From an uncultured virus (IMG/VR IMGVR_UViG_3300017963_000250) (taxonomy: Duplodnaviria > Heunggongvirae > Uroviricota > Caudoviricetes), in IMG/VR virus record IMGVR_UViG_3300017963_000250: 64,000 nucleotides of DNA. One strand, 5' to 3'. Positions within the stretch are counted from its first letter, which is position 1. Each line of letters opens with the position of its first letter. The position numbers were made by a program, and so were the translations under genes. Shown here one piece after another: positions 1-64,000 of the stretch. The notes below the pieces were generated by a model. That model did no database searches. It saw nothing but the letters and a program-made list of their open reading frames with translations, and was not told the origin of the DNA.

Positions 1-94
1 CCTTGGTGTAGTCTTAGTGATGTGCACGATTTTTATCCACTATTTTACTTCTCCCCTTTCCCCCACCAAGCCCATAGCAATAAGTCTTCTCACC

Positions 95-712
95 CTATTC
101 TTTCCGCGCAAGCAGATAAACCAATCGCGCGTACATGTAGCGTCGTATCCTGCCCGCCGTCCTTTCGAGTTCGTCTATGACCTCGTACGGCTGGATGCAA
201 TCGTTTCTGGCAACGCTCTCGGTCACCGCATTGTCCACGAAACGGCATATGGACCCGAGAAGCGATTCGTGGATTTCGGTTGTGGATAACCCTGCCTCTT
301 TTGTGGATAACTCGGCATGGTCGGGGGTGTCGCCCGGTTTTTCTGCGTCGCCTTTTGTGGATAACTCCTGTTCGGTTGTGGATAACTTTTTTTGACGCTC
401 TTTGCGAAAATGGGCGATCACTTGCCGGTACTCGACTTCGAGGATATATGCCACGTCTTTCTTGCGGCACCCTTCCGCGAGCAGTTCTTTTGCTTTGGTC
501 GCCTGCTCTTCGGTCAGGGGCATTATGGGGTTGCTTCGTGGTTTTTTCCGGCCTAACCGGTACAGGCGTCGCTTGACGCCCTCGATCGGTTTCCCGACCA
601 CCCTGGCTATGTCGGCGTATGTCCGGTTCTGTTCGTCCATGAGGAGGGCGATCCGGTCATCATCCTCGGTCCATCTCTTGCGGCCGAACCTCGTCATTGT
701 TGGTCTGGTCAT
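95..712 (-). CDS. HTH-containing putative DNA-binding protein; its coding sequence embeds four DnaA boxes
   Basis: Start refined to ATG 712 (ATGA overlap with upstream gene). HTH-like segments WTEDDD...YADIARVVGKPIEGVKRRL and KKDVAYILEV. The LSTT/LSTK repeats are the translated DnaA boxes. Confidence 0.6.
   Translation of the reverse strand: MTRPTMTRFGRKRWTEDDDRIALLMDEQNRTYADIARVVGKPIEGVKRRLYRLGRKKPRSNPIMPLTEEQATKAKELLAEGCRKKDVAYILEVEYRQVIAHFRKERQKKLSTTEQELSTKGDAEKPGDTPDHAELSTKEAGLSTTEIHESLLGSICRFVDNAVTESVARNDCIQPYEVIDELERTAGRIRRYMYARLVYLLARKE
281..385. promoter_or_regulatory. Cluster of four perfect DnaA boxes (TGTGGATAA = TTATCCACA)
   Basis: TGTGGATAA at 281, 302, 356 and 377, same orientation, spacings 21/54/21 bp. 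Confidence 0.75.
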
Positions 713-1092
713 TTCCCCCTCCGTTCCTCCGCAAGTTGCGGATATGCGTAATCGATGGCGTCGGCATCGAGCGCGCCCTCGCCACCGAGAATGCGGACCT
801 GGACCGCATCTGCCGGCCAGGTGTGCGGGTTGGGCGGTTCGAGCACTGTACCGGTCTGGCCCATGTCCAGGTTGATATGCCGGCAATATTTCCGGCCGGT
901 GGTCTTGACCACCTTTATCGGGTCACCGACCCTGTATCCGGTGGGGTACACGTACTCTTCACCGGGCGGCGAGTCATTCTCGATGAGGTCGGTCAGGTAC
1001 TTCGTCACCGTGAGACCGAGCTCTGCCGCCCTGATCTTCACGCGCTTGTGAAGTTCCGGGGTGACCTTGGCCATTAGCAATTTCTTTTCCAT
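709..1092 (-). CDS. Ribbon-helix-helix-like DNA-binding protein with extra C-terminal domain
   Basis: MEKKLLMAKVTPELHKRVKIRAAELGLTVTKYLTDLIE fits the RHH (Arc/CopG/ParG) pattern. Start refined to ATG 1092. Confidence 0.65.
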   Translation of the reverse strand: MEKKLLMAKVTPELHKRVKIRAAELGLTVTKYLTDLIENDSPPGEEYVYPTGYRVGDPIKVVKTTGRKYCRHINLDMGQTGTVLEPPNPHTWPADAVQVRILGGEGALDADAIDYAYPQLAEERRGK

Positions 1093-1134
1093 AGGTGTCC
1101 CTTTATATAACTTTGTTTTACATACGGTGGGTAT

Positions 1135-1163
1135 ATTGTATAATATTTCTTGCCGGTTGTCAA
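1135..1163 (-). promoter_or_regulatory. sigma70-type promoter for the RHH gene
   Basis: Minus strand TTGACA (1163-1158), 17 bp, TACAAT (1140-1135). Confidence 0.7.
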
Positions 1164-1359
1164 TAAAAATTTCCCTGAGAAAAAATATTGCCGAAAAGCT
1201 TGGACAAAGATATCTTTCAGCAACCTGATTTATAAAACCCGTTTCGATACACACATGTCTATAAATACCTCCAGCTTTTTTTTTCGGCGCTATTCAAGAA
1301 GTCGTCTTGAGTAGCGCCGAATTTTGCCCCCAAAAAACGGCAGAAATCCGACCGGCAGC

Positions 1360-1871
1360 GTGACAAAACCGTAGATTAAAAAATGCCGAAAGTAATCCGC
1401 TGATCGCTTGTGTCCCAATGTCACACCTTCGCGTTTTTCGGAAAACGACCGCAAATATCCGAATATTTCCCGTTGCTATCGCGTATTTTCTCCGAAACGC
1501 TCCTCGCTGCGCCTGTCCCCATGGGGTGTGACACGGCAACATATTGCTATATAGCATGTTAGCTTCGTGTGTCACGCGTGACTTGCCCGTGTCACACGCG
1601 CAAACTGTTCGCTCAATTGGGTTTAACTTCGGTTTGTGACACGAGTGACATGGGAGGGGGGTTTTTAGGGGATATAGGGTTTTTTCTCAACTCGTGTAAA
1701 AAATGTTTTTTTTTGATGAAAAAAAAACAGTGTTTCGTGTTTCGGACCTCCCTCGCGCGCGAGGGTCCCCATGTCACTCGTGTCACACTATATAATAATA
1801 ATAATATATATATATATATTAACACCTTACGGTGTGACATTGCTTGTGACAAGGGTGAGTCATGTGTGACA
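1360..1871. repeat. Putative replication origin: GTGACA/TGTCAC iterons, a 20-bp inverted repeat and a TA-rich tract
   Basis: About 12 GTGACA/TGTCAC hexamers. Perfect IR 1635-1654 / 1768-1787. (TAA)n(TA)n tract at about 1789-1821. No convincing ORF. Confidence 0.55.
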
Positions 1872-2183
1872 CGCGCCTGTAATCTACTAAAGCGTATGCA
1901 CTTAGATGCCGGGTTTTCTCTTGACCCCCGTTTTTACTGGCGTCTGCGCTCTGCTCGGGGGTTTTACAGGGCCCCACGCAGAGGTCCTTCTCTCTGCGCA
2001 AGGTCCTTCCCTATACAGAGGTCCTTCCCTATACAGGACTGTACGGAACCCCATACAGGGAGAAACGCCCCTCTTTGATAGAGGGTCGAATATATCTTGA
2101 TCAGGGTTGCGTCAACCGGGCGGTTTTGGTAAAATGGGGAAGTGTAAAAAATACCTTACAGAAACCCCATAGGAGTTGACGCT

Positions 2184-3020
2184 ATGGATGAAATGATATT
2201 ATATGAATCCAAGACCATGAGAAATCAATACGCCAGCAAAACCGAGGTATTGATGGTATGCGGGTTCGATTCAGAGCAAGAGTATACGACGATAAAAGCA
2301 ACGGCAGCATTCTATCAGGTGCCAGAGGGCACATTGAAGTCTGTACTGAGCGAGAATCGTGGTGAGTTCGAAGAAGATGGACTCAGGGTGTTTACGTATG
2401 CGGAACTGAAGAAAGATTGTGGGAAGTTGGGTATTCCAACTTCCGAAATAAACCATCGAGGCCATGTTGGGTTGACTATGAGATGTGTTTTGCGTGCGGG
2501 AATGTTGCTTAGAGATAGCGCAAGGGCCAAGGAAATCAGAACTGTTTTGCTCAATGAACGAGAAAGATCATTGCCGATGACAGAAGACGAACTCGTGTCA
2601 AGGGCATTGGTGGTAGCTAATCGCAAACTCCTCCAGATCGAGTCCGAGAAAAAGCAGGTCGAGATGGAACGAGACGCTGCGTTCTCCCGTATAGGATACT
2701 TGCAGTGTCAGAAAGATCTCCGGGCGACCGCGGTGAAAATAAAGGAAGGGCCGAGGCGGGTGTGCGAGCATTATGGCTTTACCGACTACAAGGAGGCAGA
2801 GCGTCTCATCGAGGACGAGTGGAAAAAGAAGACCGGGAGAAGCCTGAGGGCGAGGTGGGCGAAAGAACGCCAGAGGCACCCCAAGTTAAAACGGTGGGAG
2901 TTCCTGATGCAAGAGAAGCTCGCGGACACCTACCTTTCCGTGATAGAGAGTCTGGTCGCCAACGATAGCCGCGGCAAACAGACTTGGCGTAAAGAAAAAC
3001 AGGACGAGTGGTTTTTGTAA
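2184..3020 (+). CDS. Phage antirepressor-like DNA-binding protein
   Basis: SD AGGAG. N-terminal A..Y.V....LKS...NR.E and GMLLRDS.RAK.IR pattern, then an LPMTEDELVSRALVVANRKL coiled-coil typical of Ant/Rha-type proteins. Confidence 0.5.
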   Translation: MDEMILYESKTMRNQYASKTEVLMVCGFDSEQEYTTIKATAAFYQVPEGTLKSVLSENRGEFEEDGLRVFTYAELKKDCGKLGIPTSEINHRGHVGLTMRCVLRAGMLLRDSARAKEIRTVLLNERERSLPMTEDELVSRALVVANRKLLQIESEKKQVEMERDAAFSRIGYLQCQKDLRATAVKIKEGPRRVCEHYGFTDYKEAERLIEDEWKKKTGRSLRARWAKERQRHPKLKRWEFLMQEKLADTYLSVIESLVANDSRGKQTWRKEKQDEWFL

Positions 3021-3530
3021 CAAAGGAGATAGTGATGTCGACCACAGCGTTAATAACCGTGAAGATAACCGGGATTGATGATCTCGCCCGCAGGATGTAT
3101 ATCGACCTCCTCAAGAATTACAACCCGGAGGATCTCGATGAAGAGAAAGAGGTGATGATGATGGAGTCGATGGTAGACAAGGACCGTAGCGGCGAATATA
3201 CCATAAAATATTATGTTGAGTATCCCACCCCATCCGCCCCTTCCTCCGAGTAGCTTCACGATCCCCCCCCAAAAAAACGCGGTGGACGTATAGCCCACCG
3301 CGCCACTGGAAAATAATGGTACTGTCAAAGAGATTTTCTCAGTCCCTGTAAACCCCCTTGTAGGTGATCCCCTGGAAGAACCGGTACCGGTACTCCGTTT
3401 TGTGCCGGCGAAAGTCTTTCAGTGTAGACCATAGTTCGCGTACCGGCACCCTGTATCGTATCCACACGCCATCAGACAGGTAGGCGAGTTCAACCATGAC
3501 AGGCTTCTCCTCCATATGGTGTCTCCTTCC

Positions 3531-6362
3531 CTAAAACATTTCCGATTGGCTTTCACTGGGCTTCTCCCATTCATGTGGGGTGCTCTCAGCGTCATCACGG
3601 TCGTAGTCGAGCGATATGCGCCAGGTCCACTTCTGGTCACCGAGCACACGGTCGCGCTTCCTTTCGGCCCCCAGCCCTTCCAGGAGCTTGCCCAGCGTTC
3701 GTTCGTCCGGGATGGCGTCCTTCTCTGTGGCCTGCCCCGCGAATCGTTTGACGTACGGGTGCGCGCCCTTGAGCGAGAACACCAGCGCGTCGTTTTCCGC
3801 GCCGTTCGCTTCGCTTCGCGCGATATTGGGGGGAAGGTCGCCGTTCGCGAGCATCGCCCGCATCAGGTTGAGGAACATCACCGCCGAGTTGGAGTCCTCG
3901 GTCGCGCGTTGCTGGTCCAGGATGTCCCGCTCGATCCAGGCAACGTGCATGTTTTCGGCAAGTCCGAGCTTTTCCAGGAACAGGTTGTAACAGGCTTTCA
4001 GTATCGAGTGGTTGTCGACTATACGTTGGTCTGCCTCAATCTTCGAGTTCGCCATGATCTCCCTGTCCGCCTCCTTGATTATCTCCTTGGGCGTGATTTT
4101 GAGCGCCTCCGGCACGAAGCAGGCCATGTAGTCCTTGCGCTTCTTCAGTTCCCATATCGACTCCTTTGACGCCTCGTTTCGGGTGATCTGGTCGAAATCG
4201 AGCGTCACCAGCCTGGACGCGACTGCTTCGCTTTCGTACCCGGTGATCAGTCTGGTCGAGCACAGGACGAACGCGGCATTGATAGCGCCGGTCTTGATCT
4301 GGAGGTCGTTCGTGGTCATCGCCCGCGCGTACGGATCGCGGTCGTAGAACGCCTGCACCGTCGCGTTGGTTTTCCGGCCGGCCTGATATTCGTTAAGTAC
4401 CAGCGGGATGCCGCAGTATTTTTCTGCCGCCCGGTTCCATGCCTTGGTCGTACTGTTGAAATTGAACGGCTTTATCTCGCGGTGCGCACCGAACAGGGCC
4501 AGGATAAACTCGGCCAGGGTCGACTTGCCGCACCCTTTCGGCCCATTCAGGAACAGCAGCGGGTAGAACCCGTAATGGTCCTTGATGTCGTTCGCGAATA
4601 ACGCCCCGACCGCGAATCCGAGTGCCTTCCACAGTTGCTGCCTGGACGCGGTCTTGTCGTATGCGTCGTGGAAGTGCCGGATCGTGTCCTCCATGAATTT
4701 CTTGGGGTTTCCCGGCATGTTGATCTTGAGGATGCCCTTCGGCGGGATGAGGTCGGTCAGCGGCATCACCTGGCCCGGTATCGCCAGACCGTTCGTGAAC
4801 ATGAAGACCTGCTGACCCTCTTGCTTCCCGACATATTGGGTCTTCCTCTTCTCCTCGGTACATGACTCGTCCGTTACGTATTCGAGGAAACTGTTGTGGA
4901 CGATCTTGGACGAATTGTCGACTAGGTGCATCCCGACCGAGGCAACCTTGTCGCAGAACTTTTGCAGGATCATGAGGTCGCTGCCGGCGATCTCGATCGT
5001 GCGGGTGATACCGTTTCTCGTCAGCGCGATGAGCCACGACACCTCGTCGTCGTCGTTCACGATCTTCTCCATCACCCGCATCGTGAAGTTGCACACCTGT
5101 ACTTTCTCGGTCTTTACCTCGCCGGTCTGCGGATCGACCTTTATTTTATTGAAAAACGTTTTGCCGTCTACCTCCTGGAAATGCTTGTTTTTTTTGCGTT
5201 TCTTTTCCGGCGCGTTCGCGCACCGGTGCGGGGACCCGTCCGGGTTTACCGGCTTTTTGTCCATGAACGTGATCGTGCCACCGCATCGGTCGCATCCGCG
5301 CTCCAGTGATGGCGGGTCGATGCCGAGTTCATCGCAAGCCTCCAGGAAGTTCTTGCCGTCCTCCTGCATCACCAGCCCGATCACATGCTTGCCGCTGCCT
5401 CCTTTCTTGACGTTGTACTTGCAGTTGCCGGCGCAGCAGTAGAATTCAATACCGTGTCGCGACACCACGAATCCGGACGGGTTGGAGTCGTTGTGAAACT
5501 TGCACAAATATTGGCCCGACCGGTCGGGCTTCATGCCGTACCGGTCACGCAGCACGTTTACCATCTCTATTTCGCGCAACTGGGCGTCTAACCGGTCGTC
5601 GGTCTCCATCTTGATCCCGGACCGCGCCGCTTTCTTGATGTCAATGAACTCCTGCCGCTCCTTTTTCTCCTTATCTTCTGTCGCCCTTTTCTCCTGCTGT
5701 GCCTCATTTACTACCTCTTCCGCTTTTTTGCGTGATATTTTCGGTGTCTTGGCGATGCGCTCCCAGGTTTTTTTATCCTTCGTCGAGTGCCACCCGCCTT
5801 TGCCGTCCCAGAACCACACATGCGAATAATCGTCCGTGGAGTGGTACTTACCGGGCAGACGCACGTAGTTCCCCCACTTGCGTTTGCCTTTCTGTTTCGG
5901 AAAGGTCTCCGGACACCCCGGCGCGACTGCTTCCGCGAATTCGTACGCCAGCCCTTGCGGTATTACCTCCTCGAAGAAAAACCAGAGGTGGTATCCGCCA
6001 GTAGAGTCTTCGAGCAGGAACGAGATTTCGCGCTCGTGCAGGACGTTAAGAACCGGGTTTATCTCGAAGAGCAGCTTCTTTTTCTCCTCTTCGAGCTTTT
6101 TACAGTCTCCGTTTATGAGCCCGAGCTTCGCTTCTTTCGCCGTGTCGTAGTCGGCGCACGCGAGACAGGACCCCTCATCCTCCGATTGGGTGTACGTGCC
6201 GATCGGCTGGCCCTTGCCCTCGATGTGATCGGCGATAAGCTTATCGGTTACCTCCTTTTTTACGTTTTTTCCTTCGGTTTTCTTCCCCTTTTGTCTCGCC
6301 TTGTAGGACCCGTAGCCATCGGTCCTCACAAAAAACAAGTCCTTTATTTTTCCCTCTAACAT
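3531..6362 (-). CDS. DNA primase-helicase (N-terminal AEP-like primase, CHC2-like Zn finger, C-terminal P-loop helicase)
   Basis: 943 aa. ADYD, EDSTGGYHLWFF and YVRLPG primase-like motifs; CKFHNDSNPS...CCAGNC Zn ribbon; Walker A GPKGCGKST; Walker B-like LVLNE. Confidence 0.8.
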   Translation of the reverse strand: MLEGKIKDLFFVRTDGYGSYKARQKGKKTEGKNVKKEVTDKLIADHIEGKGQPIGTYTQSEDEGSCLACADYDTAKEAKLGLINGDCKKLEEEKKKLLFEINPVLNVLHEREISFLLEDSTGGYHLWFFFEEVIPQGLAYEFAEAVAPGCPETFPKQKGKRKWGNYVRLPGKYHSTDDYSHVWFWDGKGGWHSTKDKKTWERIAKTPKISRKKAEEVVNEAQQEKRATEDKEKKERQEFIDIKKAARSGIKMETDDRLDAQLREIEMVNVLRDRYGMKPDRSGQYLCKFHNDSNPSGFVVSRHGIEFYCCAGNCKYNVKKGGSGKHVIGLVMQEDGKNFLEACDELGIDPPSLERGCDRCGGTITFMDKKPVNPDGSPHRCANAPEKKRKKNKHFQEVDGKTFFNKIKVDPQTGEVKTEKVQVCNFTMRVMEKIVNDDDEVSWLIALTRNGITRTIEIAGSDLMILQKFCDKVASVGMHLVDNSSKIVHNSFLEYVTDESCTEEKRKTQYVGKQEGQQVFMFTNGLAIPGQVMPLTDLIPPKGILKINMPGNPKKFMEDTIRHFHDAYDKTASRQQLWKALGFAVGALFANDIKDHYGFYPLLFLNGPKGCGKSTLAEFILALFGAHREIKPFNFNSTTKAWNRAAEKYCGIPLVLNEYQAGRKTNATVQAFYDRDPYARAMTTNDLQIKTGAINAAFVLCSTRLITGYESEAVASRLVTLDFDQITRNEASKESIWELKKRKDYMACFVPEALKITPKEIIKEADREIMANSKIEADQRIVDNHSILKACYNLFLEKLGLAENMHVAWIERDILDQQRATEDSNSAVMFLNLMRAMLANGDLPPNIARSEANGAENDALVFSLKGAHPYVKRFAGQATEKDAIPDERTLGKLLEGLGAERKRDRVLGDQKWTWRISLDYDRDDAESTPHEWEKPSESQSEMF

Positions 6363-6372
6363 AGTGAGTCCT

Positions 6373-6618
6373 TTAGACGAAATTGTTCAGTTCATCAGTT
6401 TTCTTCCCGAGTTCCTTCCATATTTTGAGGAAGGTCACGACACCGGGTTCCCTCTTCCCCCGTTCGATAAGCGAAATGCAGTTCCTGGTCTTTCCGACCT
6501 TTTCCGCGAGATCGAACTGGGTAATACTGAGTTCCTTGCGCGCCTTCCTCGCTTCGTTCCCGAGTATCTTTACCAGATCCACTTTCTCCATAATGGGTCT
6601 CCTATTAGTTTTTTGCAA
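6373..6618 (-). CDS. XRE-family HTH transcriptional regulator
   Basis: RKELSITQFDLAEKVGKTRNCISLIERGKREP. Confidence 0.85.
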   Translation of the reverse strand: MQKTNRRPIMEKVDLVKILGNEARKARKELSITQFDLAEKVGKTRNCISLIERGKREPGVVTFLKIWKELGKKTDELNNFV

Positions 6619-6630
6619 ACAATAGTTGAC

Positions 6631-6675
6631 ATTTTATCCATTAAAAATGCCCGTGTCAAGGACGGGCATTTTTTT
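6631..6675 (-). promoter_or_regulatory. Promoter (TTGACA-17-TAAAAT) overlapping a bidirectional terminator-like hairpin
   Basis: Minus TTGACA 6659-6654 and TAAAAT 6636-6631. Hairpin AAAAATGCCCGT-gtcaagg-ACGGGCATTTTT. Confidence 0.6.
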
Positions 6676-7049
6676 TATTTAAACGGTGACCATTTGCCCC
6701 AGGCATGGTCATCTTCGCCTTTTACCCGGCAGAACCATCCCGGTTCTGCGATTCTGGCCTGGGTGATAACCTGTAGCGCGGTCAGTGTCTCCCGGTGCAA
6801 CCGATCCATGTACATCCGGTCTTTCTCCTCTTTCTCCCTCTCTTCGAGCGGTTCCTGACAGTGCGGGCATACTTCCTTCTTTTTATACCCGAGTATTCTG
6901 GCGATGTCACCGAGAACGTCAGAATTTCCATACGGTTTTTTGCTATAAATGCCAGGAGCGCCATATTCACCGCCGTTCCAGACGAAGTTGGCGTGCTCTA
7001 GGAGCAGCAGGTGCTCCTGGAGTAATACGAATTTTTCCATGGTTGCCAT
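6675..7049 (-). CDS. Hypothetical phage protein (CPHC motif)
   Basis: ORF in a tightly packed minus-strand operon, SD GGAGG. Confidence 0.6.
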   Translation of the reverse strand: MATMEKFVLLQEHLLLLEHANFVWNGGEYGAPGIYSKKPYGNSDVLGDIARILGYKKKEVCPHCQEPLEEREKEEKDRMYMDRLHRETLTALQVITQARIAEPGWFCRVKGEDDHAWGKWSPFK

Positions 7050-7343
7050 CTATTCATCCTCCTCCTCCGGTTTTTCGCAGGTAAAATTCCATTCGTAATA
7101 ATTATCATTCAGGTTGGCCACATATAGTTCGTGGCGGTTTGCCGGCGGGCTAAACTTTTCTCCATGTTGGCACAAATCTCTTGTTAGTAAATATCGGTAG
7201 TATCCGTCTTTCAGTCCGAATATTGTGAGACCGCCCTGGCTGTCGCATTGAACCTTGATGATGGTTTCGGGCTCATTGCCATATACCTTTAGCCTGGAGA
7301 TGCCTTTCTCCAGGAGTTTCGCGAAATATTCCTGTGTGGTCAT
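7050..7343 (-). CDS. Hypothetical protein
   Basis: Operon packing, SD GAGGAG. Confidence 0.55.
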   Translation of the reverse strand: MTTQEYFAKLLEKGISRLKVYGNEPETIIKVQCDSQGGLTIFGLKDGYYRYLLTRDLCQHGEKFSPPANRHELYVANLNDNYYEWNFTCEKPEEEDE

Positions 7344-7693
7344 TTTGCTCCTCTCAATAGTTCAGTCATTTTCTCAAGAGTTGGGTGCTTCTCGAAGATA
7401 CTCCCGTCTCGGGTATGCCTTTTATGCAGTGCGATCCGGAGGTATCTCGGAGCGAGAGGGAATATTTCCCCACGGACGCAACGATCGTGACACAGCACTA
7501 CAAATTTGGTCAGGTCGCTAAAATCGTAGGTCGACATGCTATGGAAGGAGTTTATCGCTATTCCGTTCCCGAATTCATATATGTCTCCGGGAAGATGGTG
7601 TTCACCGTTCCACAGATCGCAAAGTAATTCGTAGCATTCTTTCTGGTCTGGCGTCATATTCTCCGGTTCAAGTATTTTCTTTTTCATGGGCAT
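7340..7693 (-). CDS. Hypothetical phage protein
   Basis: Start refined to 7693; STYDFSDLTKFVVLCHDRCVR; ATGA overlap with next gene. Confidence 0.6.
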   Translation of the reverse strand: MPMKKKILEPENMTPDQKECYELLCDLWNGEHHLPGDIYEFGNGIAINSFHSMSTYDFSDLTKFVVLCHDRCVRGEIFPLAPRYLRIALHKRHTRDGSIFEKHPTLEKMTELLRGAK

Positions 7694-7884
7694 TCCCTCT
7701 CTCCTTTCCCTCAGGTTTGCCGACCGTCTCGTAAGCCAGCAGTTTTGCGCGAAGCTCGGCAATTTCTTGCTGTTGCTGGATACAGAGCGCGACAAGTTCT
7801 CTTGCATACGGATCTGTTATGCTGCTCAGTTTTTGCCATGCTTCCGGGTATGCAGATGCGAACTTTTCGAGCATTTTAAGTTTT

Positions 7885-8154
7885 TCATCGGTTAAGCCCA
7901 TGGTTATCCTCCAGAATAATCTTGTCAAGTTCGCTCCTGACAAGCCTCATATAATTATGCCGACTGCTACATCCATAATAAATCGCCTTCTCTTTCATCA
8001 TCTGATGCAGTTCCCCGGTATTCTTACTTTTGTCCTGCTCTATAATACCCAAAAAATCAGGGATGGGTATTCGCACGAGTTGTATGTCGCGCTTCGCGCT
8101 GTAATCATACTCGCCGGCGGCAATTATCGCCTTTGCCTGTTCAGGTGTTATCAT
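7885..8154 (-). CDS. Hypothetical protein
   Basis: Operon packing, SD AGGAG. Confidence 0.5.
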   Translation of the reverse strand: MITPEQAKAIIAAGEYDYSAKRDIQLVRIPIPDFLGIIEQDKSKNTGELHQMMKEKAIYYGCSSRHNYMRLVRSELDKIILEDNHGLNR

Positions 8155-8157
8155 TGG

Positions 8158-8436
8158 TTATCTCCTCCTTACTCCCTTTACCCAGTCCATCAAGCTTTGT
8201 CTCTCTGCTCGCGCTTCTTCAATTGTTTTTTCGTACACCATTTCCAGTCGCTCGGACGCTTTATATGCGGCCCAAAAGCTGTCTGTTATTACATCTGTTA
8301 TTTCTTCTGTCCACTTCTCGACGTCCTGCCGTTCCTGACTTTTGTTGCGGCACACGTCTTCTCTGATTATGCTCAGTATATTTCTGAGACACAGCAATGT
8401 TATCGGATCATTCGCTGCTTCAACTCTGGTTATCAT
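8158..8436 (-). CDS. Hypothetical protein
   Basis: Operon packing, SD GAGG. Confidence 0.5.
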   Translation of the reverse strand: MITRVEAANDPITLLCLRNILSIIREDVCRNKSQERQDVEKWTEEITDVITDSFWAAYKASERLEMVYEKTIEEARAERQSLMDWVKGVRRR

Positions 8437-8877
8437 TGGTTATTCCTCTTTTTCCTCTTTTCAGTTCTTTGCCTCTTTTTCTAAGCTCTTCCAGATAGCG
8501 TAGTTCGTCTTGTATGCAGGCAAAATCGTGTTCTAAGACCTTGCATTTGTCGCACAGCGTCTCTTTGCGGTCACACCATACGTGCATGAATTTCCTTTGG
8601 CACTTTATGCAGGTGTCGGTGCAATAGAGCGTAGCACCGTAATCGTATCCGGCCCATGCCACGTACTTGGCACTTCCCCCCTCCTTGCCGGTCATCTATT
8701 GGCCCACCATTTTGCAACGAGATGCAGTGTCTGGCACATGGCAAACCCGAGCGCGAAGCATCCGATCATAATTGGCAGCATTGTCGTTTCTGCTAAAATC
8801 ATTTTAACCGTCCTTTCATTTCATAAAAAAAATTTGCTACGCGAAATGTAGCATTTGCTACGCGAAATGTAGCAACG

Positions 8878-9231
8878 CTACACCTCTTTATCTTTCTCAA
8901 TAAGCGGGTACTCCCATTCCCCGGTTTTTTCGTACTGGTCTTTCGGGCAGTGTGTCGGATGACATCCGCGGTACCTGATGCCGCAGTCTGAATGATGGTA
9001 CTGGTCCCAATCTACCGGTACTGTATCGAAAACCCAATCATCGAGCACCTTCTTGACAAACTTGTCTTCCAGGTAAAACAGGTCATCTCTCGTATCGCCA
9101 CCCTGCCTTGCTATCTTGTAGAGCGCCTCGCATAGACGCAGTCGCGGATTCGTTTTCCAGTACGACTCCAGCAGACTGAGGATATCGTCGATTTGCATTA
9201 GCCTGCTTTTGCTAATCTTCTTTTTTCTCAT
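8878..9231 (-). CDS. Hypothetical protein (N-terminus resembles YihD/DUF1040 pattern)
   Basis: IDDILSLLESYWKTNPRLRLCEAL...DLFYLED. Confidence 0.5.
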   Translation of the reverse strand: MRKKKISKSRLMQIDDILSLLESYWKTNPRLRLCEALYKIARQGGDTRDDLFYLEDKFVKKVLDDWVFDTVPVDWDQYHHSDCGIRYRGCHPTHCPKDQYEKTGEWEYPLIEKDKEV

Positions 9232-9257
9232 TTTTTTCCCTTTACTATGCTTCCCCC

Positions 9258-9839
9258 CTAGAACGTGTCAAGCTCGCCGGGTTCCACGTCGAGCACTTCC
9301 TCTGTTTCCACCATGAATACGATTTCTCCCCCGGCAAATTCGCCTTTCTTCGCTTTTACTTCGATGTTCGTCGTGTCGGTGGTGATTATCTGGCGAAAAT
9401 CTTCCTGATACTCATAACCATCGAATACACGAGTTACTCCCGACATTTTACGCGAGAACTTGATGTTTTTTTCGACGCGCCTGTTTTTCTTTATTATTTT
9501 TTCCTCTGATCCCCCGCAGAACTTCGCTTTCCATCGTGTTTTCTTCTTCATTTTTACGAACAGAATCCTCTCCTTGATTATCGCGTCCACCCATATGACC
9601 CTCGCGTCTTTCGGTATCGCGATTTTGCAAACGACCTTCTTTCCCCATAATTCTGCGGTCGCTTCGTACCTCCTTTTGCCGATGCCAGCCCCCACCGTGC
9701 TTTTTTGGGGGGGGAATATAGGCATGTAAGGCATAACAGAAGCACTGTAGCCACAGGTATGGCACTGTAATATTTTTCTGCTTGTGCCGTCCCATTCCCC
9801 CATCGGTCCTTTGCATTCGCCGCATGTAATGTCTACCAT
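9258..9839 (-). CDS. Zn-ribbon plus beta-sandwich domain related to the C-termini of the 17.8-20.3 kb proteins
   Basis: CGEC/CHTC; RRYEATAELWG...IAIPKDARVIWV...WKAKFCGG...FAGGEIVF. Confidence 0.55.
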   Translation of the reverse strand: MVDITCGECKGPMGEWDGTSRKILQCHTCGYSASVMPYMPIFPPQKSTVGAGIGKRRYEATAELWGKKVVCKIAIPKDARVIWVDAIIKERILFVKMKKKTRWKAKFCGGSEEKIIKKNRRVEKNIKFSRKMSGVTRVFDGYEYQEDFRQIITTDTTNIEVKAKKGEFAGGEIVFMVETEEVLDVEPGELDTF

Positions 9840-10159
9840 TTTTTCCTCCTTTCATTTTCCTCTTTGGTACACTTCCAGCAGTAATACTCATGGTCGAGAA
9901 GTTTGTTGTGAACCGTACACACGTTCTTCTCCCGAAGCTCTTCTGGGAGGCAGTCTATACAAAATTGGTCGCCTTTCGTGATCAGGACAGAGGCGATTTT
10001 CTCGCAGTGGGGACACACAGGATCGTCGCTGCCGAAAGCATCGTCGTAGCATTCTTGTTTTCCACACAAGCCGTCGGAGTACAATCTGGAAAGCGTTCCT
10101 GTTGGTTCGCCACAGATTCGGCACCTGTCTATGGTGTCTATTTTATCTTTGTTGTCCAT
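9833..10159 (-). CDS. Cys-rich (Zn-finger) hypothetical protein
   Basis: Multiple CxxC pairs. Confidence 0.55.
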   Translation of the reverse strand: MDNKDKIDTIDRCRICGEPTGTLSRLYSDGLCGKQECYDDAFGSDDPVCPHCEKIASVLITKGDQFCIDCLPEELREKNVCTVHNKLLDHEYYCWKCTKEENERRKKW

Positions 10160-10530
10160 CTGCCTACCCGCCTTCCTGTTTCTTTGGAAACAAGTAGCTT
10201 CTCGGTATCAACTGTTTACCGTGCTCACGTATTTGTTGGCTGGGGATTTTGCCGTCCTTTATCCCCCGCAAAATCGTCGCCTTGGAGCAACGAAGGATCT
10301 CCGCTGCCTCCTCTACGGTGTAGTATTCTTGTGTCATAGTTTTTATTCCTCCTCAGAATTCCCGTCCGCATGTAATGCAGACGTAATTTGCTACACTACC
10401 GGTATAATTGTCGCCTACAAAGCTGTTGAGGTTCAACATGCGCAAACACCCAGGACAGTATGCGCCATCCGTGTAATCTTTTTCCTCTGGTATATAGTCG
10501 CCGGCGCTCATTCCGCTACCTCCCTTTCCG

Positions 10531-10944
10531 TCACAGACATAACCCGCACACACAGCCGCCCTCCTCGCACTCGTCTATCTCCTCGTCCCATGCTTCCTGT
10601 ACGTAATCACAAATTTTTTCGCGTGCTCTCGGCGTAAGCTTAGCAAGGCATTCGCTGCTTATGTTGCCGTCAAGCTCCTGCACATGCTCCCAGACATCTT
10701 CCCAAATTGCGCCGAAACCGAAACCGCTGCAAAAGAATTCCTCGCGGACACTAAGGCAGTCTGTGCAAGTCTTGTGGGTAAAAAACCCATCATAATTACC
10801 TGCGTAGTACTCGTATTTTTCGCCTTTCTTGATTACCCGGTAGCATTCCTGGCATTTGTGCGGTTTCCTTGCTACGCGCACGGCTTTCTGTATCTCATCG
10901 GCGCAACCGTCATAATCGGCGTATATACAACTGCAATCACTCAT
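10531..10944 (-). CDS. Phage Zn-finger protein
   Basis: ARKPHKCQECYRVIKKGEKYE...KTCTDC pattern common in phage hypothetical proteins; SD GGAGG. Confidence 0.65.
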   Translation of the reverse strand: MSDCSCIYADYDGCADEIQKAVRVARKPHKCQECYRVIKKGEKYEYYAGNYDGFFTHKTCTDCLSVREEFFCSGFGFGAIWEDVWEHVQELDGNISSECLAKLTPRAREKICDYVQEAWDEEIDECEEGGCVCGLCL

Positions 10945-11389
10945 CCGCTACCTCCCTTTCATAAAGATATTTTTCTAACAGGTTATCGAGTTCCTTCCAA
11001 AAGCTCATTCGTTCGCCTCCTCTCCTTTTTTAACCGCCCGGCAGGGTACCTCCTCCCTGCCGGGACTTGCTTTATCTGTTACTTGCTCCCATTTGTCCTG
11101 TCTTACCTGTCCATTAGTTTTTCTCCTACCCGTCTCCGTTGCCTTTGCCGTCACGGTTTTGGCGTATTTGCGAGAAGTCCCAGCAACTCCAGCAGTAGAT
11201 CTTTCCCCGGTATTCCCATTTGCACCTGTATTCTTTTATGTTTTTTGTTTTGTGCCAGGAACTCGCCGGGATGATCTTTTGGCATTGTGAGCACGTCGTT
11301 TCGCTCTTGTTCTCCTTCACTATTGGGTATTCAGTCTTCACAGGGACCTCGCTTTCCTGTCCCCATGAGGGGGACCTTTCATTTCAAAA

Positions 11390-11470
11390 ATTGTATAGAA
11401 ATATATCCAGATGTCAACAAGTTTTTTTAAATTTTTTTATTTGACAACACGCTTGACTAAATGCTATCAT
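11390..11470. promoter_or_regulatory. Divergent promoter pair at the strand switch
   Basis: Minus TTGACA (11417-11412), 16 bp, TACAAT. Plus TTGACA (11441), 18 bp, TATCAT (11465). Confidence 0.6.
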
Positions 11471-11508
11471 AGATGCAGTCGTTTTTTTTATTATAGAAAG
11501 GAGTCTTT

Positions 11509-12261
11509 ATGCCGGATTACAACAACGTACAACTGATGGGGAGACTTACCCGTGACGTCCAGATCAGGCCGACACAGTATGGCTCTATCGGGTCGTTTGG
11601 GCTCGCGGTGAACAGACGCGGCAAAGGGCCGAACGCGAAAGAGGAGACCACATTCGTCGATATCACCGTTTTCGCGAAGCTGGCGGATGTATGCGCGCAG
11701 TACCTCCGCAAAGGCAGTCCGGTGTTCGCGGCGGGGCACCTCAAGCTCGAACAGTGGAACGACCGAACTACCGGCGAGAAACGTAGCAAGCTCGGCGTGG
11801 TAGCCGAAACGGTCCAGTTCCTCGACCGACCACAGGGACAAAGTAACGGTCAGTACCAGGCACAAAACTGGCAGCAACAACCGAACCAGAACTACCCGAC
11901 ACCGCCGCCGCCGCCAGAACAGCATAAAATCCAGGACCAACAACCGCCGGCACAACCGCAGGTACGCGAGTCGATCATGCCCGCGCCCGACACGAACCAG
12001 CCCGGATGGGAAAAAAACCAGGTCGGGTTCAGAAAAGCTGGCGGACACACATGGGGCGAACTCGCCAATGACGTCCAATTGCCGGACGGGACTACCGGAC
12101 GCGATTACCTGACCAAATTGTCGTACTGGAAAGACCAACCGAATATCGCCAGGGTCGCGCAGTGCGCGCTCGACCTGGTCGACGGACAGACCGCAACGCA
12201 ACCGCCAGACCCCGGACCGCCGGCGATGGATGAGCCCGGTGTCGACGAACCGCCGTTTTAG
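11509..12261 (+). CDS. ssb: Single-stranded DNA-binding protein with extended C-terminal region
   Basis: NNVQLMGRLTRD, FGLAVNRR, YLRKGSPV, acidic C-terminal tail DEPPF. Confidence 0.92.
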   Translation: MPDYNNVQLMGRLTRDVQIRPTQYGSIGSFGLAVNRRGKGPNAKEETTFVDITVFAKLADVCAQYLRKGSPVFAAGHLKLEQWNDRTTGEKRSKLGVVAETVQFLDRPQGQSNGQYQAQNWQQQPNQNYPTPPPPPEQHKIQDQQPPAQPQVRESIMPAPDTNQPGWEKNQVGFRKAGGHTWGELANDVQLPDGTTGRDYLTKLSYWKDQPNIARVAQCALDLVDGQTATQPPDPGPPAMDEPGVDEPPF

Positions 12262-12268
12262 GGGAAGA

Positions 12269-12363
12269 TTCACCGCAGAGGGCGCAGAGGACGCAGAGGG
12301 GAGAGAAGACTTGGGGGAAACTTTTTGGAAAAAGTTTCCCCCAAACCCCCTTCAAAAACTTTA
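12269..12363 (+). repeat. Dispersed REP-like intergenic repeat, copy A
   Basis: TTCACCGCAGAG(G)GCGCAGAG..GCAGAG plus GGGGAAACTTTTT..AAAAAGTTTCCCC palindrome plus CCCCCTTCAAAAACTTT. Confidence 0.85.
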
Positions 12364-12379
12364 TTGTGGAGGAGAACAA

Positions 12380-13216
12380 ATGCATGAAATATCCGACATA
12401 GACTCCGATCAATACGGTGAGTATGTCGACGTCACCATAAGCGGCGTAGTTCAGCGTATGCGCCGGATAAGGGCCGGCAAGTTTATGATGGGCTCACCGG
12501 AGAACGAACCGAACCGGGACGACGATGAGACGCTGCATGAAGTGACCATAACGCAGGACTTCTGGCTGGCCGATACGGCCTGCACCCAGGAACTGTGGGA
12601 AGCAGTAATGGGCAGTAACCCCAGCCGGTTCAAAGGAGCGAAGAGACCGGTCGAGAAAGTGACCTGGCATGATTGCAAAAAGTTCCTCGGAAAACTTGAC
12701 GGGTTCCGGTTGCCTACCGAGGCGGAATGGGAATATGCCTGCCGGGCAGGGACGACTACCCCGTACCGTTTTGGCGACAGCATTACGCCGGAGCAGGCAA
12801 ATTACGGCAGTAATCGGGAAGAAGCTGTCGCGGTGAAGTCTTTCCCCTGCAATGCCTGGGGGTTATACGAAATGCATGGTAACGTGTGGGAGTGGTGTTC
12901 CGATTGGCATGGGGAATATAGAGGAGACGCTATTGACCCCGCTGGCCCCGAGGTTGGCTCGCTCCGCGTGTTGCGCGGCGGTAGCTGGTTCTACTACGCC
13001 AGGTTTGCCCGCTCTGCTTTCCGCGGCAGGCGCGATCCTGACTTCCGCTTCGGCAACACCGGTTTTCGTCTTGCCCGAGGTTATATGGAAATGGCAGGGA
13101 AGGGAGAATGGTGGTGCCGGACAGGCGCAGCGGAGCAAGTCGGTCAGGCACCATGGGAAAGGACGACCGTGACAATTGATGGTGTACGGTATAAACTTGT
13201 GCCGCTGGAGAATTAA
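12380..13216 (+). CDS. Formylglycine-generating enzyme (FGE-sulfatase/SUMF1, C-type lectin fold) domain protein
   Basis: FMMGS, RLPTEAEWEYACRAG, NAWGLYEMHGNVWEW, RVLRGGSW, GFRL. Start refined to ATG 12380 after GGAGGAG. Confidence 0.9.
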   Translation: MHEISDIDSDQYGEYVDVTISGVVQRMRRIRAGKFMMGSPENEPNRDDDETLHEVTITQDFWLADTACTQELWEAVMGSNPSRFKGAKRPVEKVTWHDCKKFLGKLDGFRLPTEAEWEYACRAGTTTPYRFGDSITPEQANYGSNREEAVAVKSFPCNAWGLYEMHGNVWEWCSDWHGEYRGDAIDPAGPEVGSLRVLRGGSWFYYARFARSAFRGRRDPDFRFGNTGFRLARGYMEMAGKGEWWCRTGAAEQVGQAPWERTTVTIDGVRYKLVPLEN

Positions 13217-13262
13217 CCGAGGGAAAGTAGTGGGCATGAAGGGGAAAATTATTCTTTTTCGC

Positions 13263-13362
13263 CAAAGTTTTTTGAAGAGGGTTTTGGGGATGGTTTTTTT
13301 CCAAAAAAGCATCCCCAAATTCTTCCTCCCCCCTCTGCGTCCGCTGCGTCTCTGCGGTGAAC
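13263..13362 (-). repeat. Dispersed REP-like repeat, copy B (inverted)
   Basis: Reverse complement of the copy A modules. Confidence 0.8.
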
Positions 13363-13398
13363 TCTTAATTTTTTTTCCTGCACAGAAAGGAGCAAAAC

Positions 13399-13626
13399 AT
13401 GGCAAAGTCCACACAAAAGATAGAGGCCGGCAGGTACGAGGGCAAGACCCTGGCCGAACTGTTCGAGCAGGAGTCCGAGGACGAGATACGCCGGCATGTG
13501 AACTGGATCGCGCGGATAGGGTACCGCGCCGCACCGGAACTGCGCAAGGCCGGACGCATGATCCGCGAGTACATGGAGGGAATGGAGGGAATGGATGAAC
13601 GACGCGCCGAAGATGAAGATTTATAG
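13399..13626 (+). CDS. Hypothetical protein
   Basis: SD AAGGAG; GRYEGKTLAE motif. Confidence 0.55.
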   Translation: MAKSTQKIEAGRYEGKTLAELFEQESEDEIRRHVNWIARIGYRAAPELRKAGRMIREYMEGMEGMDERRAEDEDL

Positions 13627-14011
13627 CGCCAGAAGGAAGATGACCGGCAGGGTCGGGCGGTACCCGATCGGTATCCCGGCCGGCGCTGAGATCGTTTCGG
13701 TCTATTTCGAGGTGACCGACAAACTCGTCGATAGCGAGAACCGTATAGTTGATTGGAACGCCCGGTTCGTCGGTGGACTATCCAACGTCTTATGCGTAGG
13801 CCGGTCCGGCCGAACCAGGTACAAAGGCTACTGCCTGTTCATACCGGAATCGTTCGTCCCGCTCTCTCTGATACGTAATTTTTCGGTGGACGATATAGTC
13901 ACCAAGGACGAGAAACTGGACGAGACGACCGATATTACCGGCATAGAGGTGTATTGCCGGTCGCCGGTAGAAAGCGGCGAGATCCAGTTCCGCTGCGTGT
14001 TTAAGGTGTAG
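13595..14011 (+). CDS. Stand-alone beta-sandwich domain related to the 17.8-20.3 kb C-termini
   Basis: IGIPAGAEIVSVYFEV...WNARFVGG...TTDITGIEV...ESGEIQF. Confidence 0.55.
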   Translation: MNDAPKMKIYSARRKMTGRVGRYPIGIPAGAEIVSVYFEVTDKLVDSENRIVDWNARFVGGLSNVLCVGRSGRTRYKGYCLFIPESFVPLSLIRNFSVDDIVTKDEKLDETTDITGIEVYCRSPVESGEIQFRCVFKV

Positions 14012-14013
14012 GA

Positions 14014-14178
14014 ATTCACCGCAGAGGCGCAGAGAGCGCAGAGGGAAGAGAAGACTTGGGGGAAACTTTTTGTAAAAAGTTTCCCCCAAACCCCCTTCAA
14101 AAACTTTATTGTGGGTAATAAAAATAAAAAAAATTATCTTCCTCTCCCCTCTGCAATCTCTGCGCCTCTGCGGTGAAT
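14014..14178. repeat. Dispersed REP-like repeat, copies C (forward plus inverted)
   Basis: Forward unit 14014-14108; inverted CTCTGCGCCTCTGCGGTGAA unit at about 14140-14178. Confidence 0.85.
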
Positions 14179-14214
14179 CTCCCCATTCCCCTTCCCTACA
14201 AGAAAGGATATATC

Positions 14215-14598
14215 ATGGAAAAATTCGAACTAAAAGACGAGCATTTGATGATACTGGAAAACAGAAGCGTTCGGAGGGCCGGTGTAATATCTGCCATTTG
14301 CGTGATTGCCGGTGCCAGTTACGAACGCTTCCAGGCAGAGATAGAGAAAGCGATGGAGGTGATATGCCAGGCACGCACGTTTATGCCCGGGATGTATGAA
14401 CAGGGCGAGGACGGACGATGGCGACGGGAGGAAGTTCCCCCTCCCCCTCCCCCTATGGTGTCGTCTCCCCTCGATGATGACGACGAGATACTCGATGCGG
14501 TAGCGAACGAGTACGCGCCGCCGGAGGCGACCACGAACGCGGACGGCGAGATACTCGACAGTGCCGGCGGGAACGATAACGGCGAACTTTTGGAGTAG
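14215..14598 (+). CDS. Hypothetical protein, acidic/Pro-rich tail
   Basis: SD AAGGA, start refined to MEKFEL. Confidence 0.5.
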   Translation: MEKFELKDEHLMILENRSVRRAGVISAICVIAGASYERFQAEIEKAMEVICQARTFMPGMYEQGEDGRWRREEVPPPPPPMVSSPLDDDDEILDAVANEYAPPEATTNADGEILDSAGGNDNGELLE

Positions 14599-15216
14599 AG
14601 CGATGAAAAAAGGCGACAGATTCCAGATAACGGTACCGGACGGTGCCTCGTCCTACGATATCGGTGACGAGGTGCAACTCGAACGTGGCGATCGGTCTGG
14701 TTTTACCAGGGTGGTCGCGGTAGACGGTAGACAGTTGACCTTGCTGGTGACGAAGGTGTTGCGATGAGTACGATAAAATTGGTGTATTACAAAGGCGGGT
14801 TTTACATGAAGTCGGGTACGACCATGAGTTGCTTGTATACCGAAGACAAGCAGCGGTGTGACTGGGGGATCGTGGAAAGAACCCTGGAAAATGGCGACAC
14901 AATAACCATACGTCCAGCGAACCATGCCGAGATGACATGGGCGAAAAAAAAACTTGAGGAGTGCCAAAAATGACGATACTCGGGATGCCGGTCTTGCTTT
15001 TCCTGCTGCTTTTTATAGTAGGATGGGCAACGATCGCGCTTATTTATTCACTGTTTTACACTTTCTTCCTGCAACTCGGGAAGAAGGGCCTTATGTGTGC
15101 GGCGATAATTTTAGTGTTTGACATTATCACGTTTTACGTGGTAAAATATTACAAGAGGTATACCGGGCGAGAGATATTGTAGGACTGCTCATAGACCCCT
15201 TTCCGAAATGGTTTTT

Positions 15217-15252
15217 ATGCCGACCGATAGAGCACCGGTCGGCATTTTTTTT
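15217..15252 (+). terminator. Intrinsic terminator-like hairpin
   Basis: ATGCCGACCG...CGGTCGGCAT followed by T-run. Confidence 0.6.
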
Positions 15253-15265
15253 TGGAGAAAATAAT

Positions 15266-15772
15266 TTGAAAATAGTACTCGGGATAGATCCCGGTCGGAA
15301 CATGGGGTATGCTTTGGTTGGGGAGCGCCCAAGTGGCGGGTACACCCTGTTCTGGCACAAACTCGACAAGGACCGGCCAAGGCTCGGGTTCGACAAAAGA
15401 CTTTGTTCTCTGCGCGAGTTCCTTTGCGACACCGTCGACGGGCTCGGCGATATCGAGATCGCCATAGAGGACGTATACGTGTCGACCGGGGCGAAAAAAA
15501 ATTACAGAGCGAACTTGCGCCTCGCGCAAATAGTTGGTATGATAAAATCTACACTGTATTCTCAAGACATGGAGTTTTTCGAGTACGCGCCGGCGACAAT
15601 TAAGAAAAGCGTAGCCAAGGGAAATGCGTCCAAAGAGCAGGTACAGAGAGTTTGCCGTCTAATGTTCGACCTCCATGGTCAAAAAATAAGCGAACATGAG
15701 TTCGACGCGATGGCGATCGCCATCTGCCACATAAATAACCGAAAAGCGAAAATGCTCGGGTTGAAGGCGTAA
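15266..15772 (+). CDS. ruvC: Holliday junction resolvase RuvC
   Basis: VLGIDPG, IAIED, YAPATIKKSV..GNASKEQV, DAMAIAICH. Confidence 0.92.
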   Translation: MKIVLGIDPGRNMGYALVGERPSGGYTLFWHKLDKDRPRLGFDKRLCSLREFLCDTVDGLGDIEIAIEDVYVSTGAKKNYRANLRLAQIVGMIKSTLYSQDMEFFEYAPATIKKSVAKGNASKEQVQRVCRLMFDLHGQKISEHEFDAMAIAICHINNRKAKMLGLKA

Positions 15773-15789
15773 TTCAGGGGAGGGGGAGA

Positions 15790-15898
15790 TTCACCGCAGA
15801 GGCGCAGAGAGCGCAGAGGAAAGAGAAGAATTGGGGGAAACTTTCCAAAAGCTCTCCCTGATTTTTCTTCTCTCTCCTCTGCGTCTCTGCGGTGAATT
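15790..15898. repeat. Dispersed REP-like repeat, copies D (inverted pair)
   Basis: TTCACCGCAGAGGCGCAGAG ... CTCTGCGTCTCTGCGGTGAA. Confidence 0.85.
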
Positions 15899-15926
15899 CC
15901 CCTTCCTCCCATTTGAGGTGAGTGAT

Positions 15927-16151
15927 ATGGTAAAGAGATACCGTTCCGGCCGCGCGGCGGCGATGGGGTTGACCGAGGACGACGTGTGCCCGCGTCAGCT
16001 TGAGATGGGGATAGTGGTCGAATACGAGCATACCGATAATCGCGAAGTAGCGAAGCAGATCGCGCTCGATCATCTCGCCGAACTGCCTGACTATTACACC
16101 AGACTACTAGACATGGAGAGTCTGGGCAAATTATATTGGGGGATAAAGTGA
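15927..16151 (+). CDS. DUF5661-like small viral protein
   Basis: QLEMGIVVEYEHT...AKQIALDHLAELPDYYTRL; start refined to ATG 15927. Confidence 0.7.
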   Translation: MVKRYRSGRAAAMGLTEDDVCPRQLEMGIVVEYEHTDNREVAKQIALDHLAELPDYYTRLLDMESLGKLYWGIK

Positions 16152-16152
16152 C

Positions 16153-17397
16153 ATGGTTGATTTCAAATTCAGTTCCGGTAGCAGCGCCGGCACAGGTGGC
16201 GTAACGACCGGCGCTACCACGATCAATGTCGGGCCGACGCGGACGTATACCACCCCGGCGAGCGCGTTTGCGCTCCTGGACAGCGTCTACTATCGTGGCG
16301 GCATCACCTTCGTGCTCGATCCGGGCGTGTATGCTTCAGCGAGCATCTCAAGCAAGTATCCGGACAAGGTGACCGTTTTGGGCGACACGTCCCGTTCGCT
16401 TGCGGGCAACCATTGGAAGAACGGTTTGGACAATAGCTATTACCCGCCGAGCTATGCGGGCACCGGTACGATCACGATCACGAACACCGGGAACAAGATA
16501 GTCGTCAGTTGCGCCACGACAGACCCTGATTTTGTTGCCGGTGGGATCGTTTCCGGCGACAAGGTCGTAGCAAAGAACACGGCAGGAACCGTTGCCGAGT
16601 ATGAAATAGACAGCATTTCCGGCGTGGGCAATAACGAGCTGGTTTTGACGACTACTGCGCCGAGCATGACCGGGGACACCGGTTTTTTTATCGCGCCGAA
16701 CGTGGAGATAGCCGGGCTTTCGATCCAGGGTCCGCGCGAGGTAGACGTGCAGGGCATCTATACAAAGAACGGCCATTTCTCTGTGAACTACGCGGACACC
16801 TTCAACTTTGAGCGGTTGTGTGCGTATAATGGACCGTCGACGAGATTTTTTGCGTGTCGGTACAACAAATATGTATACGGCGGATACCTTTCTGTTGCCG
16901 GCCGCGTGGCGTCCGACATCCAGTATTGCGACAACGTCTATATGTGGGATATTTTGTGCCTGGACGACGAACCGGTGGCGTGGCCTGTGATAAAATTGCT
17001 ATATAACAGGTATTGCAATCTCGATTGGATAGACATAATCGGGAAGACCGGGTCGGGCAAGGTCGGATTCCAATGCGAATATGCCGATTACCTGCTCCTG
17101 AACTATGGTGTTCGTTCCAAGAATATCGGGTACCACATGTTTTTGCAGGGGGTGAGAAACGCATATACCATAAACAACGATCTCGACACCGGCCTGTACG
17201 GGATATGGTCGGTATGGTCGAAACTTTATGCGGATGTGCCCCAGTCGATAAAAAACAACACGACATATGGGGTACGGGCAGAGAACAAGGCGTTGGTGGA
17301 CGTAATCGGCGGTACGTTCTCGGGCAACGGTTCCGACTTTTCGCCGGCGATCAGTGGCGCGGAGGGGAACAACGACGCCATAATAAACCATCCATAA
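16153..17397 (+). CDS. Fibre/spike-like protein with probable beta-helix C-terminus
   Basis: G/T/S/V-rich; TINVGPTRTYTT..A motif; C-terminal NN/YG repeats; MVDFKF N-terminus. Confidence 0.55.
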   Translation: MVDFKFSSGSSAGTGGVTTGATTINVGPTRTYTTPASAFALLDSVYYRGGITFVLDPGVYASASISSKYPDKVTVLGDTSRSLAGNHWKNGLDNSYYPPSYAGTGTITITNTGNKIVVSCATTDPDFVAGGIVSGDKVVAKNTAGTVAEYEIDSISGVGNNELVLTTTAPSMTGDTGFFIAPNVEIAGLSIQGPREVDVQGIYTKNGHFSVNYADTFNFERLCAYNGPSTRFFACRYNKYVYGGYLSVAGRVASDIQYCDNVYMWDILCLDDEPVAWPVIKLLYNRYCNLDWIDIIGKTGSGKVGFQCEYADYLLLNYGVRSKNIGYHMFLQGVRNAYTINNDLDTGLYGIWSVWSKLYADVPQSIKNNTTYGVRAENKALVDVIGGTFSGNGSDFSPAISGAEGNNDAIINHP

Positions 17398-17403
17398 AGG
17401 AGT

Positions 17404-17817
17404 TTGGTGATGCAGGAAGGATATGTTATCTATCGTGAAGATGGCGGTAACAAGTATGTGACGGGCACGGAGTCGATAAAGCCGACCTCACTCCCCGAGG
17501 GACACGGTTACGTGCATTGGGTCGTCAAAATATCCGGCGGGTTTCCGAAGATATGGGAGTCTGCCGACGACAAGAAGAGGCGTTTCCCGCCTGACGCATG
17601 GGGATCGTTGTCGTTTGAGGACGACCCTCCGTTCGTCGACACGCGTCCATTCTCGGAGCAGAGGGAGTGTGGATATGTGATAGAGCTAGACACGCTGTCT
17701 ATCAAATGGCGTAACATAAGCGAAGAGGATGGCGAGTCGGGGCAAAAGACTATAGACGCCAAAGCAGAGTACGACTCGGCAAGGAGCGACATAAAGAGCA
17801 AGTACCCGAAAACATAA
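17404..17817 (+). CDS. Putative fibre-associated/chaperone protein
   Basis: Follows the fibre gene; C-terminal IKSKYPK motif seen in phage fibre chaperones. Confidence 0.45.
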   Translation: MVMQEGYVIYREDGGNKYVTGTESIKPTSLPEGHGYVHWVVKISGGFPKIWESADDKKRRFPPDAWGSLSFEDDPPFVDTRPFSEQRECGYVIELDTLSIKWRNISEEDGESGQKTIDAKAEYDSARSDIKSKYPKT

Positions 17818-17840
17818 TTTTTTTCAGGAGGGTAAGTGAT

Positions 17841-18683
17841 ATGGTAGATTTTAAATTCGTTGGCAGCGCCACCGGTAGCGACGTGTGGGGACTGTCCGGG
17901 GGGAAAGGGGCGACCAAGACCGGTGTCGACGAGATAGAAATCAATCTCGGTGCCGGTAAGAGCTTTGTAATAAAGGATTCGACGACAGTCCAAAAATTTC
18001 GCCTTGACGATACCGGCGACGTGGTTATAAACCCGGCGACCACCGCTTCGATCATTTTGCGTACTGCCGGCCTTGAGCGGTTGTACCTGAAAAATTACGA
18101 TGCGTCTGCCGATGCGTCTCTCATAGTGAAGTACTTGATGGCGGCATGGGGCGTACAATTAGGGCCACTTGGCTCTGGCGAACTACTTAAGCGACAGGGT
18201 GCCGGCGTTATCTCCGCGCGCAACAACGGCGATACCCTGTATGTCGACTTCTGGGCGAAGGAACTGCGTGGCGAGACGTCGGTTTTGACCTCGCTCACAT
18301 ATGGCGGGACCGTTGGCAGGGTGCTTTATCCAGCGATAGTCGACGTTTCGGCGAGCACTACCGCGCAGGTAAATGTCCCGTCCGGGTCGAAAGTGATAGG
18401 CGTGTTGTGGATAGTGAAGACCGCGGTCTCCATCACCGGTGGCACCGGTCAGTGGAGCGGCGCGTATACTGCCGGGGTAGGGTCGCAAGCGATCTCGTCC
18501 GCGCAAGCCGTTGCCAAGGATACCGCTGCCGAGGTGTTTTTCGACCCGAACTCGAATAACCCGGTCGCGTCCGCCGAGGTCGATATCGACGTTTCAGCGG
18601 ACGGCGGCGGCAGTTTCAATTCCGGCGAGATATTGTTCGTTGCGGTAGCGGAGACGATGAGCGGGTTGACCGCGTTCCCGTAA
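17841..18683 (+). CDS. Putative virion spike/fibre protein, paralog 1
   Basis: MVDFKFVGS N-terminus; TYGG...VPSGSKVIGV...FNSGEI C-terminal domain. Confidence 0.6.
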   Translation: MVDFKFVGSATGSDVWGLSGGKGATKTGVDEIEINLGAGKSFVIKDSTTVQKFRLDDTGDVVINPATTASIILRTAGLERLYLKNYDASADASLIVKYLMAAWGVQLGPLGSGELLKRQGAGVISARNNGDTLYVDFWAKELRGETSVLTSLTYGGTVGRVLYPAIVDVSASTTAQVNVPSGSKVIGVLWIVKTAVSITGGTGQWSGAYTAGVGSQAISSAQAVAKDTAAEVFFDPNSNNPVASAEVDIDVSADGGGSFNSGEILFVAVAETMSGLTAFP

Positions 18684-18704
18684 TAGACAGGAGAGGTGAG
18701 TGAT

Positions 18705-19541
18705 ATGGTAGATTTCAAATTTGTCGGCAGCGGCGTTGGTAGCCTGGTATGGGAGCGATCCGGCACAACCGGTCGGACAAAGGCCGGTGTAGACGACGTA
18801 GAGATGAACCTGGGGGATGCCGCCGGCGCAAATGCGGTATACGTCAAGGATTCCGGTGGCAACTCCAAACTCAAAGCAGATAGCCTCGGCAGGTTGCAGT
18901 TCGACCCTGTGGGCAACGGCAGCATTTTGAAGATGGGGCTGTTTAACCAGTTAGAGGTGCGAAACAACCTAGATACTGCGTATAGATCATTGCGCGCACT
19001 CAGTTGCCTGGCCACAACTCTTCTGTGTCAGACACTTCAAGAAGGTTTCGGTACGACAAACCTTTTTTTCAAGACGAATGGCGCTGCGTTTGGGTTCGAG
19101 TTTCTCGACAACACAGGTGCGAGCCTGGCAGAAATAGACAACGACGGCAACTTTTCCCAAAAGTCGCCAACATATGGCGGCGCATTCGCATTAAAAAAAT
19201 ACGAGGGATTGGTCGATTTATCCGGCGCGACCCAGATCACGCTGAACATCCCGATAAACGTGGTTATCCTCGGTGTGGCGTTTGTGGTCAAAACTGCGAT
19301 AACCGGCAGTGGCGGGCTCACTGACTGGTCTGCCGCTTTTTCCGGAGGATCGACGCTGCCGATCGTCTCTACGCAAGCTCTCGCCAAAAACACCAAGGCC
19401 AAAAAGGCGAACGCTGGCATAGAGACTACCGCTACCACCCAGATCCAGATATCCGCTAATGGTGTTGAAACATTCTCGGCTGGCGAGATAGTGGCCGTGG
19501 CGCTGGTGAGAGAAATAACCGATCTGGACAGTTTTGCATAG
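18705..19541 (+). CDS. Putative virion spike/fibre protein, paralog 2
   Basis: MVDFKFVGS; TYGG...IPINVVILGV...FSAGEI...DLDSFA. Confidence 0.6.
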   Translation: MVDFKFVGSGVGSLVWERSGTTGRTKAGVDDVEMNLGDAAGANAVYVKDSGGNSKLKADSLGRLQFDPVGNGSILKMGLFNQLEVRNNLDTAYRSLRALSCLATTLLCQTLQEGFGTTNLFFKTNGAAFGFEFLDNTGASLAEIDNDGNFSQKSPTYGGAFALKKYEGLVDLSGATQITLNIPINVVILGVAFVVKTAITGSGGLTDWSAAFSGGSTLPIVSTQALAKNTKAKKANAGIETTATTQIQISANGVETFSAGEIVAVALVREITDLDSFA

Positions 19542-19553
19542 GAGGGAGCACAG

Positions 19554-20267
19554 ATGGCAGTCCAAGCAGATGGAATAAAAATAGGGCAAAGAGGCGATGG
19601 GATATACGGTACGAGCATAGTGCTTTTTCCGGAGAACAAGTCTGTACGTGCGAGTTCGACATACCTTATGTTTCAGGACGATAATTTCCCCGCCCCGATG
19701 GCGTATATAAACGGAAATTCAATTTTGTTCGGCACCGCAACCTCGGTTGGCAACGCTGGATATTTTACCGGTTACACCGGGCACGATTTACGTCTCCGAC
19801 ATTACAACGCCAGCCAAAAAATAGTATTCCAAGATCACAATGGCGTCACATATGCGTTATACGACCTTGCTGGCAATCATAGCCTAAAGTCAATCACTTA
19901 CGGCGGCGAATATTCCCGCAAGAAATATGAGGCAGCAGCAACGCTTTCCGGCGCATCCACTACGCTACAGACGAATATTCCCACCGACACACTGATTGTC
20001 GGGTATCAATTCGTCGTCGAGGAGATTATCACCTCTGGGGATGGCGCAACGTCCTGGAAAGCGACATTATCCGGTGGAGCCAGCGATGAGCTGTTTACTG
20101 GGCAAGCTTTCACCAAGAACACAAAGAAGAAAAAACGGATAGCAGGCATAGAGGCGGCAAGCGAAGTGGATGTTTTGATCGAGCCAGATTCTGGCACATT
20201 CAGCGGCGGGAAAATCGCTTGTGTATTTTTGGTCGAAGAAGCGTCTGATTTGGACAGCTTTGCATAG
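19554..20267 (+). CDS. Putative virion spike/fibre protein, paralog 3
   Basis: TYGG...IPTDTLIVGY...FSGGKI...DLDSFA. Confidence 0.6.
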   Translation: MAVQADGIKIGQRGDGIYGTSIVLFPENKSVRASSTYLMFQDDNFPAPMAYINGNSILFGTATSVGNAGYFTGYTGHDLRLRHYNASQKIVFQDHNGVTYALYDLAGNHSLKSITYGGEYSRKKYEAAATLSGASTTLQTNIPTDTLIVGYQFVVEEIITSGDGATSWKATLSGGASDELFTGQAFTKNTKKKKRIAGIEAASEVDVLIEPDSGTFSGGKIACVFLVEEASDLDSFA

Positions 20268-20282
20268 GAGGAGGGAAACGAC

Positions 20283-20900
20283 ATGAGCCTACAGACAAAC
20301 AAGGCCAAAATAGGCGATGTCTCGGGTGGTAATTATCTCGATGTCGAGAGCGATGGCACGATAGAATTCAACGGCAATGCAACCGTTTGGGAAGATCTTC
20401 GTGTGTCGCTAGAGCGCGGCAAAGTAGCAGGGGGGAATGTGCCGACATTTGCCGCCGTAAACGGCACAAGTATTTATGCGTACCATTTTGCGGCTAACGA
20501 TGAAATTTGGTTTTCGGTCCAGATGCCTCACGCCTGGAAGCTGGGCACCACAATCTATCCGCATCTTCACTGGATGCCGACGACCGATGTCGATCCAAGT
20601 GACAACGTGAGAATCATACTCGACTATGCCTGGGTCAACATTGGTGACGACTACCCGGCACCGACCACGCTTACGCGTGACGTGCCGACTGGCGTCAATA
20701 ACGCTTTCAACCACCGTCTCCACAACTTCGACGACAGCGGAATTAGCGGCGCTGGCAAGACGCTGTCCTCCGTAATATTGTGTCGCTTCGCCAGGGGCAC
20801 CGCTGCGGCCGATAATTACGCCGGCGATATTGTCGGCATGGAAATTGATTTTCATTATGAAATTGATACTGTCGGTAGCCGACAGATAACGACAAAATAA
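20283..20900 (+). CDS. Putative virion beta-sandwich protein
   Basis: WEDLR, FSVQMPHAWK.GT.IYPHLHW, DFHYEID motifs typical of phage structural hypothetical proteins. Confidence 0.55.
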   Translation: MSLQTNKAKIGDVSGGNYLDVESDGTIEFNGNATVWEDLRVSLERGKVAGGNVPTFAAVNGTSIYAYHFAANDEIWFSVQMPHAWKLGTTIYPHLHWMPTTDVDPSDNVRIILDYAWVNIGDDYPAPTTLTRDVPTGVNNAFNHRLHNFDDSGISGAGKTLSSVILCRFARGTAAADNYAGDIVGMEIDFHYEIDTVGSRQITTK

Positions 20901-20911
20901 GGAGCGAACGT

Positions 20912-21250
20912 ATGCCACTTACAAAATCTTTTACCACGGACTACGGCCCTACAGCAGAATATCACGTTGCAGAGGACGTACAGTTGGACTCCAGAAACCA
21001 GACCGGCACACTGACTGTCCGCGTCTATTACGACGCGGCCGCATATGCAGCCGGGAGCAACCATCTCGGAGAATTCACGATCCCGATCGACTCGGCTGGC
21101 ATGTACGACAGTGACGACGTATGGACGAAATTGGCCTGGTCCGAGGTGGGGAACGGCAAAAACCAATCACAAAGGGAAACGTATCTCAAGGGGCACAAAG
21201 GCAAGTACGGTAGCAAAATAGTCGACTACACGACAGCAACCGGCCCATAA
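20912..21250 (+). CDS. Hypothetical virion-associated protein
   Basis: SD AAGGAG; last gene before the terminator. Confidence 0.55.
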   Translation: MPLTKSFTTDYGPTAEYHVAEDVQLDSRNQTGTLTVRVYYDAAAYAAGSNHLGEFTIPIDSAGMYDSDDVWTKLAWSEVGNGKNQSQRETYLKGHKGKYGSKIVDYTTATGP

Positions 21251-21296
21251 CACACACAACACAATTCCATCCCAAAGCACATCACTATCTACCTAT

Positions 21297-21330
21297 CACC
21301 CCCCGGCATACCGGGGGGTGTTTTTATTTT
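21297..21330 (+). terminator. Rho-independent terminator
   Basis: CACCCCCCGG-cata-CCGGGGGGTG then TTTTTATTTT. Confidence 0.85.
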
Positions 21331-21427
21331 GTCCCACCAAAATATCATAATATACAAATTTTGTTATTGTATTTTTCTGGCTACATGTTACAATTACAGT
21401 GGCTAAATTTTTAAAGAGGAGGCGCAT

Positions 21428-21682
21428 ATGGGTGAAATAGAGGAATACGAGGACGTGGAGGAGCTTATTGCCCCGGCTATGGTAGCCAAGATAATAAGCA
21501 AGTCGCTAACGACCGTCCACAAATACGTCCAAAACGGGACGATAAACGGTACAGTGATAGAGATAGAGACCGAGGCGGGGAAAAGGCGAATGTACCATAT
21601 CCCACGTCGCGCGGTCATGGAGTACCTCCAGGGGACAACCCACCCAGAAGCGAAGAAAATGATCATGGAGGCGGAAAAGTGA
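21428..21682 (+). CDS. Excisionase-like winged-HTH protein
   Basis: VAKIISKSLTTVHKYVQNGTI...YHIPR. Confidence 0.6.
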   Translation: MGEIEEYEDVEELIAPAMVAKIISKSLTTVHKYVQNGTINGTVIEIETEAGKRRMYHIPRRAVMEYLQGTTHPEAKKMIMEAEK

Positions 21683-21697
21683 GGAAAGGGACAAAAA

Positions 21698-22288
21698 ATG
21701 GGAGTACTAGACGAACACTGGTGCAGTCGCTGCAAACGCGACCTCGCCAAAAAGAAGGACAAGTATATCGAGATCAACCAGGTGAACTGCGACAAGAGGG
21801 AGGCCGCGAAGGAGGGCCGGCATACCCGTGTCTTCCTGTGCCACGGGTGCCTCGATAACGAACCGGCGACCAAGCAACTGCTCGACGAGCTTCGCCTGCA
21901 CGGTAACCCGAACTTCCTCCCCTCCATACAGTGTCGTTCGAGGGACGTATGTCCGGATTACAAGTACCGCAATACGAAGGTGCAGTGCCGGCATATCTAC
22001 GTGGTTAAAAACAAGGTGTACTGCGGCCGGCGGCACCCCGGATCGGTCACCTTGAACCGCGACAAGGCCATGGTCGATCAGGAGCACCACAAGCAGTTCT
22101 CCGCGTTCATAGAGAAATATTTCGCTACGTTTATGCCGAAGTCCGAACGTGGCGAACTCTGGCCGTTGATCGAAAAGATCTGCAAGAACCTCGGGTTTGC
22201 GAACGAGGTCACGCCATCCGTACTGTCCATGGTGCCGGACGAAGAGATCGTGGTCGACGAGTGCCTCGTCGGAAAGGAGCGGAAATGA
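21698..22288 (+). CDS. Cys-rich hypothetical protein
   Basis: 196-aa ORF with CSRC and CHGC, in operon. Confidence 0.6.
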   Translation: MGVLDEHWCSRCKRDLAKKKDKYIEINQVNCDKREAAKEGRHTRVFLCHGCLDNEPATKQLLDELRLHGNPNFLPSIQCRSRDVCPDYKYRNTKVQCRHIYVVKNKVYCGRRHPGSVTLNRDKAMVDQEHHKQFSAFIEKYFATFMPKSERGELWPLIEKICKNLGFANEVTPSVLSMVPDEEIVVDECLVGKERK

Positions 22289-22511
22289 CCTGGAAGGAGC
22301 TCGAAGAACAATTGGGCAAGCTGGACATGACCGGCCCGGAGGGCAAAATGTTCGCGCTCCTGATAAAGCACGTTATCGGTCATGAATCCAGGATACTCTC
22401 CCTGGAGAGACAACTGACCCAGAAGGACGAACCGGAAGAGGAGGCGGAAATGCCGGCCTGGTACCGGTCGAACCGGGTGACGGTGGAACGGGACGATGGT
22501 GAGAAGGAGAA

Positions 22512-22599
22512 TTGACCGCAGAGGGCGCGGAGGACGCAGAGAAGACCTGGGGGAAACTTTTTGTAAAAAGTTTCCCCCAGACCCCCTTCAAAAACTTTG
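22512..22599 (+). repeat. Dispersed REP-like repeat, copy E
   Basis: Same modules as copy A. Confidence 0.85.
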
Positions 22600-22615
22600 A
22601 TGTGGAGGACGAGAG

Positions 22616-23041
22616 ATGAAGATAAAGCGACTTGAGCATTTTTATAAACAGGATCATCCGGATCCGCCGGAGCACGCGCGTGATCTTGTACCATTAAACT
22701 GGTCGGTAGTTTATACGCCAGAGAAGAGGATACCGGTCGAGTGGAAAGACTCCCTGATATGGTGTCCATCACAGTGTGAAGGGTGGATAAAGCATAGTCC
22801 GGACAATTACACCGTTCTTTACCTGCGCTGGCGGCATGATGATCCGTGGTCGTTCAATATACTTTCCAATATACCGGAAAAGTACCTGTCGGCGGATAAT
22901 CTCCGGGCTGCGACCTGGACCGAATGCCTGTTCGCCGATTACCATCTTTTTTTCTGCGATGTCGAACTTGAAATCGCACGGTTCGCGGCGATGGAGATCT
23001 ATGATGAGGAATGCGATGCGCCTCATCGAAAGCTTTTGTGA
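22616..23041 (+). CDS. Hypothetical phage protein
   Basis: SD GGAGG; WCPSQCEG, YLRWRHDDPW. Confidence 0.55.
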   Translation: MKIKRLEHFYKQDHPDPPEHARDLVPLNWSVVYTPEKRIPVEWKDSLIWCPSQCEGWIKHSPDNYTVLYLRWRHDDPWSFNILSNIPEKYLSADNLRAATWTECLFADYHLFFCDVELEIARFAAMEIYDEECDAPHRKLL

Positions 23042-23354
23042 CAGGGGACGCGGAGAGGATAAAACATGATGTTCGATAATATATGGCAGAAAGACCCGGA
23101 TAAATTGTTTCAGCATATGGACGACATCAAGGAAATGGCCGATCATTTAGCGGATCATGGCCTCAATACGGTCGCGCAGCGTACGCGGCTGTTGCTCTCG
23201 TTTATGGCGCTCGCAATAGAGGCCGTTGCGAGAGAACAGGCCGGACTCAAGGACGTCTGGTATCATGCGGAACGGCATGTGTCTGGGAAAGGTTTCGATT
23301 ATTTAAAAAAAGCGGCGGAAGTCTACGTTGCTATAAACAGAAAGGAGCAGTAGC

Positions 23355-23741
23355 ATGAGCTATATGCGACACCACGCAATGATCGTTACTACTTTTACCC
23401 CTGAATACGCGCAAAAAGCACATGGAGTAGCAGTCGAAATTTTTGGGGAACGAGTTACCCCTATAATAACTGATAACGTAAACGCATACAAGACTTTTTT
23501 TATAGTTCCGGACGGGTCGAAAGAAGGATGGGACGCAAGCGAAATTGGCGATATGCAGCGTGACAGGTTCATTGAATGGCTGGATTCGACCAGACACGAG
23601 GATGGGTCATGCTCTTACTCCTGGGTCGAAGTGCAGTACGGTGATGACGAAAAAAAGACACTGGTTGTCGGGAATAATAGGGAAGTTGGAACATCACCAG
23701 GGGATAGCCTCTTTTCCGGCCTATTTCGGGGATGTGAATAA
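23355..23741 (+). CDS. Hypothetical phage protein
   Basis: SD AAGGAG; PDGSKEGW motif. Confidence 0.6.
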   Translation: MSYMRHHAMIVTTFTPEYAQKAHGVAVEIFGERVTPIITDNVNAYKTFFIVPDGSKEGWDASEIGDMQRDRFIEWLDSTRHEDGSCSYSWVEVQYGDDEKKTLVVGNNREVGTSPGDSLFSGLFRGCE

Positions 23742-25440
23742 GGGAGAAAACGAATGACCAGTGGTAACTACAATGATAAGCTTACCGAGGGCGAACTTGA
23801 GGCGTTAGGGGCACTTGCCCTGAGTGGTCCGACGACCTATATCGCTCCGGAGGGGAAAACGCTAATTCGGCGGTTGCTAAGAGAGCATCGCGAGCAGAGA
23901 CGGACCATAGAGAAGCTTCAGCCTGGGTTGCCGGTAAATATTCTAATGGACCGGAACGAGGACGGCGAATACGAGGCGTGGTTCATGGACGACAAGAGCC
24001 AAAACGCGACAGGCAAGACCACTGAGGAGGCGATTGGCATTTTGGTGCATGACCATCAGCATGAACTCGGGATAAAAATAGAGATAGAGACCGGGTTTTG
24101 TCATTTCACCGAATGGTAGGAGAAAACATGGACGAAAGGACACAAACGAATACAGACGTATGTAATTATAGCGGGGTGTATTCCTTTGGCGATAATGGTC
24201 CCGCTAAAGATCAGTGTAACGGCAGTACCGAAATTTGCCATATATGCAAAAAGCATGTCTGTGAGCGCCATATGATGGGGATTCGGTCGGGAGAACAGGT
24301 AGAACCGATGTGTTATTTCTGTCACAGGAGGCTTTCCGAGGAATTGAAACGGGAGCAGAGCAACCCAAAGAACCCGGTTACGGCACGCTTTATCTATGAA
24401 AGCAACATCTCTGCCGTGAAAGACTCGGCAAGGGTGCCGCTGAGGCTTGCGGTCTATATCCATCTGGCCGATGCGTATAATGAGGCACTCGTCCATTTCG
24501 GCCCGCATTCGACCGAAGTATCGTACGCGCTTTCGTTATTTCGCGAGTATTTTGGCGATGATTTTTTGGAGGTAACGAGAAAAGATGGTTGATTTACTGC
24601 CTGCGATATTGGACTTTGAGCGAAAATCTTTGATTGGCAGCATACACTCGTATGTCAATTATTTTAGGGACTCCATAGAGAATGGGCGAGCAGAGTTTTA
24701 TCGTCCTGTAACCGAAGAAACATTCAAAGATGCCTTCGATGAAATAGAAAAAAGGAAGAGGCAATTTAATGAGGCGATTGTTTCGTATTCTCGCGACGGC
24801 ACATTACAGATAATAGCGTCTGTTGGAGACGGGGTAAGGATGCGCGAACATCCAGATTACAAATCAATGTACGACTTTATTGTATGGGCCGAGTCGGAAA
24901 TAAACCGGATACATAAAATATGGAGGTAACGTAGATGGCAAATTTTAGTGACGATGATCTGCACAAACTCGCCGATAGCCATGATAGCTATGAGAACAGG
25001 AAGAAAATGTTTTTCCAGGTATCTTACATGGCCGAGGTGAAGGTATATCATGACAAAATCAGGAAATATGACTATCGCATTGTAAACTGTGTTCGTTCCC
25101 CGGCGATGGGTCTTTTTTATTTCTCGCTTTTTCTTGTATCTCATCTTTTCCAGGCGTTTATAATCGCTTTTTGCATGGTGGGGTACCTGGTCGTGTTGCC
25201 GGTATACCTGATTTCTCCACTATATATGAGGATACGCGCTGGACACGCGATAAGAAACGCTCTTGTCACCATGGATATGGTCGGCGAGGAAGACAAGAGC
25301 AAGATGGACGCAGTGAACAGGATGCTCGCGGAGGGGATGCTGCACAAGGACAAGGTTTACCGCCGGGACGGGACTGTTGCCGGCATAAACGACGAGGGGT
25401 ACGAGGTCGAGGAAGGCGAAGAGAATGGAGGGATACAGAC

Positions 25441-26070
25441 GTGATGACGAAAAAGAACGGTATGGACGAAAAGATAAAAGAGTTGCGGGCGGCGGCAAGA
25501 AGACGTCCCATACATGAAATTTACACGCAACCGTTATCGCTTCCCTTTGTACTGAAAGACAGGGGCGTTTATGACGATCTGTATTTCGCGCCAGATGGTT
25601 ACTATTATTATATGCATGGGATATCGGTATTTTTCTCCAACCTGTCCGAAGATGGCATGAAGAATTTGGTGGACCGTGTGATTGAGGATAGTCGTTTGAA
25701 GCTTTTTGTTGGGAATTGCAAAACCGGAAAGGAGTATTTTTCGATCGAGCCCCTCCACCCGATCGTGTACGAGGTGAACCCGGTGTCTATGTCTTCGGTA
25801 GAGCCGGTGAATATGCTCATCGGTGGCGAGAAGGTCATGTACCGTACAGAGGAGGAGGCGAGGGACGCCGCCAATGCCTGTATGGATAAGGCCAGGTTTT
25901 TTGACTTGACGTCGGTGCTCAACGATACACAGAAAATTTCCTGGCCCCTTGTTCTGACGGGAAGGCGTAACGACATATTGAAGGTCGAGCTTTTCCTTAA
26001 GAGACATTTGTCTGATTATGTGGGCTGCACCGTGTTTATACACGGGATGCTGGGGAGACCGCTGAGTTGA
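25441..26070 (+). CDS. Hypothetical protein
   Basis: Start refined to GTG 25441 overlapping the previous stop. Confidence 0.55.
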   Translation: MMTKKNGMDEKIKELRAAARRRPIHEIYTQPLSLPFVLKDRGVYDDLYFAPDGYYYYMHGISVFFSNLSEDGMKNLVDRVIEDSRLKLFVGNCKTGKEYFSIEPLHPIVYEVNPVSMSSVEPVNMLIGGEKVMYRTEEEARDAANACMDKARFFDLTSVLNDTQKISWPLVLTGRRNDILKVELFLKRHLSDYVGCTVFIHGMLGRPLS

Positions 26071-26570
26071 CAGGAAGGGGAGGAATGTTTGGAGGCGATC
26101 CACGGATGAGTAATATGGGCAAGAAGGATCGGTTGATGCGTGATGTCGATTCAATATACCGTGATATCTGAAGCAGAGACGGTAGCAAGTAAAATACTGC
26201 AATCGGCCGGTGATGGTATTTTTATAATGGGAATTCGACGTGTGGTAGATAGAGAACCTTGTTGCGGACACGAAGAAGCCTCTGGGTCATCTTTTGATCG
26301 GGAACTGCCTTCTAATGCTATCTGGCAATCCATTAAACATTGGGTAATAGATGGTTCACGCCCCTCTCAGGATCACGTTGACAACATTGTTGATACAATT
26401 ATAGACTTCAGACAAGAGACGCACAGGCTGAAAGGAGAAATTCAGGCATATATACCACTAGAAGAACCGGAAGAATAACCCCACTAAACGGATGTTTGAC
26501 GCCAGATGACATTTTCGCCCACTCCCCCCACCATATGGTGTCTCATATTGCCATCTCGGAAAACAACCTC

Positions 26571-26598
26571 TTGACAAAGGCGTCAATGTGGATATAAT
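26571..26598 (+). promoter_or_regulatory. Consensus sigma70 promoter
   Basis: TTGACA (26571), 16 bp, TATAAT (26593). Confidence 0.75.
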
Positions 26599-26652
26599 GA
26601 GAATTGTTATAGGGGGAGGCGTGACCGGCGGTAATGCCTGCTTGTATCCCCG

Positions 26653-26904
26653 CTACTCATATTCAATCTCACACTCCTCGGGATGCATTTCTCCCGATGC
26701 CAGCATAAATACAATCAGCTTGATACTCTTTGCCGGTTCACGGATGCCTTTCTCCCAGGTAGAGATGCTGCTAGGTGAAACTCCCAAAATTTCGCCTAGT
26801 TCCATTTGTGTCGCCTTTATCCGTAATCGTGCCATCCTGCAAGCCATTGCAAAATTTTCTGCTTTGACTTCAAGAATTATTTTTCTTTTTTTTCTCTTTG
26901 CCAT
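26653..26904 (-). CDS. XRE-family HTH repressor
   Basis: ATQMELGEILGVSPSSISTWEKGIREP; SD AGGAGG. Confidence 0.85.
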   Translation of the reverse strand: MAKRKKRKIILEVKAENFAMACRMARLRIKATQMELGEILGVSPSSISTWEKGIREPAKSIKLIVFMLASGEMHPEECEIEYE

Positions 26905-27555
26905 AATTTTATCCTCCTATAAAAATTATACTCAGACCAATTTCTATATTCTATAAAAAAAATAGGGGGAAAATAAAAAACCTTCTTTTAAAAGGAATAG
27001 ACAGTATACAACTTTTGGTTTAGAAGGAGACGAGTAAATGGAATACATTAACTTCAAGGACAGGCTTTTAAAAAAGATAGGAGACCATCTTGAGGAGCAT
27101 GACAAGTTTCCGAATACGGTATATATACCGAATCACGAAAAAATTGAGATCATGAAGCTGACAGCCGATGAAGTGGGAAGCGAGGTAGCCGGGCAGATAT
27201 TCCGATATGGCCCCACGACCTGGAAAATTTGTTCGGTCTAAAAATTATTTGGGACGCAGAAACTTTCGAAGTAAAACGGGTAAAAACGGGGACATGTCCA
27301 TGGTAAAGCTTGAAGCACGAAAAGAGAATGGTGGCATATGGATATCCGAGGGTTCGTTCGAACACCTGCTGAATTGTCTCGCTAACCAGCAGTTCGTTGG
27401 CGAGCGTCCACCATGTGGCGACGCTGTCGCGATGTCGCCAGAGGAATATGCAACAATACATCAGGAAATGCAAGACGTGATCGACGATTTTTATCGCCAG
27501 TGCATGGGGTTTTTCCATGGCAAAAAATAATTCCTTGAAAAATTAAATTTTATCC

Positions 27556-27583
27556 TTGACATTTCAATTTTATACCGTACAAT
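27556..27583 (+). promoter_or_regulatory. Promoter of the omegaRNA/array locus
   Basis: TTGACA (27556), 16 bp, TACAAT (27578); predicted TSS about 27588-27590. Confidence 0.75.
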
Positions 27584-27587
27584 AAAG

Positions 27588-27812
27588 GTGGACTATGCGG
27601 GGGTAACCCCGAGGTGAATCAGCTTCAGTGCTTCGGCACTACGTTATCTGGGGATATGACACCCGCGTGTGCTTCTCCAGCATTCGGCACTGTCGTCCCT
27701 GAGTAAACAGACCTGTGTTGCAGGGTCAGTCGAGGGGACGCGACAAACCCGGATAACATTGGCGAGGAGAGACGCCGAAAGGCGCGTTACAAGCCCCGAA
27801 AGGGGCTCTTTT
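27588..27812 (+). ncRNA. omegaRNA (HEARO-like IscB scaffold) with a 5' anti-repeat, acting tracrRNA-like
   Basis: Characteristic omegaRNA segments CAGCTTCAG, CTACGTTAT, ATGACACC, TGCTTCTCCAGC, CACTGTCG, TAAACAG, ATAACATTGGCGAGGAGA, GCGTTACAAG. Ends in AGCCCC-GAAA-GGGGCT + T-run. iscB lies downstream. Confidence 0.85.
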
Positions 27813-27852
27813 TATAGGGGGACGTCATTGCGTGGCAGCGTCACTGATAAGA

Positions 27853-29128
27853 GTTTGTCGGCAACCGTAGCCCGAGCGGCCAAGCATCCGAGTTCACAGC
27901 AAGCCATAGTTCGGTGGCAATAATAATAGTTCGCAGCAAAACATAGTTCGACAAAAACGATGGGTATTTCTTCCATCACTGGCTCGCAGACTTAGCTATG
28001 CGTGTTCATCAACAACCATAGTTCACAGTATAAAACGGTGGTCGTCGAATAAGGGATCAGAGTTCACCGCAACCATAACTCCACGACAATAGCTTGCACC
28101 GGCGAGTTCACCAACAACCATAGTCCGACTGATTGAACGTCATATAAGTTTGCCGTCAACCATAGTCCACAGCCAGTTCACAACAACTATAGTTCAAAGA
28201 CTTGCTCATAGCAGTCCAATTTTTCTGTGGTTCGCCACAAACCATAGTCCTAATATAAAGAGAAGGTGGAAATTCGCCACAAACCATGGTCCGGTATGCA
28301 AAAAAGTGTTGACAGCGATATTGAATTGCAGCCGTTCACGGCAAGCCATAGTACAATTAAAGGCTCCGAGTCCACAGTAACCATAGTCCAACTAAAACAT
28401 GGCAGCGCCGGCAGGAACCTTTAATGATGTCCCGTTCACAGCAAACCATAGTCCAAAATGCAAAAAAGAGAAACACCGAAACATGCGCTCACCGCAACCA
28501 AGTCCAAAAATTTGTAACTGCTGTTCACGGCGAATCATGGTCCAGCGAGGATTACGAAGGATGGGGTTCGCCGCAACCCATAGTCCGACAGTTAGCCAGA
28601 TGCATTTAAGTTCACAGCGAATCATGGTCCAGGCACAATGCGACGGATTTGGTTCACAGCGAACCATAGTCCAAGATGTATAGAAGTTTGTTCACCATTA
28701 ACCATAGTTCAACAAAAACAGAGTATGGCTAACATCATGTTCACAGCAAAACATAGTCCAACAAAAGCAATGGCACCAGATGTTGGTTCGCCGCAAAACA
28801 TAGTTCAACAAAGCTCCTTTTGGCCTAGCAATGCGTTCACAGCGTACCATAGTTCAACAGAAACGTGAGAGAATTACCCTCTCTCTATCAATCAAGAGTA
28901 TGTCGTTCACGGCGAACCATAGTTCAACAGGAACAGTTCAAGTCATCGTATCTGTAAAGTCCTTAATCGAGTTCACGGCAACCCATAGTTCAACAAAAAC
29001 TTTACGCGGTGTAGGTTCTCATGAAAAAATTGCGTTCACAGCAAACCATAGTTCAACAAAAACTGGAGAATTGTGTGAATTGCAGCATATGCGCCCGGGT
29101 TCACAGCAAACCATAGTTCAACAAAAAC
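27853..29128 (+). CRISPR. Degenerate CRISPR-like array, about 26 repeats, consensus GTTCACAGCAAACCATAGTTCAACAAAAAC
   Basis: Repeat starts at 27853, 27892, 27929, 28004, 28062, 28106, 28148, 28176, 28230, 28272, 28334, 28370, 28434, 28487, 28523, 28566, 28610, 28652, 28690, 28739, 28786, 28835, 28905, 28971, 29034, 29099, with unique intervening sequences. Confidence 0.85.
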
Positions 29129-29164
29129 CCCCAGTAAAATGGGGGTTTTACCAAAGGAGGTAAA

Positions 29165-30517
29165 ATGACAGTATTTGTCCTCAACAAAAACAAGAAACCA
29201 CTGATGCCCTGCACCGAGCATCGGGCGAAAAAACTGATGGAGTCCGGACGCGCAGTCGTTCATAAGTGTTTCCCCTTTACCCTGCGAATCAAAACGTGTA
29301 TAGACGCGGAAGCGCCGGCCCTGCGCCTCAAGATATGTCAGGGCGCGAAACGTACCGGCATGGCGGTCTTGAACGGTAACAAGGTGATATTTCTGGTCGA
29401 GATCGGGCATAAAAACCCCCACATGAACATCCACAGCAGGGCATCCCTCCGACGCGGTCGCCGGCACCGCAAGACGAGGTACCGACCGGCCAGGTTCAAG
29501 AACCGGCGCAAACCGAAAGGGTGGCTACCGCCCTCCCTCTCATGTAGGGTCGACCAGATAATGCACGCAGTCAAAAAGATCCGCGATAGTCTGCCGATCG
29601 CCGAGCTCTCCGTCCAGACCGCCAAGTTCGACACGCAAAAGATGCACAATTCGGAGATATCCGGCGTGGAGTACCAGCAGGGCAAACTCGGCGGATACGA
29701 GGTACGCGAGTATCTCCTGGAAAAATGGGGCAGGAAATGCGTATACTGTGGAAAGAAAGACGTCGAACTCGGGATCGACCATATCGTACCGAAAGCACGC
29801 GGTGGATCGAATAGCGTCGAGAACCTGACGATCGCCTGCAAGACGTGCAACAGAAAAAAGGGCCGGAAAACGGCAGCGGAGTTCGGGCACCCGGAGGTGC
29901 TCGCCAAAGCGAAAAAACCGCTGAAAGAGGCGGCGTTCATGAACGCGATCCGGTCACGCGCCTACATGAGATTGCTCGATGTCTTCCTGCCTCAACGCAT
30001 AGAGGTCGGGACCGGCGCTATGACCAAGATGAACAGGATAACCGCCGGCCTGCCGAAACTCAAATGCCTCGATGCCTGCTGTGTCGGTGAAAGCACGCCG
30101 GAGAAACTGGATTTTACCGGTGTCAATTACTACCAGACATGGGATTACGTCGGACGCGGTAACCGCCAGATCTGCCAGCCGATAAACAAGGACGGATACC
30201 CGGTAAGGCACCGCAGCAGAAAAAAGTCGGTCGACGGCATCCAGACCGGCGACTTCGTCCTCGGCATGAAAAAAAACGGCGACAAGATGACCGGCCGGGT
30301 CAATATCCGCGCGTCGGGGAATTTCTACATACCGGTCAAAGGCGGCAAACGGTTCACGTTCACCCGCCGTAATACCCGCCTCATTCAGCACGGAGACGGA
30401 TGGCGATACGGCAAAAAGAAATTGCCAGAGGGGGTACAACCTGGTAATCGCAGGAGACAACACCATATATGCATAGAGAATGAGGGGGGAACGCCTCCAA
30501 GATTTACACCTCTGTGA
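29165..30517 (+). CDS. iscB: IscB RNA-guided endonuclease (PLMP, split RuvC, bridge helix, HNH); RuvC apparently inactivated
   Basis: N-terminal VFVLNKNKKPLMPC; Arg-rich bridge helix RRGRRHRKTRYRPARF.NR; HNH CVYC...DHIVPKARGGSNSVENLTIACKTCNRKKG; SD AAGGAGG. Confidence 0.93.
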   Translation: MTVFVLNKNKKPLMPCTEHRAKKLMESGRAVVHKCFPFTLRIKTCIDAEAPALRLKICQGAKRTGMAVLNGNKVIFLVEIGHKNPHMNIHSRASLRRGRRHRKTRYRPARFKNRRKPKGWLPPSLSCRVDQIMHAVKKIRDSLPIAELSVQTAKFDTQKMHNSEISGVEYQQGKLGGYEVREYLLEKWGRKCVYCGKKDVELGIDHIVPKARGGSNSVENLTIACKTCNRKKGRKTAAEFGHPEVLAKAKKPLKEAAFMNAIRSRAYMRLLDVFLPQRIEVGTGAMTKMNRITAGLPKLKCLDACCVGESTPEKLDFTGVNYYQTWDYVGRGNRQICQPINKDGYPVRHRSRKKSVDGIQTGDFVLGMKKNGDKMTGRVNIRASGNFYIPVKGGKRFTFTRRNTRLIQHGDGWRYGKKKLPEGVQPGNRRRQHHICIENEGGTPPRFTPL

Positions 30518-30934
30518 TTTTTTAAAGAACAGGAGCGTACATGGCAGAGTATATGGCAGAGTGCAGTTATTGTGGTCGCGAATATACAGAGAGCTACTGT
30601 ATCTGTGTTGGTGCGCAGATGCAACAGTTTTATACCGGCATTGTTCAGGACGACATTCGGCATCTAACAGCAGCCCTTGATAGGTTGACCTCTGTCCTTG
30701 AATATGGCAGGGCAAAAAAATGACCAGAAATTGTCGGAGGGGGGGGGTGATGGAGCCGTACAATGACGGGGCTATATCGCTTCTGCACGAACTTTTGGGG
30801 TATATCCACGATGATATATATGTGAAAGTTCCTCGTGGTGCAGTCAAAAAGGGGCAAAACATCAGGTTGACGAGGCATAACGATTTACTTGTTTTCGCCG
30901 ACAAAGTACGTGTTTTTCTGGATAAGGACAAGAT

Positions 30935-31498
30935 ATGACCAGATATATCGGGTATGCCAGGGTGAGCACCACGGACCAGGATCTTACGATGCAACTGGAC
31001 GAGCTCGAAGAGGTCGGGTGCAAGAAGATTTTCTCCGACAAGGTCAGCGGCGCGAAAGAGAAACGGCCCGGCCTGAACAAATGCCTCGCTTATCTCAAGG
31101 AGGGCGACACCCTCGTAGTATGGCGACTCGATCGGTTGGGGCGGTCGATGTTGCACCTCGTCCAAACCGTAAACGAGCTCAAAGAGAGGGGCGTCGCTTT
31201 CAAGTCGATCCGGGATGGCGCGATCGACACCAATACCGCGTCGGGCGAACTCGTCTTCAACATATTCTCGGCATTAGCGCAATTCGAACGGTCGATCATA
31301 CGCGAACGGACAATGGCCGGTCTCAAAGCGGCGCGGGCCAGGGGCAGGATCGGCGGCAGGAGGCCGATCACGGCGAAAGACCCGAAAGTGCGGGTGGCGA
31401 AAAAGATGCACGAGAACCACGAGATGAGCATTAAGAGTATTTGCAATACTCTTAAAATATCTCAGGCGACGTTTTATCGGTATCTGAAATTGAAATAG
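30935..31498 (+). CDS. Serine recombinase, resolvase/invertase family, with C-terminal HTH
   Basis: IGYARVST.DQ, GDTLVVWRLDRLGRS, ERT.AGL.AARARGR.GGR, ATFYRY. Confidence 0.93.
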   Translation: MTRYIGYARVSTTDQDLTMQLDELEEVGCKKIFSDKVSGAKEKRPGLNKCLAYLKEGDTLVVWRLDRLGRSMLHLVQTVNELKERGVAFKSIRDGAIDTNTASGELVFNIFSALAQFERSIIRERTMAGLKAARARGRIGGRRPITAKDPKVRVAKKMHENHEMSIKSICNTLKISQATFYRYLKLK

Positions 31499-31507
31499 GG
31501 AGGGGGA

Positions 31508-31550
31508 TTCACCGCAGAGGCGCAGAGGGCGCAGAGATAAGAGAAGAATT
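31508..31550 (+). repeat. Dispersed REP-like repeat, copy F (partial)
   Basis: TTCACCGCAGAGGCGCAGAGGGCGCAGAG. Confidence 0.75.
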
Positions 31551-31588
31551 AGGGGATGCTTTGACCGGTAGAGGGCAAAAGGAGGTAG

Positions 31589-32008
31589 ATGATGGCGAGA
31601 ATCAGGGTTCCAATTATGATCAGGTTGATCAGGGCAGCGAATAAAACGACCCAGAAGCAACTTGGAGAAGAGTTGACGGTAACGGCACAGACGGTGTCGA
31701 ACTGGGAGTCAGGCAAAACCACCCCACCAGCGAGAAAGTTGGAAAAATTGGTGAAAATGTTTGAAAGCATCAGTATATATGAAGACGAAAAGGGTGTGAC
31801 GTCTAGCAAAAAATCAGAGAAATGTGTCTGTTGTGGTAACGCCGAGCAAATTGGGAAGTCTAAATATTGTGGAACGTGCCTTGGAATTCGCGGCGAACTA
31901 ATAAGGTATACCAGATGGTTACATTATAGCAGGCGTGGGATACTTGAAGTGGGCACAGTGGTTGAGATGTACCTCGGGAGCAAAAAAAGATATGGGGTTG
32001 ACTATTGA
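31589..32008 (+). CDS. XRE HTH regulator with C-terminal Zn finger
   Basis: TQKQLGEELTVTAQTVSNWESGKTTP; CVCC...CGTC. Confidence 0.8.
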   Translation: MMARIRVPIMIRLIRAANKTTQKQLGEELTVTAQTVSNWESGKTTPPARKLEKLVKMFESISIYEDEKGVTSSKKSEKCVCCGNAEQIGKSKYCGTCLGIRGELIRYTRWLHYSRRGILEVGTVVEMYLGSKKRYGVDY

Positions 32009-32677
32009 GAGAGGGGTTAAAGTGACCACAAAAAACGAGAATGGCCTTGCCATCTGTGAAAGATGCAATCTCCCCATCAGGAAATGGGGGGAGGTGCATG
32101 TCAAAGACGCTCGTACCGGTGAGACAGAACGGATCATCTGCAAGCCATGCAACGCTGACGAACAACACGAAGCGTGGCGAGAGTCGGTGCAACCGATAGA
32201 GAGGGAAACCCATGTGCTACAGGAGAAGATCGAAAAAATGCTGAGTGCCGAAGGAGATGTCGACCAGACGGAATTTCTGAAGGTAGCTAATGGTCTGTTG
32301 TCTTTATTGCAGGTTATTTTGAGAGGAGAATGGAGGTAGATGATGGTGGGATGGTTAAATGTCGACCAAGTTCAAGAAGAATAGAAAGCGATGAGACGTG
32401 GTTCTATGACCATGGTCTTACCGGTATGGACATGTATACATTTGAAGACGATAAGTTGACATATTTCTCTATAGATGCATGAGGGGGTGACTATGCAGAT
32501 CAAAATTCATAAGGACAAGACGATGCACTTGATGGGGATGCTGGACGAGTGCAGTCGCCTTTTGTACGAATCCGTACAACCTGTGCCTGAAATTCCAAGA
32601 AAAGAACTTCTGGCTGAGGTCGAAAGGTATCTCACCGAGCTGTTCCAGGATGGGACACTCCAGATAGAGGAGAAAAC

Positions 32678-33031
32678 ATGAAAAACGATAACCGGTATAA
32701 CCAGTACAAGTATACTCCTGCGTCTGATAACACAAAGCTCAGAGGCAAAATGTCGCCAGAAACACTGGAGTTTGTCAGCAAAATGGCCAGGGCCAAAGTT
32801 GTCCTTGAGAAGATAGGGGATGAGCGCCGGCGGCAGGACGAAAAGTGGGGCGAACAGAACCATCACCCCTTGTATTGGATGGCGATTTTGCAGGAAGAGG
32901 TCGGTGAAGCGGCGAAGGCACTCGTAGAAAAAAAACTCGACGAGTACCGCACCGAACTGATCCAGTGTGCGGCGGTCGCCATGGCCGCGATCGAGTCGCT
33001 AGATCGCGGTGAGTGGAGGAGAGAACTATGA
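32678..33031 (+). CDS. MazG-like NTP pyrophosphohydrolase family protein
   Basis: ERRRQDEKWGEQNH...ILQEEVGEAA...ELIQCAAVA. Confidence 0.75.
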   Translation: MKNDNRYNQYKYTPASDNTKLRGKMSPETLEFVSKMARAKVVLEKIGDERRRQDEKWGEQNHHPLYWMAILQEEVGEAAKALVEKKLDEYRTELIQCAAVAMAAIESLDRGEWRREL

Positions 33032-33254
33032 ATTGTGTACTGTGCGGACTGACGCCGTGTAAACCCAGGGTCTATCTGGGGGTAAACGGGGATGTGAAAA
33101 TGTGCGAGACATGCTTCGATATAATCAGGCAAGCGATGATGGAGGAGTTTGCTGATAGGTTACACACACAATTTCACATGCCATTGATCGTTGAGGCATT
33201 TGAGCGTGGTGTACAATGTGGACAGGCGATGGCACAAAAACAGGAAAAACAAAC

Positions 33255-33548
33255 ATGACCGAGAAAATCAGGTTGCTCACCGTTACGGAGGCGGCAGAGA
33301 GGAAGCATTGCACCAGGAAGACCATCTATAACTGGATTGCCAGAAAGCTCCTCGACATTGAGTGGCATGGACTGCGCCGGTATATCGTCCAGAACGAGAA
33401 ATTCGAGAAGATGGAGCGGCAGGGAGCGGGCGAGTATCGGGCGTTGTTGAAAAAGATGAGGGAGGCAGAGTCCGAGATAAGCTCGCTAAAGGAAAAGATC
33501 GCCTCCCTGGCTACTAGGATAGAAAGGCTGGAGAATGGTTACTTATAG
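33255..33548 (+). CDS. Excisionase-like HTH protein with coiled coil
   Basis: LLTVTEAAERKHCTRKTIYNWI. Confidence 0.7.
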   Translation: MTEKIRLLTVTEAAERKHCTRKTIYNWIARKLLDIEWHGLRRYIVQNEKFEKMERQGAGEYRALLKKMREAESEISSLKEKIASLATRIERLENGYL

Positions 33549-33742
33549 TCACGATGAATTTTACTACGAAGATGGCGATAATTTTCGAGAAACGCTTTTC
33601 AACCGGCTATACAAGCATCACGAGCATATTATAGAGGAGTTCGGGTGGGAACTCAGTGAACAGGAGGAGTTATTTATCGACTATCATTACACGTCGCTTG
33701 TCGGCGCGTATATAGTACTGAAAAACCGGAGGGAGCAAGGCA

Positions 33743-34318
33743 ATGAACAGTGATACTGAATATTCAAAATGTCCAGTTTGTGGAGAAAAAACGACACTGC
33801 TGGAGAAAGAAGAAACTGAACGCTTCCTATATGGGGTTGGTAAAGACGCGGCGAAGCTGTCGGTTGTGGTGCCGGTGGTTTCTTGCTCTGAATGTAAGTT
33901 TGAGTTTACCGATTATCGGGCAGAGGAGATAAAGGATATTGCGATAGAAAGCCATCTTTCACTAATGGAATCTTTTGGTGAAACTGAGAGAGTGCTTATT
34001 CGTAAGTGTCTAAACCTCGATCGGGACGCGCCAACATTGATGTATTTCGGTCGAATTGTGGCGAAACTGTACAGGTTTTTGGTAACCGACGACCCCGGTT
34101 GGAGGGTGCGACTGGTTATAGAGGAAAAACGTCAGATAGAGGAAAGTGAGCGCGACACGGGAGATCGAAGAAAAGAGGCGTTGCCGGTACACAAACTGGT
34201 TGTCAAAATGGTAGATCTGCTTGACAAGAAGGCCAACAAAAAGATAGAGAAAATGGTAAATACACTATATGAAGGGAGCCAAAATGAGCGAAATGAGGAA
34301 ACGCAGGGAGGAGAATAA
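33743..34318 (+). CDS. Protein with YgiT/MqsA-type Zn finger
   Basis: CPVCG...VPVVSCSECKFEF. Confidence 0.55.
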   Translation: MNSDTEYSKCPVCGEKTTLLEKEETERFLYGVGKDAAKLSVVVPVVSCSECKFEFTDYRAEEIKDIAIESHLSLMESFGETERVLIRKCLNLDRDAPTLMYFGRIVAKLYRFLVTDDPGWRVRLVIEEKRQIEESERDTGDRRKEALPVHKLVVKMVDLLDKKANKKIEKMVNTLYEGSQNERNEETQGGE

Positions 34319-34718
34319 GCAGTTGCAGACAGAGCTTGAACCGTTGCTGGAGAAGGTGAAGGGGCAACATATAATTCAATGTTGTTGCGACTGTCGTGGC
34401 AATGTGGGCCTGGTCACGGATATCTACCGATGCCTGGAGATCGTCCAGAAACAACTTGGCAACGTTGTTCAGGAAAAGGATGAAGCGGATGAAGCGTGTA
34501 TTGAATGCCAATTGGGCAGAGACAGTGAGTGTAGCGACTGTCGGGACGCATTTGAGTCACTCAGAAGCGATCTCGCCGAAGAGAAGGGACGCAAGAAAAG
34601 ATGGAAAAAGCGCGCATTGAAATTGCAGAGAAAATATGACCTTGTGAAAATGGAACGCGAAGATGGGCGCAGCAAATGCCCAGAATGCGGTGATGCATCT
34701 TATCTGACGGAAAAGTAA
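34284..34718 (+). CDS. Coiled-coil/Cys protein, tandem paralog 1
   Basis: MSEMRKRREENKQLQTELEPLLEKVKG shared with the next gene. Confidence 0.65.
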   Translation: MSEMRKRREENKQLQTELEPLLEKVKGQHIIQCCCDCRGNVGLVTDIYRCLEIVQKQLGNVVQEKDEADEACIECQLGRDSECSDCRDAFESLRSDLAEEKGRKKRWKKRALKLQRKYDLVKMEREDGRSKCPECGDASYLTEK

Positions 34719-34741
34719 TAACAATCAGGAAGGGAGCCAAA

Positions 34742-35083
34742 ATGAGCGAAATGAGGAAACGCAGGGAGGAGAATAAGCAGTTGCAGACAGAGCTTGAACC
34801 GTTGCTGGAAAAGGTGAAGGGGCCGTCGGTTATGCCTTGCGACTGTCATGGCCATGTGAGCCTGGTCACCGATCTATTTCGGTGCCTGGAGATAGTCCAG
34901 AAGCAACTCAGCAACGTCTTGTTCGAGTTGAACGAATGGCGGGGCGAATGCGAAAATCTGGAATGGGCGATCGAGTTGCTTAAGCGCGATGTTGCCGAAC
35001 AGAAGGAGCGCAAGAAAAGATGGAAATGGCGCGCATTGAAACTCGGATACAAGGGGAAAACCGATGACCGAACCGAATCTTAA
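34742..35083 (+). CDS. Coiled-coil/Cys protein, tandem paralog 2
   Basis: Near-identical 5' DNA and RBS to the 34284 gene. Confidence 0.65.
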   Translation: MSEMRKRREENKQLQTELEPLLEKVKGPSVMPCDCHGHVSLVTDLFRCLEIVQKQLSNVLFELNEWRGECENLEWAIELLKRDVAEQKERKKRWKWRALKLGYKGKTDDRTES

Positions 35084-35486
35084 ACCGTGCCCGTTTTGCG
35101 GGTGCAAGCAGATCCGCGCCGGCAAGGCATATTCCGAACCCGGTTGGGTGTGCAAAGTCCATTGTGTCGCTTGCGAGGCGAACGTGGAGGATACCTTGCG
35201 CAAAGACGCCATCGCCTTGTGGAATTCGCGGATATGGCGCATAGAGACGCCGGAGACCGCCGCCGACGCCAACAGGATGCTTATGGAGAAAACCAAGAAG
35301 TACCTGGTCGACATCATCCTGACCCTGTACCAGAAACAGGGCGAACGCGAGGAGGAAATTATCGCCTCGCTCGCCGATGTGCGTTCGGTGGTGGAAAAAG
35401 TGTACTTGCCGTCGGAGATCGAGGACCTGCTCTCCGACGCATACGTGCCGTTTCGCGACCGGAAAAAGATGGAGAAATATTTATGA
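35064..35486 (+). CDS. Lar-family (restriction alleviation-like) Zn-finger protein
   Basis: LKPCPFCG...VHCVAC...AIALWNSR. Confidence 0.7.
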   Translation: MTEPNLKPCPFCGCKQIRAGKAYSEPGWVCKVHCVACEANVEDTLRKDAIALWNSRIWRIETPETAADANRMLMEKTKKYLVDIILTLYQKQGEREEEIIASLADVRSVVEKVYLPSEIEDLLSDAYVPFRDRKKMEKYL

Positions 35487-36283
35487 AATCATTGAGAATA
35501 CTTAGCCTAGGGGCAGGTGTCCAGAGCACCACGCTGCTGCATCTCGCACTAGCTGGCGAGATTCCGCGGCCAGATTATGCCATTTTTGCCGATACCGGAT
35601 GGGAGTCAATGGGGGTATACGGGCACTTGTTCGACCTGGAGGAAGCAAGCACGATTCCGGTCGAAACAGTAAGCGCCGGCAATATTCGCGACGATTGCCT
35701 TTCTGCTGTTCGAGGCAAATCTTTTGGATTTGCCTCGATGCCTTTTTTTACCCCTAATGGAGAGAATATAGAAGGGCGGTTACGTCGGCAGTGTACACGA
35801 GAGTACAAAATTGAACCGATCACAAAAAAGATACGCGAATTGCTCGGCGTGAAGCGCGTAACTAGCCAGCGAATAGAGCTACAGATCGGCATAAGCCTGG
35901 ATGAGATGCGCCGGTGCAAGAAAAACCGTGTACCTTGGATTACTAATACCTGGCCCTTGATTGACCTGCGCATGACCCGCAGGGATTGTCGCCAATGGCT
36001 CGAAATGCATGGCAAGAAGATCCCGCAGAAATCAAGCTGCATCGGCTGTCCATATCACGACGACCAGTGGTGGGTTGACTGCCGGGAAAACTCGCCGTTA
36101 GAGTGGCAAGATGCTGTCAGCTTTGACCAACAGATACGGCACTTGCCGCGTATAAAATCACCATGTTACCTGCACCGGTCGCTTTTGCCACTGGACGAGG
36201 CAATCGATCAGGCAAGCAAGGACAACGGGCAGAAACGATTTCCTTTTATGCTCGCAGAGTGCGAAGGCATGTGTGGAGTGTAA
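35483..36283 (+). CDS. PAPS-reductase-like adenine nucleotide alpha-hydrolase (phage DNA-modification associated)
   Basis: SLGAGVQST, FADTGWE, RQCTREYKI, IGISLDE, KSSCIGCPY; start refined to 35483. Confidence 0.8.
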   Translation: MKSLRILSLGAGVQSTTLLHLALAGEIPRPDYAIFADTGWESMGVYGHLFDLEEASTIPVETVSAGNIRDDCLSAVRGKSFGFASMPFFTPNGENIEGRLRRQCTREYKIEPITKKIRELLGVKRVTSQRIELQIGISLDEMRRCKKNRVPWITNTWPLIDLRMTRRDCRQWLEMHGKKIPQKSSCIGCPYHDDQWWVDCRENSPLEWQDAVSFDQQIRHLPRIKSPCYLHRSLLPLDEAIDQASKDNGQKRFPFMLAECEGMCGV

Positions 36284-36978
36284 AATAGCGAAAGGAGTAC
36301 CAATGAAGGAGATAACCGCATATAAATGCGAATGCTGCGATAATATCCATGAGGACGCCAGGGTGATGGCGTTCCATGAGAAAAAATGCGAAGAAAAGAT
36401 GCTGGCTCAGAAGGACGAGGATGACCGTTACAGCATGGCGATCAAGGTCAGTGAGGATACCCGCGATCAGTTGATAGAACTGCGCTAGGACCTCCGCGAC
36501 GCCAGAGAAATAAGAAAGGAGTGACCGATGCTGGACAAGGCGATACAGATGCTGGCGAAACGTTATAATATAGTCAAGATGGCGACGGACATGCTCGACT
36601 CCATACGCGAGGTACTGACCGACACCGACGTTCACTGCGACGTGCCGCGGGTGGAGGACGGCAAGATAAAGGTGCTCATTACCGCAGAGACTACCGACCC
36701 GATAAAAGCCGAGAAGCTCGACAAGCTCAAGACGATGCTGAAGGCGTTCGAGGAAAAGCACCCGACCATCTTCTCGAAGGTGGAGGTCGTTTTAGAGACG
36801 AAATTTGGCCGGCATTTGCTCATGGGATAAAAAAAATAACCCTGGTTGCCGCACAGTAGGCGAGTTACGAACTTCCCGTAAGGTAAAACATGGCAACAGG
36901 GTTATTGCATGGTATAAGTCTCTCTGGTATTATTATAATATATCGCGAAAAAAATTACAACAAGAAAGCGAGGACAGG

Positions 36979-37467
36979 ATGAAACTCAGCGAAAGCGAAA
37001 TGAAAGCGCGCGGCGACATGTTCCCCGGCGCGGAACACGTCGCGGACTACACGTCGCCGGACAAACGCGAAAAACCCCAGAATTTTTTCTATATGGTCTG
37101 TTCGGCGATTGGCGGACAGACGACCGGGATGAAGGGGATATACGACGACTTCGATATGGCTACCGGGGCGTGGATGGTGCTCCGGAACGAAATGTTGGCG
37201 GTTCATTGGGATGCGTTAAAGACGGCAAGGGAAATAGATGTAGACGGCAAGGTCAAAACCGAACTACTTATGTTTTTCGATATGACCACAAAGATTTTTT
37301 CCAAAATGCTGCCGGTGGTGATCCTCCTGTCGGAACTCGGGTCGGCGACCGACGGGTCGCTGCATCGGGTGCCCCTCATCATCAAGATCCCGGCAAACGT
37401 CGATCTCGATGAAATAGCCAAAGGCGATGACGAGACCGCGGATGACAACCAGGAAGACGAGGAGTAG
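36979..37467 (+). CDS. Hypothetical protein
   Basis: Start refined to MKLSE. Confidence 0.5.
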   Translation: MKLSESEMKARGDMFPGAEHVADYTSPDKREKPQNFFYMVCSAIGGQTTGMKGIYDDFDMATGAWMVLRNEMLAVHWDALKTAREIDVDGKVKTELLMFFDMTTKIFSKMLPVVILLSELGSATDGSLHRVPLIIKIPANVDLDEIAKGDDETADDNQEDEE

Positions 37468-38055
37468 CCCATGGATATGGTGTCGAAAATCAAGGAGGCG
37501 ATGGTGAATGACGGCGCTCTCGACACTCTCGACCGGATAGTCGGTGAAGTTTACAACGTCACCACCATCTCCTCGCTCCGCGAGGACTCCTCCTGCGAGG
37601 CGAAAAAACGCAAATTTATGGGAGGAACCGTCGTGTGCGAAATGCCGGCGTGGCACAAGCTCGACCTGGTGGATTTCCACGAGAAACGCGCGTTCTCGGT
37701 CAACATCTGTAACCGATGCCTCGTAAGATTCTTGAAAAAGAGCATACGGGTACTTTGCACGGAGCGATAACATGAACGAAAAACAGGCGGAAGAGATAAA
37801 AGCACTTCTCGTCGAGATAAGGGATTCACTGGCGGTAAAACCTCCAGAAGACGACACCATAGATGTGTTCGTTGCAAAAACAGATCGTCTGAAAAAGACC
37901 TGGTACCAACTCGATCAAAATATGAATCTATACTCGTACAAAATAAATGACCTCGGCGCTTACATCAACACGCAGGAAAGGTGTGACGCGATAAGGAGAG
38001 AAATGGAATATCTCGTTGAGGAGATCAAGAAGGGCGTGTTCGCGCTTTCTGAACG

Positions 38056-38967
38056 ATGCAAGGAGTTTCTGTGAAAACAATGCATCTTTTTGCCGGTATA
38101 GGAGGAGGCCTTTATGCAGACCTCATTTTGGGACATGAGCCTGTCGTCGCCGTCGAGCAAAACCATTACTGTTGCAAAGTCTTGCGACAGCGAGCCCGAG
38201 AAGGATGGTTCCCCAGCCTGCAAGTGTGGGAAGGGGACATCCGCATGTACGATCCATCCGAGCACAAAGGCAGAGTGGATTCGATCGCAGCGGGCTGGCC
38301 TTGCCAGGACATTAGCGTTGCTGGAAGAGGAGCAGGGCTTGACGGTGAACACAGCGGACTCTTTTTCGAAGTCGTCAGGATCGCCGGCGTATTACGACCA
38401 CGCTACATCTTCATGGAAAACTCACCAGCTATCGTTACTAGGGGACTCGACAGGGTTCTCGGATCGCTGGTCGAGCTCGGGTATGATTGCCGATGGACGG
38501 TATTATCCGCAGCGAATTCGACTTCCGCGCAAATACGTGCCCGGTGGTGGTGCCTTGCCACTTTACCCGACGCCGACAGTGACAGACAGCAAAGATCGGA
38601 CATATCAAGTAGCGAACGGAAGGAAGTTGCCGACATTGGCGGGAGCAGCCAGAGGGTTCTGGCGAGCAGTGAAAGCATCGGATGCGCAAACCGGTTGGAT
38701 AATGGCAGACGACAAACATGCAAGCCTGAGAGATCAGGTAAAAATGTATCCAGCTCCGGCAGCACGGGATCACAGGAGCGGGAAGGGCAGGAAAGACAAC
38801 GGGCACACACCACAACTGCCGGAGGTGATTGGTGGGCAATTGAGCCCGGAATGGGTCGAGTGGCTAATGGGGTTCCCAACCGGCGCGACCGAATTGAGGG
38901 ATTAGGTAACGCGCAGGTGCCGGCACAGGCGGCGCTTGCATGGACAATACTCAGCAAAAAGGGGTAA
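38056..38967 (+). CDS. DNA (cytosine-5) methyltransferase, large subunit (motifs I-VIII and X)
   Basis: HLFAGIGG, AGWPCQD, FMENS, R.RWW, LGNAQVP; true start may be a few codons downstream. Confidence 0.88.
   Translation: MQGVSVKTMHLFAGIGGGLYADLILGHEPVVAVEQNHYCCKVLRQRAREGWFPSLQVWEGDIRMYDPSEHKGRVDSIAAGWPCQDISVAGRGAGLDGEHSGLFFEVVRIAGVLRPRYIFMENSPAIVTRGLDRVLGSLVELGYDCRWTVLSAANSTSAQIRARWWCLATLPDADSDRQQRSDISSSERKEVADIGGSSQRVLASSESIGCANRLDNGRRQTCKPERSGKNVSSSGSTGSQEREGQERQRAHTTTAGGDWWAIEPGMGRVANGVPNRRDRIEGLGNAQVPAQAALAWTILSKKG
38114..38905 (+). CDS. Overlapping alternative-frame MTase small subunit (TRD-like region plus motif IX)
   Basis: +1 frame: LYPTPT, MYPAPAARDH, GGQLSPEWVEWLMGFPTGAT (motif IX), which the main frame lacks. 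Start uncertain. Confidence 0.7.
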   Translation: MQTSFWDMSLSSPSSKTITVAKSCDSEPEKDGSPACKCGKGTSACTIHPSTKAEWIRSQRAGLARTLALLEEEQGLTVNTADSFSKSSGSPAYYDHATSSWKTHQLSLLGDSTGFSDRWSSSGMIADGRYYPQRIRLPRKYVPGGGALPLYPTPTVTDSKDRTYQVANGRKLPTLAGAARGFWRAVKASDAQTGWIMADDKHASLRDQVKMYPAPAARDHRSGKGRKDNGHTPQLPEVIGGQLSPEWVEWLMGFPTGATELRD

Positions 38968-38969
38968 AC

Positions 38970-39653
38970 ATGTTTATTTTGCATAACCCAAGAGAATTCA
39001 GTTTTACGTCCGTATCCCCAAAAATAGTGAAAGTAGCGAGGAAGCTGCATGTGCTCGATCTGTTTTGCGGTGCAGGCGGGGTCTCCATGGGGCTATACGA
39101 GGCGGCACACGGTCTTGTCAATATCACCGGTATCGACATCGACAGGCAACCGGACTACCCGTTCAACTTCATACAGGAGAATGTCTATAAAATATCGCCC
39201 CAGTACCTGAAGGGTTTCGACTTCATCTGGGCCTCGCCACCATGCCAGAGATACAGTTTCGCGACCAGGAAAGCGCGCAGAGCATTGCATCCAGATTCGA
39301 TTCCGCCGACAAAAAGACTTCTGCGTCACGCCACTGTGCCATGGGTTATAGAAAATGTACGTGACGCGCCAATCCGCAAAGATCTCATGCTTTGCGGGTC
39401 GTTTTTCGGGCTCGGGGTGATAAGGCACCGGTACTTCGAAATAGACGGTTTCAAGATACCGAAGTTCAAAGCGAAATGTAAACACCCGGAGAAGTTCTTT
39501 ACTGTTGCGGGAGGAGGAACCGGCACCGTGAAAGAATGGCAGAACGCGATGGGTATTTTTCATACGAAGAATCGCAAGTCTCTGCGCGAGTCGATCCCGC
39601 CGGCGTATAGCAGGTTCATTTTCTCGTATTACCTGGAGATGCTTTTGTCTTGA
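38970..39653 (+). CDS. Second, compact C5 DNA methyltransferase-like protein
   Basis: LDLFCGAGG, ASPPCQ, IENV, RHRYFE, ESIPPAYS. Confidence 0.85.
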   Translation: MFILHNPREFSFTSVSPKIVKVARKLHVLDLFCGAGGVSMGLYEAAHGLVNITGIDIDRQPDYPFNFIQENVYKISPQYLKGFDFIWASPPCQRYSFATRKARRALHPDSIPPTKRLLRHATVPWVIENVRDAPIRKDLMLCGSFFGLGVIRHRYFEIDGFKIPKFKAKCKHPEKFFTVAGGGTGTVKEWQNAMGIFHTKNRKSLRESIPPAYSRFIFSYYLEMLLS

Positions 39654-39823
39654 GTTTTTTTGTAATTTATGTTATAATAAAGGGTTGAGCAAGTAAGCTC
39701 CTAACTTAACTTAACTCCACAAAAAAGTTGACCCCATGCCCTCTCCCGATGGTTATCTTGTCTGCTTCAAGGTTATCTCCATACGCCCGGCCATGGGGTT
39801 TTTCTTTTACAAGGGGCAATAAA

Positions 39824-40882
39824 GTGAAAAAATTATTTTTTATAATGATGTTTTTTTTGCCGGCAGTGGGGTGTACCGGCGGCGGCGATGACGACGACAC
39901 GGCAGATCCGCGTACGAGGTACCCGACCGCGACCTGGTCGCAAAAGACTACCCCGGCCGGGTCGACTCTCGCCCGCGCCGACGCCGATCGTGCCGGTCAT
40001 ACCGCCGTCGTCCACAACGCCCGCATGTACATCTTCGCCGGCAAGGACGAGACCGGGCTCCACAATTCTCTGCATGTCTACGACTTTTTTGCGAACACCT
40101 GGCAGGAACTAGCGCCCGGCGGCACCGTCCCGGACGCACGCTGGCGACATGGCGCTGCTGTCATCAACGGCAAGATGTATGTCATCGGTGGCGAAGGCGC
40201 GGCCGGGGCACTCGCTGACGTGTGGGAGTACGACATCGCTGGCAACGCCTGGACACGGAAAAGCGACGCGCCGTTCTCTCGCGCCGGCCATGCCGTGAGC
40301 GTTAGCGGTAACATGATCTACGTGTTCTGCGGCAAGGACGAGACCGGTACCGCCATCGCCGATATGTGGGAATACGACCCCGTAGGAGACAGTTGGCGAC
40401 AATTGCTCGACAAGGACGCCCCACCATCGCCACGAGACGGCGCTCGCGCCTCTTTCTTCGAGACGATATACCTCCATGGCGGCGATGACGGGGCGGGCAT
40501 CTGGGACAATTATCTCTACAAGTTCGACTTCGCGACCTGGTCATGGAATACACGCACCAGATACGCCGAGGGGCGCGCATATCACGCATCCTGTTTCGCG
40601 GACGCAAGATTATACGTTTTCGGCGGCAAGCTCGCGAACGGTGCCTTTACGAACGATTTATGGGAATATGACCCGTACCATTACCCGAACGAGTACGCGA
40701 CCGAAACGACCGAGCGCACCTACCTGATCCATGAGGACGACCCGGCGCGCGACCCCAGCCCGCGCGCATACGCGACAGGGGTCGCCTACGACGGCAAATT
40801 CTACGTGTACGGCGGGATAGACTCCGCGGGGAATTATCTGGACGAACTATGGGAATGCGGACTCGGGTTTGTGATGAAGTGA
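39824..40882 (+). CDS. Kelch-repeat beta-propeller lipoprotein
   Basis: Signal peptide KKLFFIMMFFLPAVG-C (lipobox-like); about 6 Kelch repeats (R.GH...Y.FGG...W.YD). Confidence 0.85.
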   Translation: MKKLFFIMMFFLPAVGCTGGGDDDDTADPRTRYPTATWSQKTTPAGSTLARADADRAGHTAVVHNARMYIFAGKDETGLHNSLHVYDFFANTWQELAPGGTVPDARWRHGAAVINGKMYVIGGEGAAGALADVWEYDIAGNAWTRKSDAPFSRAGHAVSVSGNMIYVFCGKDETGTAIADMWEYDPVGDSWRQLLDKDAPPSPRDGARASFFETIYLHGGDDGAGIWDNYLYKFDFATWSWNTRTRYAEGRAYHASCFADARLYVFGGKLANGAFTNDLWEYDPYHYPNEYATETTERTYLIHEDDPARDPSPRAYATGVAYDGKFYVYGGIDSAGNYLDELWECGLGFVMK

Positions 40883-40893
40883 AGGAGGTTGAA

Positions 40894-41823
40894 ATGAAAA
40901 TATGGGTATCGGATAGGGTCGCCGGCAAGAGAAAGGTCGTTGTCGACAACCCACCACTTATACGGGGCAACCCTTCCGCACCGGTTATACTGAAAGAGTT
41001 TTGGGGCTTTATAGAGGCGTGTTTCGGGAAAAAATACATGCCGAAAAAACCGATAACCAAGTATGCACTTGGCGCTGGCGTCTTCGGCGTAGTCTACGAG
41101 ACGCGCACCCCAGGCGTGGTGCTCAAAGTGACGTCAGACGCCACGGAGGGGAAGTTGATCGACGAGGTACTGCCGATACTGAAAAAAAGTCCAGGTGCAG
41201 AGTGGGGGTTATCCGGTATGGTCGAGTATTACGGGATAATAAAACTCGACACTGAATTCCGGGACAGCAGGGATGTTTACGTGATACTCCGGGAGCAGGT
41301 ACATTCGCCTGGCCTCATGAAATCAGCAGAATATCTGGTCGACACCTCACCGGACGAGGAATACGACGACATCGTCGGAAACAGGTACATACTAGAGTCT
41401 GAACTTGGCAGGATAAAAGACTACGGTGACGAGATCGACACCTTGCGAAGCGACATGTCCCCCTCCACGTTTAAAAAATCGTTTACCGCTGGTCTAAAAC
41501 ACGAAATGCCACACGACACTTATATTGAGCATATTGGCAGGCTAAGAGAACTACCATATGATGATGATGCCAGGGTTGTGGAACTGGTGTCGCTTTATGG
41601 GCGCGCGAGCGAGGTGATGAGAGATGGGTGGTTTGTTAGGGTGCTGGAGGCAGATGATGTTATTGAGGGCGAGTACTGGATGGGTGAACTGATCGGCCGG
41701 ACACTGTCGTACCTGTTTGCACACGGAGTAATCATTGCTGATCTCCACGACAACAATGTGGGGATGGTGGCGAGGGCAGATATGCCGGTTATCATGGACC
41801 CTGGTTCCGCTATCACAAAATAA
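40894..41823 (+). CDS. Protein kinase-like fold protein, paralog 1
   Basis: LGAGVFGVVY, VLKVT, IADLHDNNVG, IMDPG. Confidence 0.75.
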   Translation: MKIWVSDRVAGKRKVVVDNPPLIRGNPSAPVILKEFWGFIEACFGKKYMPKKPITKYALGAGVFGVVYETRTPGVVLKVTSDATEGKLIDEVLPILKKSPGAEWGLSGMVEYYGIIKLDTEFRDSRDVYVILREQVHSPGLMKSAEYLVDTSPDEEYDDIVGNRYILESELGRIKDYGDEIDTLRSDMSPSTFKKSFTAGLKHEMPHDTYIEHIGRLRELPYDDDARVVELVSLYGRASEVMRDGWFVRVLEADDVIEGEYWMGELIGRTLSYLFAHGVIIADLHDNNVGMVARADMPVIMDPGSAITK

Positions 41824-41832
41824 AGGGAGGAA

Positions 41833-42816
41833 ATGATGGAGATATGGGTATCGCCGGAACTAGTCGGCAAAAGCAAGATAAAAGTTTTTGGGAATCCCCC
41901 TGTTTTCAAAGGTGGGTCGATAGAAGATTTTATCATGAAAAACTGGAATTTTATAGAGGGGGTGCTTGGTGAACGGGCTATGCCGAATACGCCACTTGGT
42001 GATCATACTCTGGGGTCTGGGATGTACGGGAGTGTTTTTTCGTCCAAGTCACCATCCCTTGTGTTCAAAGTGACCACAGATAAAACAGAAGGGAAGTTTA
42101 TAGAGGCACTTCTGCCCCTGATAAAAGAGAAAAAAAGTTCGGAAAAGGGTTTGGTCGGGTTGGTAAAATACTACGGGATCATCATGTTCCCGATGCCAAA
42201 TTCAAAACACAAGATATACATGCTTGTGCGGGAGAAGGTTTTACACCCAGGATACAGAGGGATAATGTCTTTTTACATAGATCGCCTGTGGAGAGAGAGG
42301 ATTTTAAGAAAGGATACTTATGATAGGGATATGAAGAAACTGGAAGACAACGGACATAACCTCCGTGAGTACATGGAACGTCTTGCGTCACTTGGAGGTG
42401 GGTTCTTTTTTCTTATGAAGAAAATGAAGTGGAAATCGCGGGAATTTCAGGGTGGTCTTCACAGGGGGTTGTTGATAAAGCGTACTGACGAGGAGTGGGA
42501 GAATCACTATATCACATATAGGCATTACCACGCAAAGTGGAGCAGGCAACCAGAAGGAGTACAGGTGAAACTGTTTGTCGGATTGTTGGCGCAACAGGCG
42601 CGCATGATGCGAGACGGAGTGTGGGTTGTCCCCCATGACAGGGGTAAATTCTGGATGGGGAAGCTGATTGGTAGAACTATGTCGTATCTTCTCCGAAACG
42701 GTATTGTTATTGCCGATCTCCACGAAGACAACATCGGGTTGGTTCTTAGAGAGGAGGAGCCGGTGATCATGGACCCCGGACACGCCATCCCCAAGAAGTT
42801 CCCAAGAAGAAAGTGA
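41833..42816 (+). CDS. Protein kinase-like fold protein, paralog 2
   Basis: LGSGMYGSVF, VFKVT, IADLHEDNIG, IMDPG. Confidence 0.75.
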   Translation: MMEIWVSPELVGKSKIKVFGNPPVFKGGSIEDFIMKNWNFIEGVLGERAMPNTPLGDHTLGSGMYGSVFSSKSPSLVFKVTTDKTEGKFIEALLPLIKEKKSSEKGLVGLVKYYGIIMFPMPNSKHKIYMLVREKVLHPGYRGIMSFYIDRLWRERILRKDTYDRDMKKLEDNGHNLREYMERLASLGGGFFFLMKKMKWKSREFQGGLHRGLLIKRTDEEWENHYITYRHYHAKWSRQPEGVQVKLFVGLLAQQARMMRDGVWVVPHDRGKFWMGKLIGRTMSYLLRNGIVIADLHEDNIGLVLREEEPVIMDPGHAIPKKFPRRK

Positions 42817-42873
42817 AGTAAGCCTTTTCTTATCTCTACGCTTTCTACGTCTCTGATGAAATAAAGGGAGGAA

Positions 42874-43383
42874 ATGATGGAGATATGTGGTAAGTGCGAG
42901 AAGCAATGCGATTATACCCCCCACTGGGGGTATTGTCCTGACTGTACGGCAAAAGCGGCAGCGGAAGATGCTTTGATCGGTTTCGCACTCGTTGACACCG
43001 CATTTGAGGAACTGAAGAAGGCGTTATCGCAAGACCCGCTACCGCAATGGCTGCAAGAATTGCCGGAAAAAGACAGGGCGAAATTGGAAAAGGGGGTAAA
43101 AAACGCGCGAACATTGACGCCATCGTTGCCGCCCCGGCTAAGTGCTTGCAGAAAATGCGGCAATATTTGCGACAACATTGCAGACGTACGCGGTTTTTGT
43201 GAAAAATGCGTTGCGACAAACGCGGCAAAGAAAATACAGGCCGGCGAAGATGTCGATGACAAAGACAAAGAGACGCTTCGTGTTGCATTGGAAAGACAAC
43301 CGTTATGGGTCAGAAGCATAGAAAAAAAGGAACTCGCCCTCCTGCAAGGCCGTGTTGCAGAAAAAAAGCGCGTACAAGTATAA
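42874..43383 (+). CDS. Double Zn-finger hypothetical protein
   Basis: Two CxxC...CxxC units. Confidence 0.55.
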   Translation: MMEICGKCEKQCDYTPHWGYCPDCTAKAAAEDALIGFALVDTAFEELKKALSQDPLPQWLQELPEKDRAKLEKGVKNARTLTPSLPPRLSACRKCGNICDNIADVRGFCEKCVATNAAKKIQAGEDVDDKDKETLRVALERQPLWVRSIEKKELALLQGRVAEKKRVQV

Positions 43384-43713
43384 GTCGTACGCGCTTAGAC
43401 CATCTGTACAAAAATTAACGAGATAGTAAATGGTCTGATCTGATGATGGCTACTTATCCAGAATGTTTACTATGGAGGGGTATCCTGAAACGCTTCGGTG
43501 CTCGCGTTCCAGTACCAGTCCTGATCTCTCGGACGCGGTCTCAGTCTGCATTCGCTGCTAACCTGCATAGTATCGATATCGTCGACGTCGAACTCACAAT
43601 ATCCGTACGGTCCCATATGCAGGTTTATCGGGATAGTTTGCTCCTCGCCCAATCGCGGGTGGGTGCCCGTATGTTCTTGTTTAGCGACGACATGGTTTTT
43701 AACTGCCGACATT

Positions 43714-44463
43714 TTACACCTCCTCCCAAAAACCTTTTATGTACAGGTCTATCGCTTGCCCTTCACCTTTGTAGTCTACCACCTGGGACGAACTGAGCTC
43801 CTGGGTGACATCGGCGAACCCGCCGGTGGCGAAACTTTGCCAGGCGGCGCTACTGCCGTCCTTTCTAAGCCACACGCTTTTCTTTTCGTCCGCGCTATCT
43901 GCGAGCATAGTGACCAGGGTAGAGGTCGGCGGCACATAATTGACACAACTTACATTGGCATACGTTGCGGCTGTACCTCCCGAAAGCACTTCGCCCACGT
44001 CCGCATCATCGTATAGAATCATGCGGAGTCTATCGCCGAACGTTTTGCCGACAAGAAGGTTGCTGCCACTGTCGTTGTAATACGAACCCAGGCGGCGTTG
44101 CTTGGTGTACCCTGCCGGCTGGGTCGGCGAAGTCGAGCTTATAGAGAACCGAAAGGTGGTAGCCAGGGTGGTCGGGTGCTTGAACACCCATATATAATAC
44201 CAGGTTGACGCGGCCTCACTCCCGGTATCGAGATCCGTGGTGAGGTCCAGGGTGTTGGTACCGGTTATTGCGATATCGGTGGTATCGTCGTCACTGCGGC
44301 ACTCGCCCGGCCCGATGTCTATCTGGTATGTCGGGTTGGTGACGTTGTTCTCCAGGGTAAATCTACTGAGATAGCTTTTGGGGTACCCAATCAGGGTCGG
44401 GTCGAACTGGATATCGGCTATTTTCCTGCCGCCGGTTAGCCTTGAAAAATTTTCTGTTGCCAT
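43714..44463 (-). CDS. Fibre/virion protein
   Basis: LDTGSEAASTWYYIW...PAGYT..RRLGS motif common in phage fibre proteins. Confidence 0.6.
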   Translation of the reverse strand: MATENFSRLTGGRKIADIQFDPTLIGYPKSYLSRFTLENNVTNPTYQIDIGPGECRSDDDTTDIAITGTNTLDLTTDLDTGSEAASTWYYIWVFKHPTTLATTFRFSISSTSPTQPAGYTKQRRLGSYYNDSGSNLLVGKTFGDRLRMILYDDADVGEVLSGGTAATYANVSCVNYVPPTSTLVTMLADSADEKKSVWLRKDGSSAAWQSFATGGFADVTQELSSSQVVDYKGEGQAIDLYIKGFWEEV

Positions 44464-44470
44464 TTCTCAC

Positions 44471-45664
44471 CTACTTTTCGATAAAGTGTAGTCCGAACAC
44501 GATGCTCTCCGTCCCGGAGGTAGCCGCCCATGAAGCGTCGGTCGTGTACTTGGCACCGACTTTGTCGTCTGCGCTGCCGATGAGCCCGGATGTGTTTTGC
44601 GCCGCCGTCGCGCTCGCGTCGTTCGTGGTCACACCGTCGAGCACGAGGTCGAGATCGGACGGGGTGACCTTGGTCCCGTTTATAGTCGGCTCGACGGTAA
44701 GCGTCCCGGCAGAGCGTGGCGAATCGCTTTGCAGTGTCGACGCGGTCAGGTAAAAATCGTACGGGATAATTACCCCGTTCAGTATATCGCTCGCGTCCCA
44801 CATCGCGACATCGGTCTGCGACTGGCCGATCCCGGTCGCATCGCCCCGGAAATGGAACAGGATAAGCCCGGACCGTTTCCTGAACTCGTTGTGGTTCGAA
44901 CCGTCGAATTCGTAAAGGACGCTGTCTTCCTCCAGGAGATATACCGCCCCGGTGGTGAGCGCCGCCGGCATCACCCTGAACGTGTACGCGGCCGCGTCCG
45001 TGTAGGTACGGATCTTGTCGTCGGCAGTATTGTCGCCACTTTCCCCTGTGGAGTCGTTCCCGCTCGTGCGCCAGATGAACCGATCTTCGACCGAAATGCC
45101 CGCGCCGGCGTTCCACGACCCGCCGGTAAACGTGTGGAGCAGTGGCGCTGCTACCGCGATCGTGTTCGTATTGAGGCATTTCTCGCCCTCCAGCGGCCCG
45201 ACATACGAATACGGGACGTTGTTCTCGTCCGAGATGTACGCCTTTGTCACTTCGAAATTGTTGACGTCGACCACGTCGATCAACCCAGAGAACGTGCCGT
45301 AGGTGGCGCTGGTAAAGGTGACCAGATACACACCGGATAATTGGAAATCGTGCCCGACATCATAGCAATTGAGCTTCCCACCGCCGGCGTCGGTAAAGTC
45401 GCAGGTGCCAGATCGCGCCCGACCGTCCGGCGCTTCGTCATGCACGTAGTTTATCTCGTAGGTAACGCTCTCCTGCCAGTCCCTGGCCTCGATCTCGTCG
45501 TTTACCTGTAGTTCGGTGGTAAAGGTGTCTGTCGCGGACGGGGTATACCCGGTCGGCGACATCGCGTCCTTTTCGTCCGAAGACGGGATGAAGTCCGGGT
45601 CGAACGACACGTCCGCACGCGCGCCACCTCCGGTAAGCCATCTGAAAAATTTCTGTACTGCCAT
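44471..45664 (-). CDS. Virion structural protein
   Basis: Beta-rich; N-terminus shared with the 43714 gene, C-terminus shared with the 48353 gene. Confidence 0.55.
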   Translation of the reverse strand: MAVQKFFRWLTGGGARADVSFDPDFIPSSDEKDAMSPTGYTPSATDTFTTELQVNDEIEARDWQESVTYEINYVHDEAPDGRARSGTCDFTDAGGGKLNCYDVGHDFQLSGVYLVTFTSATYGTFSGLIDVVDVNNFEVTKAYISDENNVPYSYVGPLEGEKCLNTNTIAVAAPLLHTFTGGSWNAGAGISVEDRFIWRTSGNDSTGESGDNTADDKIRTYTDAAAYTFRVMPAALTTGAVYLLEEDSVLYEFDGSNHNEFRKRSGLILFHFRGDATGIGQSQTDVAMWDASDILNGVIIPYDFYLTASTLQSDSPRSAGTLTVEPTINGTKVTPSDLDLVLDGVTTNDASATAAQNTSGLIGSADDKVGAKYTTDASWAATSGTESIVFGLHFIEK

Positions 45665-45667
45665 CTC

Positions 45668-45952
45668 TTACCTTCCCAGAGTATGTTTGAACTCCGCTTT
45701 GACCGTCGCCTGGTCGGTGCCGGTCTGCGTGAAATTGACGGTTATCTGGGTTTTGTCGCCGGAGATGCTCACGAACGAAGCGCCGGTAATGCTGCTGCCT
45801 AACGGGATAACCTCTATGGACAGCCAGTCGGTGTTGTCGATCTTCGCCGGCGGGATCGCGAGCGCGAACGTGTTGCTGCCGTTTACCGGCTGGCCGGTCG
45901 CTTGCGAATGCAATTGCCCGCCGGTTTTGAGTGTCAGATCCGGGAACGCCAT
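45668..45952 (-). CDS. Small beta-rich virion protein
   Basis: Operon context; ends HTLGR, similar to HSIVK of the 62266 gene. Confidence 0.5.
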   Translation of the reverse strand: MAFPDLTLKTGGQLHSQATGQPVNGSNTFALAIPPAKIDNTDWLSIEVIPLGSSITGASFVSISGDKTQITVNFTQTGTDQATVKAEFKHTLGR

Positions 45953-46203
45953 CTTTTTCTCCTTACCATGTATACCGGGTTAAAAAAGTAAATGTTCTGT
46001 ATAAGCCACATTTTGAGTGTCTCAATGTCGACCATGCCGTCGTCGTCGACCCACACCTTGCCTTTACGTATCCACGAATAGAGCGTTGTCGGCGACATCC
46101 CGATCGCGTTCGCGAACTCGGATACCGTATAGTTCTTCACCCGGAGTCTTGGCGAAAGACGGTCCAGGTTTTCGTATATCTCCCGCGCCTGTTCCGCGTC
46201 CAT
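45934..46203 (-). CDS. MerR/excisionase-like HTH protein
   Basis: YTVSEFANAIGMSPTTLYSWIRKG. Confidence 0.7.
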   Translation of the reverse strand: MDAEQAREIYENLDRLSPRLRVKNYTVSEFANAIGMSPTTLYSWIRKGKVWVDDDGMVDIETLKMWLIQNIYFFNPVYMVRRKRWRSRI

Positions 46204-46234
46204 CTATATCTCCTTTCTTGTAGGGGAGGGGGGC

Positions 46235-46456
46235 TTCACCGCAGAGGCGCAGAGAACGCAGAGATAAGAGAAGACTTGGGGAATGCTTTTTTGTAAAAAA
46301 CCATTCCCCAAACCCCTTTCAAAAAACTTTAACGAAGGAAAAGGACGTCCCTGTCCTCACATCAAAGTTTTTGAGGGGGTCTGGGGGAACTTTTTCCAAA
46401 AAGTTCCCCCAGTTTCTTTTCTTGACTCTGCGTACTCTGCGTCTCTGCGGTGAATT
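46235..46456. repeat. Dispersed REP-like repeat, copies G (inverted pair)
   Basis: Forward unit 46235-46330, reverse unit about 46365-46456. Confidence 0.85.
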
Positions 46457-46467
46457 CTTTTTCCCCA

Positions 46468-47097
46468 TCAGTCGAGCTCCATGACCATCTGCGTACCGGA
46501 GTTGTACGACCTCGGGTGCCATGCGTCTATTTTCGCCTTGAACTTGATATCGTGGTTTTCGTCCTTTGGCGATTTCCAGTTGACCGAGATCTGCTCGACG
46601 CTGCCGTCGAGATCGGCCTTCTTGGTAAAAAGCTTCCCCCTCGGCGCTTTTATCCGCAGCGTACCGACCGGGTATATCGGGTTGTCGTCCTCGTCCCGGA
46701 ACAGGATAGTGATGCCGACCATGTTCCCGTTCGCGCTCATATTGTACCGTGGCGGCGGTCCGGGCGAAAGCAGAGACTGGTCACATGACCACACTATTCG
46801 TTTCCTTTTCCGCCGGTCGAGCTTTTTGTTGCCTGGCTCGGAGAGGTCTATCTTGTACATGAACTGCTCGGAGAACACGGTTTCGTCCTTCTCTACCGCA
46901 TAGCAACTCTCGCAACTCTCGCAATCGTGCCCCGGTACGTGCCCAGGGCAAACCTGCTCGCAAGTCGGCTCTAACCCCGGCATTGTCACACGCTGCTTCT
47001 TACCGTCCTCATCCTCTACCAACTTGGTTACCGTGCCGGGCACCGCCACCTGTTTTACGTTGCCGATTTCGTCATGCACTATTCTCATCTTCGGCAT
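46468..47097 (-). CDS. Hypothetical protein
   Basis: 209-aa ORF in operon. Confidence 0.55.
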   Translation of the reverse strand: MPKMRIVHDEIGNVKQVAVPGTVTKLVEDEDGKKQRVTMPGLEPTCEQVCPGHVPGHDCESCESCYAVEKDETVFSEQFMYKIDLSEPGNKKLDRRKRKRIVWSCDQSLLSPGPPPRYNMSANGNMVGITILFRDEDDNPIYPVGTLRIKAPRGKLFTKKADLDGSVEQISVNWKSPKDENHDIKFKAKIDAWHPRSYNSGTQMVMELD

Positions 47098-47881
47098 TGC
47101 TTGTCCTTTCTGCTATTGTCGTTTTCGGGGCGTTGAAGAACCCCAGTCGATACTTCCTCGCAAACATCCGCAGTGGGTAGTCGAGCGTGATCATCCTGTA
47201 TGGCAGTTCCTTATCTATGCGTTCGATAAGCGAATAATTGGCGTTGTTCATTATGTAGCTCCATGTCGACATCAGTATCGCCGGCGACATCGTAAGCACG
47301 CCGGAGAGGTCGGGCTCGAACAGGAACTCGGAGAGCACGCGCTCGAACCCCTCTACCGACGCCGGCACCCGGTCGTAATCGAACGCGTTCTCGTAGTCGA
47401 TGGGGATCAGTGTGTCGATATCGCGATCGTAGATCAGGTTCCTCGCCGTGCGGTCCCAGTTCCCCAACACAAAGTCACAAAGGACGATGTACATGAACTC
47501 CAGTCGGTGGCACGCTCTTTTCGGTAGCACAAGATTCATGCCTTCGAGCGAACTGAAGGTAACGTATTGCGGTCCGTCCATCCATTCGCGCAAAAGCGCG
47601 GGCGTGCTGAACGTCTTGCCGCCATCTTCCAGTTCTGCGTTGAGAAGCCTGGTCGCCGGCGTGTATACGCCCAGAAACTTGGCCAGCCATACCCCTTTGT
47701 GTTCGCGTTCGACGTCGATCGGTAGGATCTCGTTCTCTTCGCGATATTCACGCGCTTCGTCAAAGACCGACCATTTCGGCAGTTCTCGCAACTTGAGCAG
47801 CTTGTCCTCGAACCTGAACGGGGTAGTGCGCCCTTTGCCGACATACGAAAGCTCATTGACGTTTATCTTCAGTTTTTTCAT
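47072..47881 (-). CDS. HipA/PI3-4-kinase-like protein
   Basis: DFVLGNWDRTARNL...IPIDYENAF; start refined by ATGA overlap. Confidence 0.7.
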   Translation of the reverse strand: MKKLKINVNELSYVGKGRTTPFRFEDKLLKLRELPKWSVFDEAREYREENEILPIDVEREHKGVWLAKFLGVYTPATRLLNAELEDGGKTFSTPALLREWMDGPQYVTFSSLEGMNLVLPKRACHRLEFMYIVLCDFVLGNWDRTARNLIYDRDIDTLIPIDYENAFDYDRVPASVEGFERVLSEFLFEPDLSGVLTMSPAILMSTWSYIMNNANYSLIERIDKELPYRMITLDYPLRMFARKYRLGFFNAPKTTIAERTSNAEDENSA

Positions 47882-48342
47882 TGCCCGACCGTTATCCATG
47901 CGAACTCGTCTATGAGGATATTCACTTGCCCGACCGCCGCCTGGATAAACCCGACCGAAAAAGTGGTAGGAGGCGACCAGGTGCTCTGCCCGACGTCCGT
48001 ATCGGTCACGTTCCGAATGTTGCGGTTGGTGACCAGCGGGTTTGGCGCGGCGCTAAACCCGACGTCGCCGTTATACGTGCCGTTCGTGTTTACGCCGAGG
48101 AAGTTGTCGACCGTGAACCCGGCGATCCCCCCGCGTCCGTACGCCGCTTTTGCACCGCCGGCAGCGACCTGGGCCAATACCCAGTCTTTGGTCGGGAACG
48201 GGTTCGCCGCCGATGGCGTGTACCCGCCGAACGGGATGAGTGCCTGGAACACGCTCTGTGATACGTGATAGTACGGCGAGGTACCATTGATATTGTAAAG
48301 GTCGTTGTGGTTTTCGATGTTCTCAGGGAACCAGAAAGTCAT
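47878..48342 (-). CDS. Virion protein (MTFWFP N-terminus)
   Basis: Operon context. Confidence 0.55.
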   Translation of the reverse strand: MTFWFPENIENHNDLYNINGTSPYYHVSQSVFQALIPFGGYTPSAANPFPTKDWVLAQVAAGGAKAAYGRGGIAGFTVDNFLGVNTNGTYNGDVGFSAAPNPLVTNRNIRNVTDTDVGQSTWSPPTTFSVGFIQAAVGQVNILIDEFAWITVGQ

Positions 48343-48352
48343 ATTTTATCCC

Positions 48353-48805
48353 CTATGAGGAGTAATACACGTACATCACGGCATTTGCCTCGCGATCGAC
48401 CGGGGTCAGGACGCCATTCGTCGAGATCTGGAACCCGAGCAAATCGTCGGCAACGAAAGCGAACGCGGGATCGACGGCGATCGTCTTGCGCTGACGCGGT
48501 TGGTTGCCGGTGTTTATTGTCAAGTCCAGCCTCGTATCGGCGATCACGCCGCCGTTTTTGGTCAGAACGAGCGAGATCTCGCCCGCCGTGAGCGTGTCCG
48601 AAAACTCCAGCGAGGTCGCGATGATGTTGCCGGGCTTTAGCGCGATAAAATTATCGGTATTGCCGATAAGCAACATGTCGGCGCTGACCACATTACGCTG
48701 GAGGTCATAATAAGCGAAATTACGTACATCGTTTGCCATCTCTATTATCACCGTAGTTGATGAACTGGTCGCCGAACCGGTCGACTGTGGAAACCAAAAC
48801 GGCAT
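48353..48805 (-). CDS. Virion beta-sandwich protein (MPFWFP N-terminus)
   Basis: Start refined; similar to the C-terminus of the 44471 gene. Confidence 0.55.
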   Translation of the reverse strand: MPFWFPQSTGSATSSSTTVIIEMANDVRNFAYYDLQRNVVSADMLLIGNTDNFIALKPGNIIATSLEFSDTLTAGEISLVLTKNGGVIADTRLDLTINTGNQPRQRKTIAVDPAFAFVADDLLGFQISTNGVLTPVDREANAVMYVYYSS

Positions 48806-48861
48806 CGTTTGCCCCTTAGAAAAAACCGACCCGCCCACCCCTCTTACATGAAAGGATGGTA

Positions 48862-49176
48862 CTAAATCGACAGGATTACCCTTTTCAGCACTTTGAGAAG
48901 TTTTTCCGCTACCAGCCACGACTTCTCTTCGATAATATACGAATACTTGGTCTTGAGCGATATTATCGCGTTCCAGGCGTACTCCTCGCTCTTTTTCAGT
49001 TCCTCGATCTCGGCGGCGCTACCGGTGAGCATCGCGATCCGTAACTGAACGATCTTCTCGCCCCAGTACTTCAGGTCCTGCTTTGCCTCCTCGGCCTTGT
49101 CCTTGAACTCATCGGCGATCTCGCTCGCGACCTCCTTCATGAGTTCTTCCGCGTTTATTTTGTTTCCGTCACTCAT
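48862..49176 (-). CDS. Helical hypothetical protein
   Basis: SD AAGGAG. Confidence 0.55.
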   Translation of the reverse strand: MSDGNKINAEELMKEVASEIADEFKDKAEEAKQDLKYWGEKIVQLRIAMLTGSAAEIEELKKSEEYAWNAIISLKTKYSYIIEEKSWLVAEKLLKVLKRVILSI

Positions 49177-49190
49177 TTACTATCTCCTTA

Positions 49191-49538
49191 TTATTCGACC
49201 TTTTCGGCGTGATAGCGCCGGTAGGAATCTTTTATGAGGTCCCACCAGGCGTGTACAGATTTCACCCGCACTTCCTTGTCGAGTTTGGACAGTTTCTCGT
49301 CATTAGAGATATACTCGATAAGATCGGGAAGCGCGGTATTCGCGTTCTTGTAGTTCGCTTCGACATACTGTTCGGACGGGGTCGCACACCCCATTATCCC
49401 GCTGGATACGACAATAGCGACCAGAAGGACCGCCATCGTCAGGATGATAAGTTTCCATTTACCACTCATCGCTTTGTATTCCTCCCACAGTTCCTTGAAC
49501 TTTTCATGCTGGGTTAAAACTTTTAAAATTTTGGACAT
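49191..49538 (-). CDS. Putative lipoprotein/membrane protein
   Basis: Hydrophobic helix followed by IMG-C. Confidence 0.55.
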   Translation of the reverse strand: MSKILKVLTQHEKFKELWEEYKAMSGKWKLIILTMAVLLVAIVVSSGIMGCATPSEQYVEANYKNANTALPDLIEYISNDEKLSKLDKEVRVKSVHAWWDLIKDSYRRYHAEKVE

Positions 49539-49563
49539 AAGATGGTCCTTTTTTTTACATTTA

Positions 49564-50556
49564 TCAAAATTGTGTTGCGACGTACCCTTCCCCGCGCGCC
49601 CATTGCTCTTCCCATTTAGATGTGTCTATCATAAAATACCCAGAAGACAACAAAACTTTGTCGCCTGTGGCAACAAAAATATCTGGCCTTACATCGCGAG
49701 ACCTACCCATAAACTTATAAAATGCGTAAAGTTGTTGAAGAAAATACGTTCTTATAAATGTGCCAACTATAGCAAAAGCATTATCTGCGATTTGAAATTC
49801 GACAATATGGTCTATCCCTCTTTTTTCCTTTAACTCTTTATATAGGGTCGAAAAAATACTAAGGTTTTTTTGAATAAACTCATAATGACCAAATTGATCT
49901 TTTGGCATACTTATGCCACGATCATCTATATACCATTCACCGCGCCAGAAGGGCCAGATGATTTTTACGTCCTTGTTTTCTCCGTTCGAACTAAACCTGA
50001 ACCACTCGCCGTTAAAAACCAAAACAATAAAACGGTAATATTTCTTCCCTTCTACTTCAATAACGCTATCAACATCAATACCCGCGAATCTGGACACTTC
50101 CTCCTGCGTGTATTCGGCGGGCACAACCTGTGCCGGCGTAACCGGCGAAGGCATAGGTTCGGGTACCGTCACAGTTGACGGCACCGGTACAGGCACAGGC
50201 TCATGAACCACCTGCGGGACGGCGACCTCTCCGTTCGCCGGCGCAGTGACTGACACCTCCGGAGCAACACCCTCACCAGGAGCGACACCCCCGATAAGCT
50301 TACCATCGCCGGTACCGACCCCAATGTCGAACTTCCAGGACAAAAGTTCGTGCAGGATAATGCCAACAACACCGCCGCGAAGCGCCCACTTCTCCTCGTC
50401 GGTCTCTTTTGGTGCCTTGGACAAGATGTAAACCAGCGGCAAACTGACACCATAGGAGCGGAGACGACTTTTGGTCCGTTTCTGGACGAGATGCTTGCTG
50501 CCGGCACCGGCGACCCCGTTCCCGACAAAATACCCGGTGTTTTTTATTATGCTCAT
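49564..50556 (-). CDS. Membrane-anchored protein with Pro-rich linker
   Basis: Start refined (TAATG overlap); Gly-rich hydrophobic N-terminus. Confidence 0.55.
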   Translation of the reverse strand: MSIIKNTGYFVGNGVAGAGSKHLVQKRTKSRLRSYGVSLPLVYILSKAPKETDEEKWALRGGVVGIILHELLSWKFDIGVGTGDGKLIGGVAPGEGVAPEVSVTAPANGEVAVPQVVHEPVPVPVPSTVTVPEPMPSPVTPAQVVPAEYTQEEVSRFAGIDVDSVIEVEGKKYYRFIVLVFNGEWFRFSSNGENKDVKIIWPFWRGEWYIDDRGISMPKDQFGHYEFIQKNLSIFSTLYKELKEKRGIDHIVEFQIADNAFAIVGTFIRTYFLQQLYAFYKFMGRSRDVRPDIFVATGDKVLLSSGYFMIDTSKWEEQWARGEGYVATQF

Positions 50557-51287
50557 TACACTACTGCCTTGTCTATGAGGATTACGCTTTTTATCCATGC
50601 AGGATATTGTTCTACATCGACTTCTTTAACATAAACGTTTCTTTTGCCAACTTCTGTCCCCCACACGGCTAGACTTTCCAAAAAACGACGATATTGCAAG
50701 GAAGTAGCGCCGATAATGCGATAAAGGTGGACTTCCATGACCTGATACCCTTTCGTGGTCCTGATCCGGTCGATCTTCGCTTTTAACTCATCCTCGGTCA
50801 CTTCGAGCGCCACTTCCGGGTCGACGACGAAATATATCTTCGACCCGAAAAGCACCTGTACCCGATTTGCGGTAAACGCGGCGAACCCATGTCGCGCTCG
50901 TTCGTCTATCGGCAAAAGTTCCGGCACAGCAGGTATCTCTTCGGGAACCACCGCCGCCTTCTGCTCCTTTACCGAGACCGGGGTCGGCGCTATCTGCTGT
51001 GTCGGCGCAGTCCCCTCCGGGATCGCCGCCGGCGCGATCGCTGCCGGTTTCTTCGCGAACCACGAGATGACCTCGCCGATCGTGAGCCCGATCGCGCCAC
51101 CGATAAGCGTCTCCCTGCGATACTCGCGTCTCATGGCGAACGAGCCCGCGACCGTGGCGACCGCGCCCATTGCCAACCCCAAGAGCCTGTTGTCGGTGGT
51201 GCTCCGTACCGCGGCACCGAGCACGGCATTGCCGGCACCGCGTTTCACGCCCTCGTCCGTCACGAATTCTTTGATATCAAACGGCAT
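50556..51287 (-). CDS. Membrane-anchored protein with Pro/Ala linker
   Basis: GGAIGLTIGEVISW segment paralogous to neighbours. Confidence 0.6.
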   Translation of the reverse strand: MPFDIKEFVTDEGVKRGAGNAVLGAAVRSTTDNRLLGLAMGAVATVAGSFAMRREYRRETLIGGAIGLTIGEVISWFAKKPAAIAPAAIPEGTAPTQQIAPTPVSVKEQKAAVVPEEIPAVPELLPIDERARHGFAAFTANRVQVLFGSKIYFVVDPEVALEVTEDELKAKIDRIRTTKGYQVMEVHLYRIIGATSLQYRRFLESLAVWGTEVGKRNVYVKEVDVEQYPAWIKSVILIDKAVV

Positions 51288-51828
51288 AAAGACTTCCTCC
51301 TCTCAAAAGCGGCGTAGTTCCGCCTCCGTTAGTGCCGCCGTTAGTCGGTCGTTCCGGCGGCGAGATGATCTCGTCCGGCACTATCACGTCCTGCGTTTTA
51401 CCGCCATTAGACACAGGTTCCGGTTCGGGCAAAACCGGCTCGACGGCAGGAGGGGGTGGAGACACCTCCGCTTCTATCTTCTGCTCCGGTGTCGGAGGTG
51501 GTACCGGTTCGGGCTCGGGCAATGCCGGGGTGGTCTCGGTCGGGATCTGAACCGGCGCGGGTGGAGCGGCCACTTCCTCGACACGACGCTTCCCGAGATA
51601 CATCGACAACAGTTCACCGACCCCGATCCCGATCGCACCGAAGATTAGCGTGTTTCGTTGCAAAGGGGCCTCGACCCATCGTGACGCGGCGTAAATGGTA
51701 CCCACGCTCGCAACACGCGCCACCCACTGGTTCTCTAGCGTCTCGCCGGCATACACCCTCCCGGCCGACCCGAGACTGAAGCTCATTATTTTCATTACCG
51801 TTTCTTTGTCTATGTTGAAATTCATCAT
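51277..51828 (-). CDS. Membrane-anchored Pro-rich protein
   Basis: FGAIGIGVGELLS segment; P/E-rich tail. Confidence 0.6.
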   Translation of the reverse strand: MMNFNIDKETVMKIMSFSLGSAGRVYAGETLENQWVARVASVGTIYAASRWVEAPLQRNTLIFGAIGIGVGELLSMYLGKRRVEEVAAPPAPVQIPTETTPALPEPEPVPPPTPEQKIEAEVSPPPPAVEPVLPEPEPVSNGGKTQDVIVPDEIISPPERPTNGGTNGGGTTPLLRGGSLYAV

Positions 51829-52985
51829 ACCACCGTTAGATCGTTGTAGATATCGTTGTTGTAAACAAAAAGTATCTTGTACGCCGGATTCGCTTTCTTG
51901 TACCCGAATACGGAATCGTCGATATACGCCTTTATGCGTTCTGACTCCTCGACATTCCAGGTCGACCCGGTAAGCATTATCTTGACCTGGTAATATTCGC
52001 GGAGCAGCATCTGTATCTGGGCCAGGACGGTCTCGATCGTGACGTCGCTCACCGGCACCAGGGTCTGCATGTTCTTGCCGATAAAGAACGGATATTGGGT
52101 GAACGGCTCGGTCTGGAACCCGTCGACTTGATAGACCGACATCGTAATGCCCCAGAGCGACTTGTCGACATAAACGACAGGCACCGCTTTCGGGTACATG
52201 ATCTCTGCCGCACCGGATATCGGTTCGAGACCGCCCGGCCCGACTATCTCATACGATAGCGGCGCTGCGGTCGGGGTCGGTTCCGGCATCATCCCACCGG
52301 GTCCGACGATCTCGCGACGAAGTTCTTCTACCATGGGCTCTGGCGTCGGCATTATGCCGCCCGGCCCGACTATTTCATAGGATAGCGGCGCTGCCGTCGG
52401 GGTGGGTTCCGGCATCATGCCACCGGGACCCACGATCTCGTGATAAACCGGCGCTGCCGTCGGCACCTTCTCGAAAGTGCCGTACTGCGCGGTAAACTCG
52501 TCGACCGGCGTGCCGGGCATCCGTGCCGAATCGGTCTCTGCCGCCGACTCGAACACGAGGTCGATCTTGTAAAGCGGGTTCCTGGCCAGCGACATCGCCT
52601 CGGCCTGGATATACCCCATCGCTTCGTTCGCCATCGGGTCGGTCGGCGCGTTATTCACCACGACGACCTTGGCGGTTCCATACTTCATCAGCACCTGCTC
52701 CATATGCGCTTTTGCGTACTCCTTGTTCGGCAATTGTTCGTCCGCATACGGCATGGTCATGTCGTTCCTTACCGCGATCTCGCCGTTGTACCCGACCACG
52801 AACTTTACGTACCCGACCATGTTGCCGTTACCCGGCGCAGCGGGTGGTTTCACTACACCGGCCTGCTCTTCCGGCGTGAACGTCATCTTGCCGATGAGGT
52901 CTGGCTCCTTCGGTTTCCTTAAAAAAAGGTATGCCGCGCCTGCCAGCACGGCCCCGCCTGCCACGAGTATCTTTCTGTCGACCAT
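51825..52985 (-). CDS. Membrane-anchored protein with EIVGPGG repeats
   Basis: N-terminal TM; four EIVGPGG units. Confidence 0.65.
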   Translation of the reverse strand: MVDRKILVAGGAVLAGAAYLFLRKPKEPDLIGKMTFTPEEQAGVVKPPAAPGNGNMVGYVKFVVGYNGEIAVRNDMTMPYADEQLPNKEYAKAHMEQVLMKYGTAKVVVVNNAPTDPMANEAMGYIQAEAMSLARNPLYKIDLVFESAAETDSARMPGTPVDEFTAQYGTFEKVPTAAPVYHEIVGPGGMMPEPTPTAAPLSYEIVGPGGIMPTPEPMVEELRREIVGPGGMMPEPTPTAAPLSYEIVGPGGLEPISGAAEIMYPKAVPVVYVDKSLWGITMSVYQVDGFQTEPFTQYPFFIGKNMQTLVPVSDVTIETVLAQIQMLLREYYQVKIMLTGSTWNVEESERIKAYIDDSVFGYKKANPAYKILFVYNNDIYNDLTVV

Positions 52986-52988
52986 CGC

Positions 52989-54212
52989 TTACTCCATAAA
53001 TATTTTGCCTGCCGAATCCTGTTTTCTCTTCATTATGACCACGAGCTTCTCTAGCCTCTTCAGGCGTTCGGGGAACTTCTCCAGGGCAACGACCTGTCCC
53101 GGTAACGTTTGTAGCCGTTCGACCGACTCCCGGAGCGATTTCAACTCTTCCCTGATCGCGTCGAGATCGGTCGCGTCCGGCATCGACCGGTACTCTGCTA
53201 GGCACGCCTCGACATCGGCCCTGAATTCGGTCACGTCCTGATATCGCTGAGATTCGTCATGGTGGACCGCTCGCTCGAATATCTTTCTCAAGGCAAACGG
53301 AAACAATTCGCTCGGGAATACCTTCTTGAGCACTTCATTGTCGACCTTGATGAGCCCGGAGTCGTCAGGCTCGCCACGGTTCCACACGCACCAAAACGTG
53401 TACCCGAGTGTCGCGATATCGTGCAGGTACGTTCTGAACTTCGAATATTCTAACTGGGACGGATCGCTAAACAGTGGTGAGCCCAATCTCGTGTTCGCGC
53501 TGGTAACGCTCTTCGACTCGCCCAAATTTTTCGCGATCGTAAAGTCCAGGAAGACCGGCATGTCGTTGTTCATCAAGATATTGCCGGGCTTCAGGTCGCT
53601 ATGAACCACCTGGCTGCGATGGATCATCTCGACGACACGGAGTATCTTGTGAAAACCGGCCAATATCTCCTCGTCGCTCTTGCTCTCGCACCACCGCATG
53701 AGCGAGGGCGCGTCGATATACTCCATTATCGCATATAGGAACGGTGCTTGCTGGATATCGAGTATGTTCGGGATATATCCATACTTCGTATACCCCTCGT
53801 CTACGAGTATATTGTGCAGTTGCAGTTGCAAGAAACACCCGCGTGTAAACCTGGCCGAATACTCCGTTTCGCGTTTCTCGTCCTCTTTCGTGCGGATATA
53901 GTCGTGAACCCTGAGAAAAATTTGCTTGTAAACGCCTTTTTTCACTGCCTGGTCAGGCGTACGCTGTGGTAAAGCGACCTTGAACACGACCTCTCGCCGG
54001 TTGCGGCGATCACGCACCAGCATGACCACCGACTCGCCACCCTTGTAGATGTACTTTAGCCACTCGTACTGATAATAGTTGTCGGCACCATCGGTTATCT
54101 TCGGGCTTACCGCCGAGATAAGATGCCGACCCCATATCGGGTTGGCGTCGGAAAGCAGGTCGTCCTTGCAATCGTTTATCCGCCGCAGGCTGTCAGTGTA
54201 CCTGTCGACCAT
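52989..54212 (-). CDS. Ser/Thr protein kinase with C-terminal coiled coil
   Basis: VVFKV, IMEYI, VVHSDLKPGNIL, LDFTIAK, GSPLF.DP. Confidence 0.9.
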   Translation of the reverse strand: MVDRYTDSLRRINDCKDDLLSDANPIWGRHLISAVSPKITDGADNYYQYEWLKYIYKGGESVVMLVRDRRNRREVVFKVALPQRTPDQAVKKGVYKQIFLRVHDYIRTKEDEKRETEYSARFTRGCFLQLQLHNILVDEGYTKYGYIPNILDIQQAPFLYAIMEYIDAPSLMRWCESKSDEEILAGFHKILRVVEMIHRSQVVHSDLKPGNILMNNDMPVFLDFTIAKNLGESKSVTSANTRLGSPLFSDPSQLEYSKFRTYLHDIATLGYTFWCVWNRGEPDDSGLIKVDNEVLKKVFPSELFPFALRKIFERAVHHDESQRYQDVTEFRADVEACLAEYRSMPDATDLDAIREELKSLRESVERLQTLPGQVVALEKFPERLKRLEKLVVIMKRKQDSAGKIFME

Positions 54213-54216
54213 CGTT

Positions 54217-54615
54217 CTACCACCGCAACGATTTCTTCAGGTCATGCACCAATTGGTCTATGTCCACCGGTTTCTCCAGCCACTTGGTGACCGGATCTCG
54301 TCGCAACTTGTTTTTGCCGACAATGGTGACACCGGTACCGAATAGGAATACGAACGAGGCCAGGTACGCTTCGTTCGTCAAAAAATGGTAAGACAATACC
54401 GCGGACATGTAAGACACCACGGCAGATACCGTCCGAAGGTGCTCTATTATAACGCCGGTATTGCGCCTGATCTGATAGAGGAGCGTCGTCTTGCCGGCAC
54501 GGATCGTCTTTACCTGCGCTTTACGCTCGTCTGCCGTCGTGTCTTTCAGTTTGTACTTCTTCACTTCCTCGCTCGCGATCTCCTGCTCCCTTTTGGCATC
54601 ATCTTTGCTGTCCAT
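54217..54615 (-). CDS. Two-TM membrane protein (holin-like?)
   Basis: Two hydrophobic helices, charged C-terminus. Confidence 0.45.
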   Translation of the reverse strand: MDSKDDAKREQEIASEEVKKYKLKDTTADERKAQVKTIRAGKTTLLYQIRRNTGVIIEHLRTVSAVVSYMSAVLSYHFLTNEAYLASFVFLFGTGVTIVGKNKLRRDPVTKWLEKPVDIDQLVHDLKKSLRW

Positions 54616-54632
54616 TTACTATCTCCTTTGTA

Positions 54633-55019
54633 CTATTTGGTGTATATCGCCCCGACCTGCTTCAGTTTGGTATCTATCGACTGCATGAGCTTCAGCGCGG
54701 CGTCAAGCTTCGCTTCGAGATCGGCGACTTTGCCGGCGGCCAGGTTGCCGACCTTCTTGTCGATCTCGGCAGAGAGGTTGTCAATCCTCTGGTTCTGCAC
54801 CTGCTGTGTTTTTCTTTGCTCGACAAACTCCTGCTCGATGATCTGCTTGGCAGCGCCCTTTTGCTTCTGTGCCTCGTCCTGCATCTGCGCGCCGATCTGT
54901 TCGATGCGGGTCTTCGCTTCTTCGGCGCTACGTCCTACCTCACGCATCTGCTTCTTGAACTCTTCGTCGAGTGCCGCTGCGGCATTCTGCATACCCTGCA
55001 AAAATTTACTTGTATCCAT
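54633..55019 (-). CDS. Coiled-coil protein
   Basis: Q/E/K/A-rich heptads. Confidence 0.55.
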   Translation of the reverse strand: MDTSKFLQGMQNAAAALDEEFKKQMREVGRSAEEAKTRIEQIGAQMQDEAQKQKGAAKQIIEQEFVEQRKTQQVQNQRIDNLSAEIDKKVGNLAAGKVADLEAKLDAALKLMQSIDTKLKQVGAIYTK

Positions 55020-55031
55020 AAGTTTTTTCTC

Positions 55032-55367
55032 CTATCCGTTGATAGATGCTCGTAAAGTGAACACGAAACTTCCCTGTGCCGCTACCCCGTTCACAAACCG
55101 GAACCGCGAATACGGGGCAAGGACCGGGACTTTCCACCCCAGCGGGTCGCTCGCGTTATACACAACGTTCGCGCTCGCCGGCCAGGTGCTGCCGTCCTCG
55201 GAAAACTCCGCGAACAGGGTGCCGGCCTGGTCGGCCAAAACCGACCCTATAAGGTAGGCGTAGTCTTGTACCTCGAACGTGGCGGTCGTGTACGCTGTAC
55301 CGCCGAGAAGCGGAGTGCTGTTCGTCTCCAGTAAATTCAAGCTATTCTCGCGACCGGTAGTCCACAT
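55032..55367 (-). CDS. Small beta-sandwich virion protein
   Basis: TPL.GG..YT, ADQAGTLF.EFS.DG; paralog of the 57255 gene. Confidence 0.6.
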   Translation of the reverse strand: MWTTGRENSLNLLETNSTPLLGGTAYTTATFEVQDYAYLIGSVLADQAGTLFAEFSEDGSTWPASANVVYNASDPLGWKVPVLAPYSRFRFVNGVAAQGSFVFTLRASING

Positions 55368-55381
55368 TGTTTTTTCCTTTG

Positions 55382-56191
55382 CTATTTGCTGTTCGGTCTC
55401 ATCCACTCGAAGGCGTTACCGCCGGTGTTCATTACCCGTTTCTCCATGTCCTCGAATTTGCTCACGGTATCATATAGCGCCTGGCCGAGCACGACGACCT
55501 GCACCGTACCGAGGTCGACCATCGCTTGTTCCAGTATCTTTTCGATATCGGCCCAAACCTGCGGGTTGTCGACCCTGAACTCGCGCACGACCCTGGTGGC
55601 GCGAAACAGGACGGTCTGCCCGGTAACCATAAACTGGTAATCGCCGGTCTTGTACGGGATCTGCTGTAGCAAGGTCGCATAATCGGGGTTTTGCGCGACC
55701 GCACCCGGTTGCTGTACTTGCGTTTTCTGTTGCTTCCTAATAAAATCGACCACCAGGTCCTTGAGTTCGTGGAGCAAGAAACCGGTAACCCCGGTGACGA
55801 GCACCGTCTTCTTCAGTTCCTGCGGCGCGAGATAGTGTGTGAGCGCGATCACCCCGGCGGTAGCAACTCTGCCGACCATGCCCCCCATCAAATACTGCGA
55901 CCCCTCCTTAACGCCGGCAGTGAGGAAGACATTGCCCGCGCCTATGATATATCTGTTCTGCGCGGTCAGGAACGGGTTGTTATAGAAGTACGGTGCCGAC
56001 GGATTCTCCACCTCGCCACGTTTTGCGCGATCCCAGGCGATCGCCATCGCTTTCCCCCGTGTCTCCTTGTCGCGCGGATCGCCTTTCGCTACCCGTTCGT
56101 CATACAGCTGGCCTGACAATTTCATTATCTCCGACAGTTTGCCGGTAACATCCATCTTGTCATTCTCGGAAATTTTCGCTGGTAACGCCAT
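55382..56191 (-). CDS. Membrane-associated protein with NP motifs
   Basis: Start refined to MALPAK; hydrophobic central helices. Confidence 0.55.
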   Translation of the reverse strand: MALPAKISENDKMDVTGKLSEIMKLSGQLYDERVAKGDPRDKETRGKAMAIAWDRAKRGEVENPSAPYFYNNPFLTAQNRYIIGAGNVFLTAGVKEGSQYLMGGMVGRVATAGVIALTHYLAPQELKKTVLVTGVTGFLLHELKDLVVDFIRKQQKTQVQQPGAVAQNPDYATLLQQIPYKTGDYQFMVTGQTVLFRATRVVREFRVDNPQVWADIEKILEQAMVDLGTVQVVVLGQALYDTVSKFEDMEKRVMNTGGNAFEWMRPNSK

Positions 56192-56927
56192 CTGGCCTCT
56201 CCTCTTTCTCTGTGCTGCAAAGCTGCGAAATGGTGTACTCGAATACACTGAACTCCTGCCCGATCGGCCCGAACCGGTTCTTTATCGTTTCGGCCACTCC
56301 TTCGTCAACACGGACATTTATGTCGGTAAGATACCCAAAATCGGTCTCGCCTTTATATTTGTGGTCCTTTGTCGAATGGAGGATGTAGACCACCGGACCC
56401 CGTATGAGCGCATCCATTACCCGTACATCCTCTGCGGTAAAGTTGATCGCGGTTATACTGTCGATTACGACGCAGAACGGCTTGAACTTGATGATCTCGC
56501 CTTTGACCCCGTCCGAAGTGAACTTGGTCGTTACGAGCAACATCGGCGAGTCGATCTCCCAGTCGACGAGCTTCTTGCGGAACGTGTCGCTGAACCCCTC
56601 TTCGCCCGACACATACAGCGTGCGTTTGCCGTTCAGCGCGAACCTGTTGGCGAGCAGCAGACAAAACGTACTCTTGCCCGAGCCCGGTTCGCCATGCACC
56701 ATCATGATGAACTTTTTGGCAAGGTCGCCCAGGAACTCGAACCCTGACAGCCGTTCGTAATTCGTGTTCTCTTTTATCAGGCTCGCGGCGCTTTTGGTCT
56801 TGCGTTCGTTCTGCATCACCTCGTATTCGCGGTTGGGGATATTGATGATGCTGAACGGCTCGCCGCAAAAGCAGTAATCGCGGTACGACCTGTCGTACCG
56901 TTCGCCGCACCGAAAACATATGTACAT
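56160..56927 (-). CDS. RadA/Sms-like RecA-family ATPase with N-terminal Zn finger, lacking the Lon-like C-terminal domain
   Basis: CFRC...CFC, GEPGSGKST, YVSGEEG, VVIDSI, KNRFG. Confidence 0.8.
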   Translation of the reverse strand: MYICFRCGERYDRSYRDYCFCGEPFSIINIPNREYEVMQNERKTKSAASLIKENTNYERLSGFEFLGDLAKKFIMMVHGEPGSGKSTFCLLLANRFALNGKRTLYVSGEEGFSDTFRKKLVDWEIDSPMLLVTTKFTSDGVKGEIIKFKPFCVVIDSITAINFTAEDVRVMDALIRGPVVYILHSTKDHKYKGETDFGYLTDINVRVDEGVAETIKNRFGPIGQEFSVFEYTISQLCSTEKEERPDGVTSENFRE

Positions 56928-56940
56928 AGATGGTCTCCTT

Positions 56941-57255
56941 TTATTTTCGGTTGTTCTCGGATAATTTTTGTACGTAATAGTAAAACGCTATCGTCGCCCA
57001 CGGGATAACGACGCCTGACCCGAGCGCGACCAGCATCGCCTTCTGGTGGAGCTTGACGTTCTGCCAGTCCATGTTCTTGAGGTTGCTGTACGCTTCCTTG
57101 CCGGACTCGATCACGGTCGGTGCCATCCTGAACGCGATCCCGGCGAAGATGAGACTGCCGAGTATATTCTTCGTGTTCGGCTTTACCTCGAAATTCTCGA
57201 CGGCACCCATGCCGTTCACTACCTTTTTGATGGTATCCAGTTCGGTGTTTTTCAT
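56941..57255 (-). CDS. Two-TM membrane protein
   Basis: Two hydrophobic segments. Confidence 0.55.
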   Translation of the reverse strand: MKNTELDTIKKVVNGMGAVENFEVKPNTKNILGSLIFAGIAFRMAPTVIESGKEAYSNLKNMDWQNVKLHQKAMLVALGSGVVIPWATIAFYYYVQKLSENNRK

Positions 57256-57662
57256 TATTCAGAAAGCTTTCCGTGAAAGTACAACCTGAACGCGGTCTGT
57301 GCCGATAGTGACGTGTTCGTGAACCGAACCCGTGCCAGGGGCGCTACCGTCGTTACACGGAACGTCTGCCGCGTATTCTTCGTGTACAGGGTCTGTTCTA
57401 CCCCGTCCCAGTTGCTGCCGCCATCGGACGAAAAATCGACGAAAAGAGTACCGCTCTGGTCCGCAAAACAGGTGCCTGTTATAAATGAAAAATTGTTGCA
57501 GGCGAAAGAAGAAGAGGGGTACGTCGCGCCGGCACCGAGCGGGGTCGTCGTGTTTCCGATCGCACGGATATCTGTAGACACCGGGAATATAAACGTCCCA
57601 CCGCCCTCGACCCCAAGCAGGGTAGCGAGAAATTCCACCTCGTAACGTGCTCTGTTCGACAT
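57255..57662 (-). CDS. Small beta-sandwich virion protein
   Basis: TPLGAGATY, ADQSGTLFVDFSSDG. Confidence 0.6.
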   Translation of the reverse strand: MSNRARYEVEFLATLLGVEGGGTFIFPVSTDIRAIGNTTTPLGAGATYPSSSFACNNFSFITGTCFADQSGTLFVDFSSDGGSNWDGVEQTLYTKNTRQTFRVTTVAPLARVRFTNTSLSAQTAFRLYFHGKLSE

Positions 57663-57675
57663 CAGCTATTCCTTA

Positions 57676-57921
57676 TTATTGTGGTATCGCCCCGCCATAA
57701 AGGGTCGAAAGGTTCGCGATCTGCTTGCCGCCGGCACCGGCCTCAGGGGCGACCTCCTCCTGCGGTTCGGTAACAGATGGTGCCGGAACGCCTCCGTTTA
57801 CGACGAGATTGGTGGGGACGCCACCACCGTTAATCGCCGGTGCCGCCGGTCGCTTCTTGTACCAGTTCCAGACAACCACGCCGCCTATGCTAAGTGCTAC
57901 CAGTCCGATAATCTTTTTCAT
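57676..57921 (-). CDS. Small membrane-anchored protein
   Basis: Start refined to MKK; N-terminal TM. Confidence 0.55.
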   Translation of the reverse strand: MKKIIGLVALSIGGVVVWNWYKKRPAAPAINGGGVPTNLVVNGGVPAPSVTEPQEEVAPEAGAGGKQIANLSTLYGGAIPQ

Positions 57922-57932
57922 TTTGTTATACC

Positions 57933-58730
57933 TCATAAAATGGTGGTTACTGGTTCAAAATAACGATTTTCAGGAATGGAAAGAGGTGGCAACTCAAAAA
58001 TCACCCTCTCTTTCCCCTCTGTGGTTATTTCTGTCATCACAAACTCAGGTGGAAGAATATCTCCCTCTGCATTTAACCTCTCAAGCAATATGTCATACAG
58101 CATGTGCAGTATGTTGTCTATGTCGGTACGCGAAACGTGGGAACGGGACCGAAATGCAATTTTTACACGCCCTAATTCAGACTGTAAAGAAAGAATGGTC
58201 CCGACGTACAAGTCGAATTCCAGGTCTAAACCTAAAAAGGTATAACTACCTGTAAAGCTCTCTGAGACTTCGCTTCTGCCAATCGACAATGTTTTCCCGT
58301 TGTGCGTTAAAGTGATGTTGCTACCATCGTAATCAACATACACCGTATATATGGGAAAGGCCCCTGCCGGAGCAACCTCCCTACGCCAGTTGATTTTAAA
58401 GGGGACGGTGGCATCAAAAAGAGACACCATCCCATCGGAGAAAGCGTCCTGCGTACTCATGGGCACGGTTCTCTCAATAAACATATTTACCGAAACCTCG
58501 CCATATCTTTGCCCTTTTTCCAATATCTCCTTTGAGAACGCTTCTATAGGGTGCTTTGCCAGTTGCCCATTTTCCATCCTGTACGTCGCTGCCCCGTTGT
58601 AGTAAATATCAATCGTCTTTTTCCCACGCCACCATTTCCATGCTAAATATCCTGCGGTTCCTGCCGCTCCAGCAGCAAGTATTCCCGTGCCTAATTTCCC
58701 AAACAAGCCCGGATTACATCGTTTTTTCAT
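57933..58730 (-). CDS. Membrane-anchored protein
   Basis: Start refined to MKK; RCNP then TM. Confidence 0.6.
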   Translation of the reverse strand: MKKRCNPGLFGKLGTGILAAGAAGTAGYLAWKWWRGKKTIDIYYNGAATYRMENGQLAKHPIEAFSKEILEKGQRYGEVSVNMFIERTVPMSTQDAFSDGMVSLFDATVPFKINWRREVAPAGAFPIYTVYVDYDGSNITLTHNGKTLSIGRSEVSESFTGSYTFLGLDLEFDLYVGTILSLQSELGRVKIAFRSRSHVSRTDIDNILHMLYDILLERLNAEGDILPPEFVMTEITTEGKERVIFELPPLSIPENRYFEPVTTIL

Positions 58731-58734
58731 TTTG

Positions 58735-59172
58735 TTATACCTCAACTACATGTTTGTAAACCTCTACCTTGAACGGCATCGTCCCCGCCTCGTTCGCTAT
58801 CTCCGAAAACTTCAATGAAGTCGACTCGGACGCGACGCCCGGCACGAAATTGACATGCACTACTATCCTGCTGACCATGTTCGCTAAGTCGAGGAGATCC
58901 ATCCTCATCCGATCGAGCGAATACGGCAGGTAATACGCAACCCCGTTCTCCGACTGCTTCACGCGGAAAAATTCGTCGCCTTTGTGTAAAATATTGATAT
59001 ACCCCGTATCGCGGCGACGAAAATACCTGTTCCACGCCCACGCGGCCACGCCGGCAATGCCGATAATTTTCCAGCTTATCCCGAACGGGTTACCGCGCAA
59101 CCTTCGCATCTTTGGAGGTTTCCCTGTCCTCGGACAAATCATTTGTGCCCCTCCGGTATCTCTGGTTTCCAT
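58735..59172 (-). CDS. Membrane-anchored protein
   Basis: RGNPFGISW then TM. Confidence 0.6.
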   Translation of the reverse strand: METRDTGGAQMICPRTGKPPKMRRLRGNPFGISWKIIGIAGVAAWAWNRYFRRRDTGYINILHKGDEFFRVKQSENGVAYYLPYSLDRMRMDLLDLANMVSRIVVHVNFVPGVASESTSLKFSEIANEAGTMPFKVEVYKHVVEV

Positions 59173-60260
59173 CAGTCGAAGTGTTTCTGTATCTCTATGG
59201 GGTATGGGAAATTCTTTACGAATTCCATAAGCAACCCGAACGTGGTGTCGGCGACAGTGCTCGCGATCTGGCGCGAGAAGAACACCCGCACCACGATCTT
59301 GTCGTACTTCTTGCCGAGAGAGTTCAGGTCGTTCTCGAACTGCTTCATCTCGTAGGCGACCATCTTGTTCTGCGCCTTGTCGAAAATGAAGGCGTTCACC
59401 CCGTCGTGAAACACGGTCATCACGGCGGCGGCGATGCCGGCACCGAAGTGTTTCTGTATCTCTATGGGGTATGGGAAAGTCTTTACGAATTCCATAAGCA
59501 ACCCGAACGTGGTATCAGCGACGGTACTCGCGATCTGGCGCGAGAAAAACACCCGTACCACGATCTTGTCGTACTTCTTGCCGAGGTAGTTCAAGTCGCC
59601 CTCGAATTGTTTCATCTCGTAGACAACCCTCTTATTCTGCGCCTTGTCGAAAATGAAGGCGTTCACCCCGTCGTGAAACACGGTCATCACGTAAAGCGGT
59701 TGTTTGCGCAGAAACCGGTTCCACGCCCACCACCCGACACCGGCAATGCCGGCACCGAGCGCGATCTTGGTCCAGCTAACGCCGAACGGGTTACGGCGGA
59801 TCAACCTGTCCGCCTGCTTTTTGGGGTATCTTCTCCGTATCGCTTTTTTCATGTCATCGTCCATCTTCCAGAACATCTGCCGGCGGTGCGATCTCAGCCA
59901 GGACTTCGCCTTCGACTTCGTCCACCGCTGGTACGGTTTCAACTGTATCGTCCGGCCCTGGTGCGTGATCGACCTACCGGTGGGGAACACCAGGCCCTGC
60001 ACCCTGGTCGCGCGTCCGCCCTCGTACTTTGTCGACGGTTTTGCGCCGTACGGCGACCCGAATCGGAGCAGGATCGGGCCGTGCTCCTTGTGCTTCAACC
60101 CTACATACTTGCTCCGGAACCACCGTTTGCCGGCGCGTTCCTGGAATATTTCCTTGTCCTTCAGTGTATAGTGTACCGAACGCGGCTTCTCGGCCCACCG
60201 GCCCTCATCGGCGAGCATATCCAACATCGCCGCCATACCGATCACCGGTTGCGGAGGCAT
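59172..60260 (-). CDS. Basic N-terminal domain, TM, and tandemly duplicated C-terminal domain
   Basis: RRNPFGVSW then TM; about 89-aa internal duplication. Confidence 0.65.
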   Translation of the reverse strand: MPPQPVIGMAAMLDMLADEGRWAEKPRSVHYTLKDKEIFQERAGKRWFRSKYVGLKHKEHGPILLRFGSPYGAKPSTKYEGGRATRVQGLVFPTGRSITHQGRTIQLKPYQRWTKSKAKSWLRSHRRQMFWKMDDDMKKAIRRRYPKKQADRLIRRNPFGVSWTKIALGAGIAGVGWWAWNRFLRKQPLYVMTVFHDGVNAFIFDKAQNKRVVYEMKQFEGDLNYLGKKYDKIVVRVFFSRQIASTVADTTFGLLMEFVKTFPYPIEIQKHFGAGIAAAVMTVFHDGVNAFIFDKAQNKMVAYEMKQFENDLNSLGKKYDKIVVRVFFSRQIASTVADTTFGLLMEFVKNFPYPIEIQKHFD

Positions 60261-60625
60261 TACGCTATCCCCCTCGCGTCGAAGTTCGCCCTGATAGTCG
60301 CGGTGAAACCGGACGCATTGGTCAAGGTCACCCGCGCGAAATTGCCGTGGACCGGCACTATCCGCGCTTCGGTCGTACCGGCAGCGACGGTCACCGTCGG
60401 GATACTGTGGTCGTACGTCAGCGTACCGCCCCGGTCGTCGACTCCCTGCTCGACATCGAGCGAAATCGTCTGGGACGAATAGACCTGGCCGAATATGACC
60501 GAATACCCCTCGATCGGCGTCTCGAACGAAACGCTGCTGCCGGTCGCGAGCGTACTCACGTAATCGGCGATCGTGATCGGCTCCTGATACCCGATCTGCA
60601 CCTTCCGTACTATCGGTATTGTCAT
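60260..60625 (-). CDS. Small beta-sandwich virion protein
   Basis: Beta-strand pattern, ARV.LTN as in the 57255/55032 genes. Confidence 0.55.
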   Translation of the reverse strand: MTIPIVRKVQIGYQEPITIADYVSTLATGSSVSFETPIEGYSVIFGQVYSSQTISLDVEQGVDDRGGTLTYDHSIPTVTVAAGTTEARIVPVHGNFARVTLTNASGFTATIRANFDARGIA

Positions 60626-60626
60626 C

Positions 60627-61325
60627 TTACTGCTCCTGTGTTGGGACCGGGTACGCTATGCCGCGGATATAGATCCTGAGTCCATGGTTGTACACCGAAC
60701 TCTGGTTCGAGACCAGGAAGTACACCGTCTCCTGCTCCCTCGCCATGCCGGCGTTACCGGACTCGTATACCCAATAGTTGTCGGGGAAACCTATGCCGCT
60801 GGTGCTACTGATGGTCGATGGCGGTACCCCGACGATCCCGGTCGTCCGCGTCTCGGTAACCAGCACCGGATCGTCGAACGGCGGCACCGTCGCGACCGAG
60901 TCCACCTTCCCGCTCTGGAACACCGAGTCGTCGCCGAGGAACAGCCTGACAATGATATCCTGCGCGCCCTGGCAGGTAAAGTATTCCCACGAATAATCGG
61001 TAAGCTCGAAAATCGTGTTCCTGGGGACGACGACTATCGGGATGTACAGGTTGGAACTCGGCGGGATCTTTCGTACCTGCGGCGACAGGTTCACTTCGCG
61101 CACCTGCTTGTCGCCTCTGCCGTATGGGATCTCTATGTTCTGGATATAGTTCGGAAGAAGCGCATACGGGTTGTCAGGCCGGAGCGTCGACAAATCCTCG
61201 AACGTCGACGCCAACCGCGCACCGACCCCTCGTGGTTCGGTATAGTACGGGACCCGCGACCGATCGGGCACCTTCCGGCAACGAAACAAACTCTCAATGC
61301 TAAATTCGTCCAGGAAACCACCCAT
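60627..61325 (-). CDS. Putative capsid-associated beta-rich protein
   Basis: Adjacent to the capsid candidates. Confidence 0.5.
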   Translation of the reverse strand: MGGFLDEFSIESLFRCRKVPDRSRVPYYTEPRGVGARLASTFEDLSTLRPDNPYALLPNYIQNIEIPYGRGDKQVREVNLSPQVRKIPPSSNLYIPIVVVPRNTIFELTDYSWEYFTCQGAQDIIVRLFLGDDSVFQSGKVDSVATVPPFDDPVLVTETRTTGIVGVPPSTISSTSGIGFPDNYWVYESGNAGMAREQETVYFLVSNQSSVYNHGLRIYIRGIAYPVPTQEQ

Positions 61326-61326
61326 C

Positions 61327-62205
61327 TCAAGTTCTCCGGTAATATATATTGAACCCGGCCAAAGCGAAATACACGGTGTTGGACGACCCGGTGAGGTTTT
61401 GAAAACGTAGCTTGAATTGCGTCTTGCGTTGAAATATCTGCGGTTCGAAGTCGCGATAGTATTCCGCGTTGCCGCCGATCATGCCGCTGTGTATCCACCC
61501 ATTCATGAGTTCAAAACCGGTACCGACATTCGACACCCTGACCTTGTACGCGCCGGTACTGTACGTGAGCATCCGACGCAGGTAAAAATCGGCGTCACTT
61601 ATGAAGGTGATATATGCCACGACCTCGGTCCCGACACCGGCACCGATCGTTATCCCGGAATCGGTCGTGTAGAAAAACGGACGTGCCATCCGGCTCGCCG
61701 GCGACAGTTCGTCAATGAGACTCCTGGCGTCGAAATAGTATCGCTGGCCTTCGAACGCGAGCCTGACGTCATTCGGCGCGCCGGACAGATCCGCCAGGTC
61801 GACGACAAGTGACTGGGTCTCGTGTAAAAGCATCGGGATCGGAAGCTCGAACGGCCGTTGCCCGTTCCCGACAATGAGGCGGCTGTGGATCGGCCTGTTC
61901 GACATGTAGCGTTGATACTCGTTGTCGAAAATGAACAGGGTATAATCCTGCGAGGTCGCGATCCCCTTCAGGCGTCTCAGGTCTATCGCGCCGGCCTTGT
62001 CGTTACTCATGTTCCTCCTGGCGGTCCCGGCGGCAGGCACGGACACGACACTGTCGCCGGCCTGCTCGTCCCAGGTCAAGTCGTACGGGGTCGACGCGAT
62101 CAAGACACTGTTCGGCTGTAGGCCACGAGTCTCGCTCTCTATGAGGGGCGCGAAATTTGACAGTGACTCAAGATATATCGGCGTTATTTTGTTCTCTACC
62201 ACCAT
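61327..62205 (-). CDS. Putative capsid protein with two tandem jelly-roll-like halves
   Basis: Internal repeat: MSNRPIHS.L..GNG...DLSG..N.V.LAFEG versus LMNGWIHSG..GGN...NLTG..N.V.FALAG; DADF motif. Confidence 0.55.
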   Translation of the reverse strand: MVVENKITPIYLESLSNFAPLIESETRGLQPNSVLIASTPYDLTWDEQAGDSVVSVPAAGTARRNMSNDKAGAIDLRRLKGIATSQDYTLFIFDNEYQRYMSNRPIHSRLIVGNGQRPFELPIPMLLHETQSLVVDLADLSGAPNDVRLAFEGQRYYFDARSLIDELSPASRMARPFFYTTDSGITIGAGVGTEVVAYITFISDADFYLRRMLTYSTGAYKVRVSNVGTGFELMNGWIHSGMIGGNAEYYRDFEPQIFQRKTQFKLRFQNLTGSSNTVYFALAGFNIYYRRT

Positions 62206-62265
62206 TAGATGTTTACCTCAAATCTGATTTTGTTGAATCCCACCCACCACCCGAGATTTTTTTCT

Positions 62266-62595
62266 CTATTTTACGATGCTGTGAGGCTCGATGATGAACA
62301 CTTCCAGGTTACCGGTCGCGTTGACACCGTCCTCGTTCGTGAGCGTGATCGTGTCGGTCGGTGCCCCGCTCTTGGCAACGCTTACGAGCGGGGTGCCCGC
62401 TGCCGGCGAGGCCGCATGGTTCACGACCGGCCAGGTGTTGTCGCTGATGCCGGGATGGGTCGAGGGCAAAGTCACGTCGCCACCGCCACCCGCAGCCGTG
62501 ATGGTGCCGTTTGCACCGGCGGCAAGCGAGATCCCGGTGATGCGGGCCGCGTACTTACCCTGAGAAACTACTACTGCTGTTCCCGTGAAAGCCAT
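62266..62595 (-). CDS. Small Gly/Ala/Thr-rich virion protein
   Basis: Directly downstream of the MCP candidate. Confidence 0.55.
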   Translation of the reverse strand: MAFTGTAVVVSQGKYAARITGISLAAGANGTITAAGGGGDVTLPSTHPGISDNTWPVVNHAASPAAGTPLVSVAKSGAPTDTITLTNEDGVNATGNLEVFIIEPHSIVK

Positions 62596-62644
62596 TTTTG
62601 TTACCTTTCAAAAATTTTGTCTCCGTGTACAAAAGGCGAAAATA

Positions 62645-62677
62645 ACCGTGACGTCGGCTAAAAACCAACGCCACGGT
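62645..62677 (-). terminator. Hairpin downstream of the MCP candidate
   Basis: ACCGTGACGTCGG...CCAACGCCACGGT, with T-rich tail on the minus strand. Confidence 0.5.
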
Positions 62678-62699
62678 CAGAAAGAAGCCAGTGTGCCTG

Positions 62700-63278
62700 T
62701 TAGGCGGGACGTCCCAGAATTCCGTGCAGGTAGCACCACAGGTCGATCGTCGCGGTGAAGGCGACGGTGTTTACCGTGGTCAGCGTGGCCTGGAAGTCTT
62801 GCTGGCTGGGGATATGGAGAGGCTCGCCTTCCAGATCCAGCGGCAGATACACCAGGGGGGACCCGATCCCGTTCTGGAGTTCCAGGATGGTGGTCGCGGT
62901 GACGGTGGTCGCGGCGACTCCAGTCAATCCGGCAGCGGCGGGGATCATGTGGTACATGGTCCTGAGGTACGGTTTCGAGGAAAGCTTGAACTCGAAATAC
63001 GCTTCGTTCATCAAGCGTTCCAGGTCCGCGACCGCGGTGCCCTGCTGCACGAAGATACTCACTCCGAACGCATCGAAAGTGTGCGGCGCGGCGAGCGATC
63101 CATCCGAGGTCATGTTCGTGTCGCGGAGGGTTCCGCCGAGAAAGGTCTTGAAGAACGTCACCGACTGGGCCGTGCCGGCGGCGAGTTGTTTGCGATCGTA
63201 GATGGGCTCGCGGAGATATTCGAGTACCGCTCTTCCGGTATCGTACTTGGCTGCACGTCTGTTTCCTGGCATTGCCAT
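62700..63278 (-). CDS. Putative single jelly-roll major capsid protein
   Basis: 192 aa; PIYD...TFF...DTNM..DGSL..P..F...GVSI and C-terminal YLHG pattern recalled from small MCPs of tailless P23-77-like viruses; strong SD AAGGAG; flanked by hairpins. Confidence 0.55.
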   Translation of the reverse strand: MAMPGNRRAAKYDTGRAVLEYLREPIYDRKQLAAGTAQSVTFFKTFLGGTLRDTNMTSDGSLAAPHTFDAFGVSIFVQQGTAVADLERLMNEAYFEFKLSSKPYLRTMYHMIPAAAGLTGVAATTVTATTILELQNGIGSPLVYLPLDLEGEPLHIPSQQDFQATLTTVNTVAFTATIDLWCYLHGILGRPA

Positions 63279-63343
63279 AATCTATACTCCTTTGCTTTAC
63301 TGTTTTCCTTGCATGAAAAAAACGGTTCTTTCTTTGATAAACT

Positions 63344-63382
63344 GTGGGTGCGTGAATAACTGGTCAGTTTTCACGCACCCAC
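63344..63382. terminator. Stem-loop upstream of the MCP candidate
   Basis: GTGGGTGCGTGAA...TTCACGCACCCAC. Confidence 0.6.
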
Positions 63383-63395
63383 GACGAAACTCTAT

Positions 63396-63998
63396 CTATC
63401 TACGTCCGTAATACCCGCGCGGCATCCACGGCGCGTATTTGTACCTTCTGGCGTTACGGAGAAGTTCCTCGTCGAACTGCTGCATGTACCCGCCGTAGTA
63501 GGAACCGAGCGATGCGCCCCGACGCGGCAGCGTCAGGTAATCGCCCATACCCTGGTTTTTCTTGTCCGGGAGGGTGAGGTAGTCGCCCATGCTGTTCTTG
63601 TCCGGCAGGGTGAGGTAGTCGCCCATGCTGTTCCGACGCGGCAGGGTCAGGTAGTCGCCCATGTTGTTGTTCTGGCGCGGCAGGGTCAGGTAGTCGCCCA
63701 TGTTGTTCCGGCGCGGCAGGGTCAGGTAATCGTCCATCCCGACCGGAGCGACGTAGGGGGTGCCCCACTTCTTGCGGATGCACCCGATCGCCTGTACCGT
63801 CTTCAGGACGCCGACGATCCCGGCACCGACCTGGAGCGCGAAGGTGTGCCTCGGAGCCAGCCCCGGCGAGAAGTAGTCGAGGGCCTTCCCGACACCATAG
63901 GAAAGGGCGGCGACGCTGCCCCAGGTGGTGGCGACCGGCACCATCTCGTCTACGACATGGAGCACGTTCGCTCTCTGGGTCACGTTCTTGCGGAGCAT
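63396..63998 (-). CDS. Membrane protein with six M(G/D)DYLTLP repeats (5' end may lie outside the window)
   Basis: Two hydrophobic helices then tandem repeats. Confidence 0.65.
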   Translation of the reverse strand: MLRKNVTQRANVLHVVDEMVPVATTWGSVAALSYGVGKALDYFSPGLAPRHTFALQVGAGIVGVLKTVQAIGCIRKKWGTPYVAPVGMDDYLTLPRRNNMGDYLTLPRQNNNMGDYLTLPRRNSMGDYLTLPDKNSMGDYLTLPDKKNQGMGDYLTLPRRGASLGSYYGGYMQQFDEELLRNARRYKYAPWMPRGYYGRR

Positions 63999-64000
63999 GT

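Follow-up and report, generated by a model that had tools for sequence, protein, structure and literature searches.

An IscB locus in which a repeat array may supply the missing strands of a split omegaRNA

The window analysed here, a 64-kb stretch of DNA, contains an IscB (OMEGA) locus whose omegaRNA appears to be split at the loop of its first inner hairpin, with the units of a neighboring repeat array supplying the ascending strands and the guides. We put the probability of this reading at roughly two in three. The gene order on the + strand is scaffold, terminator-like hairpin, repeat array, iscB. In the model we propose, a scaffold RNA (approximately 27588-27813) with an apparent promoter and terminator of its own would keep the descending strands of the guide adaptor along with the remainder of the omegaRNA. 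Each repeat unit would carry the ascending strands GUUCAC (block A, outer stem P1) and CAUAGUYCA (block B, inner hairpin 1), and the 14-53-nt segment on its 5' side would be the guide. A + strand transcript of the array would bind the scaffold by forming two short helices, one on either side of the scaffold's internal hairpin. Pairing in trans would rebuild the three-way junction, which in relatives is formed by a single molecule, and would place the guide where the canonical omegaRNA has it. The resulting ribonucleoprotein, formed with the adjacent IscB, would then nick or bind its target. Transcription, processing to unit-length crRNAs, ribonucleoprotein assembly, targeting and the biological role are predictions from the DNA.

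A scaffold RNA lacking two strands of the guide adaptor

The window contains a single match to the Rfam HEARO family (RF02033), at 27567..27776 on the + strand, scoring 89.3 bits (E = 9e-17), above the gathering score of 83. In the cmscan alignment, the second inner hairpin and all downstream parts of the model align well. Positions 1-8 of the model, which form the 5' strand of the outer stem, align to promoter-like DNA and are flagged as unpaired. The first inner hairpin's 5' strand likewise falls on promoter-like DNA that does not pair. The RNA proper probably begins near 27588. It opens with GTGGACTATG (27588..27597), the 3' or descending strand of the first inner hairpin. This is followed by the hairpin CGGGG-GTAA-CCCCG (CGGGGGTAACCCCG, 27598..27611), which corresponds to the second inner hairpin of the HEARO model, a single A at 27612 and GGTGAAT (27613..27619), the 3' strand of P1, directly 5' of CAGC. 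The first-pass annotation had described these elements as a bipartite anti-repeat, and its letters and coordinates are exact.

We found no cis partner upstream of the scaffold for the pre-CAGC strand GGTGAAT, and 26 partners occur downstream as GTTCAC(C). Similarly, GTGGACTATG has a partner only in block B of the repeats. A guide adaptor with its outer stem and inner hairpins within one RNA is thus not found at this locus. Because the repeats carry the missing ascending strands, we place the split of the omegaRNA in the loop of inner hairpin 1. A search for the composite GTGGACTATG-N(10-20)-GGTGAA gives one match in the window and none in 100 dinucleotide-preserving shuffles.

A near-consensus promoter-like site, TTGACA-16 nt-TACAAT (27556..27583, + strand; 11 of 12 consensus matches), ends right at the truncated 5' end of the scaffold. 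Both strands of the window together contain eight sites with at least 11 of 12 matches, one of them perfect (26571), where fewer than one would be expected in random sequence, so the element seems to use such promoters. At the other end of the scaffold, the sequence and a terminator scan show two GAAA-loop hairpins (27770..27815, + strand). The second (27792-27807), followed by CTTTTT, is terminator-like and would end the transcript. From the end of the scaffold to iscB there are 1389 nt, a gap that holds the array. A promoter scan found no convincing separate promoter for the array, which may be transcribed by read-through from upstream. A further hairpin, CCCCCA-GTAAAA-TGGGGG followed by TTTT (29128..29150, + strand), separates the last repeat from the ribosome-binding site of iscB; the terminator scan flags it as terminator-like on the - strand only.

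The omegaRNAs of related loci are built in one piece. We scanned 40 relatives' loci with Rfam (20 of 80 genome loci and all 20 viral loci), and every one contains a full-length, undivided HEARO RNA (84-176 bits) that ends 24-67 nt before iscB. In 37 of the 40, the first 6 nt of the omegaRNA have an exact reverse complement directly 5' of the conserved CAG, and this stem covaries among relatives (GTCAAC/GTTGAC, GTCATA/TATGAC, GTCAGC/GCTGAC, ATCACG/CGTGAT). The three exceptions have one mismatch (L009), several mismatches (L098) or an insert (L094). The short HEARO match at L094 made it a candidate for a second split omegaRNA; we rejected it, as its outer stem is present in cis (GTTGAAC...GTTCAAC) around a 65-nt insert. 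Compared with the commonest stem of the family, GTCAAC/GTTGAC, the window's pair GTTCAC/GTGAAT differs at two positions on both sides, indicating that repeat and scaffold changed together.

None of 100 relatives' loci (80 genome, 20 viral) has an adjacent array in exact k-mer scans; a 13-nt tandem repeat at one of them (L023) and scattered k-mers at others are not arrays. A single-protein scan of viral contigs returned no relative with the same layout, and a viral scan with a looser repeat pattern gave four single chance matches only.

Pairing between the repeats and the scaffold

The array spans 27853..29128 on the + strand and comprises 26 units, which we located with a fuzzy pattern search blind to the type of error. 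A unit is approximately 22 nt long and consists of block A (GTTCAC), a linker of 6-7 nt and block B (CATAGTYCA). Block A starts at 27853, 27892, 27929, 28004, 28062, 28106, 28148, 28176, 28230, 28272, 28334, 28370 and 28434 in units 1-13 and at 28487, 28523, 28566, 28610, 28652, 28690, 28739, 28786, 28835, 28905, 28971, 29034 and 29099 in units 14-26. Across the window, all 24 matches to the composite unit pattern fall inside the array and none lies on the - strand. Repeats of 30 nt (GTTCAC...CAACAAAAAC) make up the last five units, at a spacing of 63-70 nt; away from iscB the repeat tail is lost and the spacing drops to 37-49 nt. The best-conserved and most regularly spaced units are therefore those proximal to iscB, at the 3' end of the array in the proposed direction of transcription, an unusual place for them in a CRISPR array. 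From the end of the array to the iscB start there are 37 nt. Near 28207 there is at least one fragmentary unit, and at least six of the 26 units have a broken pair or an indel.

Between the units lie 25 segments, measured from B9 to the next A1. One is 6 nt long and the others range from 14 to 53 nt, with 11 of them at 14-22 nt. As 24 of the 25 reach at least 14 nt, the lower bound fits the reported guide lengths of IscB. The segments have a GC content of 0.42, compared with 0.52 for the window, and two 11-nt strings are common to different segments, which hints that the array may have grown by duplication. Searches of phage and plasmid collections gave no protospacers at E ≤ 1e-5, and even at E ≤ 10 only noise-level matches (E ≥ 0.1) appeared. 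Within the window itself, nothing matched the segments above chance (longest match, 12 nt). The Rfam CRISPR-DR families have no match in 27500-29200 at E ≤ 1.

To describe the pairing we used a register in which A1-A6 face 27619-27614 and B1-B9 face 27597-27589, giving 15 core columns. The A columns were scored over all 26 units and the B columns over 24, omitting two units with an indel in block B. Watson-Crick or G:U pairs are possible in 367 of the 372 repeat-scaffold cells, which bears out the antiparallel complementarity noted in the first pass. Every scaffold position from 27589 to 27597 is paired in 23-24 of 24 units, and every position from 27614 to 27619 in 25-26 of 26; all 15 pairs are kept in 20 of the 24 indel-free units. 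The complementarity had been drawn one pair further at each end, and these end pairs are not general: 11 of 26 units can form A7:G27613, and only 2 of 24 can form B10:G27588. Position B8, which faces G27590, is always C, and 23 of 24 units have a purine at B9. Together with the unused G27588, this fits an RNA start at approximately 27588-27589, 5-6 nt past the -10 hexamer, within the range of 27588-27591 in which we would place the start of the scaffold RNA.

Only a + strand transcript of the repeats is complementary to the + strand scaffold, so the + strand assignment of the crRNA proposed earlier stands. The limits of repeat conservation coincide with those of pairing. Positions A1-A6 and B1-B9 each contain 0.8-2.0 bits, whereas B11 onwards and the 10 positions 5' of block A contain at most 0.7 bits: repeat conservation ends where pairing ends. 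The helices are short, at 6-7 bp and 9 bp. The two repeat halves resemble each other, and alternative pairing registers exist on paper.

Folding each repeat together with the scaffold, as the first pass had suggested, gave the two-block junction throughout. When units were cofolded with 27588-27621 in RNAcofold, the minimum-energy structure kept the scaffold hairpin and formed both helices in 26 of 26 cases, with at least 14 intermolecular pairs in 23 (the exceptions start at 27853, 28370 and 28487). The interaction energy (ddG) of the units ranges from -3.7 to -18.9 kcal/mol, compared with a mean of -4.2 (sd 2.5, minimum -17.7) for 2000 random 23-mers from the window, and 23 of the 26 units lie past the first percentile of these controls. 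The regular units near iscB reach -11 to -13.5 and are weaker than some units in the middle of the array (-18 to -19). With the full 228-nt scaffold, block B paired as proposed in all four units tested and block A in three of the four.

The substitutions within the repeats provide a separate line of evidence. In the 15 core columns we counted 39 substitution cells, of which 34 preserve the pair, three are pair-breaking transitions and two are transversions. The pair-preserving cells comprise 33 C/T or A/G exchanges opposite G or U and one G>A opposite U; the variants listed in the first pass (GTTCGC, GTTTGC, GTTCAT, CATGGT, CGTAG, TATAG, GTCC/GTTC) are all present, and its view that most changes in the paired blocks keep pairing is correct. 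Each pair-breaking transition occurs once, in one of the most degenerate units, whereas pair-keeping transitions are shared by 7, 11 and 6 units. The first four positions of the linker, by comparison, hold 14 transitions and 31 transversions. Transversions thus account for 2 of 39 changes in the paired columns and for 31 of 45 at these linker positions (Fisher p = 9e-10). The linker had been described as varying freely; this is true of those four positions, but the three bases that close it (AAC) recur in 25, 22 and 21 of the 26 units.

Could such a pattern arise from transition bias? Under a transitions-only null, 10 of the 15 columns tolerate a transition, and 34 of 37 transition cells fall on tolerant columns (p = 3.5e-4, counting cells of units that are related to one another). 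Duplication links the units, and cells counted one by one are less independent than they look. We therefore also counted parsimony events on a neighbor-joining tree of the 24 indel-free units. Transition events fall on tolerant columns in 20 of 22 cases (p = 0.009), and 20 of all 24 events are pair-preserving (p = 0.059, same null); with the spectrum of the linker as the reference, p is 1e-10. The neutral-model tally called for in the first pass therefore speaks against plain transition bias where transition events are concerned, but falls short when all events are pooled. At A5, B7 and B9, all four pairwise combinations of variants are present, showing either repeated origin of the variants or exchange among units. 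We conclude that there is a genuine bias towards preserved pairs which transition bias alone does not explain; we give it moderate weight, as the units are related and come from one locus. The anti-repeat reading is now backed by two independent lines, the HEARO homology and the substitution pattern. For the degenerate units, the functional potential suggested in the first pass would amount to their retained capacity to pair.

The IscB protein and competing explanations

The 450-aa open reading frame at 29165..30517 (+ strand) matches PF14239 (RRXRR/PLMP) over residues 3-173 (E = 2e-58) and HNH families over residues 192-241 (E = 3e-15 to 4e-9), a domain combination that identifies it as an IscB. 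Its best PDB matches are IscB chains, and Cas9 and Cas9d chains match over the RuvC/HNH core only. Among the best 120 of 7646 matches, from a search of 5.8 billion proteins, the closest relative is 55% identical, and none lies between 56% and 100%. A 450-aa frame that is open at only 55% identity to its nearest relative has been kept open over a long divergence.

Alignments with relatives reveal changes at three RuvC positions. The protein reads KICQGAK, SVQTAKFD and PKLKCLDA where relatives have K-x-D-x-G, x-E-x-x-K-F-D and K-x-H-x-x-D-A, replacing Asp by Cys, Glu by Gln and His by Lys, residues that we take to be catalytic. The HNH His and Asn are kept. Of 26 aligned relatives, all have the RuvC Glu, 23 the Asp and 24 the His. 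The Asp is also missing from the two closest database relatives (P0002 and P0037) and from a third (L086), whose omegaRNA is nevertheless undivided. With the RuvC residues replaced and the HNH motif kept, this IscB should nick or bind its target instead of cutting both strands, and would be an HNH-only nickase or binder.

Loss of the RuvC residues could also mean that the locus is decaying, and this and several other observations count against a split omegaRNA: a terminator-like hairpin stands between scaffold and array, the array has no clear promoter, the segments match nothing above chance in the phage and plasmid collections or in the element itself, one segment is only 6 nt long, the helices are short, and the best-conserved units lie at the 3' end of the array and pair less well than some middle units. 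The layout is also seen at one locus only, with units related to one another and a p value of 0.059 for all events. In a decaying remnant, the repeats would be leftovers of duplicated omegaRNA 5' ends or of transposon ends, with a complementarity that was inherited from ancestral hairpins in cis and not maintained by selection. The irregular spacing, the six units with a broken pair or an indel, the fragmentary unit near 28207, the two shared 11-nt strings with the growth by duplication that they suggest, the failed search for targets and the p value of 0.059 for all events would each suit such a history. We consider it unlikely. The iscB frame and its HNH motifs are intact despite the distance to the nearest relative, the score of the scaffold remains above the threshold set by Rfam, and its truncated 5' end coincides with a near-consensus promoter. 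Nor would decay predict that transversions are nearly confined to the linker, or that pair-breaking transitions remain singletons while pair-keeping ones spread to as many as 11 units.

Two further explanations assign the repeats another role. They could act as DNA, for example as origin iterons or as binding sites of a regulator or invertase, with the scaffold complementarity being incidental. Twenty-six direct repeats of about 22 bp, irregularly spaced over a 1.3-kb non-coding stretch of an element that encodes a primase and an invertase, are what one might expect of such sites, yet we regard the idea as extremely improbable. The two blocks fit the two scaffold strands that lack a partner, in the correct order and orientation, with the composite absent from all 100 shuffles; their variation is strand-asymmetric (C>T and A>G are seen, G>A and T>C largely not), which recognition of double-stranded DNA does not predict; and no inverted repeats that could serve an invertase were found in 26000-32600. 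Alternatively, the array transcript could be a regulatory sponge that titrates or stabilizes the scaffold, or only the last, regular units could provide guides with the degenerate units serving as decoys. The stronger pairing of the middle units relative to the regular iscB-proximal ones, the many short segments and the lack of targets would fit this account. We hold it to be very unlikely, as nothing positive points to a decoy role and 24 of the 25 segments, at 14 nt or more, are within the heteroduplex lengths given for IscB in passages of PMC12660989 and PMC9640706.

The split-omegaRNA reading can be extended to a bolder proposal, that the locus is an independent re-invention, on a mobile element, of the dual-RNA design without Cas1 and Cas2, combining an HNH-only IscB, a tracrRNA-like omegaRNA and more than 20 minimal crRNAs. 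We offer this as tentative, and on balance we doubt it. Each crRNA would consist of an approximately 22-nt repeat and a 14-27-nt guide, and the array would have grown by duplication and not by spacer acquisition. The locus would then represent a living intermediate of the split from omegaRNA to crRNA:tracrRNA, with a three-way-junction anti-repeat that would be undescribed for Cas9 or DelIscB.

Known systems and genomic setting

Altae-Tran et al. reportedly described CRISPR-associated IscB in 2021. The association itself is thus already published; what differs here is the scaffold-first order, the scaffold's own signals, the two-part anti-repeat, the minimal units and the dead RuvC site. According to a passage in PMC10734277, IscB-CRISPR association also occurs in "several additional, much smaller branches". 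In the portion of PMC12660989 that deals with DelIscB, the ncRNA lies upstream of the ORF and contains the array and one long repeat/anti-repeat hairpin, its processing into two RNAs is stated to be unknown, and the protein is reported to work with 16-nt guides. The present locus shares with CRISPR-associated IscB an IscB of about 450 aa beside a direct-repeat array, an anti-repeat in the ncRNA and the lack of cas1 and cas2 nearby. It differs from DelIscB, as portrayed in that portion, in several respects: the order is scaffold, array, iscB, whereas the DelIscB ncRNA is contiguous with the array and lies between array and ORF; promoter-like and terminator-like signals flank the scaffold, whose anti-repeat is in two parts around a hairpin; and the units are mostly minimal (about 22 nt) with 14-27-nt segments, next to a gene that has lost its RuvC residues. 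The two are set apart here by description, as given in that source, and not by sequence.

With canonical OMEGA IscB (HEARO RF02033; OgeuIscB structures 7XHT and 7UTN), the locus has in common PF14239 and HNH domains, an upstream RNA of the same family on the same strand and a guide that would lie 5' of the outer stem. OgeuIscB recognizes a heteroduplex of approximately 14 bp, as stated in a passage of PMC9640706. The omegaRNA of these relatives is one piece with one guide and ends close to iscB, in contrast to 26 separate ascending-strand units, a distance of 1389 nt and a RuvC domain without its conserved residues here.

Type II crRNA:tracrRNA systems, including the II-D Cas9d, offer the nearest functional parallel in that the 5' anti-repeat of a trans RNA pairs with the repeat 3' of the spacer. 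Passages in PMC9640706 equate the repeat:anti-repeat duplex with the guide adaptor hairpin, a correspondence that PMC9581776 also draws, and the latter proposes that, on the path to Cas9, a crRNA took the place of the guide adaptor's ascending strand. Unlike a type II system, the locus encodes an IscB that lacks a REC lobe and has a PLMP domain, and cas1, cas2 and csn2 are missing from the window. Pairing would occur by two short helices and not by one long duplex, spacer lengths are irregular, and helices this short do not imply processing by RNase III.

Stand-alone omegaRNAs that act in trans with IscB are mentioned in a passage of PMC9581776, citing Altae-Tran 2021, and the present scaffold resembles them in being encoded apart from iscB. 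Its lack of ascending strands sets it apart, as it would depend on a second RNA. The stand-alone trans omegaRNAs reportedly carry their own guide and a complete guide adaptor.

The split-omegaRNA reading, if correct, would place the step proposed between IscB and Cas9, in which the ascending strand becomes a crRNA, in a natural locus and within an ordinary HEARO-type omegaRNA. The break would fall at a hairpin loop, and the 26 units would serve as internal replicates that show which positions must pair. An active system would provide a very small, multiplexable guide format for IscB editors, with about 40 nt per guide and a shared scaffold, as well as a natural HNH-only nickase. It would also be a system in which to study the origin of arrays in the absence of Cas1 and Cas2.

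The genes around the locus point to a mobile, virus- or plasmid-like element, possibly viral. Pfam and PHROGs searches identified a serine DNA invertase gene at 30935-31498 and, elsewhere in the window, a primase, a RuvC resolvase, HTH repressors, two C5 methyltransferases and kinases. Most ORFs of the window match no family in these databases, and no capsid or terminase was recognized among them. A scan of the window's 95 ORFs found no cas1, cas2 or csn2 and no Y1 transposase (TnpA) family, so an IS200/IS605 setting was not found. Many IscB loci lack tnpA. We considered and rejected an invertible segment at the locus: no inverted repeats of at least 16 nt that could serve the neighboring invertase flank it in 26000-32600. 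A metagenome scan with the repeat pattern recovered only this same element, on an 84-kb contig (L085) that differs by one mismatch in 8384 nt and is the only other copy found. The element is also present in two DNA runs from two studies, which are possibly its own source runs.

Pairing registers and the repeat linker

In the proposed register, the two anti-repeat parts of the omegaRNA scaffold, 27588-27597 and 27613-27619, pair with block B and block A of the repeat, respectively. Within units of the array (27892-29122), the two repeat halves resemble each other (GTTCAC versus GTYCAAC or GTCCAC), and so do the two anti-repeat parts (GTGGAC versus GTGAAT). Because of this double likeness, alternative pairings are possible, with block A binding 27588-27593 and block B binding 27615-27619. 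The minimum-energy structure obtained by cofolding chose the proposed register.

The last three bases of the linker (AAC), lying just 5' of block B (for example, 29109-29111), are conserved in 25, 22 and 21 of the 26 units, and the pairing model gives them no partner. When we compared the window with L085, a metagenome contig carrying a copy of the same element, a single difference appeared in 8384 nt. This C/G difference, at 29111, falls on the final linker base of the last repeat.

Between the units, segment 10 has the 11-nt string ATGCAAAAAAG in common with segment 13 and a second 11-nt string, TGAATTGCAGC, in common with segment 25 (28294-28333, 28456-28486 and 29056-29098). These common strings hint at either duplication inside the array or related targets.

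RuvC residues of IscB

In the window's IscB (29165-30517), Cys, Gln and Lys occupy the alignment columns that hold the RuvC Asp, Glu and His in nearly all relatives, and the protein retains the HNH His and Asn. The RuvC Asp is also missing from P0002 and P0037 (D>K), which are its nearest relatives in the database, and from the IscB of another relative's locus, L086 (D>A). Despite this missing residue, the omegaRNA of L086 is ordinary and undivided.

Flanking genes and cargo

A perfect TTGACA-16-TATAAT promoter-like site at 26571-26600, adjoined by a divergent HTH repressor-like gene (26653-26904), faces two small ORFs of unknown function (27038-27241 and 27207-27530), with the scaffold directly downstream of them. 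Directly downstream of iscB lies a serine DNA invertase/resolvase gene (30935-31498); a search of 26000-32600 around it turned up no inverted repeat 16 nt or longer. The element's cargo (12230-13216, 38056-39653, 39728-40882, 43714-44463 and 52989-54212) consists of an FGE-sulfatase-like protein, two C5 cytosine methyltransferase ORFs, a Kelch-repeat protein, a weak Mtd-like match and a Ser/Thr kinase. Most of its remaining ORFs have no family.

Guide adaptor and tandem repeat at relatives' loci

At the locus of a viral IscB relative (L094, 4728-4806), the guide adaptor is divergent, with an outer stem, GTTGAAC/GTTCAAC, that encloses a 65-nt hairpin; the Rfam model reads this arrangement as a deletion. 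A Methanosarcinaceae genome (L023) carries six copies of a 13-nt tandem repeat (GTACACAACAAA...) at 2639-2715, directly upstream of a canonical omegaRNA.

Follow-up and report, generated by a model that had tools for sequence, protein, structure and literature searches.

CRISPR-associated IscB proteins, KraIscB-1 and DelIscB among them, were reportedly described by Altae-Tran et al. in 2021. The association is also treated in parts of PMC12660989, PMC11610941, PMC10734217, and PMC10691335. As outlined in sections of PMC10691335, arrays joined IscB several times and possibly derived from omegaRNA segments, and two routes to OMEGA arrays have been proposed, namely the serial duplication of omegaRNA segments or landing beside an existing array. 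According to the same sections, standalone omegaRNAs function in trans. A passage of PMC12660989 states that the processing of the IscB array ncRNA into two RNAs is unknown, and one in Kato et al. (PMC9640706) presents the repeat:anti-repeat duplex of Cas9 as the counterpart of the IscB guide-adaptor hairpin.

Here we analyzed a repeat array lying directly upstream of an iscB gene in a 64-kb stretch of viral DNA, hereafter the window. That the array belongs to the neighboring IscB and its omegaRNA had been put forward in a preliminary description of this DNA and was borne out. We estimate at about 60% the probability that the stretch is the guide array of the adjacent IscB, working with a split omegaRNA.

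Organization of the locus

The features of the locus are as follows.

27556..27583, + strand: sigma-70-like promoter of the helper RNA (TTGACA, 16 nt, TACAAT; 11/12 hexamer matches)
27567-27776, + strand: HEARO (Rfam RF02033), 89.3 bits, E = 6.5e-18 (gathering score 83)
27590..27815, + strand: putative helper RNA, a tracrRNA-like omegaRNA without its own 5' module (HEARO match, cofold)
27792..27815, + strand: intrinsic-terminator-like hairpin, 6-bp stem with 5 GC pairs, then CTTTTTAT (T run)
27853-29128, + strand: repeat array of 26 units, from a scan for the 21-nt core
27853..28689, + strand: apparently eroded part of the array, 18 units, periods of 28-75, tail absent from most
28690..28834, + strand: three units with full or near-full repeats of 29-30 nt, spacers of 19, 17, and ~20 nt
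28835..29128, + strand: regular part of the array, five 30-nt repeats, spacers of 40, 36, 33, and 35 nt
29128..29157, no strand assigned: GC hairpin (CCCCCA / TGGGGG) separating the last repeat from the ribosome-binding site of iscB
29165..30517, + strand: iscB, 450 aa (RRXRR, PF14239, 2.1e-58; HNH, 3.4e-14)
30935-31498, + strand: serine invertase gene, downstream of iscB

From the promoter, the start of the helper RNA is predicted at ~27590, and the terminator-like hairpin would end this RNA before the array begins. The HEARO at 27567-27776 was the only one found in a whole-window Rfam scan; it ends 1,389 nt upstream of iscB, with the array in between, while the array itself ends 36 nt before the iscB start codon. 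The iscB ORF is intact and is preceded by a strong ribosome-binding site. The GC hairpin at 29128-29157 is terminator-like on both strands, and a by-eye comparison with the consensus indicated that this hairpin and the GTTCAAC of the last repeat together look similar to a canonical HEARO at its 5' end. For the array, the only promoter matches were two of 9/12 inside the array, which is chance level. Other genes of the window encode an AEP primase/helicase, SSB, RuvC, two C5 methylases, kinases, and an Mtd-like domain (PHROG/Pfam), and no capsid or terminase was found there with Pfam or PHROG. The element was likewise not encountered in IMG/VR. We regard the carrier of the locus as a mobile element, possibly a phage. 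Among the scanned ORFs, no Y1 transposase was matched (Pfam, PHROGs), and a search around the locus revealed no inverted repeats that an invertase could use.

The consensus core of the repeat is GTTCAC-N7-CATAGTYC (21 nt), which an A-rich tail of 9 nt completes to the 30-nt repeat. Within the repeat, positions 1-6 and 14-21 hardly vary, whereas positions 7-13 and 22-30 are variable. Of the 22 occurrences of the core motif in the 64 kb, 21 fall in the array, which is the only array of this motif in the window; the chance expectation is 1.5, and none of 100 shuffles reached 22. Four cores (27853, 28176, 28370, and 28487) carry indels. All 25 spacers are distinct, indicating that some acquisition process existed.

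Predicted pairing of the repeats with the helper RNA

In the Rfam alignment, positions 1-8 of the HEARO model overlap the promoter and are unpaired, and the first helix is marked as non-paired. Because these first positions lie inside the promoter, the transcribed RNA would have neither the 5' strand of the guide-following helix nor the 5' half of the first hairpin. RNAs consisting of guide plus core were cofolded with the 5'-terminal 40-51 nt of the helper. Helper positions 27590-27597 (GGACUAUG) paired with repeat positions 14-21 (CAUAGUYC) over 8 bp, and helper positions 27614-27619 (GUGAAU) paired with repeat positions 1-6 (GUUCAC) over 6 bp. The hairpin 27598-27611 separates the two trans helices, and the remainder of the helper RNA is HEARO scaffold. 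The two conserved blocks of the core thus correspond to the strands that the helper RNA lacks, so that any unit could dock in trans. Furthermore, since the scaffold precedes the array and has a promoter and a terminator to itself, trans pairing is the sole option that the layout leaves.

The same three-way junction was obtained for 19 of the 22 in-register cores, with energies from -6.9 to -15.5 kcal/mol. The commonest core gave -9.2 kcal/mol, a value reached by 19 of 500 shuffles (p ~0.04). The shortness of the trans helices (6 + 8 bp) and this shuffle value count against the scheme of a split omegaRNA. No complement of the tail and no second anti-repeat was found anywhere in the window. The preliminary description suggested that the virus may have captured a host-type array and read it antisense. 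This part was not supported, as the + strand repeat is the complement of the omegaRNA at exactly its two missing helices and the reverse complement paired worse in 20 of 22 units.

The substitutions in the cores follow the predicted pairs. Changes at paired positions are of seven kinds, six of which retain the pair through G-U or A-U (G1>A, C4>U, A5>G in six cases, C6>U, A17>G in three cases, and C20/U20). Positions at which a transition would break the pair are invariant: U2, U3, and U19 are present in 22/22 cores, and U16 and G18 in 21/22, the single exceptions reflecting a register shift in unit 28062. In the most degenerate unit (27853), both helices could still form with wobble pairs, as judged by eye.

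From these data, we infer that the helper RNA and the array are transcribed and that the two RNAs assemble in trans. In the proposed scheme, the helper RNA (~27590-27815) would be made from its own promoter and stopped at its own terminator, and would carry the complete HEARO scaffold apart from one strand of the first helix (the guide-adaptor module), namely the 5' one, and from the 5' side of the first hairpin. Every + strand unit would give rise to a crRNA-like RNA, in which the guide is followed by the 21-nt core. Docking of the core on the helper RNA would then rebuild the guide-adaptor module, in the fashion of a crRNA on a tracrRNA.

Polarity along the array

According to the preliminary description, the array is polarized, with canonical units next to iscB and compacted units next to the omegaRNA. 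The end block stood: our recount gave the same five terminal 30-mers and the same spacer lengths as those listed above, with cores starting at 28835, 28905, 28971, 29034, and 29099 (periods of 70, 66, 63, and 65), and the two final repeats are identical in sequence. The last four periods are each ≥63, for which a post-hoc permutation test gave P = 0.001. The clean leftward gradient, on the other hand, was not recovered. The match to the tail does rise towards iscB (rho 0.65, p = 3e-4), as does the core score when all 26 units are considered (rho 0.48, p = 0.014), and the period follows weakly (rho 0.35, p = 0.085). To the left of the regular block, 14 of 21 periods fall within 36-49; array-wide, they range from 28 to 75 and are regular (63-70) in the last four only. 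Leftward loss of the tail and shortening of the periods were therefore retained as trends, but full-size units also occur in the interior: unit 27929 has a full tail (GACAAAAAC) and a period of 75, unit 28370 a full tail (AACTAAAAC) and a period of 64, and unit 28272 a period of 62. Nor do short periods and tail loss always go together: in units 28690, 28739, and 28786, which have retained the tail, the spacers measure just 19, 17, and ~20 nt.

The relationships among the cores also depart from a simple polar series. Core sequence distance was not associated with array distance in a Mantel test of 21 in-register cores (r = 0.01, p = 0.45), which omitted 28062 and the four indel cores. Core 27892, at the far left, is one base off the last two cores. 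Derived repeat variants are common to the non-adjacent units 28523/28610 and 27929/28786, and a ATGCAAAAAAG stretch was found after both 28272 and 28434, which are not adjacent either. These shared variants indicate that the history of the array was not purely polar and that recombination or internal duplication was involved. On the whole, the polarity of the array is partly confirmed. The regular block beside iscB is most likely the least eroded end and probably the youngest one; because the repeats there are the most uniform and complete, the iscB end appears to be the likeliest growing end.

The only other copies of the locus that we found were in contig L010 and in runs X1 and X2. Contig L010, from the JGI metagenomes, carries the same element over 6,621 nt, with one mismatch at the unpaired position 13 of the last repeat. 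Runs X1 and X2, from two studies, gave one contig each, identical to 27500-29400; these runs are possibly the source samples and do not count as independent support. No array variants were seen among L010, X1, and X2, and runs X3 and X4 gave no cover.

Compact units

The gaps between cores measure 15-23 nt in 11 of 25 cases, and intermediates of 26-37 nt are also present. For DelIscB, a guide of 16 nt is sufficient, as given in a section of PMC12660989. With such a guide being enough and the gaps clustering at 15-23 nt, the compact units hold little beyond what guiding needs. The A-rich tail and any spacer beyond ~16-20 nt pair with nothing, which would explain why they are dispensable. The proposal that units were trimmed to the needs of IscB was accordingly upheld, as the compact units consist of the pairing 21-nt core plus ~16-23 nt upstream, and two deletion scars are present. 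These scars are fusions of a core to a repeat at 28004 and 28148, where ACAG directly follows each core. This is the scar expected from deletion between the GTYC at a core end and the GTTC of the next repeat, and the ACAG fusions fit microhomology deletions.

On this basis, the compact units appear to be best explained by deletions that eroded the array while selection maintained the core. Such deletions would strip the tail and excess spacer, leaving units of ~37-44 nt. We think that the tail matters only for adding units. The tail-bearing units with short spacers call for caution, being inexplicable by simple tail-side erosion.

Conversely, the compact unit (~21-nt core plus ~17-20 nt guide) might be the native form, acquired independently of Cas1, with the long units added later or otherwise and no trimming at all. 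The compact middle units pair with the helper RNA better (-12 to -15.5 kcal/mol) than the regular units (-9.2 kcal/mol), which would be just as compatible with the compact form being the native one. The same reading draws on the spacers of 17-20 nt in three tail-bearing units and on far-left cores that are as near the consensus as the right-hand ones. Yet compact gaps spreading from 15 to 23 nt, with the 26-37 nt intermediates, look like erosion rather than like the product of a ruler. Several compact units also retain remnants of the tail start (GAC, AA) and, in places, a tail variant, and the two fusion scars demonstrate that deletions took place. We therefore find it improbable that the compact units were acquired as such, and we retain their erosion from longer units.

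The IscB protein and the search for its targets

The 450-aa protein has the PLMP/RRXRR N-terminus, the split RuvC with an inserted HNH, and the size (~400-500 aa) of IscB, and it matches solved IscBs, while Cas9 models match the HNH stretch only. Among 5.8 billion clusters, the IscB closest to it shares 55% identity, and a search of IMG/VR with this single protein gave no relative. The active site of OgeuIscB comprises D61, E193, H340, and D343 in RuvC and H247 in HNH, as listed in part of PMC9640706. In the IscB of the window, the RuvC positions are occupied by C58, Q151, K300, and D303; in most relatives, the corresponding residues are D, E, H, and D. Three of the four RuvC catalytic positions are hence substituted, while the HNH histidine has been retained, as have both CxxC pairs. 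In an alignment of 24 sequences, the first RuvC position is D in 20, K in three (P0002, P0037, and P0070), and C in the window; E occupies the second position in 23. P0002, P0037, and P0070 are the nearest relatives in which both the RuvC-I and the RuvC-III positions are altered too. The D-E-H-H-D set was found by tblastn in 75 of 77 viral loci. With the HNH kept and three RuvC residues lost, the enzyme probably nicks the target strand only, i.e., this IscB is probably an HNH-only nickase.

We searched for protospacers of the guides. Compared with phages and plasmids at E ≤ 1e-5, the locus matched through the iscB coding stretch only. With the threshold relaxed to E ≤ 10, a search restricted to the array had a lowest E of 0.1, no better than chance. 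Two 20-mers from two iscB-proximal spacers had 0 matches in IMG/VR. These searches thus provided no target or TAM for the guides. The best candidate for self-targeting was set aside as unproven: spacer 28404-28433 matches 49214-49243 at 26/30 positions, with an E of 0.007 that is uncorrected for 26 queries, and the mismatches are at non-synonymous sites.

Origin of the array

Because the repeat corresponds to the scaffold's own missing strands, an origin from omegaRNA segments is favored. Tentatively, and with the odds still against it, we propose the independent, de novo birth of a CRISPR-like form: an omegaRNA would have been circularly permuted, its 5' module becoming the trans-docking repeat of a 26-guide array, in which the repeat is made of an interference core and a tail used only for adding, the effector being an HNH-only nickase. 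The permutation may have gone, for example, through tandem duplication of the omegaRNA followed by two deletions, the detached 5' module then turning into the repeat. The core, needed for interference, would be kept in every unit, and the tail, needed for adding, at the growing end only.

A different origin, close to that of the preliminary description, would be the capture of a class 1-type host array, to which host Cas1-Cas2 adds spacers of 33-40 nt at the iscB end, using the opposite strand, and which IscB reads antisense, old units being trimmed. The right-hand block is indeed CRISPR-regular (30-nt repeat, 33-40 nt spacers) with the most uniform repeats of the array, and the 30-mer starts with GTT and ends with AAC on both strands, such ends being frequent among CRISPR repeats. 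An element devoid of adaptation genes can also make use of the adaptation machinery of its host, as described for type IV-A with host I-E in a part of PMC11656645, and with no adaptation gene in the window, growth of the array by Cas1 would have to rely on an enzyme of the host. We nevertheless consider a captured host array unlikely. Viral mini-arrays that depend on host systems carry host-identical repeats, according to the same part of PMC11656645, but the repeat core of this locus was found in no other array searched, although the host is perhaps unsampled. The core had 0 matches in IMG/VR, six single chance matches and no array in the genomes of 185,579 species, and, in JGI metagenome contigs, ten single matches and L010 with no other array. 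Rfam CRISPR-DR families gave no match at E ≤ 1 around the locus and none at the gathering score window-wide. The host type I/III locus that the preliminary description proposed to look for with this repeat was not encountered in any of these collections. Its suggestion that host Cas1-Cas2 is involved gained no support either from the window, which covers 64 kb of a record that is at least 93 kb long and where Cas1, Cas2, Cas4, and Cas6 had no match among 105 ORFs and Cas1, Cas2, and Cas4 were absent in Pfam and PHROGs too.

The features of an array built by Cas1-Cas2 are also lacking here: repeat length is not constant, spacer length is not near-constant, the window has no adaptation gene, the collections searched gave no cas1-linked array with this repeat, and no Rfam CRISPR-DR family matched. 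Antisense reading, moreover, is meaningless where integration into double-stranded DNA is concerned, and conserved repeat blocks that equal the missing strands of the omegaRNA fit descent from the omegaRNA better. Of the earlier interpretation, the link between array and IscB and the trimming of units were therefore kept, and host capture and antisense reading were set aside in favor of the split omegaRNA with its own guide array.

Finally, it is very improbable that the repeats are not guides at all and act instead as protein-binding iterons, or form a dead relic array unused by IscB, since the absence of a found target, the irregular spacing, the degenerate cores 27853 and 28487, and the altered RuvC site stand against strand-specific, wobble-compatible variation that is sensible only for RNA pairing, a two-block match to the one helper RNA missing those blocks, an intact iscB ORF with its HNH and strong ribosome-binding site, and a helper promoter matching at 11/12 positions.

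Implications

The locus bears on the origin of arrays in OMEGA nucleases, as its repeat equals the missing 5' module of the omegaRNA, and on the use of IscB arrays as two RNAs, as its layout leaves trans pairing alone. The uneven units can be regarded as a natural deletion series, pointing to a minimal crRNA of ~16 nt of guide plus the 21-nt core, which may be useful for the design of compact dual-RNA IscB tools. With its altered RuvC and intact HNH, the protein would be a natural RNA-guided nickase. If the de novo birth were true, the locus would represent a living intermediate for the origin of crRNA:tracrRNA plus array, and for the shedding by an array of parts that the effector can dispense with. 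Overall, the array looks like a home-made, partly eroded CRISPR form.

Comparison with known systems

We compared the locus with IscB relatives at 77 loci in IMG/VR, 19 of which were scanned with Rfam. In each of the 19, a HEARO match that covers model positions 1-211, with a 5' strand of the GUCAAC type, ends 22-85 nt before iscB; 17 of them reach the gathering score of 83, the other two being L074 (73.4 bits) and L079 (45.2 bits). The complete cis omegaRNA directly upstream that defines the canonical IS200/IS605 OMEGA-IscB is not found in the window, where the promoter replaces the 5' strand. L027 has two HEARO copies in tandem, which is a precedent for the duplication step of the permutation route. 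Ordinary regular arrays were seen near IscB genes in L073, L074, L084, and L091-L094. L051 holds a cis-type array, with four copies of the first 28 nt of the omegaRNA, at a 61-nt period, directly upstream of an IscB relative. Both loci thus have a repeat that corresponds to the 5' part of the omegaRNA in an array directly upstream of iscB. In L051, however, the last of the four copies continues into a full HEARO (3243-3477) and provides the sole guide joined to a scaffold, whereas no copy is joined in the window.

The locus differs from type II CRISPR-Cas in its effector, a 450-aa IscB without the REC lobe that characterizes Cas9, in having no cas1, cas2, or csn2, and in its repeat of 21-30 nt versus ~36 nt. 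Cas9 systems process the duplex via RNase III, and the duplex predicted here is probably too short for a route of that type. The likeness to type II crRNA:tracrRNA lies in a helper RNA that is not joined to the array and would pair through its 5' end with the repeat, the split falling in the module that a section of PMC9640706 equates with the Cas9 repeat:anti-repeat duplex. Virus-borne mini-arrays, as presented in parts of PMC11656645, likewise sit on mobile elements without adaptation genes. They use a host effector, have host-identical repeats, and hold one or two spacers, whereas the locus of the window has its own effector and helper RNA, 25 spacers, and no host match in the collections searched, and accordingly does not look like a mini-array of a host CRISPR system.

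The closest described systems are the CRISPR-associated IscBs, which are already published. Here too we found an IscB-type protein, a HEARO scaffold, an array of unique spacers, and repeat/anti-repeat complementarity. The likeness, as far as parts of the IscB papers describe these systems, extends to the small size of the protein, the upstream position of the array, and the absence of adaptation genes. In the systems described in a section of PMC12660989, array and scaffold form one upstream ncRNA with a long cis hairpin between DR and anti-repeat, whereas the scaffold of the window is separate and could be used in trans only. Relative to the DR/anti-repeat hairpin of DelIscB, as depicted in that section, the pairing of the window is shorter and bipartite (6 + 8 bp). 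The locus also differs from CRISPR-associated IscB in its 26 very uneven units and its altered RuvC site. Compacted or polarized IscB arrays were not reported in the literature that we searched. Compared with CRISPR-associated IscB, what is new in this locus is the permuted layout that forces use in trans, the short bipartite pairing, the natural series of unit sizes, and the altered RuvC site.

Catalytic residues of IscB

By sequence alignment, we found that the positions of the RuvC catalytic residues D, E and H in the window IscB (29165-30517, + strand, 450 aa) were occupied by C58, Q151 and K300, with D303 and the HNH motif being retained. Lysine at the first and third RuvC positions was common to its three closest protein relatives (P0002, P0037 and P0070). 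Judging from these residues, the window IscB is probably an HNH-only nickase.

Sequence identities within the array

A second copy of the element (L010) differed from the window over 6.6 kb solely by a C>G change at L010 position 3678 (window 29111), the unpaired base 13 of the final repeat in the array. One spacer (28404-28433) and a gene of the same element (49214-49243) agreed in 26 of 30 nt, with an E of 0.007 for this single query out of 26. This match is near chance level; it could reflect the targeting of related elements. Local comparison of different array units revealed two 11-nt identities (E 0.004 each), which may point to duplication within the array or to targets that are related:

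28293-28306 and 28455-28468: ATGCAAAAAAG, immediately 3' of two cores (the 21-nt repeat part), a variant of the A-rich repeat tail common to both
28322-28332 and 29076-29086: TGAATTGCAGC, present in two spacers

Other genes of the element

The element also carries the following genes:

12230-13216 and 43714-44463: FGE-sulfatase/C-type-lectin-like protein, and a weak match to the second domain of Mtd
30935-31498: serine invertase/resolvase gene, 418 nt downstream of iscB
35087-36283, 38056-39653 and 52989-54212: PAPS-reductase/SspD-like protein, two C5 cytosine methylases and a PD-T4-6-like Ser/Thr kinase

The lectin-like protein and the Mtd match suggest a diversity-generating retroelement target, and the proteins of the last line are possible defence or counter-defence cargo. 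No inverted repeats flanking the invertase/resolvase gene were found within 25500-33000.

Comparison with other IscB loci

In the viral contig L051 (3021-3477), the first 28 nt of the omegaRNA occur in four copies with a 61-nt period, the last of which is continuous with the scaffold; this is a cis-type IscB array. A tandem pair of HEARO (omegaRNA scaffold) copies was observed in L027 (598-1034). Regular CRISPR arrays (repeats of approximately 28-37 nt), which may serve either IscB or adjacent cas genes, lie at most 2 kb from IscB genes with complete cis omegaRNAs in further loci:

L073: 1442-1838
L074: 2926-3106
L084: 1787-2170
L091 to L094: about 4800-6250

Between the array and iscB in the window (29116-29146), the GTTCAAC of the last repeat is followed by AAAAA and then by the hairpin CCCCCAGTAAAATGGGGG. 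By eye, this segment resembles the canonical HEARO 5' end, in which GUCAAC.. precedes a CCCC..UAAA..GGGG hairpin. It may be the relic of an omegaRNA formerly located directly upstream of iscB.

What the first reader, a model, noticed from the sequence alone, without database searches (positions are those of the whole stretch)
29165..30517. IscB has a dead-looking RuvC but an intact HNH: a natural nickase
Seen: RuvC-I reads LRLKICQGAKRTG where IscBs typically have L.LKIDPGSK.TG (D>C). RuvC-II reads LSVQTAKFD where E is expected (E>Q). RuvC-III reads LPKLKCLDA where LPK.H..DA is typical (H lost, D kept). The HNH (DHIVP...N...CN) and Zn cysteines are intact and the ORF is uninterrupted. Inference: it nicks only the target strand. 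That could suit attack on replicating or ssDNA competitors, recombination priming or gene silencing, and it would be a compact natural nickase of tool interest.
Basis: partly seen in the sequence, partly recalled or inferred. Interest (0 to 1): 0.85.

Follow-up and report, generated by a model that had tools for sequence, protein, structure and literature searches.

The report
RuvC-dead IscB with split guide-RNA array
A phage-like element carries a small Cas9-ancestor enzyme (IscB) that has lost one of its two DNA-cutting sites, and its guide RNA appears to be split into a scaffold gene plus an array of about 25 short guide units, like a primitive CRISPR locus that nicks rather than cuts DNA.

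Summary
ORF 29165-30517 (+, 450 aa) is an intact IscB (Pfam RRXRR 2e-58 plus HNH). Aligned to OgeuIscB, it reads C58, Q151 and K300 where the RuvC catalytic D61, E193 and H340 stand. D303, the HNH His/Asn residues and all four zinc cysteines are kept.

The HEARO/omega RNA (27567-27776) lies 1389 nt upstream of the ORF, against 44-85 nt in 13 comparison loci. It has its own promoter and terminator and lacks the 5' strands of its first two helices. The gap holds 25 degenerate direct repeats (27892-29128). Their two conserved blocks can pair with the orphaned 3' strands in 343 of 350 cells.

Best reading (about 0.5): a domesticated, transposase-less IscB that nicks only the target strand, guided by crRNA-like units pairing with a tracrRNA-like omega scaffold.

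Neither feature is unprecedented. RuvC-dead, HNH-intact IscBs arose several times (one is noted in PMC10910872), and CRISPR-associated IscBs are known. The combination is a new variant. No targets, RNA data or relatives of the array were found.

The parts
27556..27583 (+). Sigma-70-like promoter TTGACA-16 nt-TACAAT. It would start the tracr-like RNA at about 27590.
   Evidence: 11 of 12 hexamer matches, the best of 4 sites in 27300-30700. It occupies the place where canonical omega RNAs carry the 5' strands of helix P1 and hairpin 1a.
27567..27776 (+). HEARO / omega RNA scaffold (Rfam RF02033). I read it as a tracrRNA-like RNA running about 27590-27815.
   Evidence: 89.3 bits (gathering threshold 83), E 2.9e-18. 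cmscan marks non-standard pairs in the 5' strands of the first two helices. This is the lowest score of the 14 HEARO hits seen (99-165 bits in the 13 comparison loci).
27590..27619 (+). Anti-repeat region: GGACTATG (27590-27597, 3' strand of hairpin 1a), hairpin 1b (27598-27611) and GTGAAT (27614-27619, 3' strand of P1).
   Evidence: It is the only place on the + strand of the 64-kb window where partners for both repeat blocks occur in the right order.
27792..27815 (+). Intrinsic terminator: the omega RNA's last hairpin followed by a T-run.
   Evidence: In the three aligned comparison loci (L001, L003, L011) the same hairpin is followed by the ribosome-binding site and the start codon.
27892..29128 (+). 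Array of 25 direct repeat units. Each has block 1 (GTTCAC), a 5-7 nt linker, block 2 (CATAGTYC) and a weak AAC(AAAAAC) tail. Unconserved spacers of 7-54 nt lie between unit cores. The last five units are the best conserved, with 63-70 nt periods.
   Evidence: All units are on the + strand. No long ORF other than repeat-derived frames lies here.
29128..29149 (+). Hairpin CCCCC-N-GGGGG plus TTTT between the last repeat and the ribosome-binding site. It resembles the terminal hairpin of canonical omega RNAs.
   Evidence: The scan lists it on the - strand; on the + strand it has only 4 T's, below the scan's cut-off.
29165..30517 (+). IscB homologue, 450 aa: PLMP/RRXRR N-terminus, RuvC with C58/Q151/K300/D303, intact HNH (D205-H206, N220, N229, four Cys), and a TAM-interaction-like C-terminal barrel.
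30541..31498 (+). Two small ORFs (60 and 72 aa, no family) and a serine invertase/resolvase (30935-31498) directly downstream with overlapping stops and starts. They may be co-transcribed. I do not claim they belong to the system.
   Evidence: Resolvase PF00239 at 8.8e-50; phrog_125 DNA invertase at 2.7e-73.

Best explanation
This is a domesticated IscB module in a phage-like mobile element, with no transposase found beside it. The protein keeps the whole IscB architecture and a complete HNH site. It has lost three of the four RuvC catalytic residues, so an R-loop it forms would be cut only on the guide-paired (target) strand.

Its omega RNA has been split. The scaffold is an independent transcription unit with its own promoter and terminator, and it lacks the guide and the 5' strands of helices P1 and 1a. 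Those 5' strands are supplied in trans by each of 25 repeat units in the 1.2-kb array between the scaffold gene and iscB. The roughly 16 nt upstream of each unit serve as the guide. The arrangement has the same topology as Cas9 crRNA:tracrRNA and would give a multi-guide nickase.

What is shown: the residue states, the RNA gene, the array, the pairing potential, and the unusual layout. What is inferred: transcription and processing of the array, assembly of the RNP, nicking, and the biological role. I guess the role is nicking of rival mobile elements or host DNA.
For: Protein. The catalytic substitutions are described under the observation check. The query keeps 114 of the 132 columns that are at least 95% conserved in its 119 relatives. 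Of its 18 deviations, 4 lie at or next to RuvC catalytic positions (58, 59, 151, 300). The frame is open over 450 codons despite a terminal branch of 0.93 against a median of 0.16, which argues for selection on the protein. D61A-type IscBs are nickases (PMC11666462 passages).

RNA layout. The HEARO end lies 1389 nt from the ATG. In the 13 of 15 comparison loci that have a HEARO hit, the distance is 44-85 nt. The promoter scores 11 of 12 and is followed by a terminator. The cmscan alignment flags mispairs exactly in the 5' strands.

Repeat pairing.
- 343 of 350 unit-by-position cells can pair with GGACTATG / GTGAAT.
- The three variable block positions (A/G, A/G, C/T) are wobble-tolerant. Block positions carry 1.2-2.0 bits except the C/T site at 0.8, against about 0.1 bit for the 10 nt upstream.
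- The partner arrangement occurs once on the + strand of 64 kb, and in 83 of 20000 dinucleotide shuffles of the RNA.
- With the 40-nt 5' domain of the scaffold, 21 of 25 units give an MFE dimer holding all 14 predicted pairs. None of 500 shuffled units does.

Precedent. A CRISPR-associated IscB (DelIscB) uses a repeat/anti-repeat ncRNA upstream of its ORF with 16-nt guides (PMC12660989 passages).
Against: There are no RNA data: no listed run holding this DNA is RNA. No target was found for any guide, in the window, in the phage or plasmid collections, or for one 20-mer in viral contigs.

The array is degenerate and irregular, with spacers of 7-54 nt. No cas1 or cas2 was seen among the 85 ORFs scanned. 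The best-kept repeats are promoter-distal, the reverse of a typical CRISPR array.

Against the longer 74-nt scaffold fragment, duplex energies are only weakly better than for shuffled units (z about 0.2 to -2.4 for 24 units, one at -4.5).

The locus is a singleton. The nearest protein is 55% identical. The repeat occurs elsewhere only in a 99.99% identical copy of the same element. No comparative test of the RNA pairing is therefore possible. The long branch and the lowest HEARO score also fit relaxed constraint.
Confidence: 0.5

Rival explanations
1. Decaying relic. A captured IscB element is losing function: RuvC has gone first, the omega RNA is truncated, and the repeats are debris of duplications. 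Nothing here is used.
For: The query has the longest terminal branch among its relatives (0.93 against a median of 0.16) and the most deviations at conserved columns (18 against a median of 1). Its HEARO score is the lowest seen (89.3 against 99-165 bits). The repeats are degenerate and irregularly spaced. It is a singleton in all collections searched.
Against: The 450-codon frame is open, with a strong ribosome-binding site, despite about 45% amino-acid divergence from every relative. All HNH and zinc residues and 114 of 132 conserved columns are kept. Within the repeats, conservation is concentrated in the two pairing blocks, and variation falls mainly on wobble-tolerant sites. The scaffold has a near-consensus promoter and a terminator.
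Confidence: 0.17
2. Single-guide IscB plus an unrelated repeat region. The HEARO RNA works as an ordinary omega RNA or is a leftover. The 25 repeats are DNA-level sites, such as iterons, partition sites or transcription-factor arrays of the mobile element, and their match to the RNA is coincidence.
For: Direct repeats of about 21 bp at irregular spacing in a non-coding 1.2-kb stretch are typical of plasmid and phage iteron or centromere regions (established knowledge). Duplex energies against the longer RNA fragment are not striking.
Against: The required two-block partner arrangement occurs once in 64 kb, at the position homologous to the orphaned 3' strands of P1 and 1a. It appears in 83 of 20000 shuffles. 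21 of 25 units fold into the predicted junction against 0 of 500 shuffles. The array sits between the omega RNA and its ORF, co-oriented with both. In the 15 comparison loci nothing lies there.
Confidence: 0.15
3. RNA-guided binder without cleavage. The complex only binds DNA, as a repressor or roadblock like TnpB-derived TldR or Cas12m, and the HNH site is retained but not licensed to cut.
For: Nuclease-dead exaptations of the sister family are documented (TldR, Cas12m; passages of PMC13565253). Twenty-five guides would suit multi-site regulation.
Against: Every HNH catalytic and zinc-binding residue is intact, which is not expected if cleavage were dispensable. The known repressors have lost their only nuclease site.
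Confidence: 0.1

Closest known systems
Canonical IscB-omega RNA (OMEGA) systems, e.g. OgeuIscB (PDB 7xht, 7utn, 8csz)
   Same: Same domain order (PLMP/RRXRR, split RuvC with inserted HNH, C-terminal TAM-interaction barrel). The HEARO-type omega RNA is on the same strand upstream. phmmer gives 3.5e-25 and Foldseek 6.6e-18.
   Different: The RuvC residues D, E and H are replaced. The omega RNA is 1389 nt from the ORF instead of 44-85 nt, has its own promoter and terminator, and lacks its 5' strands and guide. No TnpA was found among the 85 window ORFs scanned.
CRISPR-associated IscB, e.g. DelIscB (PMC12660989; first described by Altae-Tran et al. 2021, which I could not read)
   Same: An IscB-sized effector has, upstream of its ORF, an ncRNA region with repeats, spacers and an anti-repeat. 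Guides are about 16 nt. It is read as an intermediate between OMEGA and type II CRISPR (passages).
   Different: DelIscB is an active double-strand nuclease, whereas this protein has a dead-looking RuvC. Here the repeats are short (a 21-nt core), degenerate and irregularly spaced, and they pair as two short helices of a three-way junction rather than one long duplex. I did not compare the sequences of the two systems.
RuvC-inactivated, HNH-active IscB next to an inactivated Cas12 and an HTH protein (Altae-Tran et al. 2023, PMC10910872, passages)
   Same: A natural IscB with an inactive RuvC and an active HNH, interpreted as a nickase.
   Different: No Cas12-like ORF lies next to this gene. An HTH_3 protein at 31589-32008 lies beyond the invertase and a dispersed repeat. 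Here the partner is a guide array.
Phage-encoded type II-C Cas9 with dead RuvC and active HNH (same paper, 'biomimicry' section)
   Same: A virus-borne member of the Cas9/IscB family that keeps only the HNH cut, with a tracrRNA-like gene nearby.
   Different: That protein is a full-size Cas9 without an array, linked to an SNF2 helicase, and is proposed to borrow host crRNAs. This is an IscB with its own array.
Engineered IscB nickases (D61A; PMC11666462 passages, citing Han et al. 2023)
   Same: The same functional state is predicted: the RuvC-I carboxylate is removed and HNH is retained, giving a target-strand nick.
   Different: Those are single engineered substitutions. Here three natural substitutions (C, Q, K) sit on a long evolutionary branch.
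IsrB, the natural OMEGA nickase (PDB 8dmb; PMC9581776, search listing and abstract start only)
   Same: A natural single-strand-cutting relative guided by an omega RNA. phmmer gives 3.1e-14.
   Different: IsrB lacks HNH. By recall, it cuts the non-target strand with RuvC. This protein is the mirror image.
TranC, transposon-CRISPR intermediates of TnpB (mentioned in PMC13565253, passage)
   Same: The same evolutionary step, a transposon nuclease acquiring CRISPR-like guide RNAs, in the sister family. That the step involves splitting of the omega RNA is my recall. The passage read says only that TranC is a transposon-CRISPR intermediate that evolved from TnpB several times independently.
   Different: A different protein family (TnpB/Cas12), with active nucleases.

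Membership tests
IscB (OMEGA effector) | N-terminal PLMP/RRXRR domain | tested here: met
   PF14239 at 2.1e-58 over residues 3-173. The PLMP motif is at residues 12-15.
IscB (OMEGA effector) | HNH domain inserted in a split RuvC, followed by a C-terminal TAM-interaction domain | tested here: met
   [quoted passage not shown] The top Foldseek hits are IscB structures.
IscB (OMEGA effector) | RuvC catalytic tetrad D-E-H-D | tested here: not met
   The query reads C58, Q151, K300, D303. The tetrad is canonical in 114 of the 119 closest relatives.
IscB (OMEGA effector) | HNH catalytic His/Asn residues and the zinc-binding cysteines | tested here: met
   D205-H206, N220, N229 and C192/C195/C225/C228 are all as in the relatives.
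IscB (OMEGA effector) | Cognate omega RNA (HEARO) directly upstream, with guide and scaffold in one RNA | tested here: inconclusive
   HEARO is present at 89.3 bits, above the gathering score. It lies 1389 nt away, and the 5' strands of P1 and 1a do not pair in cis.
IscB (OMEGA effector) | IS200/IS605 context (TnpA, transposon ends) | tested here: not met
   No Y1 transposase appears among the 85 ORFs of the window scanned against Pfam at E<=1e-5. Transposon ends were not searched for. The rest of the contig could not be searched.
CRISPR-associated IscB / type II-like CRISPR locus | Array of direct repeats separated by unique spacers next to the effector gene | tested here: met
   There are 25 co-oriented units at 27892-29128. 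The spacers are unconserved (about 0.1 bit) and differ from one another on inspection of the list. Repeats are degenerate and the spacing is irregular except for the last five units.
CRISPR-associated IscB / type II-like CRISPR locus | Repeat:anti-repeat complementarity with a tracrRNA-like RNA | tested here: met
   343 of 350 cells are pairable. 21 of 25 units give MFE dimers with all 14 pairs, against 0 of 500 shuffles. The partner arrangement is unique on the + strand of the window. This is in silico only.
CRISPR-associated IscB / type II-like CRISPR locus | Adaptation genes (cas1, cas2) | tested here: not met
   No Cas1 or Cas2 family appears among the 85 ORFs scanned. By recall, the CRISPR-associated IscB loci of Altae-Tran 2021 also lack them.
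CRISPR-associated IscB / type II-like CRISPR locus | Processed crRNAs bound by the effector | not testable with these tools
   No RNA run is listed as holding this DNA.
IsrB (natural OMEGA nickase) | Absence of the HNH domain, with an active RuvC | tested here: not met
   HNH is present and intact, and RuvC is substituted.

The most novel reading that the evidence does not exclude
This is an independent, virus-borne transition from OMEGA to a CRISPR-like system. The omega RNA has split into a tracrRNA-like gene and a Cas1/Cas2-free array of 25 mini-crRNAs with guides of about 16 nt, and these arm an HNH-only IscB. The element would then run a multiplexed, RNA-programmed nicking system against host or rival DNA. 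It would be a natural 450-aa target-strand nickase with a natural two-part guide.
Probability: 0.4. Interest if true: 0.8.

Novelty: new variant of a known kind. Interest (0 to 1): 0.66.

Why it matters
If the module works as read, three things follow.
1. It would be a natural example of the RNA-splitting step thought to lead from transposon omega RNAs to crRNA plus tracrRNA. It would be caught in a form that needs only two short helices, and no adaptation genes were found beside it.
2. It would show what a mobile element does with a nick-only RNA-guided enzyme. The recurrent loss of RuvC in several IscB lineages suggests this state is selected, and its biology is essentially unstudied.
3. It would offer a compact natural nickase with a dual-RNA, multiplexable guide format.

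If it is a relic, it is still a useful record of how such arrays can arise by duplication.

Tried and rejected
- Whole-genome searches: no genome is held for this window. The 84-kb metagenome record behind L047 is not held either.
- Relatives of the protein in viral contigs: none.
- The repeat in viral contigs: none.
- The repeat in metagenome contigs: 11 loci. One (L047) is the same element at 99.991% over 10,621 nt. The other 10 are single matches with no other similarity to the window at E<=1e-5.
- Genome-contig scan with the K-E-K-E protein P0116: 43 loci. Only P0116's own locus (L001) has that pattern, and it has a canonical omega RNA and no array.
- Self-targets of the 25 16-nt guides in the window: none with 2 mismatches or fewer. 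There are 13 hits at 3 mismatches, about what chance gives.
- Array against the phage and plasmid collections at E<=10: only hits with E of 0.1 to 5, on unrelated hosts, which I treat as chance.
- One 20-nt guide against viral contigs: no match. I did not scan the other guides.
- Expression: no RNA holder is listed.
- Two DNA metagenome runs hold the stretch with 0 differences over 8 kb. They may be its source, so they give no information on variation.
- RNAcofold against a 74-nt scaffold fragment: weak z-scores. I replaced it with the 40-nt domain test.
- Query in the K-E-K-E clade: rejected. That clade is monophyletic (support 0.985) without the query. P0136, which reads S-Q-K-D, is not sister to the query either.
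- Altae-Tran et al. 2021 could not be read. What I say of it is from citing papers or recall.
- No paper in the searches describes an IscB with both a dead RuvC and a guide array.
Full report
**1. The gene and the substitutions**

The ORF listing gives one uninterrupted frame at 29165..30517 on the + strand: 450 aa with an ATG start. An AAAGGAGG ribosome-binding site lies at 29153-29160. Pfam finds RRXRR (PF14239, 2.1e-58, residues 3-173) and three HNH models over residues 192-241.

Against the sequences of solved structures, the best matches are TbaIscB (9k30, 5.5e-36) and OgeuIscB (7xht/7utn, 3.5e-25). Nineteen distinct sequences match at E<=0.01. The printed alignments put query C58 on D61, Q151 on E193, K300 on H340, D303 on D343 and H206 on H247 of OgeuIscB. 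Passages of PMC9640706 name exactly these as the RuvC and HNH catalytic residues.

The AlphaFold2 model, built from a 20-row alignment, has mean pLDDT 67 with RuvC core blocks at 86-93. It places C58 and Q151 at the ends of strands 53-58 and 145-151, and K300/D303 in a short helix. Foldseek's first ten hits are IscB or IsrB structures.

**2. How unusual the substitutions are**

The search for homologous proteins scored 8000 candidates, and 7648 passed E<=0.001. The best non-self hit is 55% identical. In a MAFFT alignment of the query with the 119 listed relatives:
- 114 carry D-E-H-D.
- Five (P0002, P0037, P0058, P0070, P0116) share K-E-K-E.
- One has D-E-H-N.
- The query alone has C-Q-K-D.

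The HNH His and the four cysteines are invariant in all 120. The query keeps 114 of the 132 columns that are at least 95% conserved in the other 119. Its 18 deviations (median for the set: 1) include positions 58, 59, 151 and 300, and many of the rest are conservative.

In a FastTree of these 120 sequences, the K-E-K-E group is a clade (support 0.985) that does not include the query. The query sits on a terminal branch of 0.93 against a median of 0.16.

A full HMMER pass over 1.84 billion representatives at 50% identity returned the best 150. Aligned with the query (151 rows):
- 95 rows read DEHD with HNH residues H-N-N.
- 18 representatives that align at all four positions are not DEHD.
- 10 of those 18 lack the RuvC-I Asp: P0136 S-Q-K-D, P0153, P0156, P0158, P0165, P0175, P0192, P0196, P0212 and P0265. 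I did not check each alignment by eye.

In a tree of the 115 rows covering at least 85% of the query, these lineages are scattered. Only P0156, P0212 and P0175 group together. RuvC loss with HNH retention is therefore recurrent in IscB.

The literature I could search has one explicit mention. [quoted passage not shown] The same paper describes a phage type II-C Cas9 with the same pattern (PMC10910872, passages).

**3.

Rfam finds one family in the 64-kb window: HEARO (the IscB omega RNA) at 27567-27776 on the + strand, at 89.3 bits against a gathering score of 83.

I scanned 15 IscB loci from genome contigs. Thirteen have a HEARO hit, at 99-165 bits, and it ends 44-85 nt before the start of the protein match (coordinates). 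L004 and L032 have none above threshold. In the window the distance is 1389 nt.

The cmscan alignment marks non-standard pairs in the 5' strands of the first helix (P1) and of the first hairpin (1a). Aligned with three canonical omega RNAs, the window carries a TTGACA-16-TACAAT promoter where they have those strands (27556-27583, 11 of 12 matches). That promoter would start the RNA at about 27590.

From there the scaffold is conserved, down to the terminal hairpin. In the three aligned comparison loci (L001, L003, L011) that hairpin is followed by the ribosome-binding site and the ATG. Here it is followed by a T-run, which makes it an intrinsic terminator (27792-27815). A second, similar hairpin plus TTTT sits at 29128-29149, just before the real ribosome-binding site.

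**4. The array**

The repeat finder reports overlapping families of 12-16 direct copies between 27891 and 29134 and no inverted repeats. A regex for the second block with up to 2 mismatches gave 33 matches in 27850-29165. I kept the 25 that have a GTTCAC-like hexamer 11-13 nt upstream and dropped 8 that do not.

Each unit has block 1 (GTTCAC), a 5-7 nt linker, block 2 (CATAGTYC) and a weak AAC(AAAAAC) tail. Gaps between unit cores are 7-54 nt. The last five units have 0-2 mismatches to the 24-nt consensus and periods of 63-70 nt.

Information content is 1.76-2.0 bits at 11 of the 14 block positions. It is 1.2, 1.47 and 0.8 bits at the three positions that vary A/G, A/G and C/T. The ten positions upstream carry about 0.1 bit.

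Block 2 is complementary to GGACTATG (27590-27597) and block 1 to GTGAAT (27614-27619). These are exactly the orphaned 3' strands of hairpin 1a and helix P1, with hairpin 1b between them.

Evidence for the pairing:
- Of 350 cells (25 units by 14 positions), 343 can form a Watson-Crick or G-U pair, and the three variable positions are wobble-tolerant.
- The arrangement 'partner of block 2, then 4-40 nt, then partner of block 1' occurs once on the + strand of the whole window. It occurs 13 times on the - strand, presumably the reverse complements of array units (not checked individually). It appears in 83 of 20000 dinucleotide shuffles of the 229-nt RNA.
- With the 40-nt 5' domain of the scaffold, the MFE dimer of 21 of 25 units contains all 14 predicted pairs. 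None of 500 shuffled units reaches 12 pairs. An RNA extended upstream to 27540 does not form these helices in cis.
- Against a longer 74-nt fragment, the energy gain over shuffled units is weak (z about 0.2 to -2.4 for 24 units, one at -4.5). The thermodynamic argument alone is therefore not strong.

The order 5'-guide, P1 strand, 1a strand-3' on the array strand matches the canonical omega RNA. It also has the same topology as Cas9 crRNA:tracrRNA.

**5. Context**

The window looks like a phage or another large mobile element. I scanned 85 ORFs against Pfam and 68 against PHROGs. Most have no family. The hits include an AEP-type primase, a RuvC-like resolvase, two C5 methyltransferase ORFs, a PAPS-reductase-like protein, a Ser/Thr kinase and a Kelch protein. 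A serine invertase at 30935-31498 follows iscB and two small ORFs. No capsid or terminase was seen, so 'phage-like' is provisional.

No Y1 transposase, Cas1, Cas2 or Cas12 family was hit. The nearest K-E-K-E relative (L001, a Pelotomaculum MAG) sits among conjugation-type genes, with a canonical omega RNA 47 nt upstream and no array.

**6. Targets and expression**

I found no target. There are no matches with 2 mismatches or fewer for any 16-nt guide elsewhere in the window. Only chance-level hits appear in the phage and plasmid collections. One 20-mer has no match in viral contigs.

The same DNA is held without any difference by two DNA metagenome runs, one from sediment and one from seawater. 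Either may be its source. No RNA run is listed.

**7. Interpretation**

The frame is open, the HNH and zinc residues are intact, and 86% of conserved columns are retained on a branch nearly six times the median length. Together these argue that the protein is under selection. The three RuvC changes remove three of the four catalytic residues, including the Asp and Glu that lie beside the Mg2+ density in the OgeuIscB structure. Engineered D61A IscBs are nickases.

I therefore read the protein as an HNH-only, target-strand nickase, and the locus as a split-omega-RNA, multi-guide system. The precedents are CRISPR-associated IscBs such as DelIscB, with its repeat/anti-repeat ncRNA and 16-nt guides. 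Independent IscB-CRISPR associations have also been reported (PMC10734277 passages), as have the TranC intermediates of TnpB (PMC13565253 passage).

Two points remain unexplained. The best-kept units are at the promoter-distal end. And it is unclear how an array grows when no Cas1 or Cas2 was found. Duplication is my guess. The duplicated terminal hairpin fits a rearrangement of an originally canonical omega RNA-ORF junction.

The main rivals are a decaying relic, an unrelated DNA-level repeat region, and a binder that does not cut. I put the combined reading at about 0.5.

**8. Verdict**

The nickase inference is reasonable but untested, and it is not unique to this gene. The locus as a whole is a new variant of a known kind: RuvC-dead IscB, plus a tracrRNA-like omega scaffold, plus a 25-unit guide array, in a phage-like element. 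It is a good candidate for a simple expression and nicking experiment.

Noticed in passing
window 12258-12369, 13305-13366 (-), 14003-14114, 14121-14182 (-), 15778-15844, 22517-22605, 31496-31562, 46223-46334, 46398-46459 (-): A dispersed intergenic repeat of about 65-110 nt occurs in both orientations. It has a CGCAGAG-rich part and, in most copies, a strong hairpin (GGGGGAAACTTTTT...AAAGTTTCCCCC). One copy directly follows the invertase gene. Metagenome contigs of both runs break or branch at 31502-31562. It could be a regulatory element, a miniature mobile element or a recombination site.
   Followed up: partly
proteins P0002, P0037, P0058, P0070, P0116 (locus L001:3365-4648): This is a monophyletic IscB clade with a coherent K-E-K-E pattern at the four RuvC positions (D to K, H to K, D to E) and an intact HNH. 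In L001 it has a canonical omega RNA 47 nt upstream and lies among conjugation-type genes. It is a second, independent natural RuvC-altered lineage.
   Followed up: partly
proteins P0136 (S-Q-K-D), P0156/P0212/P0175 (Y-A-P-x / A-I-S-H), P0158 = L032:703-2055 (Y-A-P-N, Archaeoglobales MAG), P0153, P0165, P0192: Further IscB-like representatives lack RuvC catalytic residues but mostly keep the HNH His/Asn residues. They are scattered on the tree. Their genomic contexts could not be fetched. L032 has no HEARO hit above threshold.
   Followed up: partly
window 29165-30517, residues 58, 127, 301: The query has cysteines at C58 and C127, where at least 95% of the 119 relatives have D and A, and at C301 beside the conserved C305/C306. 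P0002 also has a Cys at 301. A new metal or disulfide site filling the dead RuvC pocket is conceivable. This is pure speculation.
   Followed up: no
L001:2917-3039 and L001:4813-4936: About 120 nt (81-84% identical), including a ribosome-binding site and the start of an ORF, is repeated on both sides of the omega RNA-IscB unit of the Pelotomaculum MAG. The element seems to sit between two diverged copies of the same gene start.
   Followed up: no
window 59177-59691; 63554-63737; 34271-34365 and 34729-34823: There is a tandem 267-nt duplication (93% identical), a run of 36-39-nt tandem repeats, and a 99% identical 95-nt duplicate 458 nt apart. All apparently lie inside predicted ORF spans, suggesting repeat-containing or recently duplicated genes.
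   Followed up: no
window 38056-38967 and 38940-39653: Two adjacent, overlapping ORFs both hit the C-5 cytosine DNA methylase family. The second matches only the N-terminal part of the profile. This is either a split or frameshifted methyltransferase or two separate genes.
   Followed up: no
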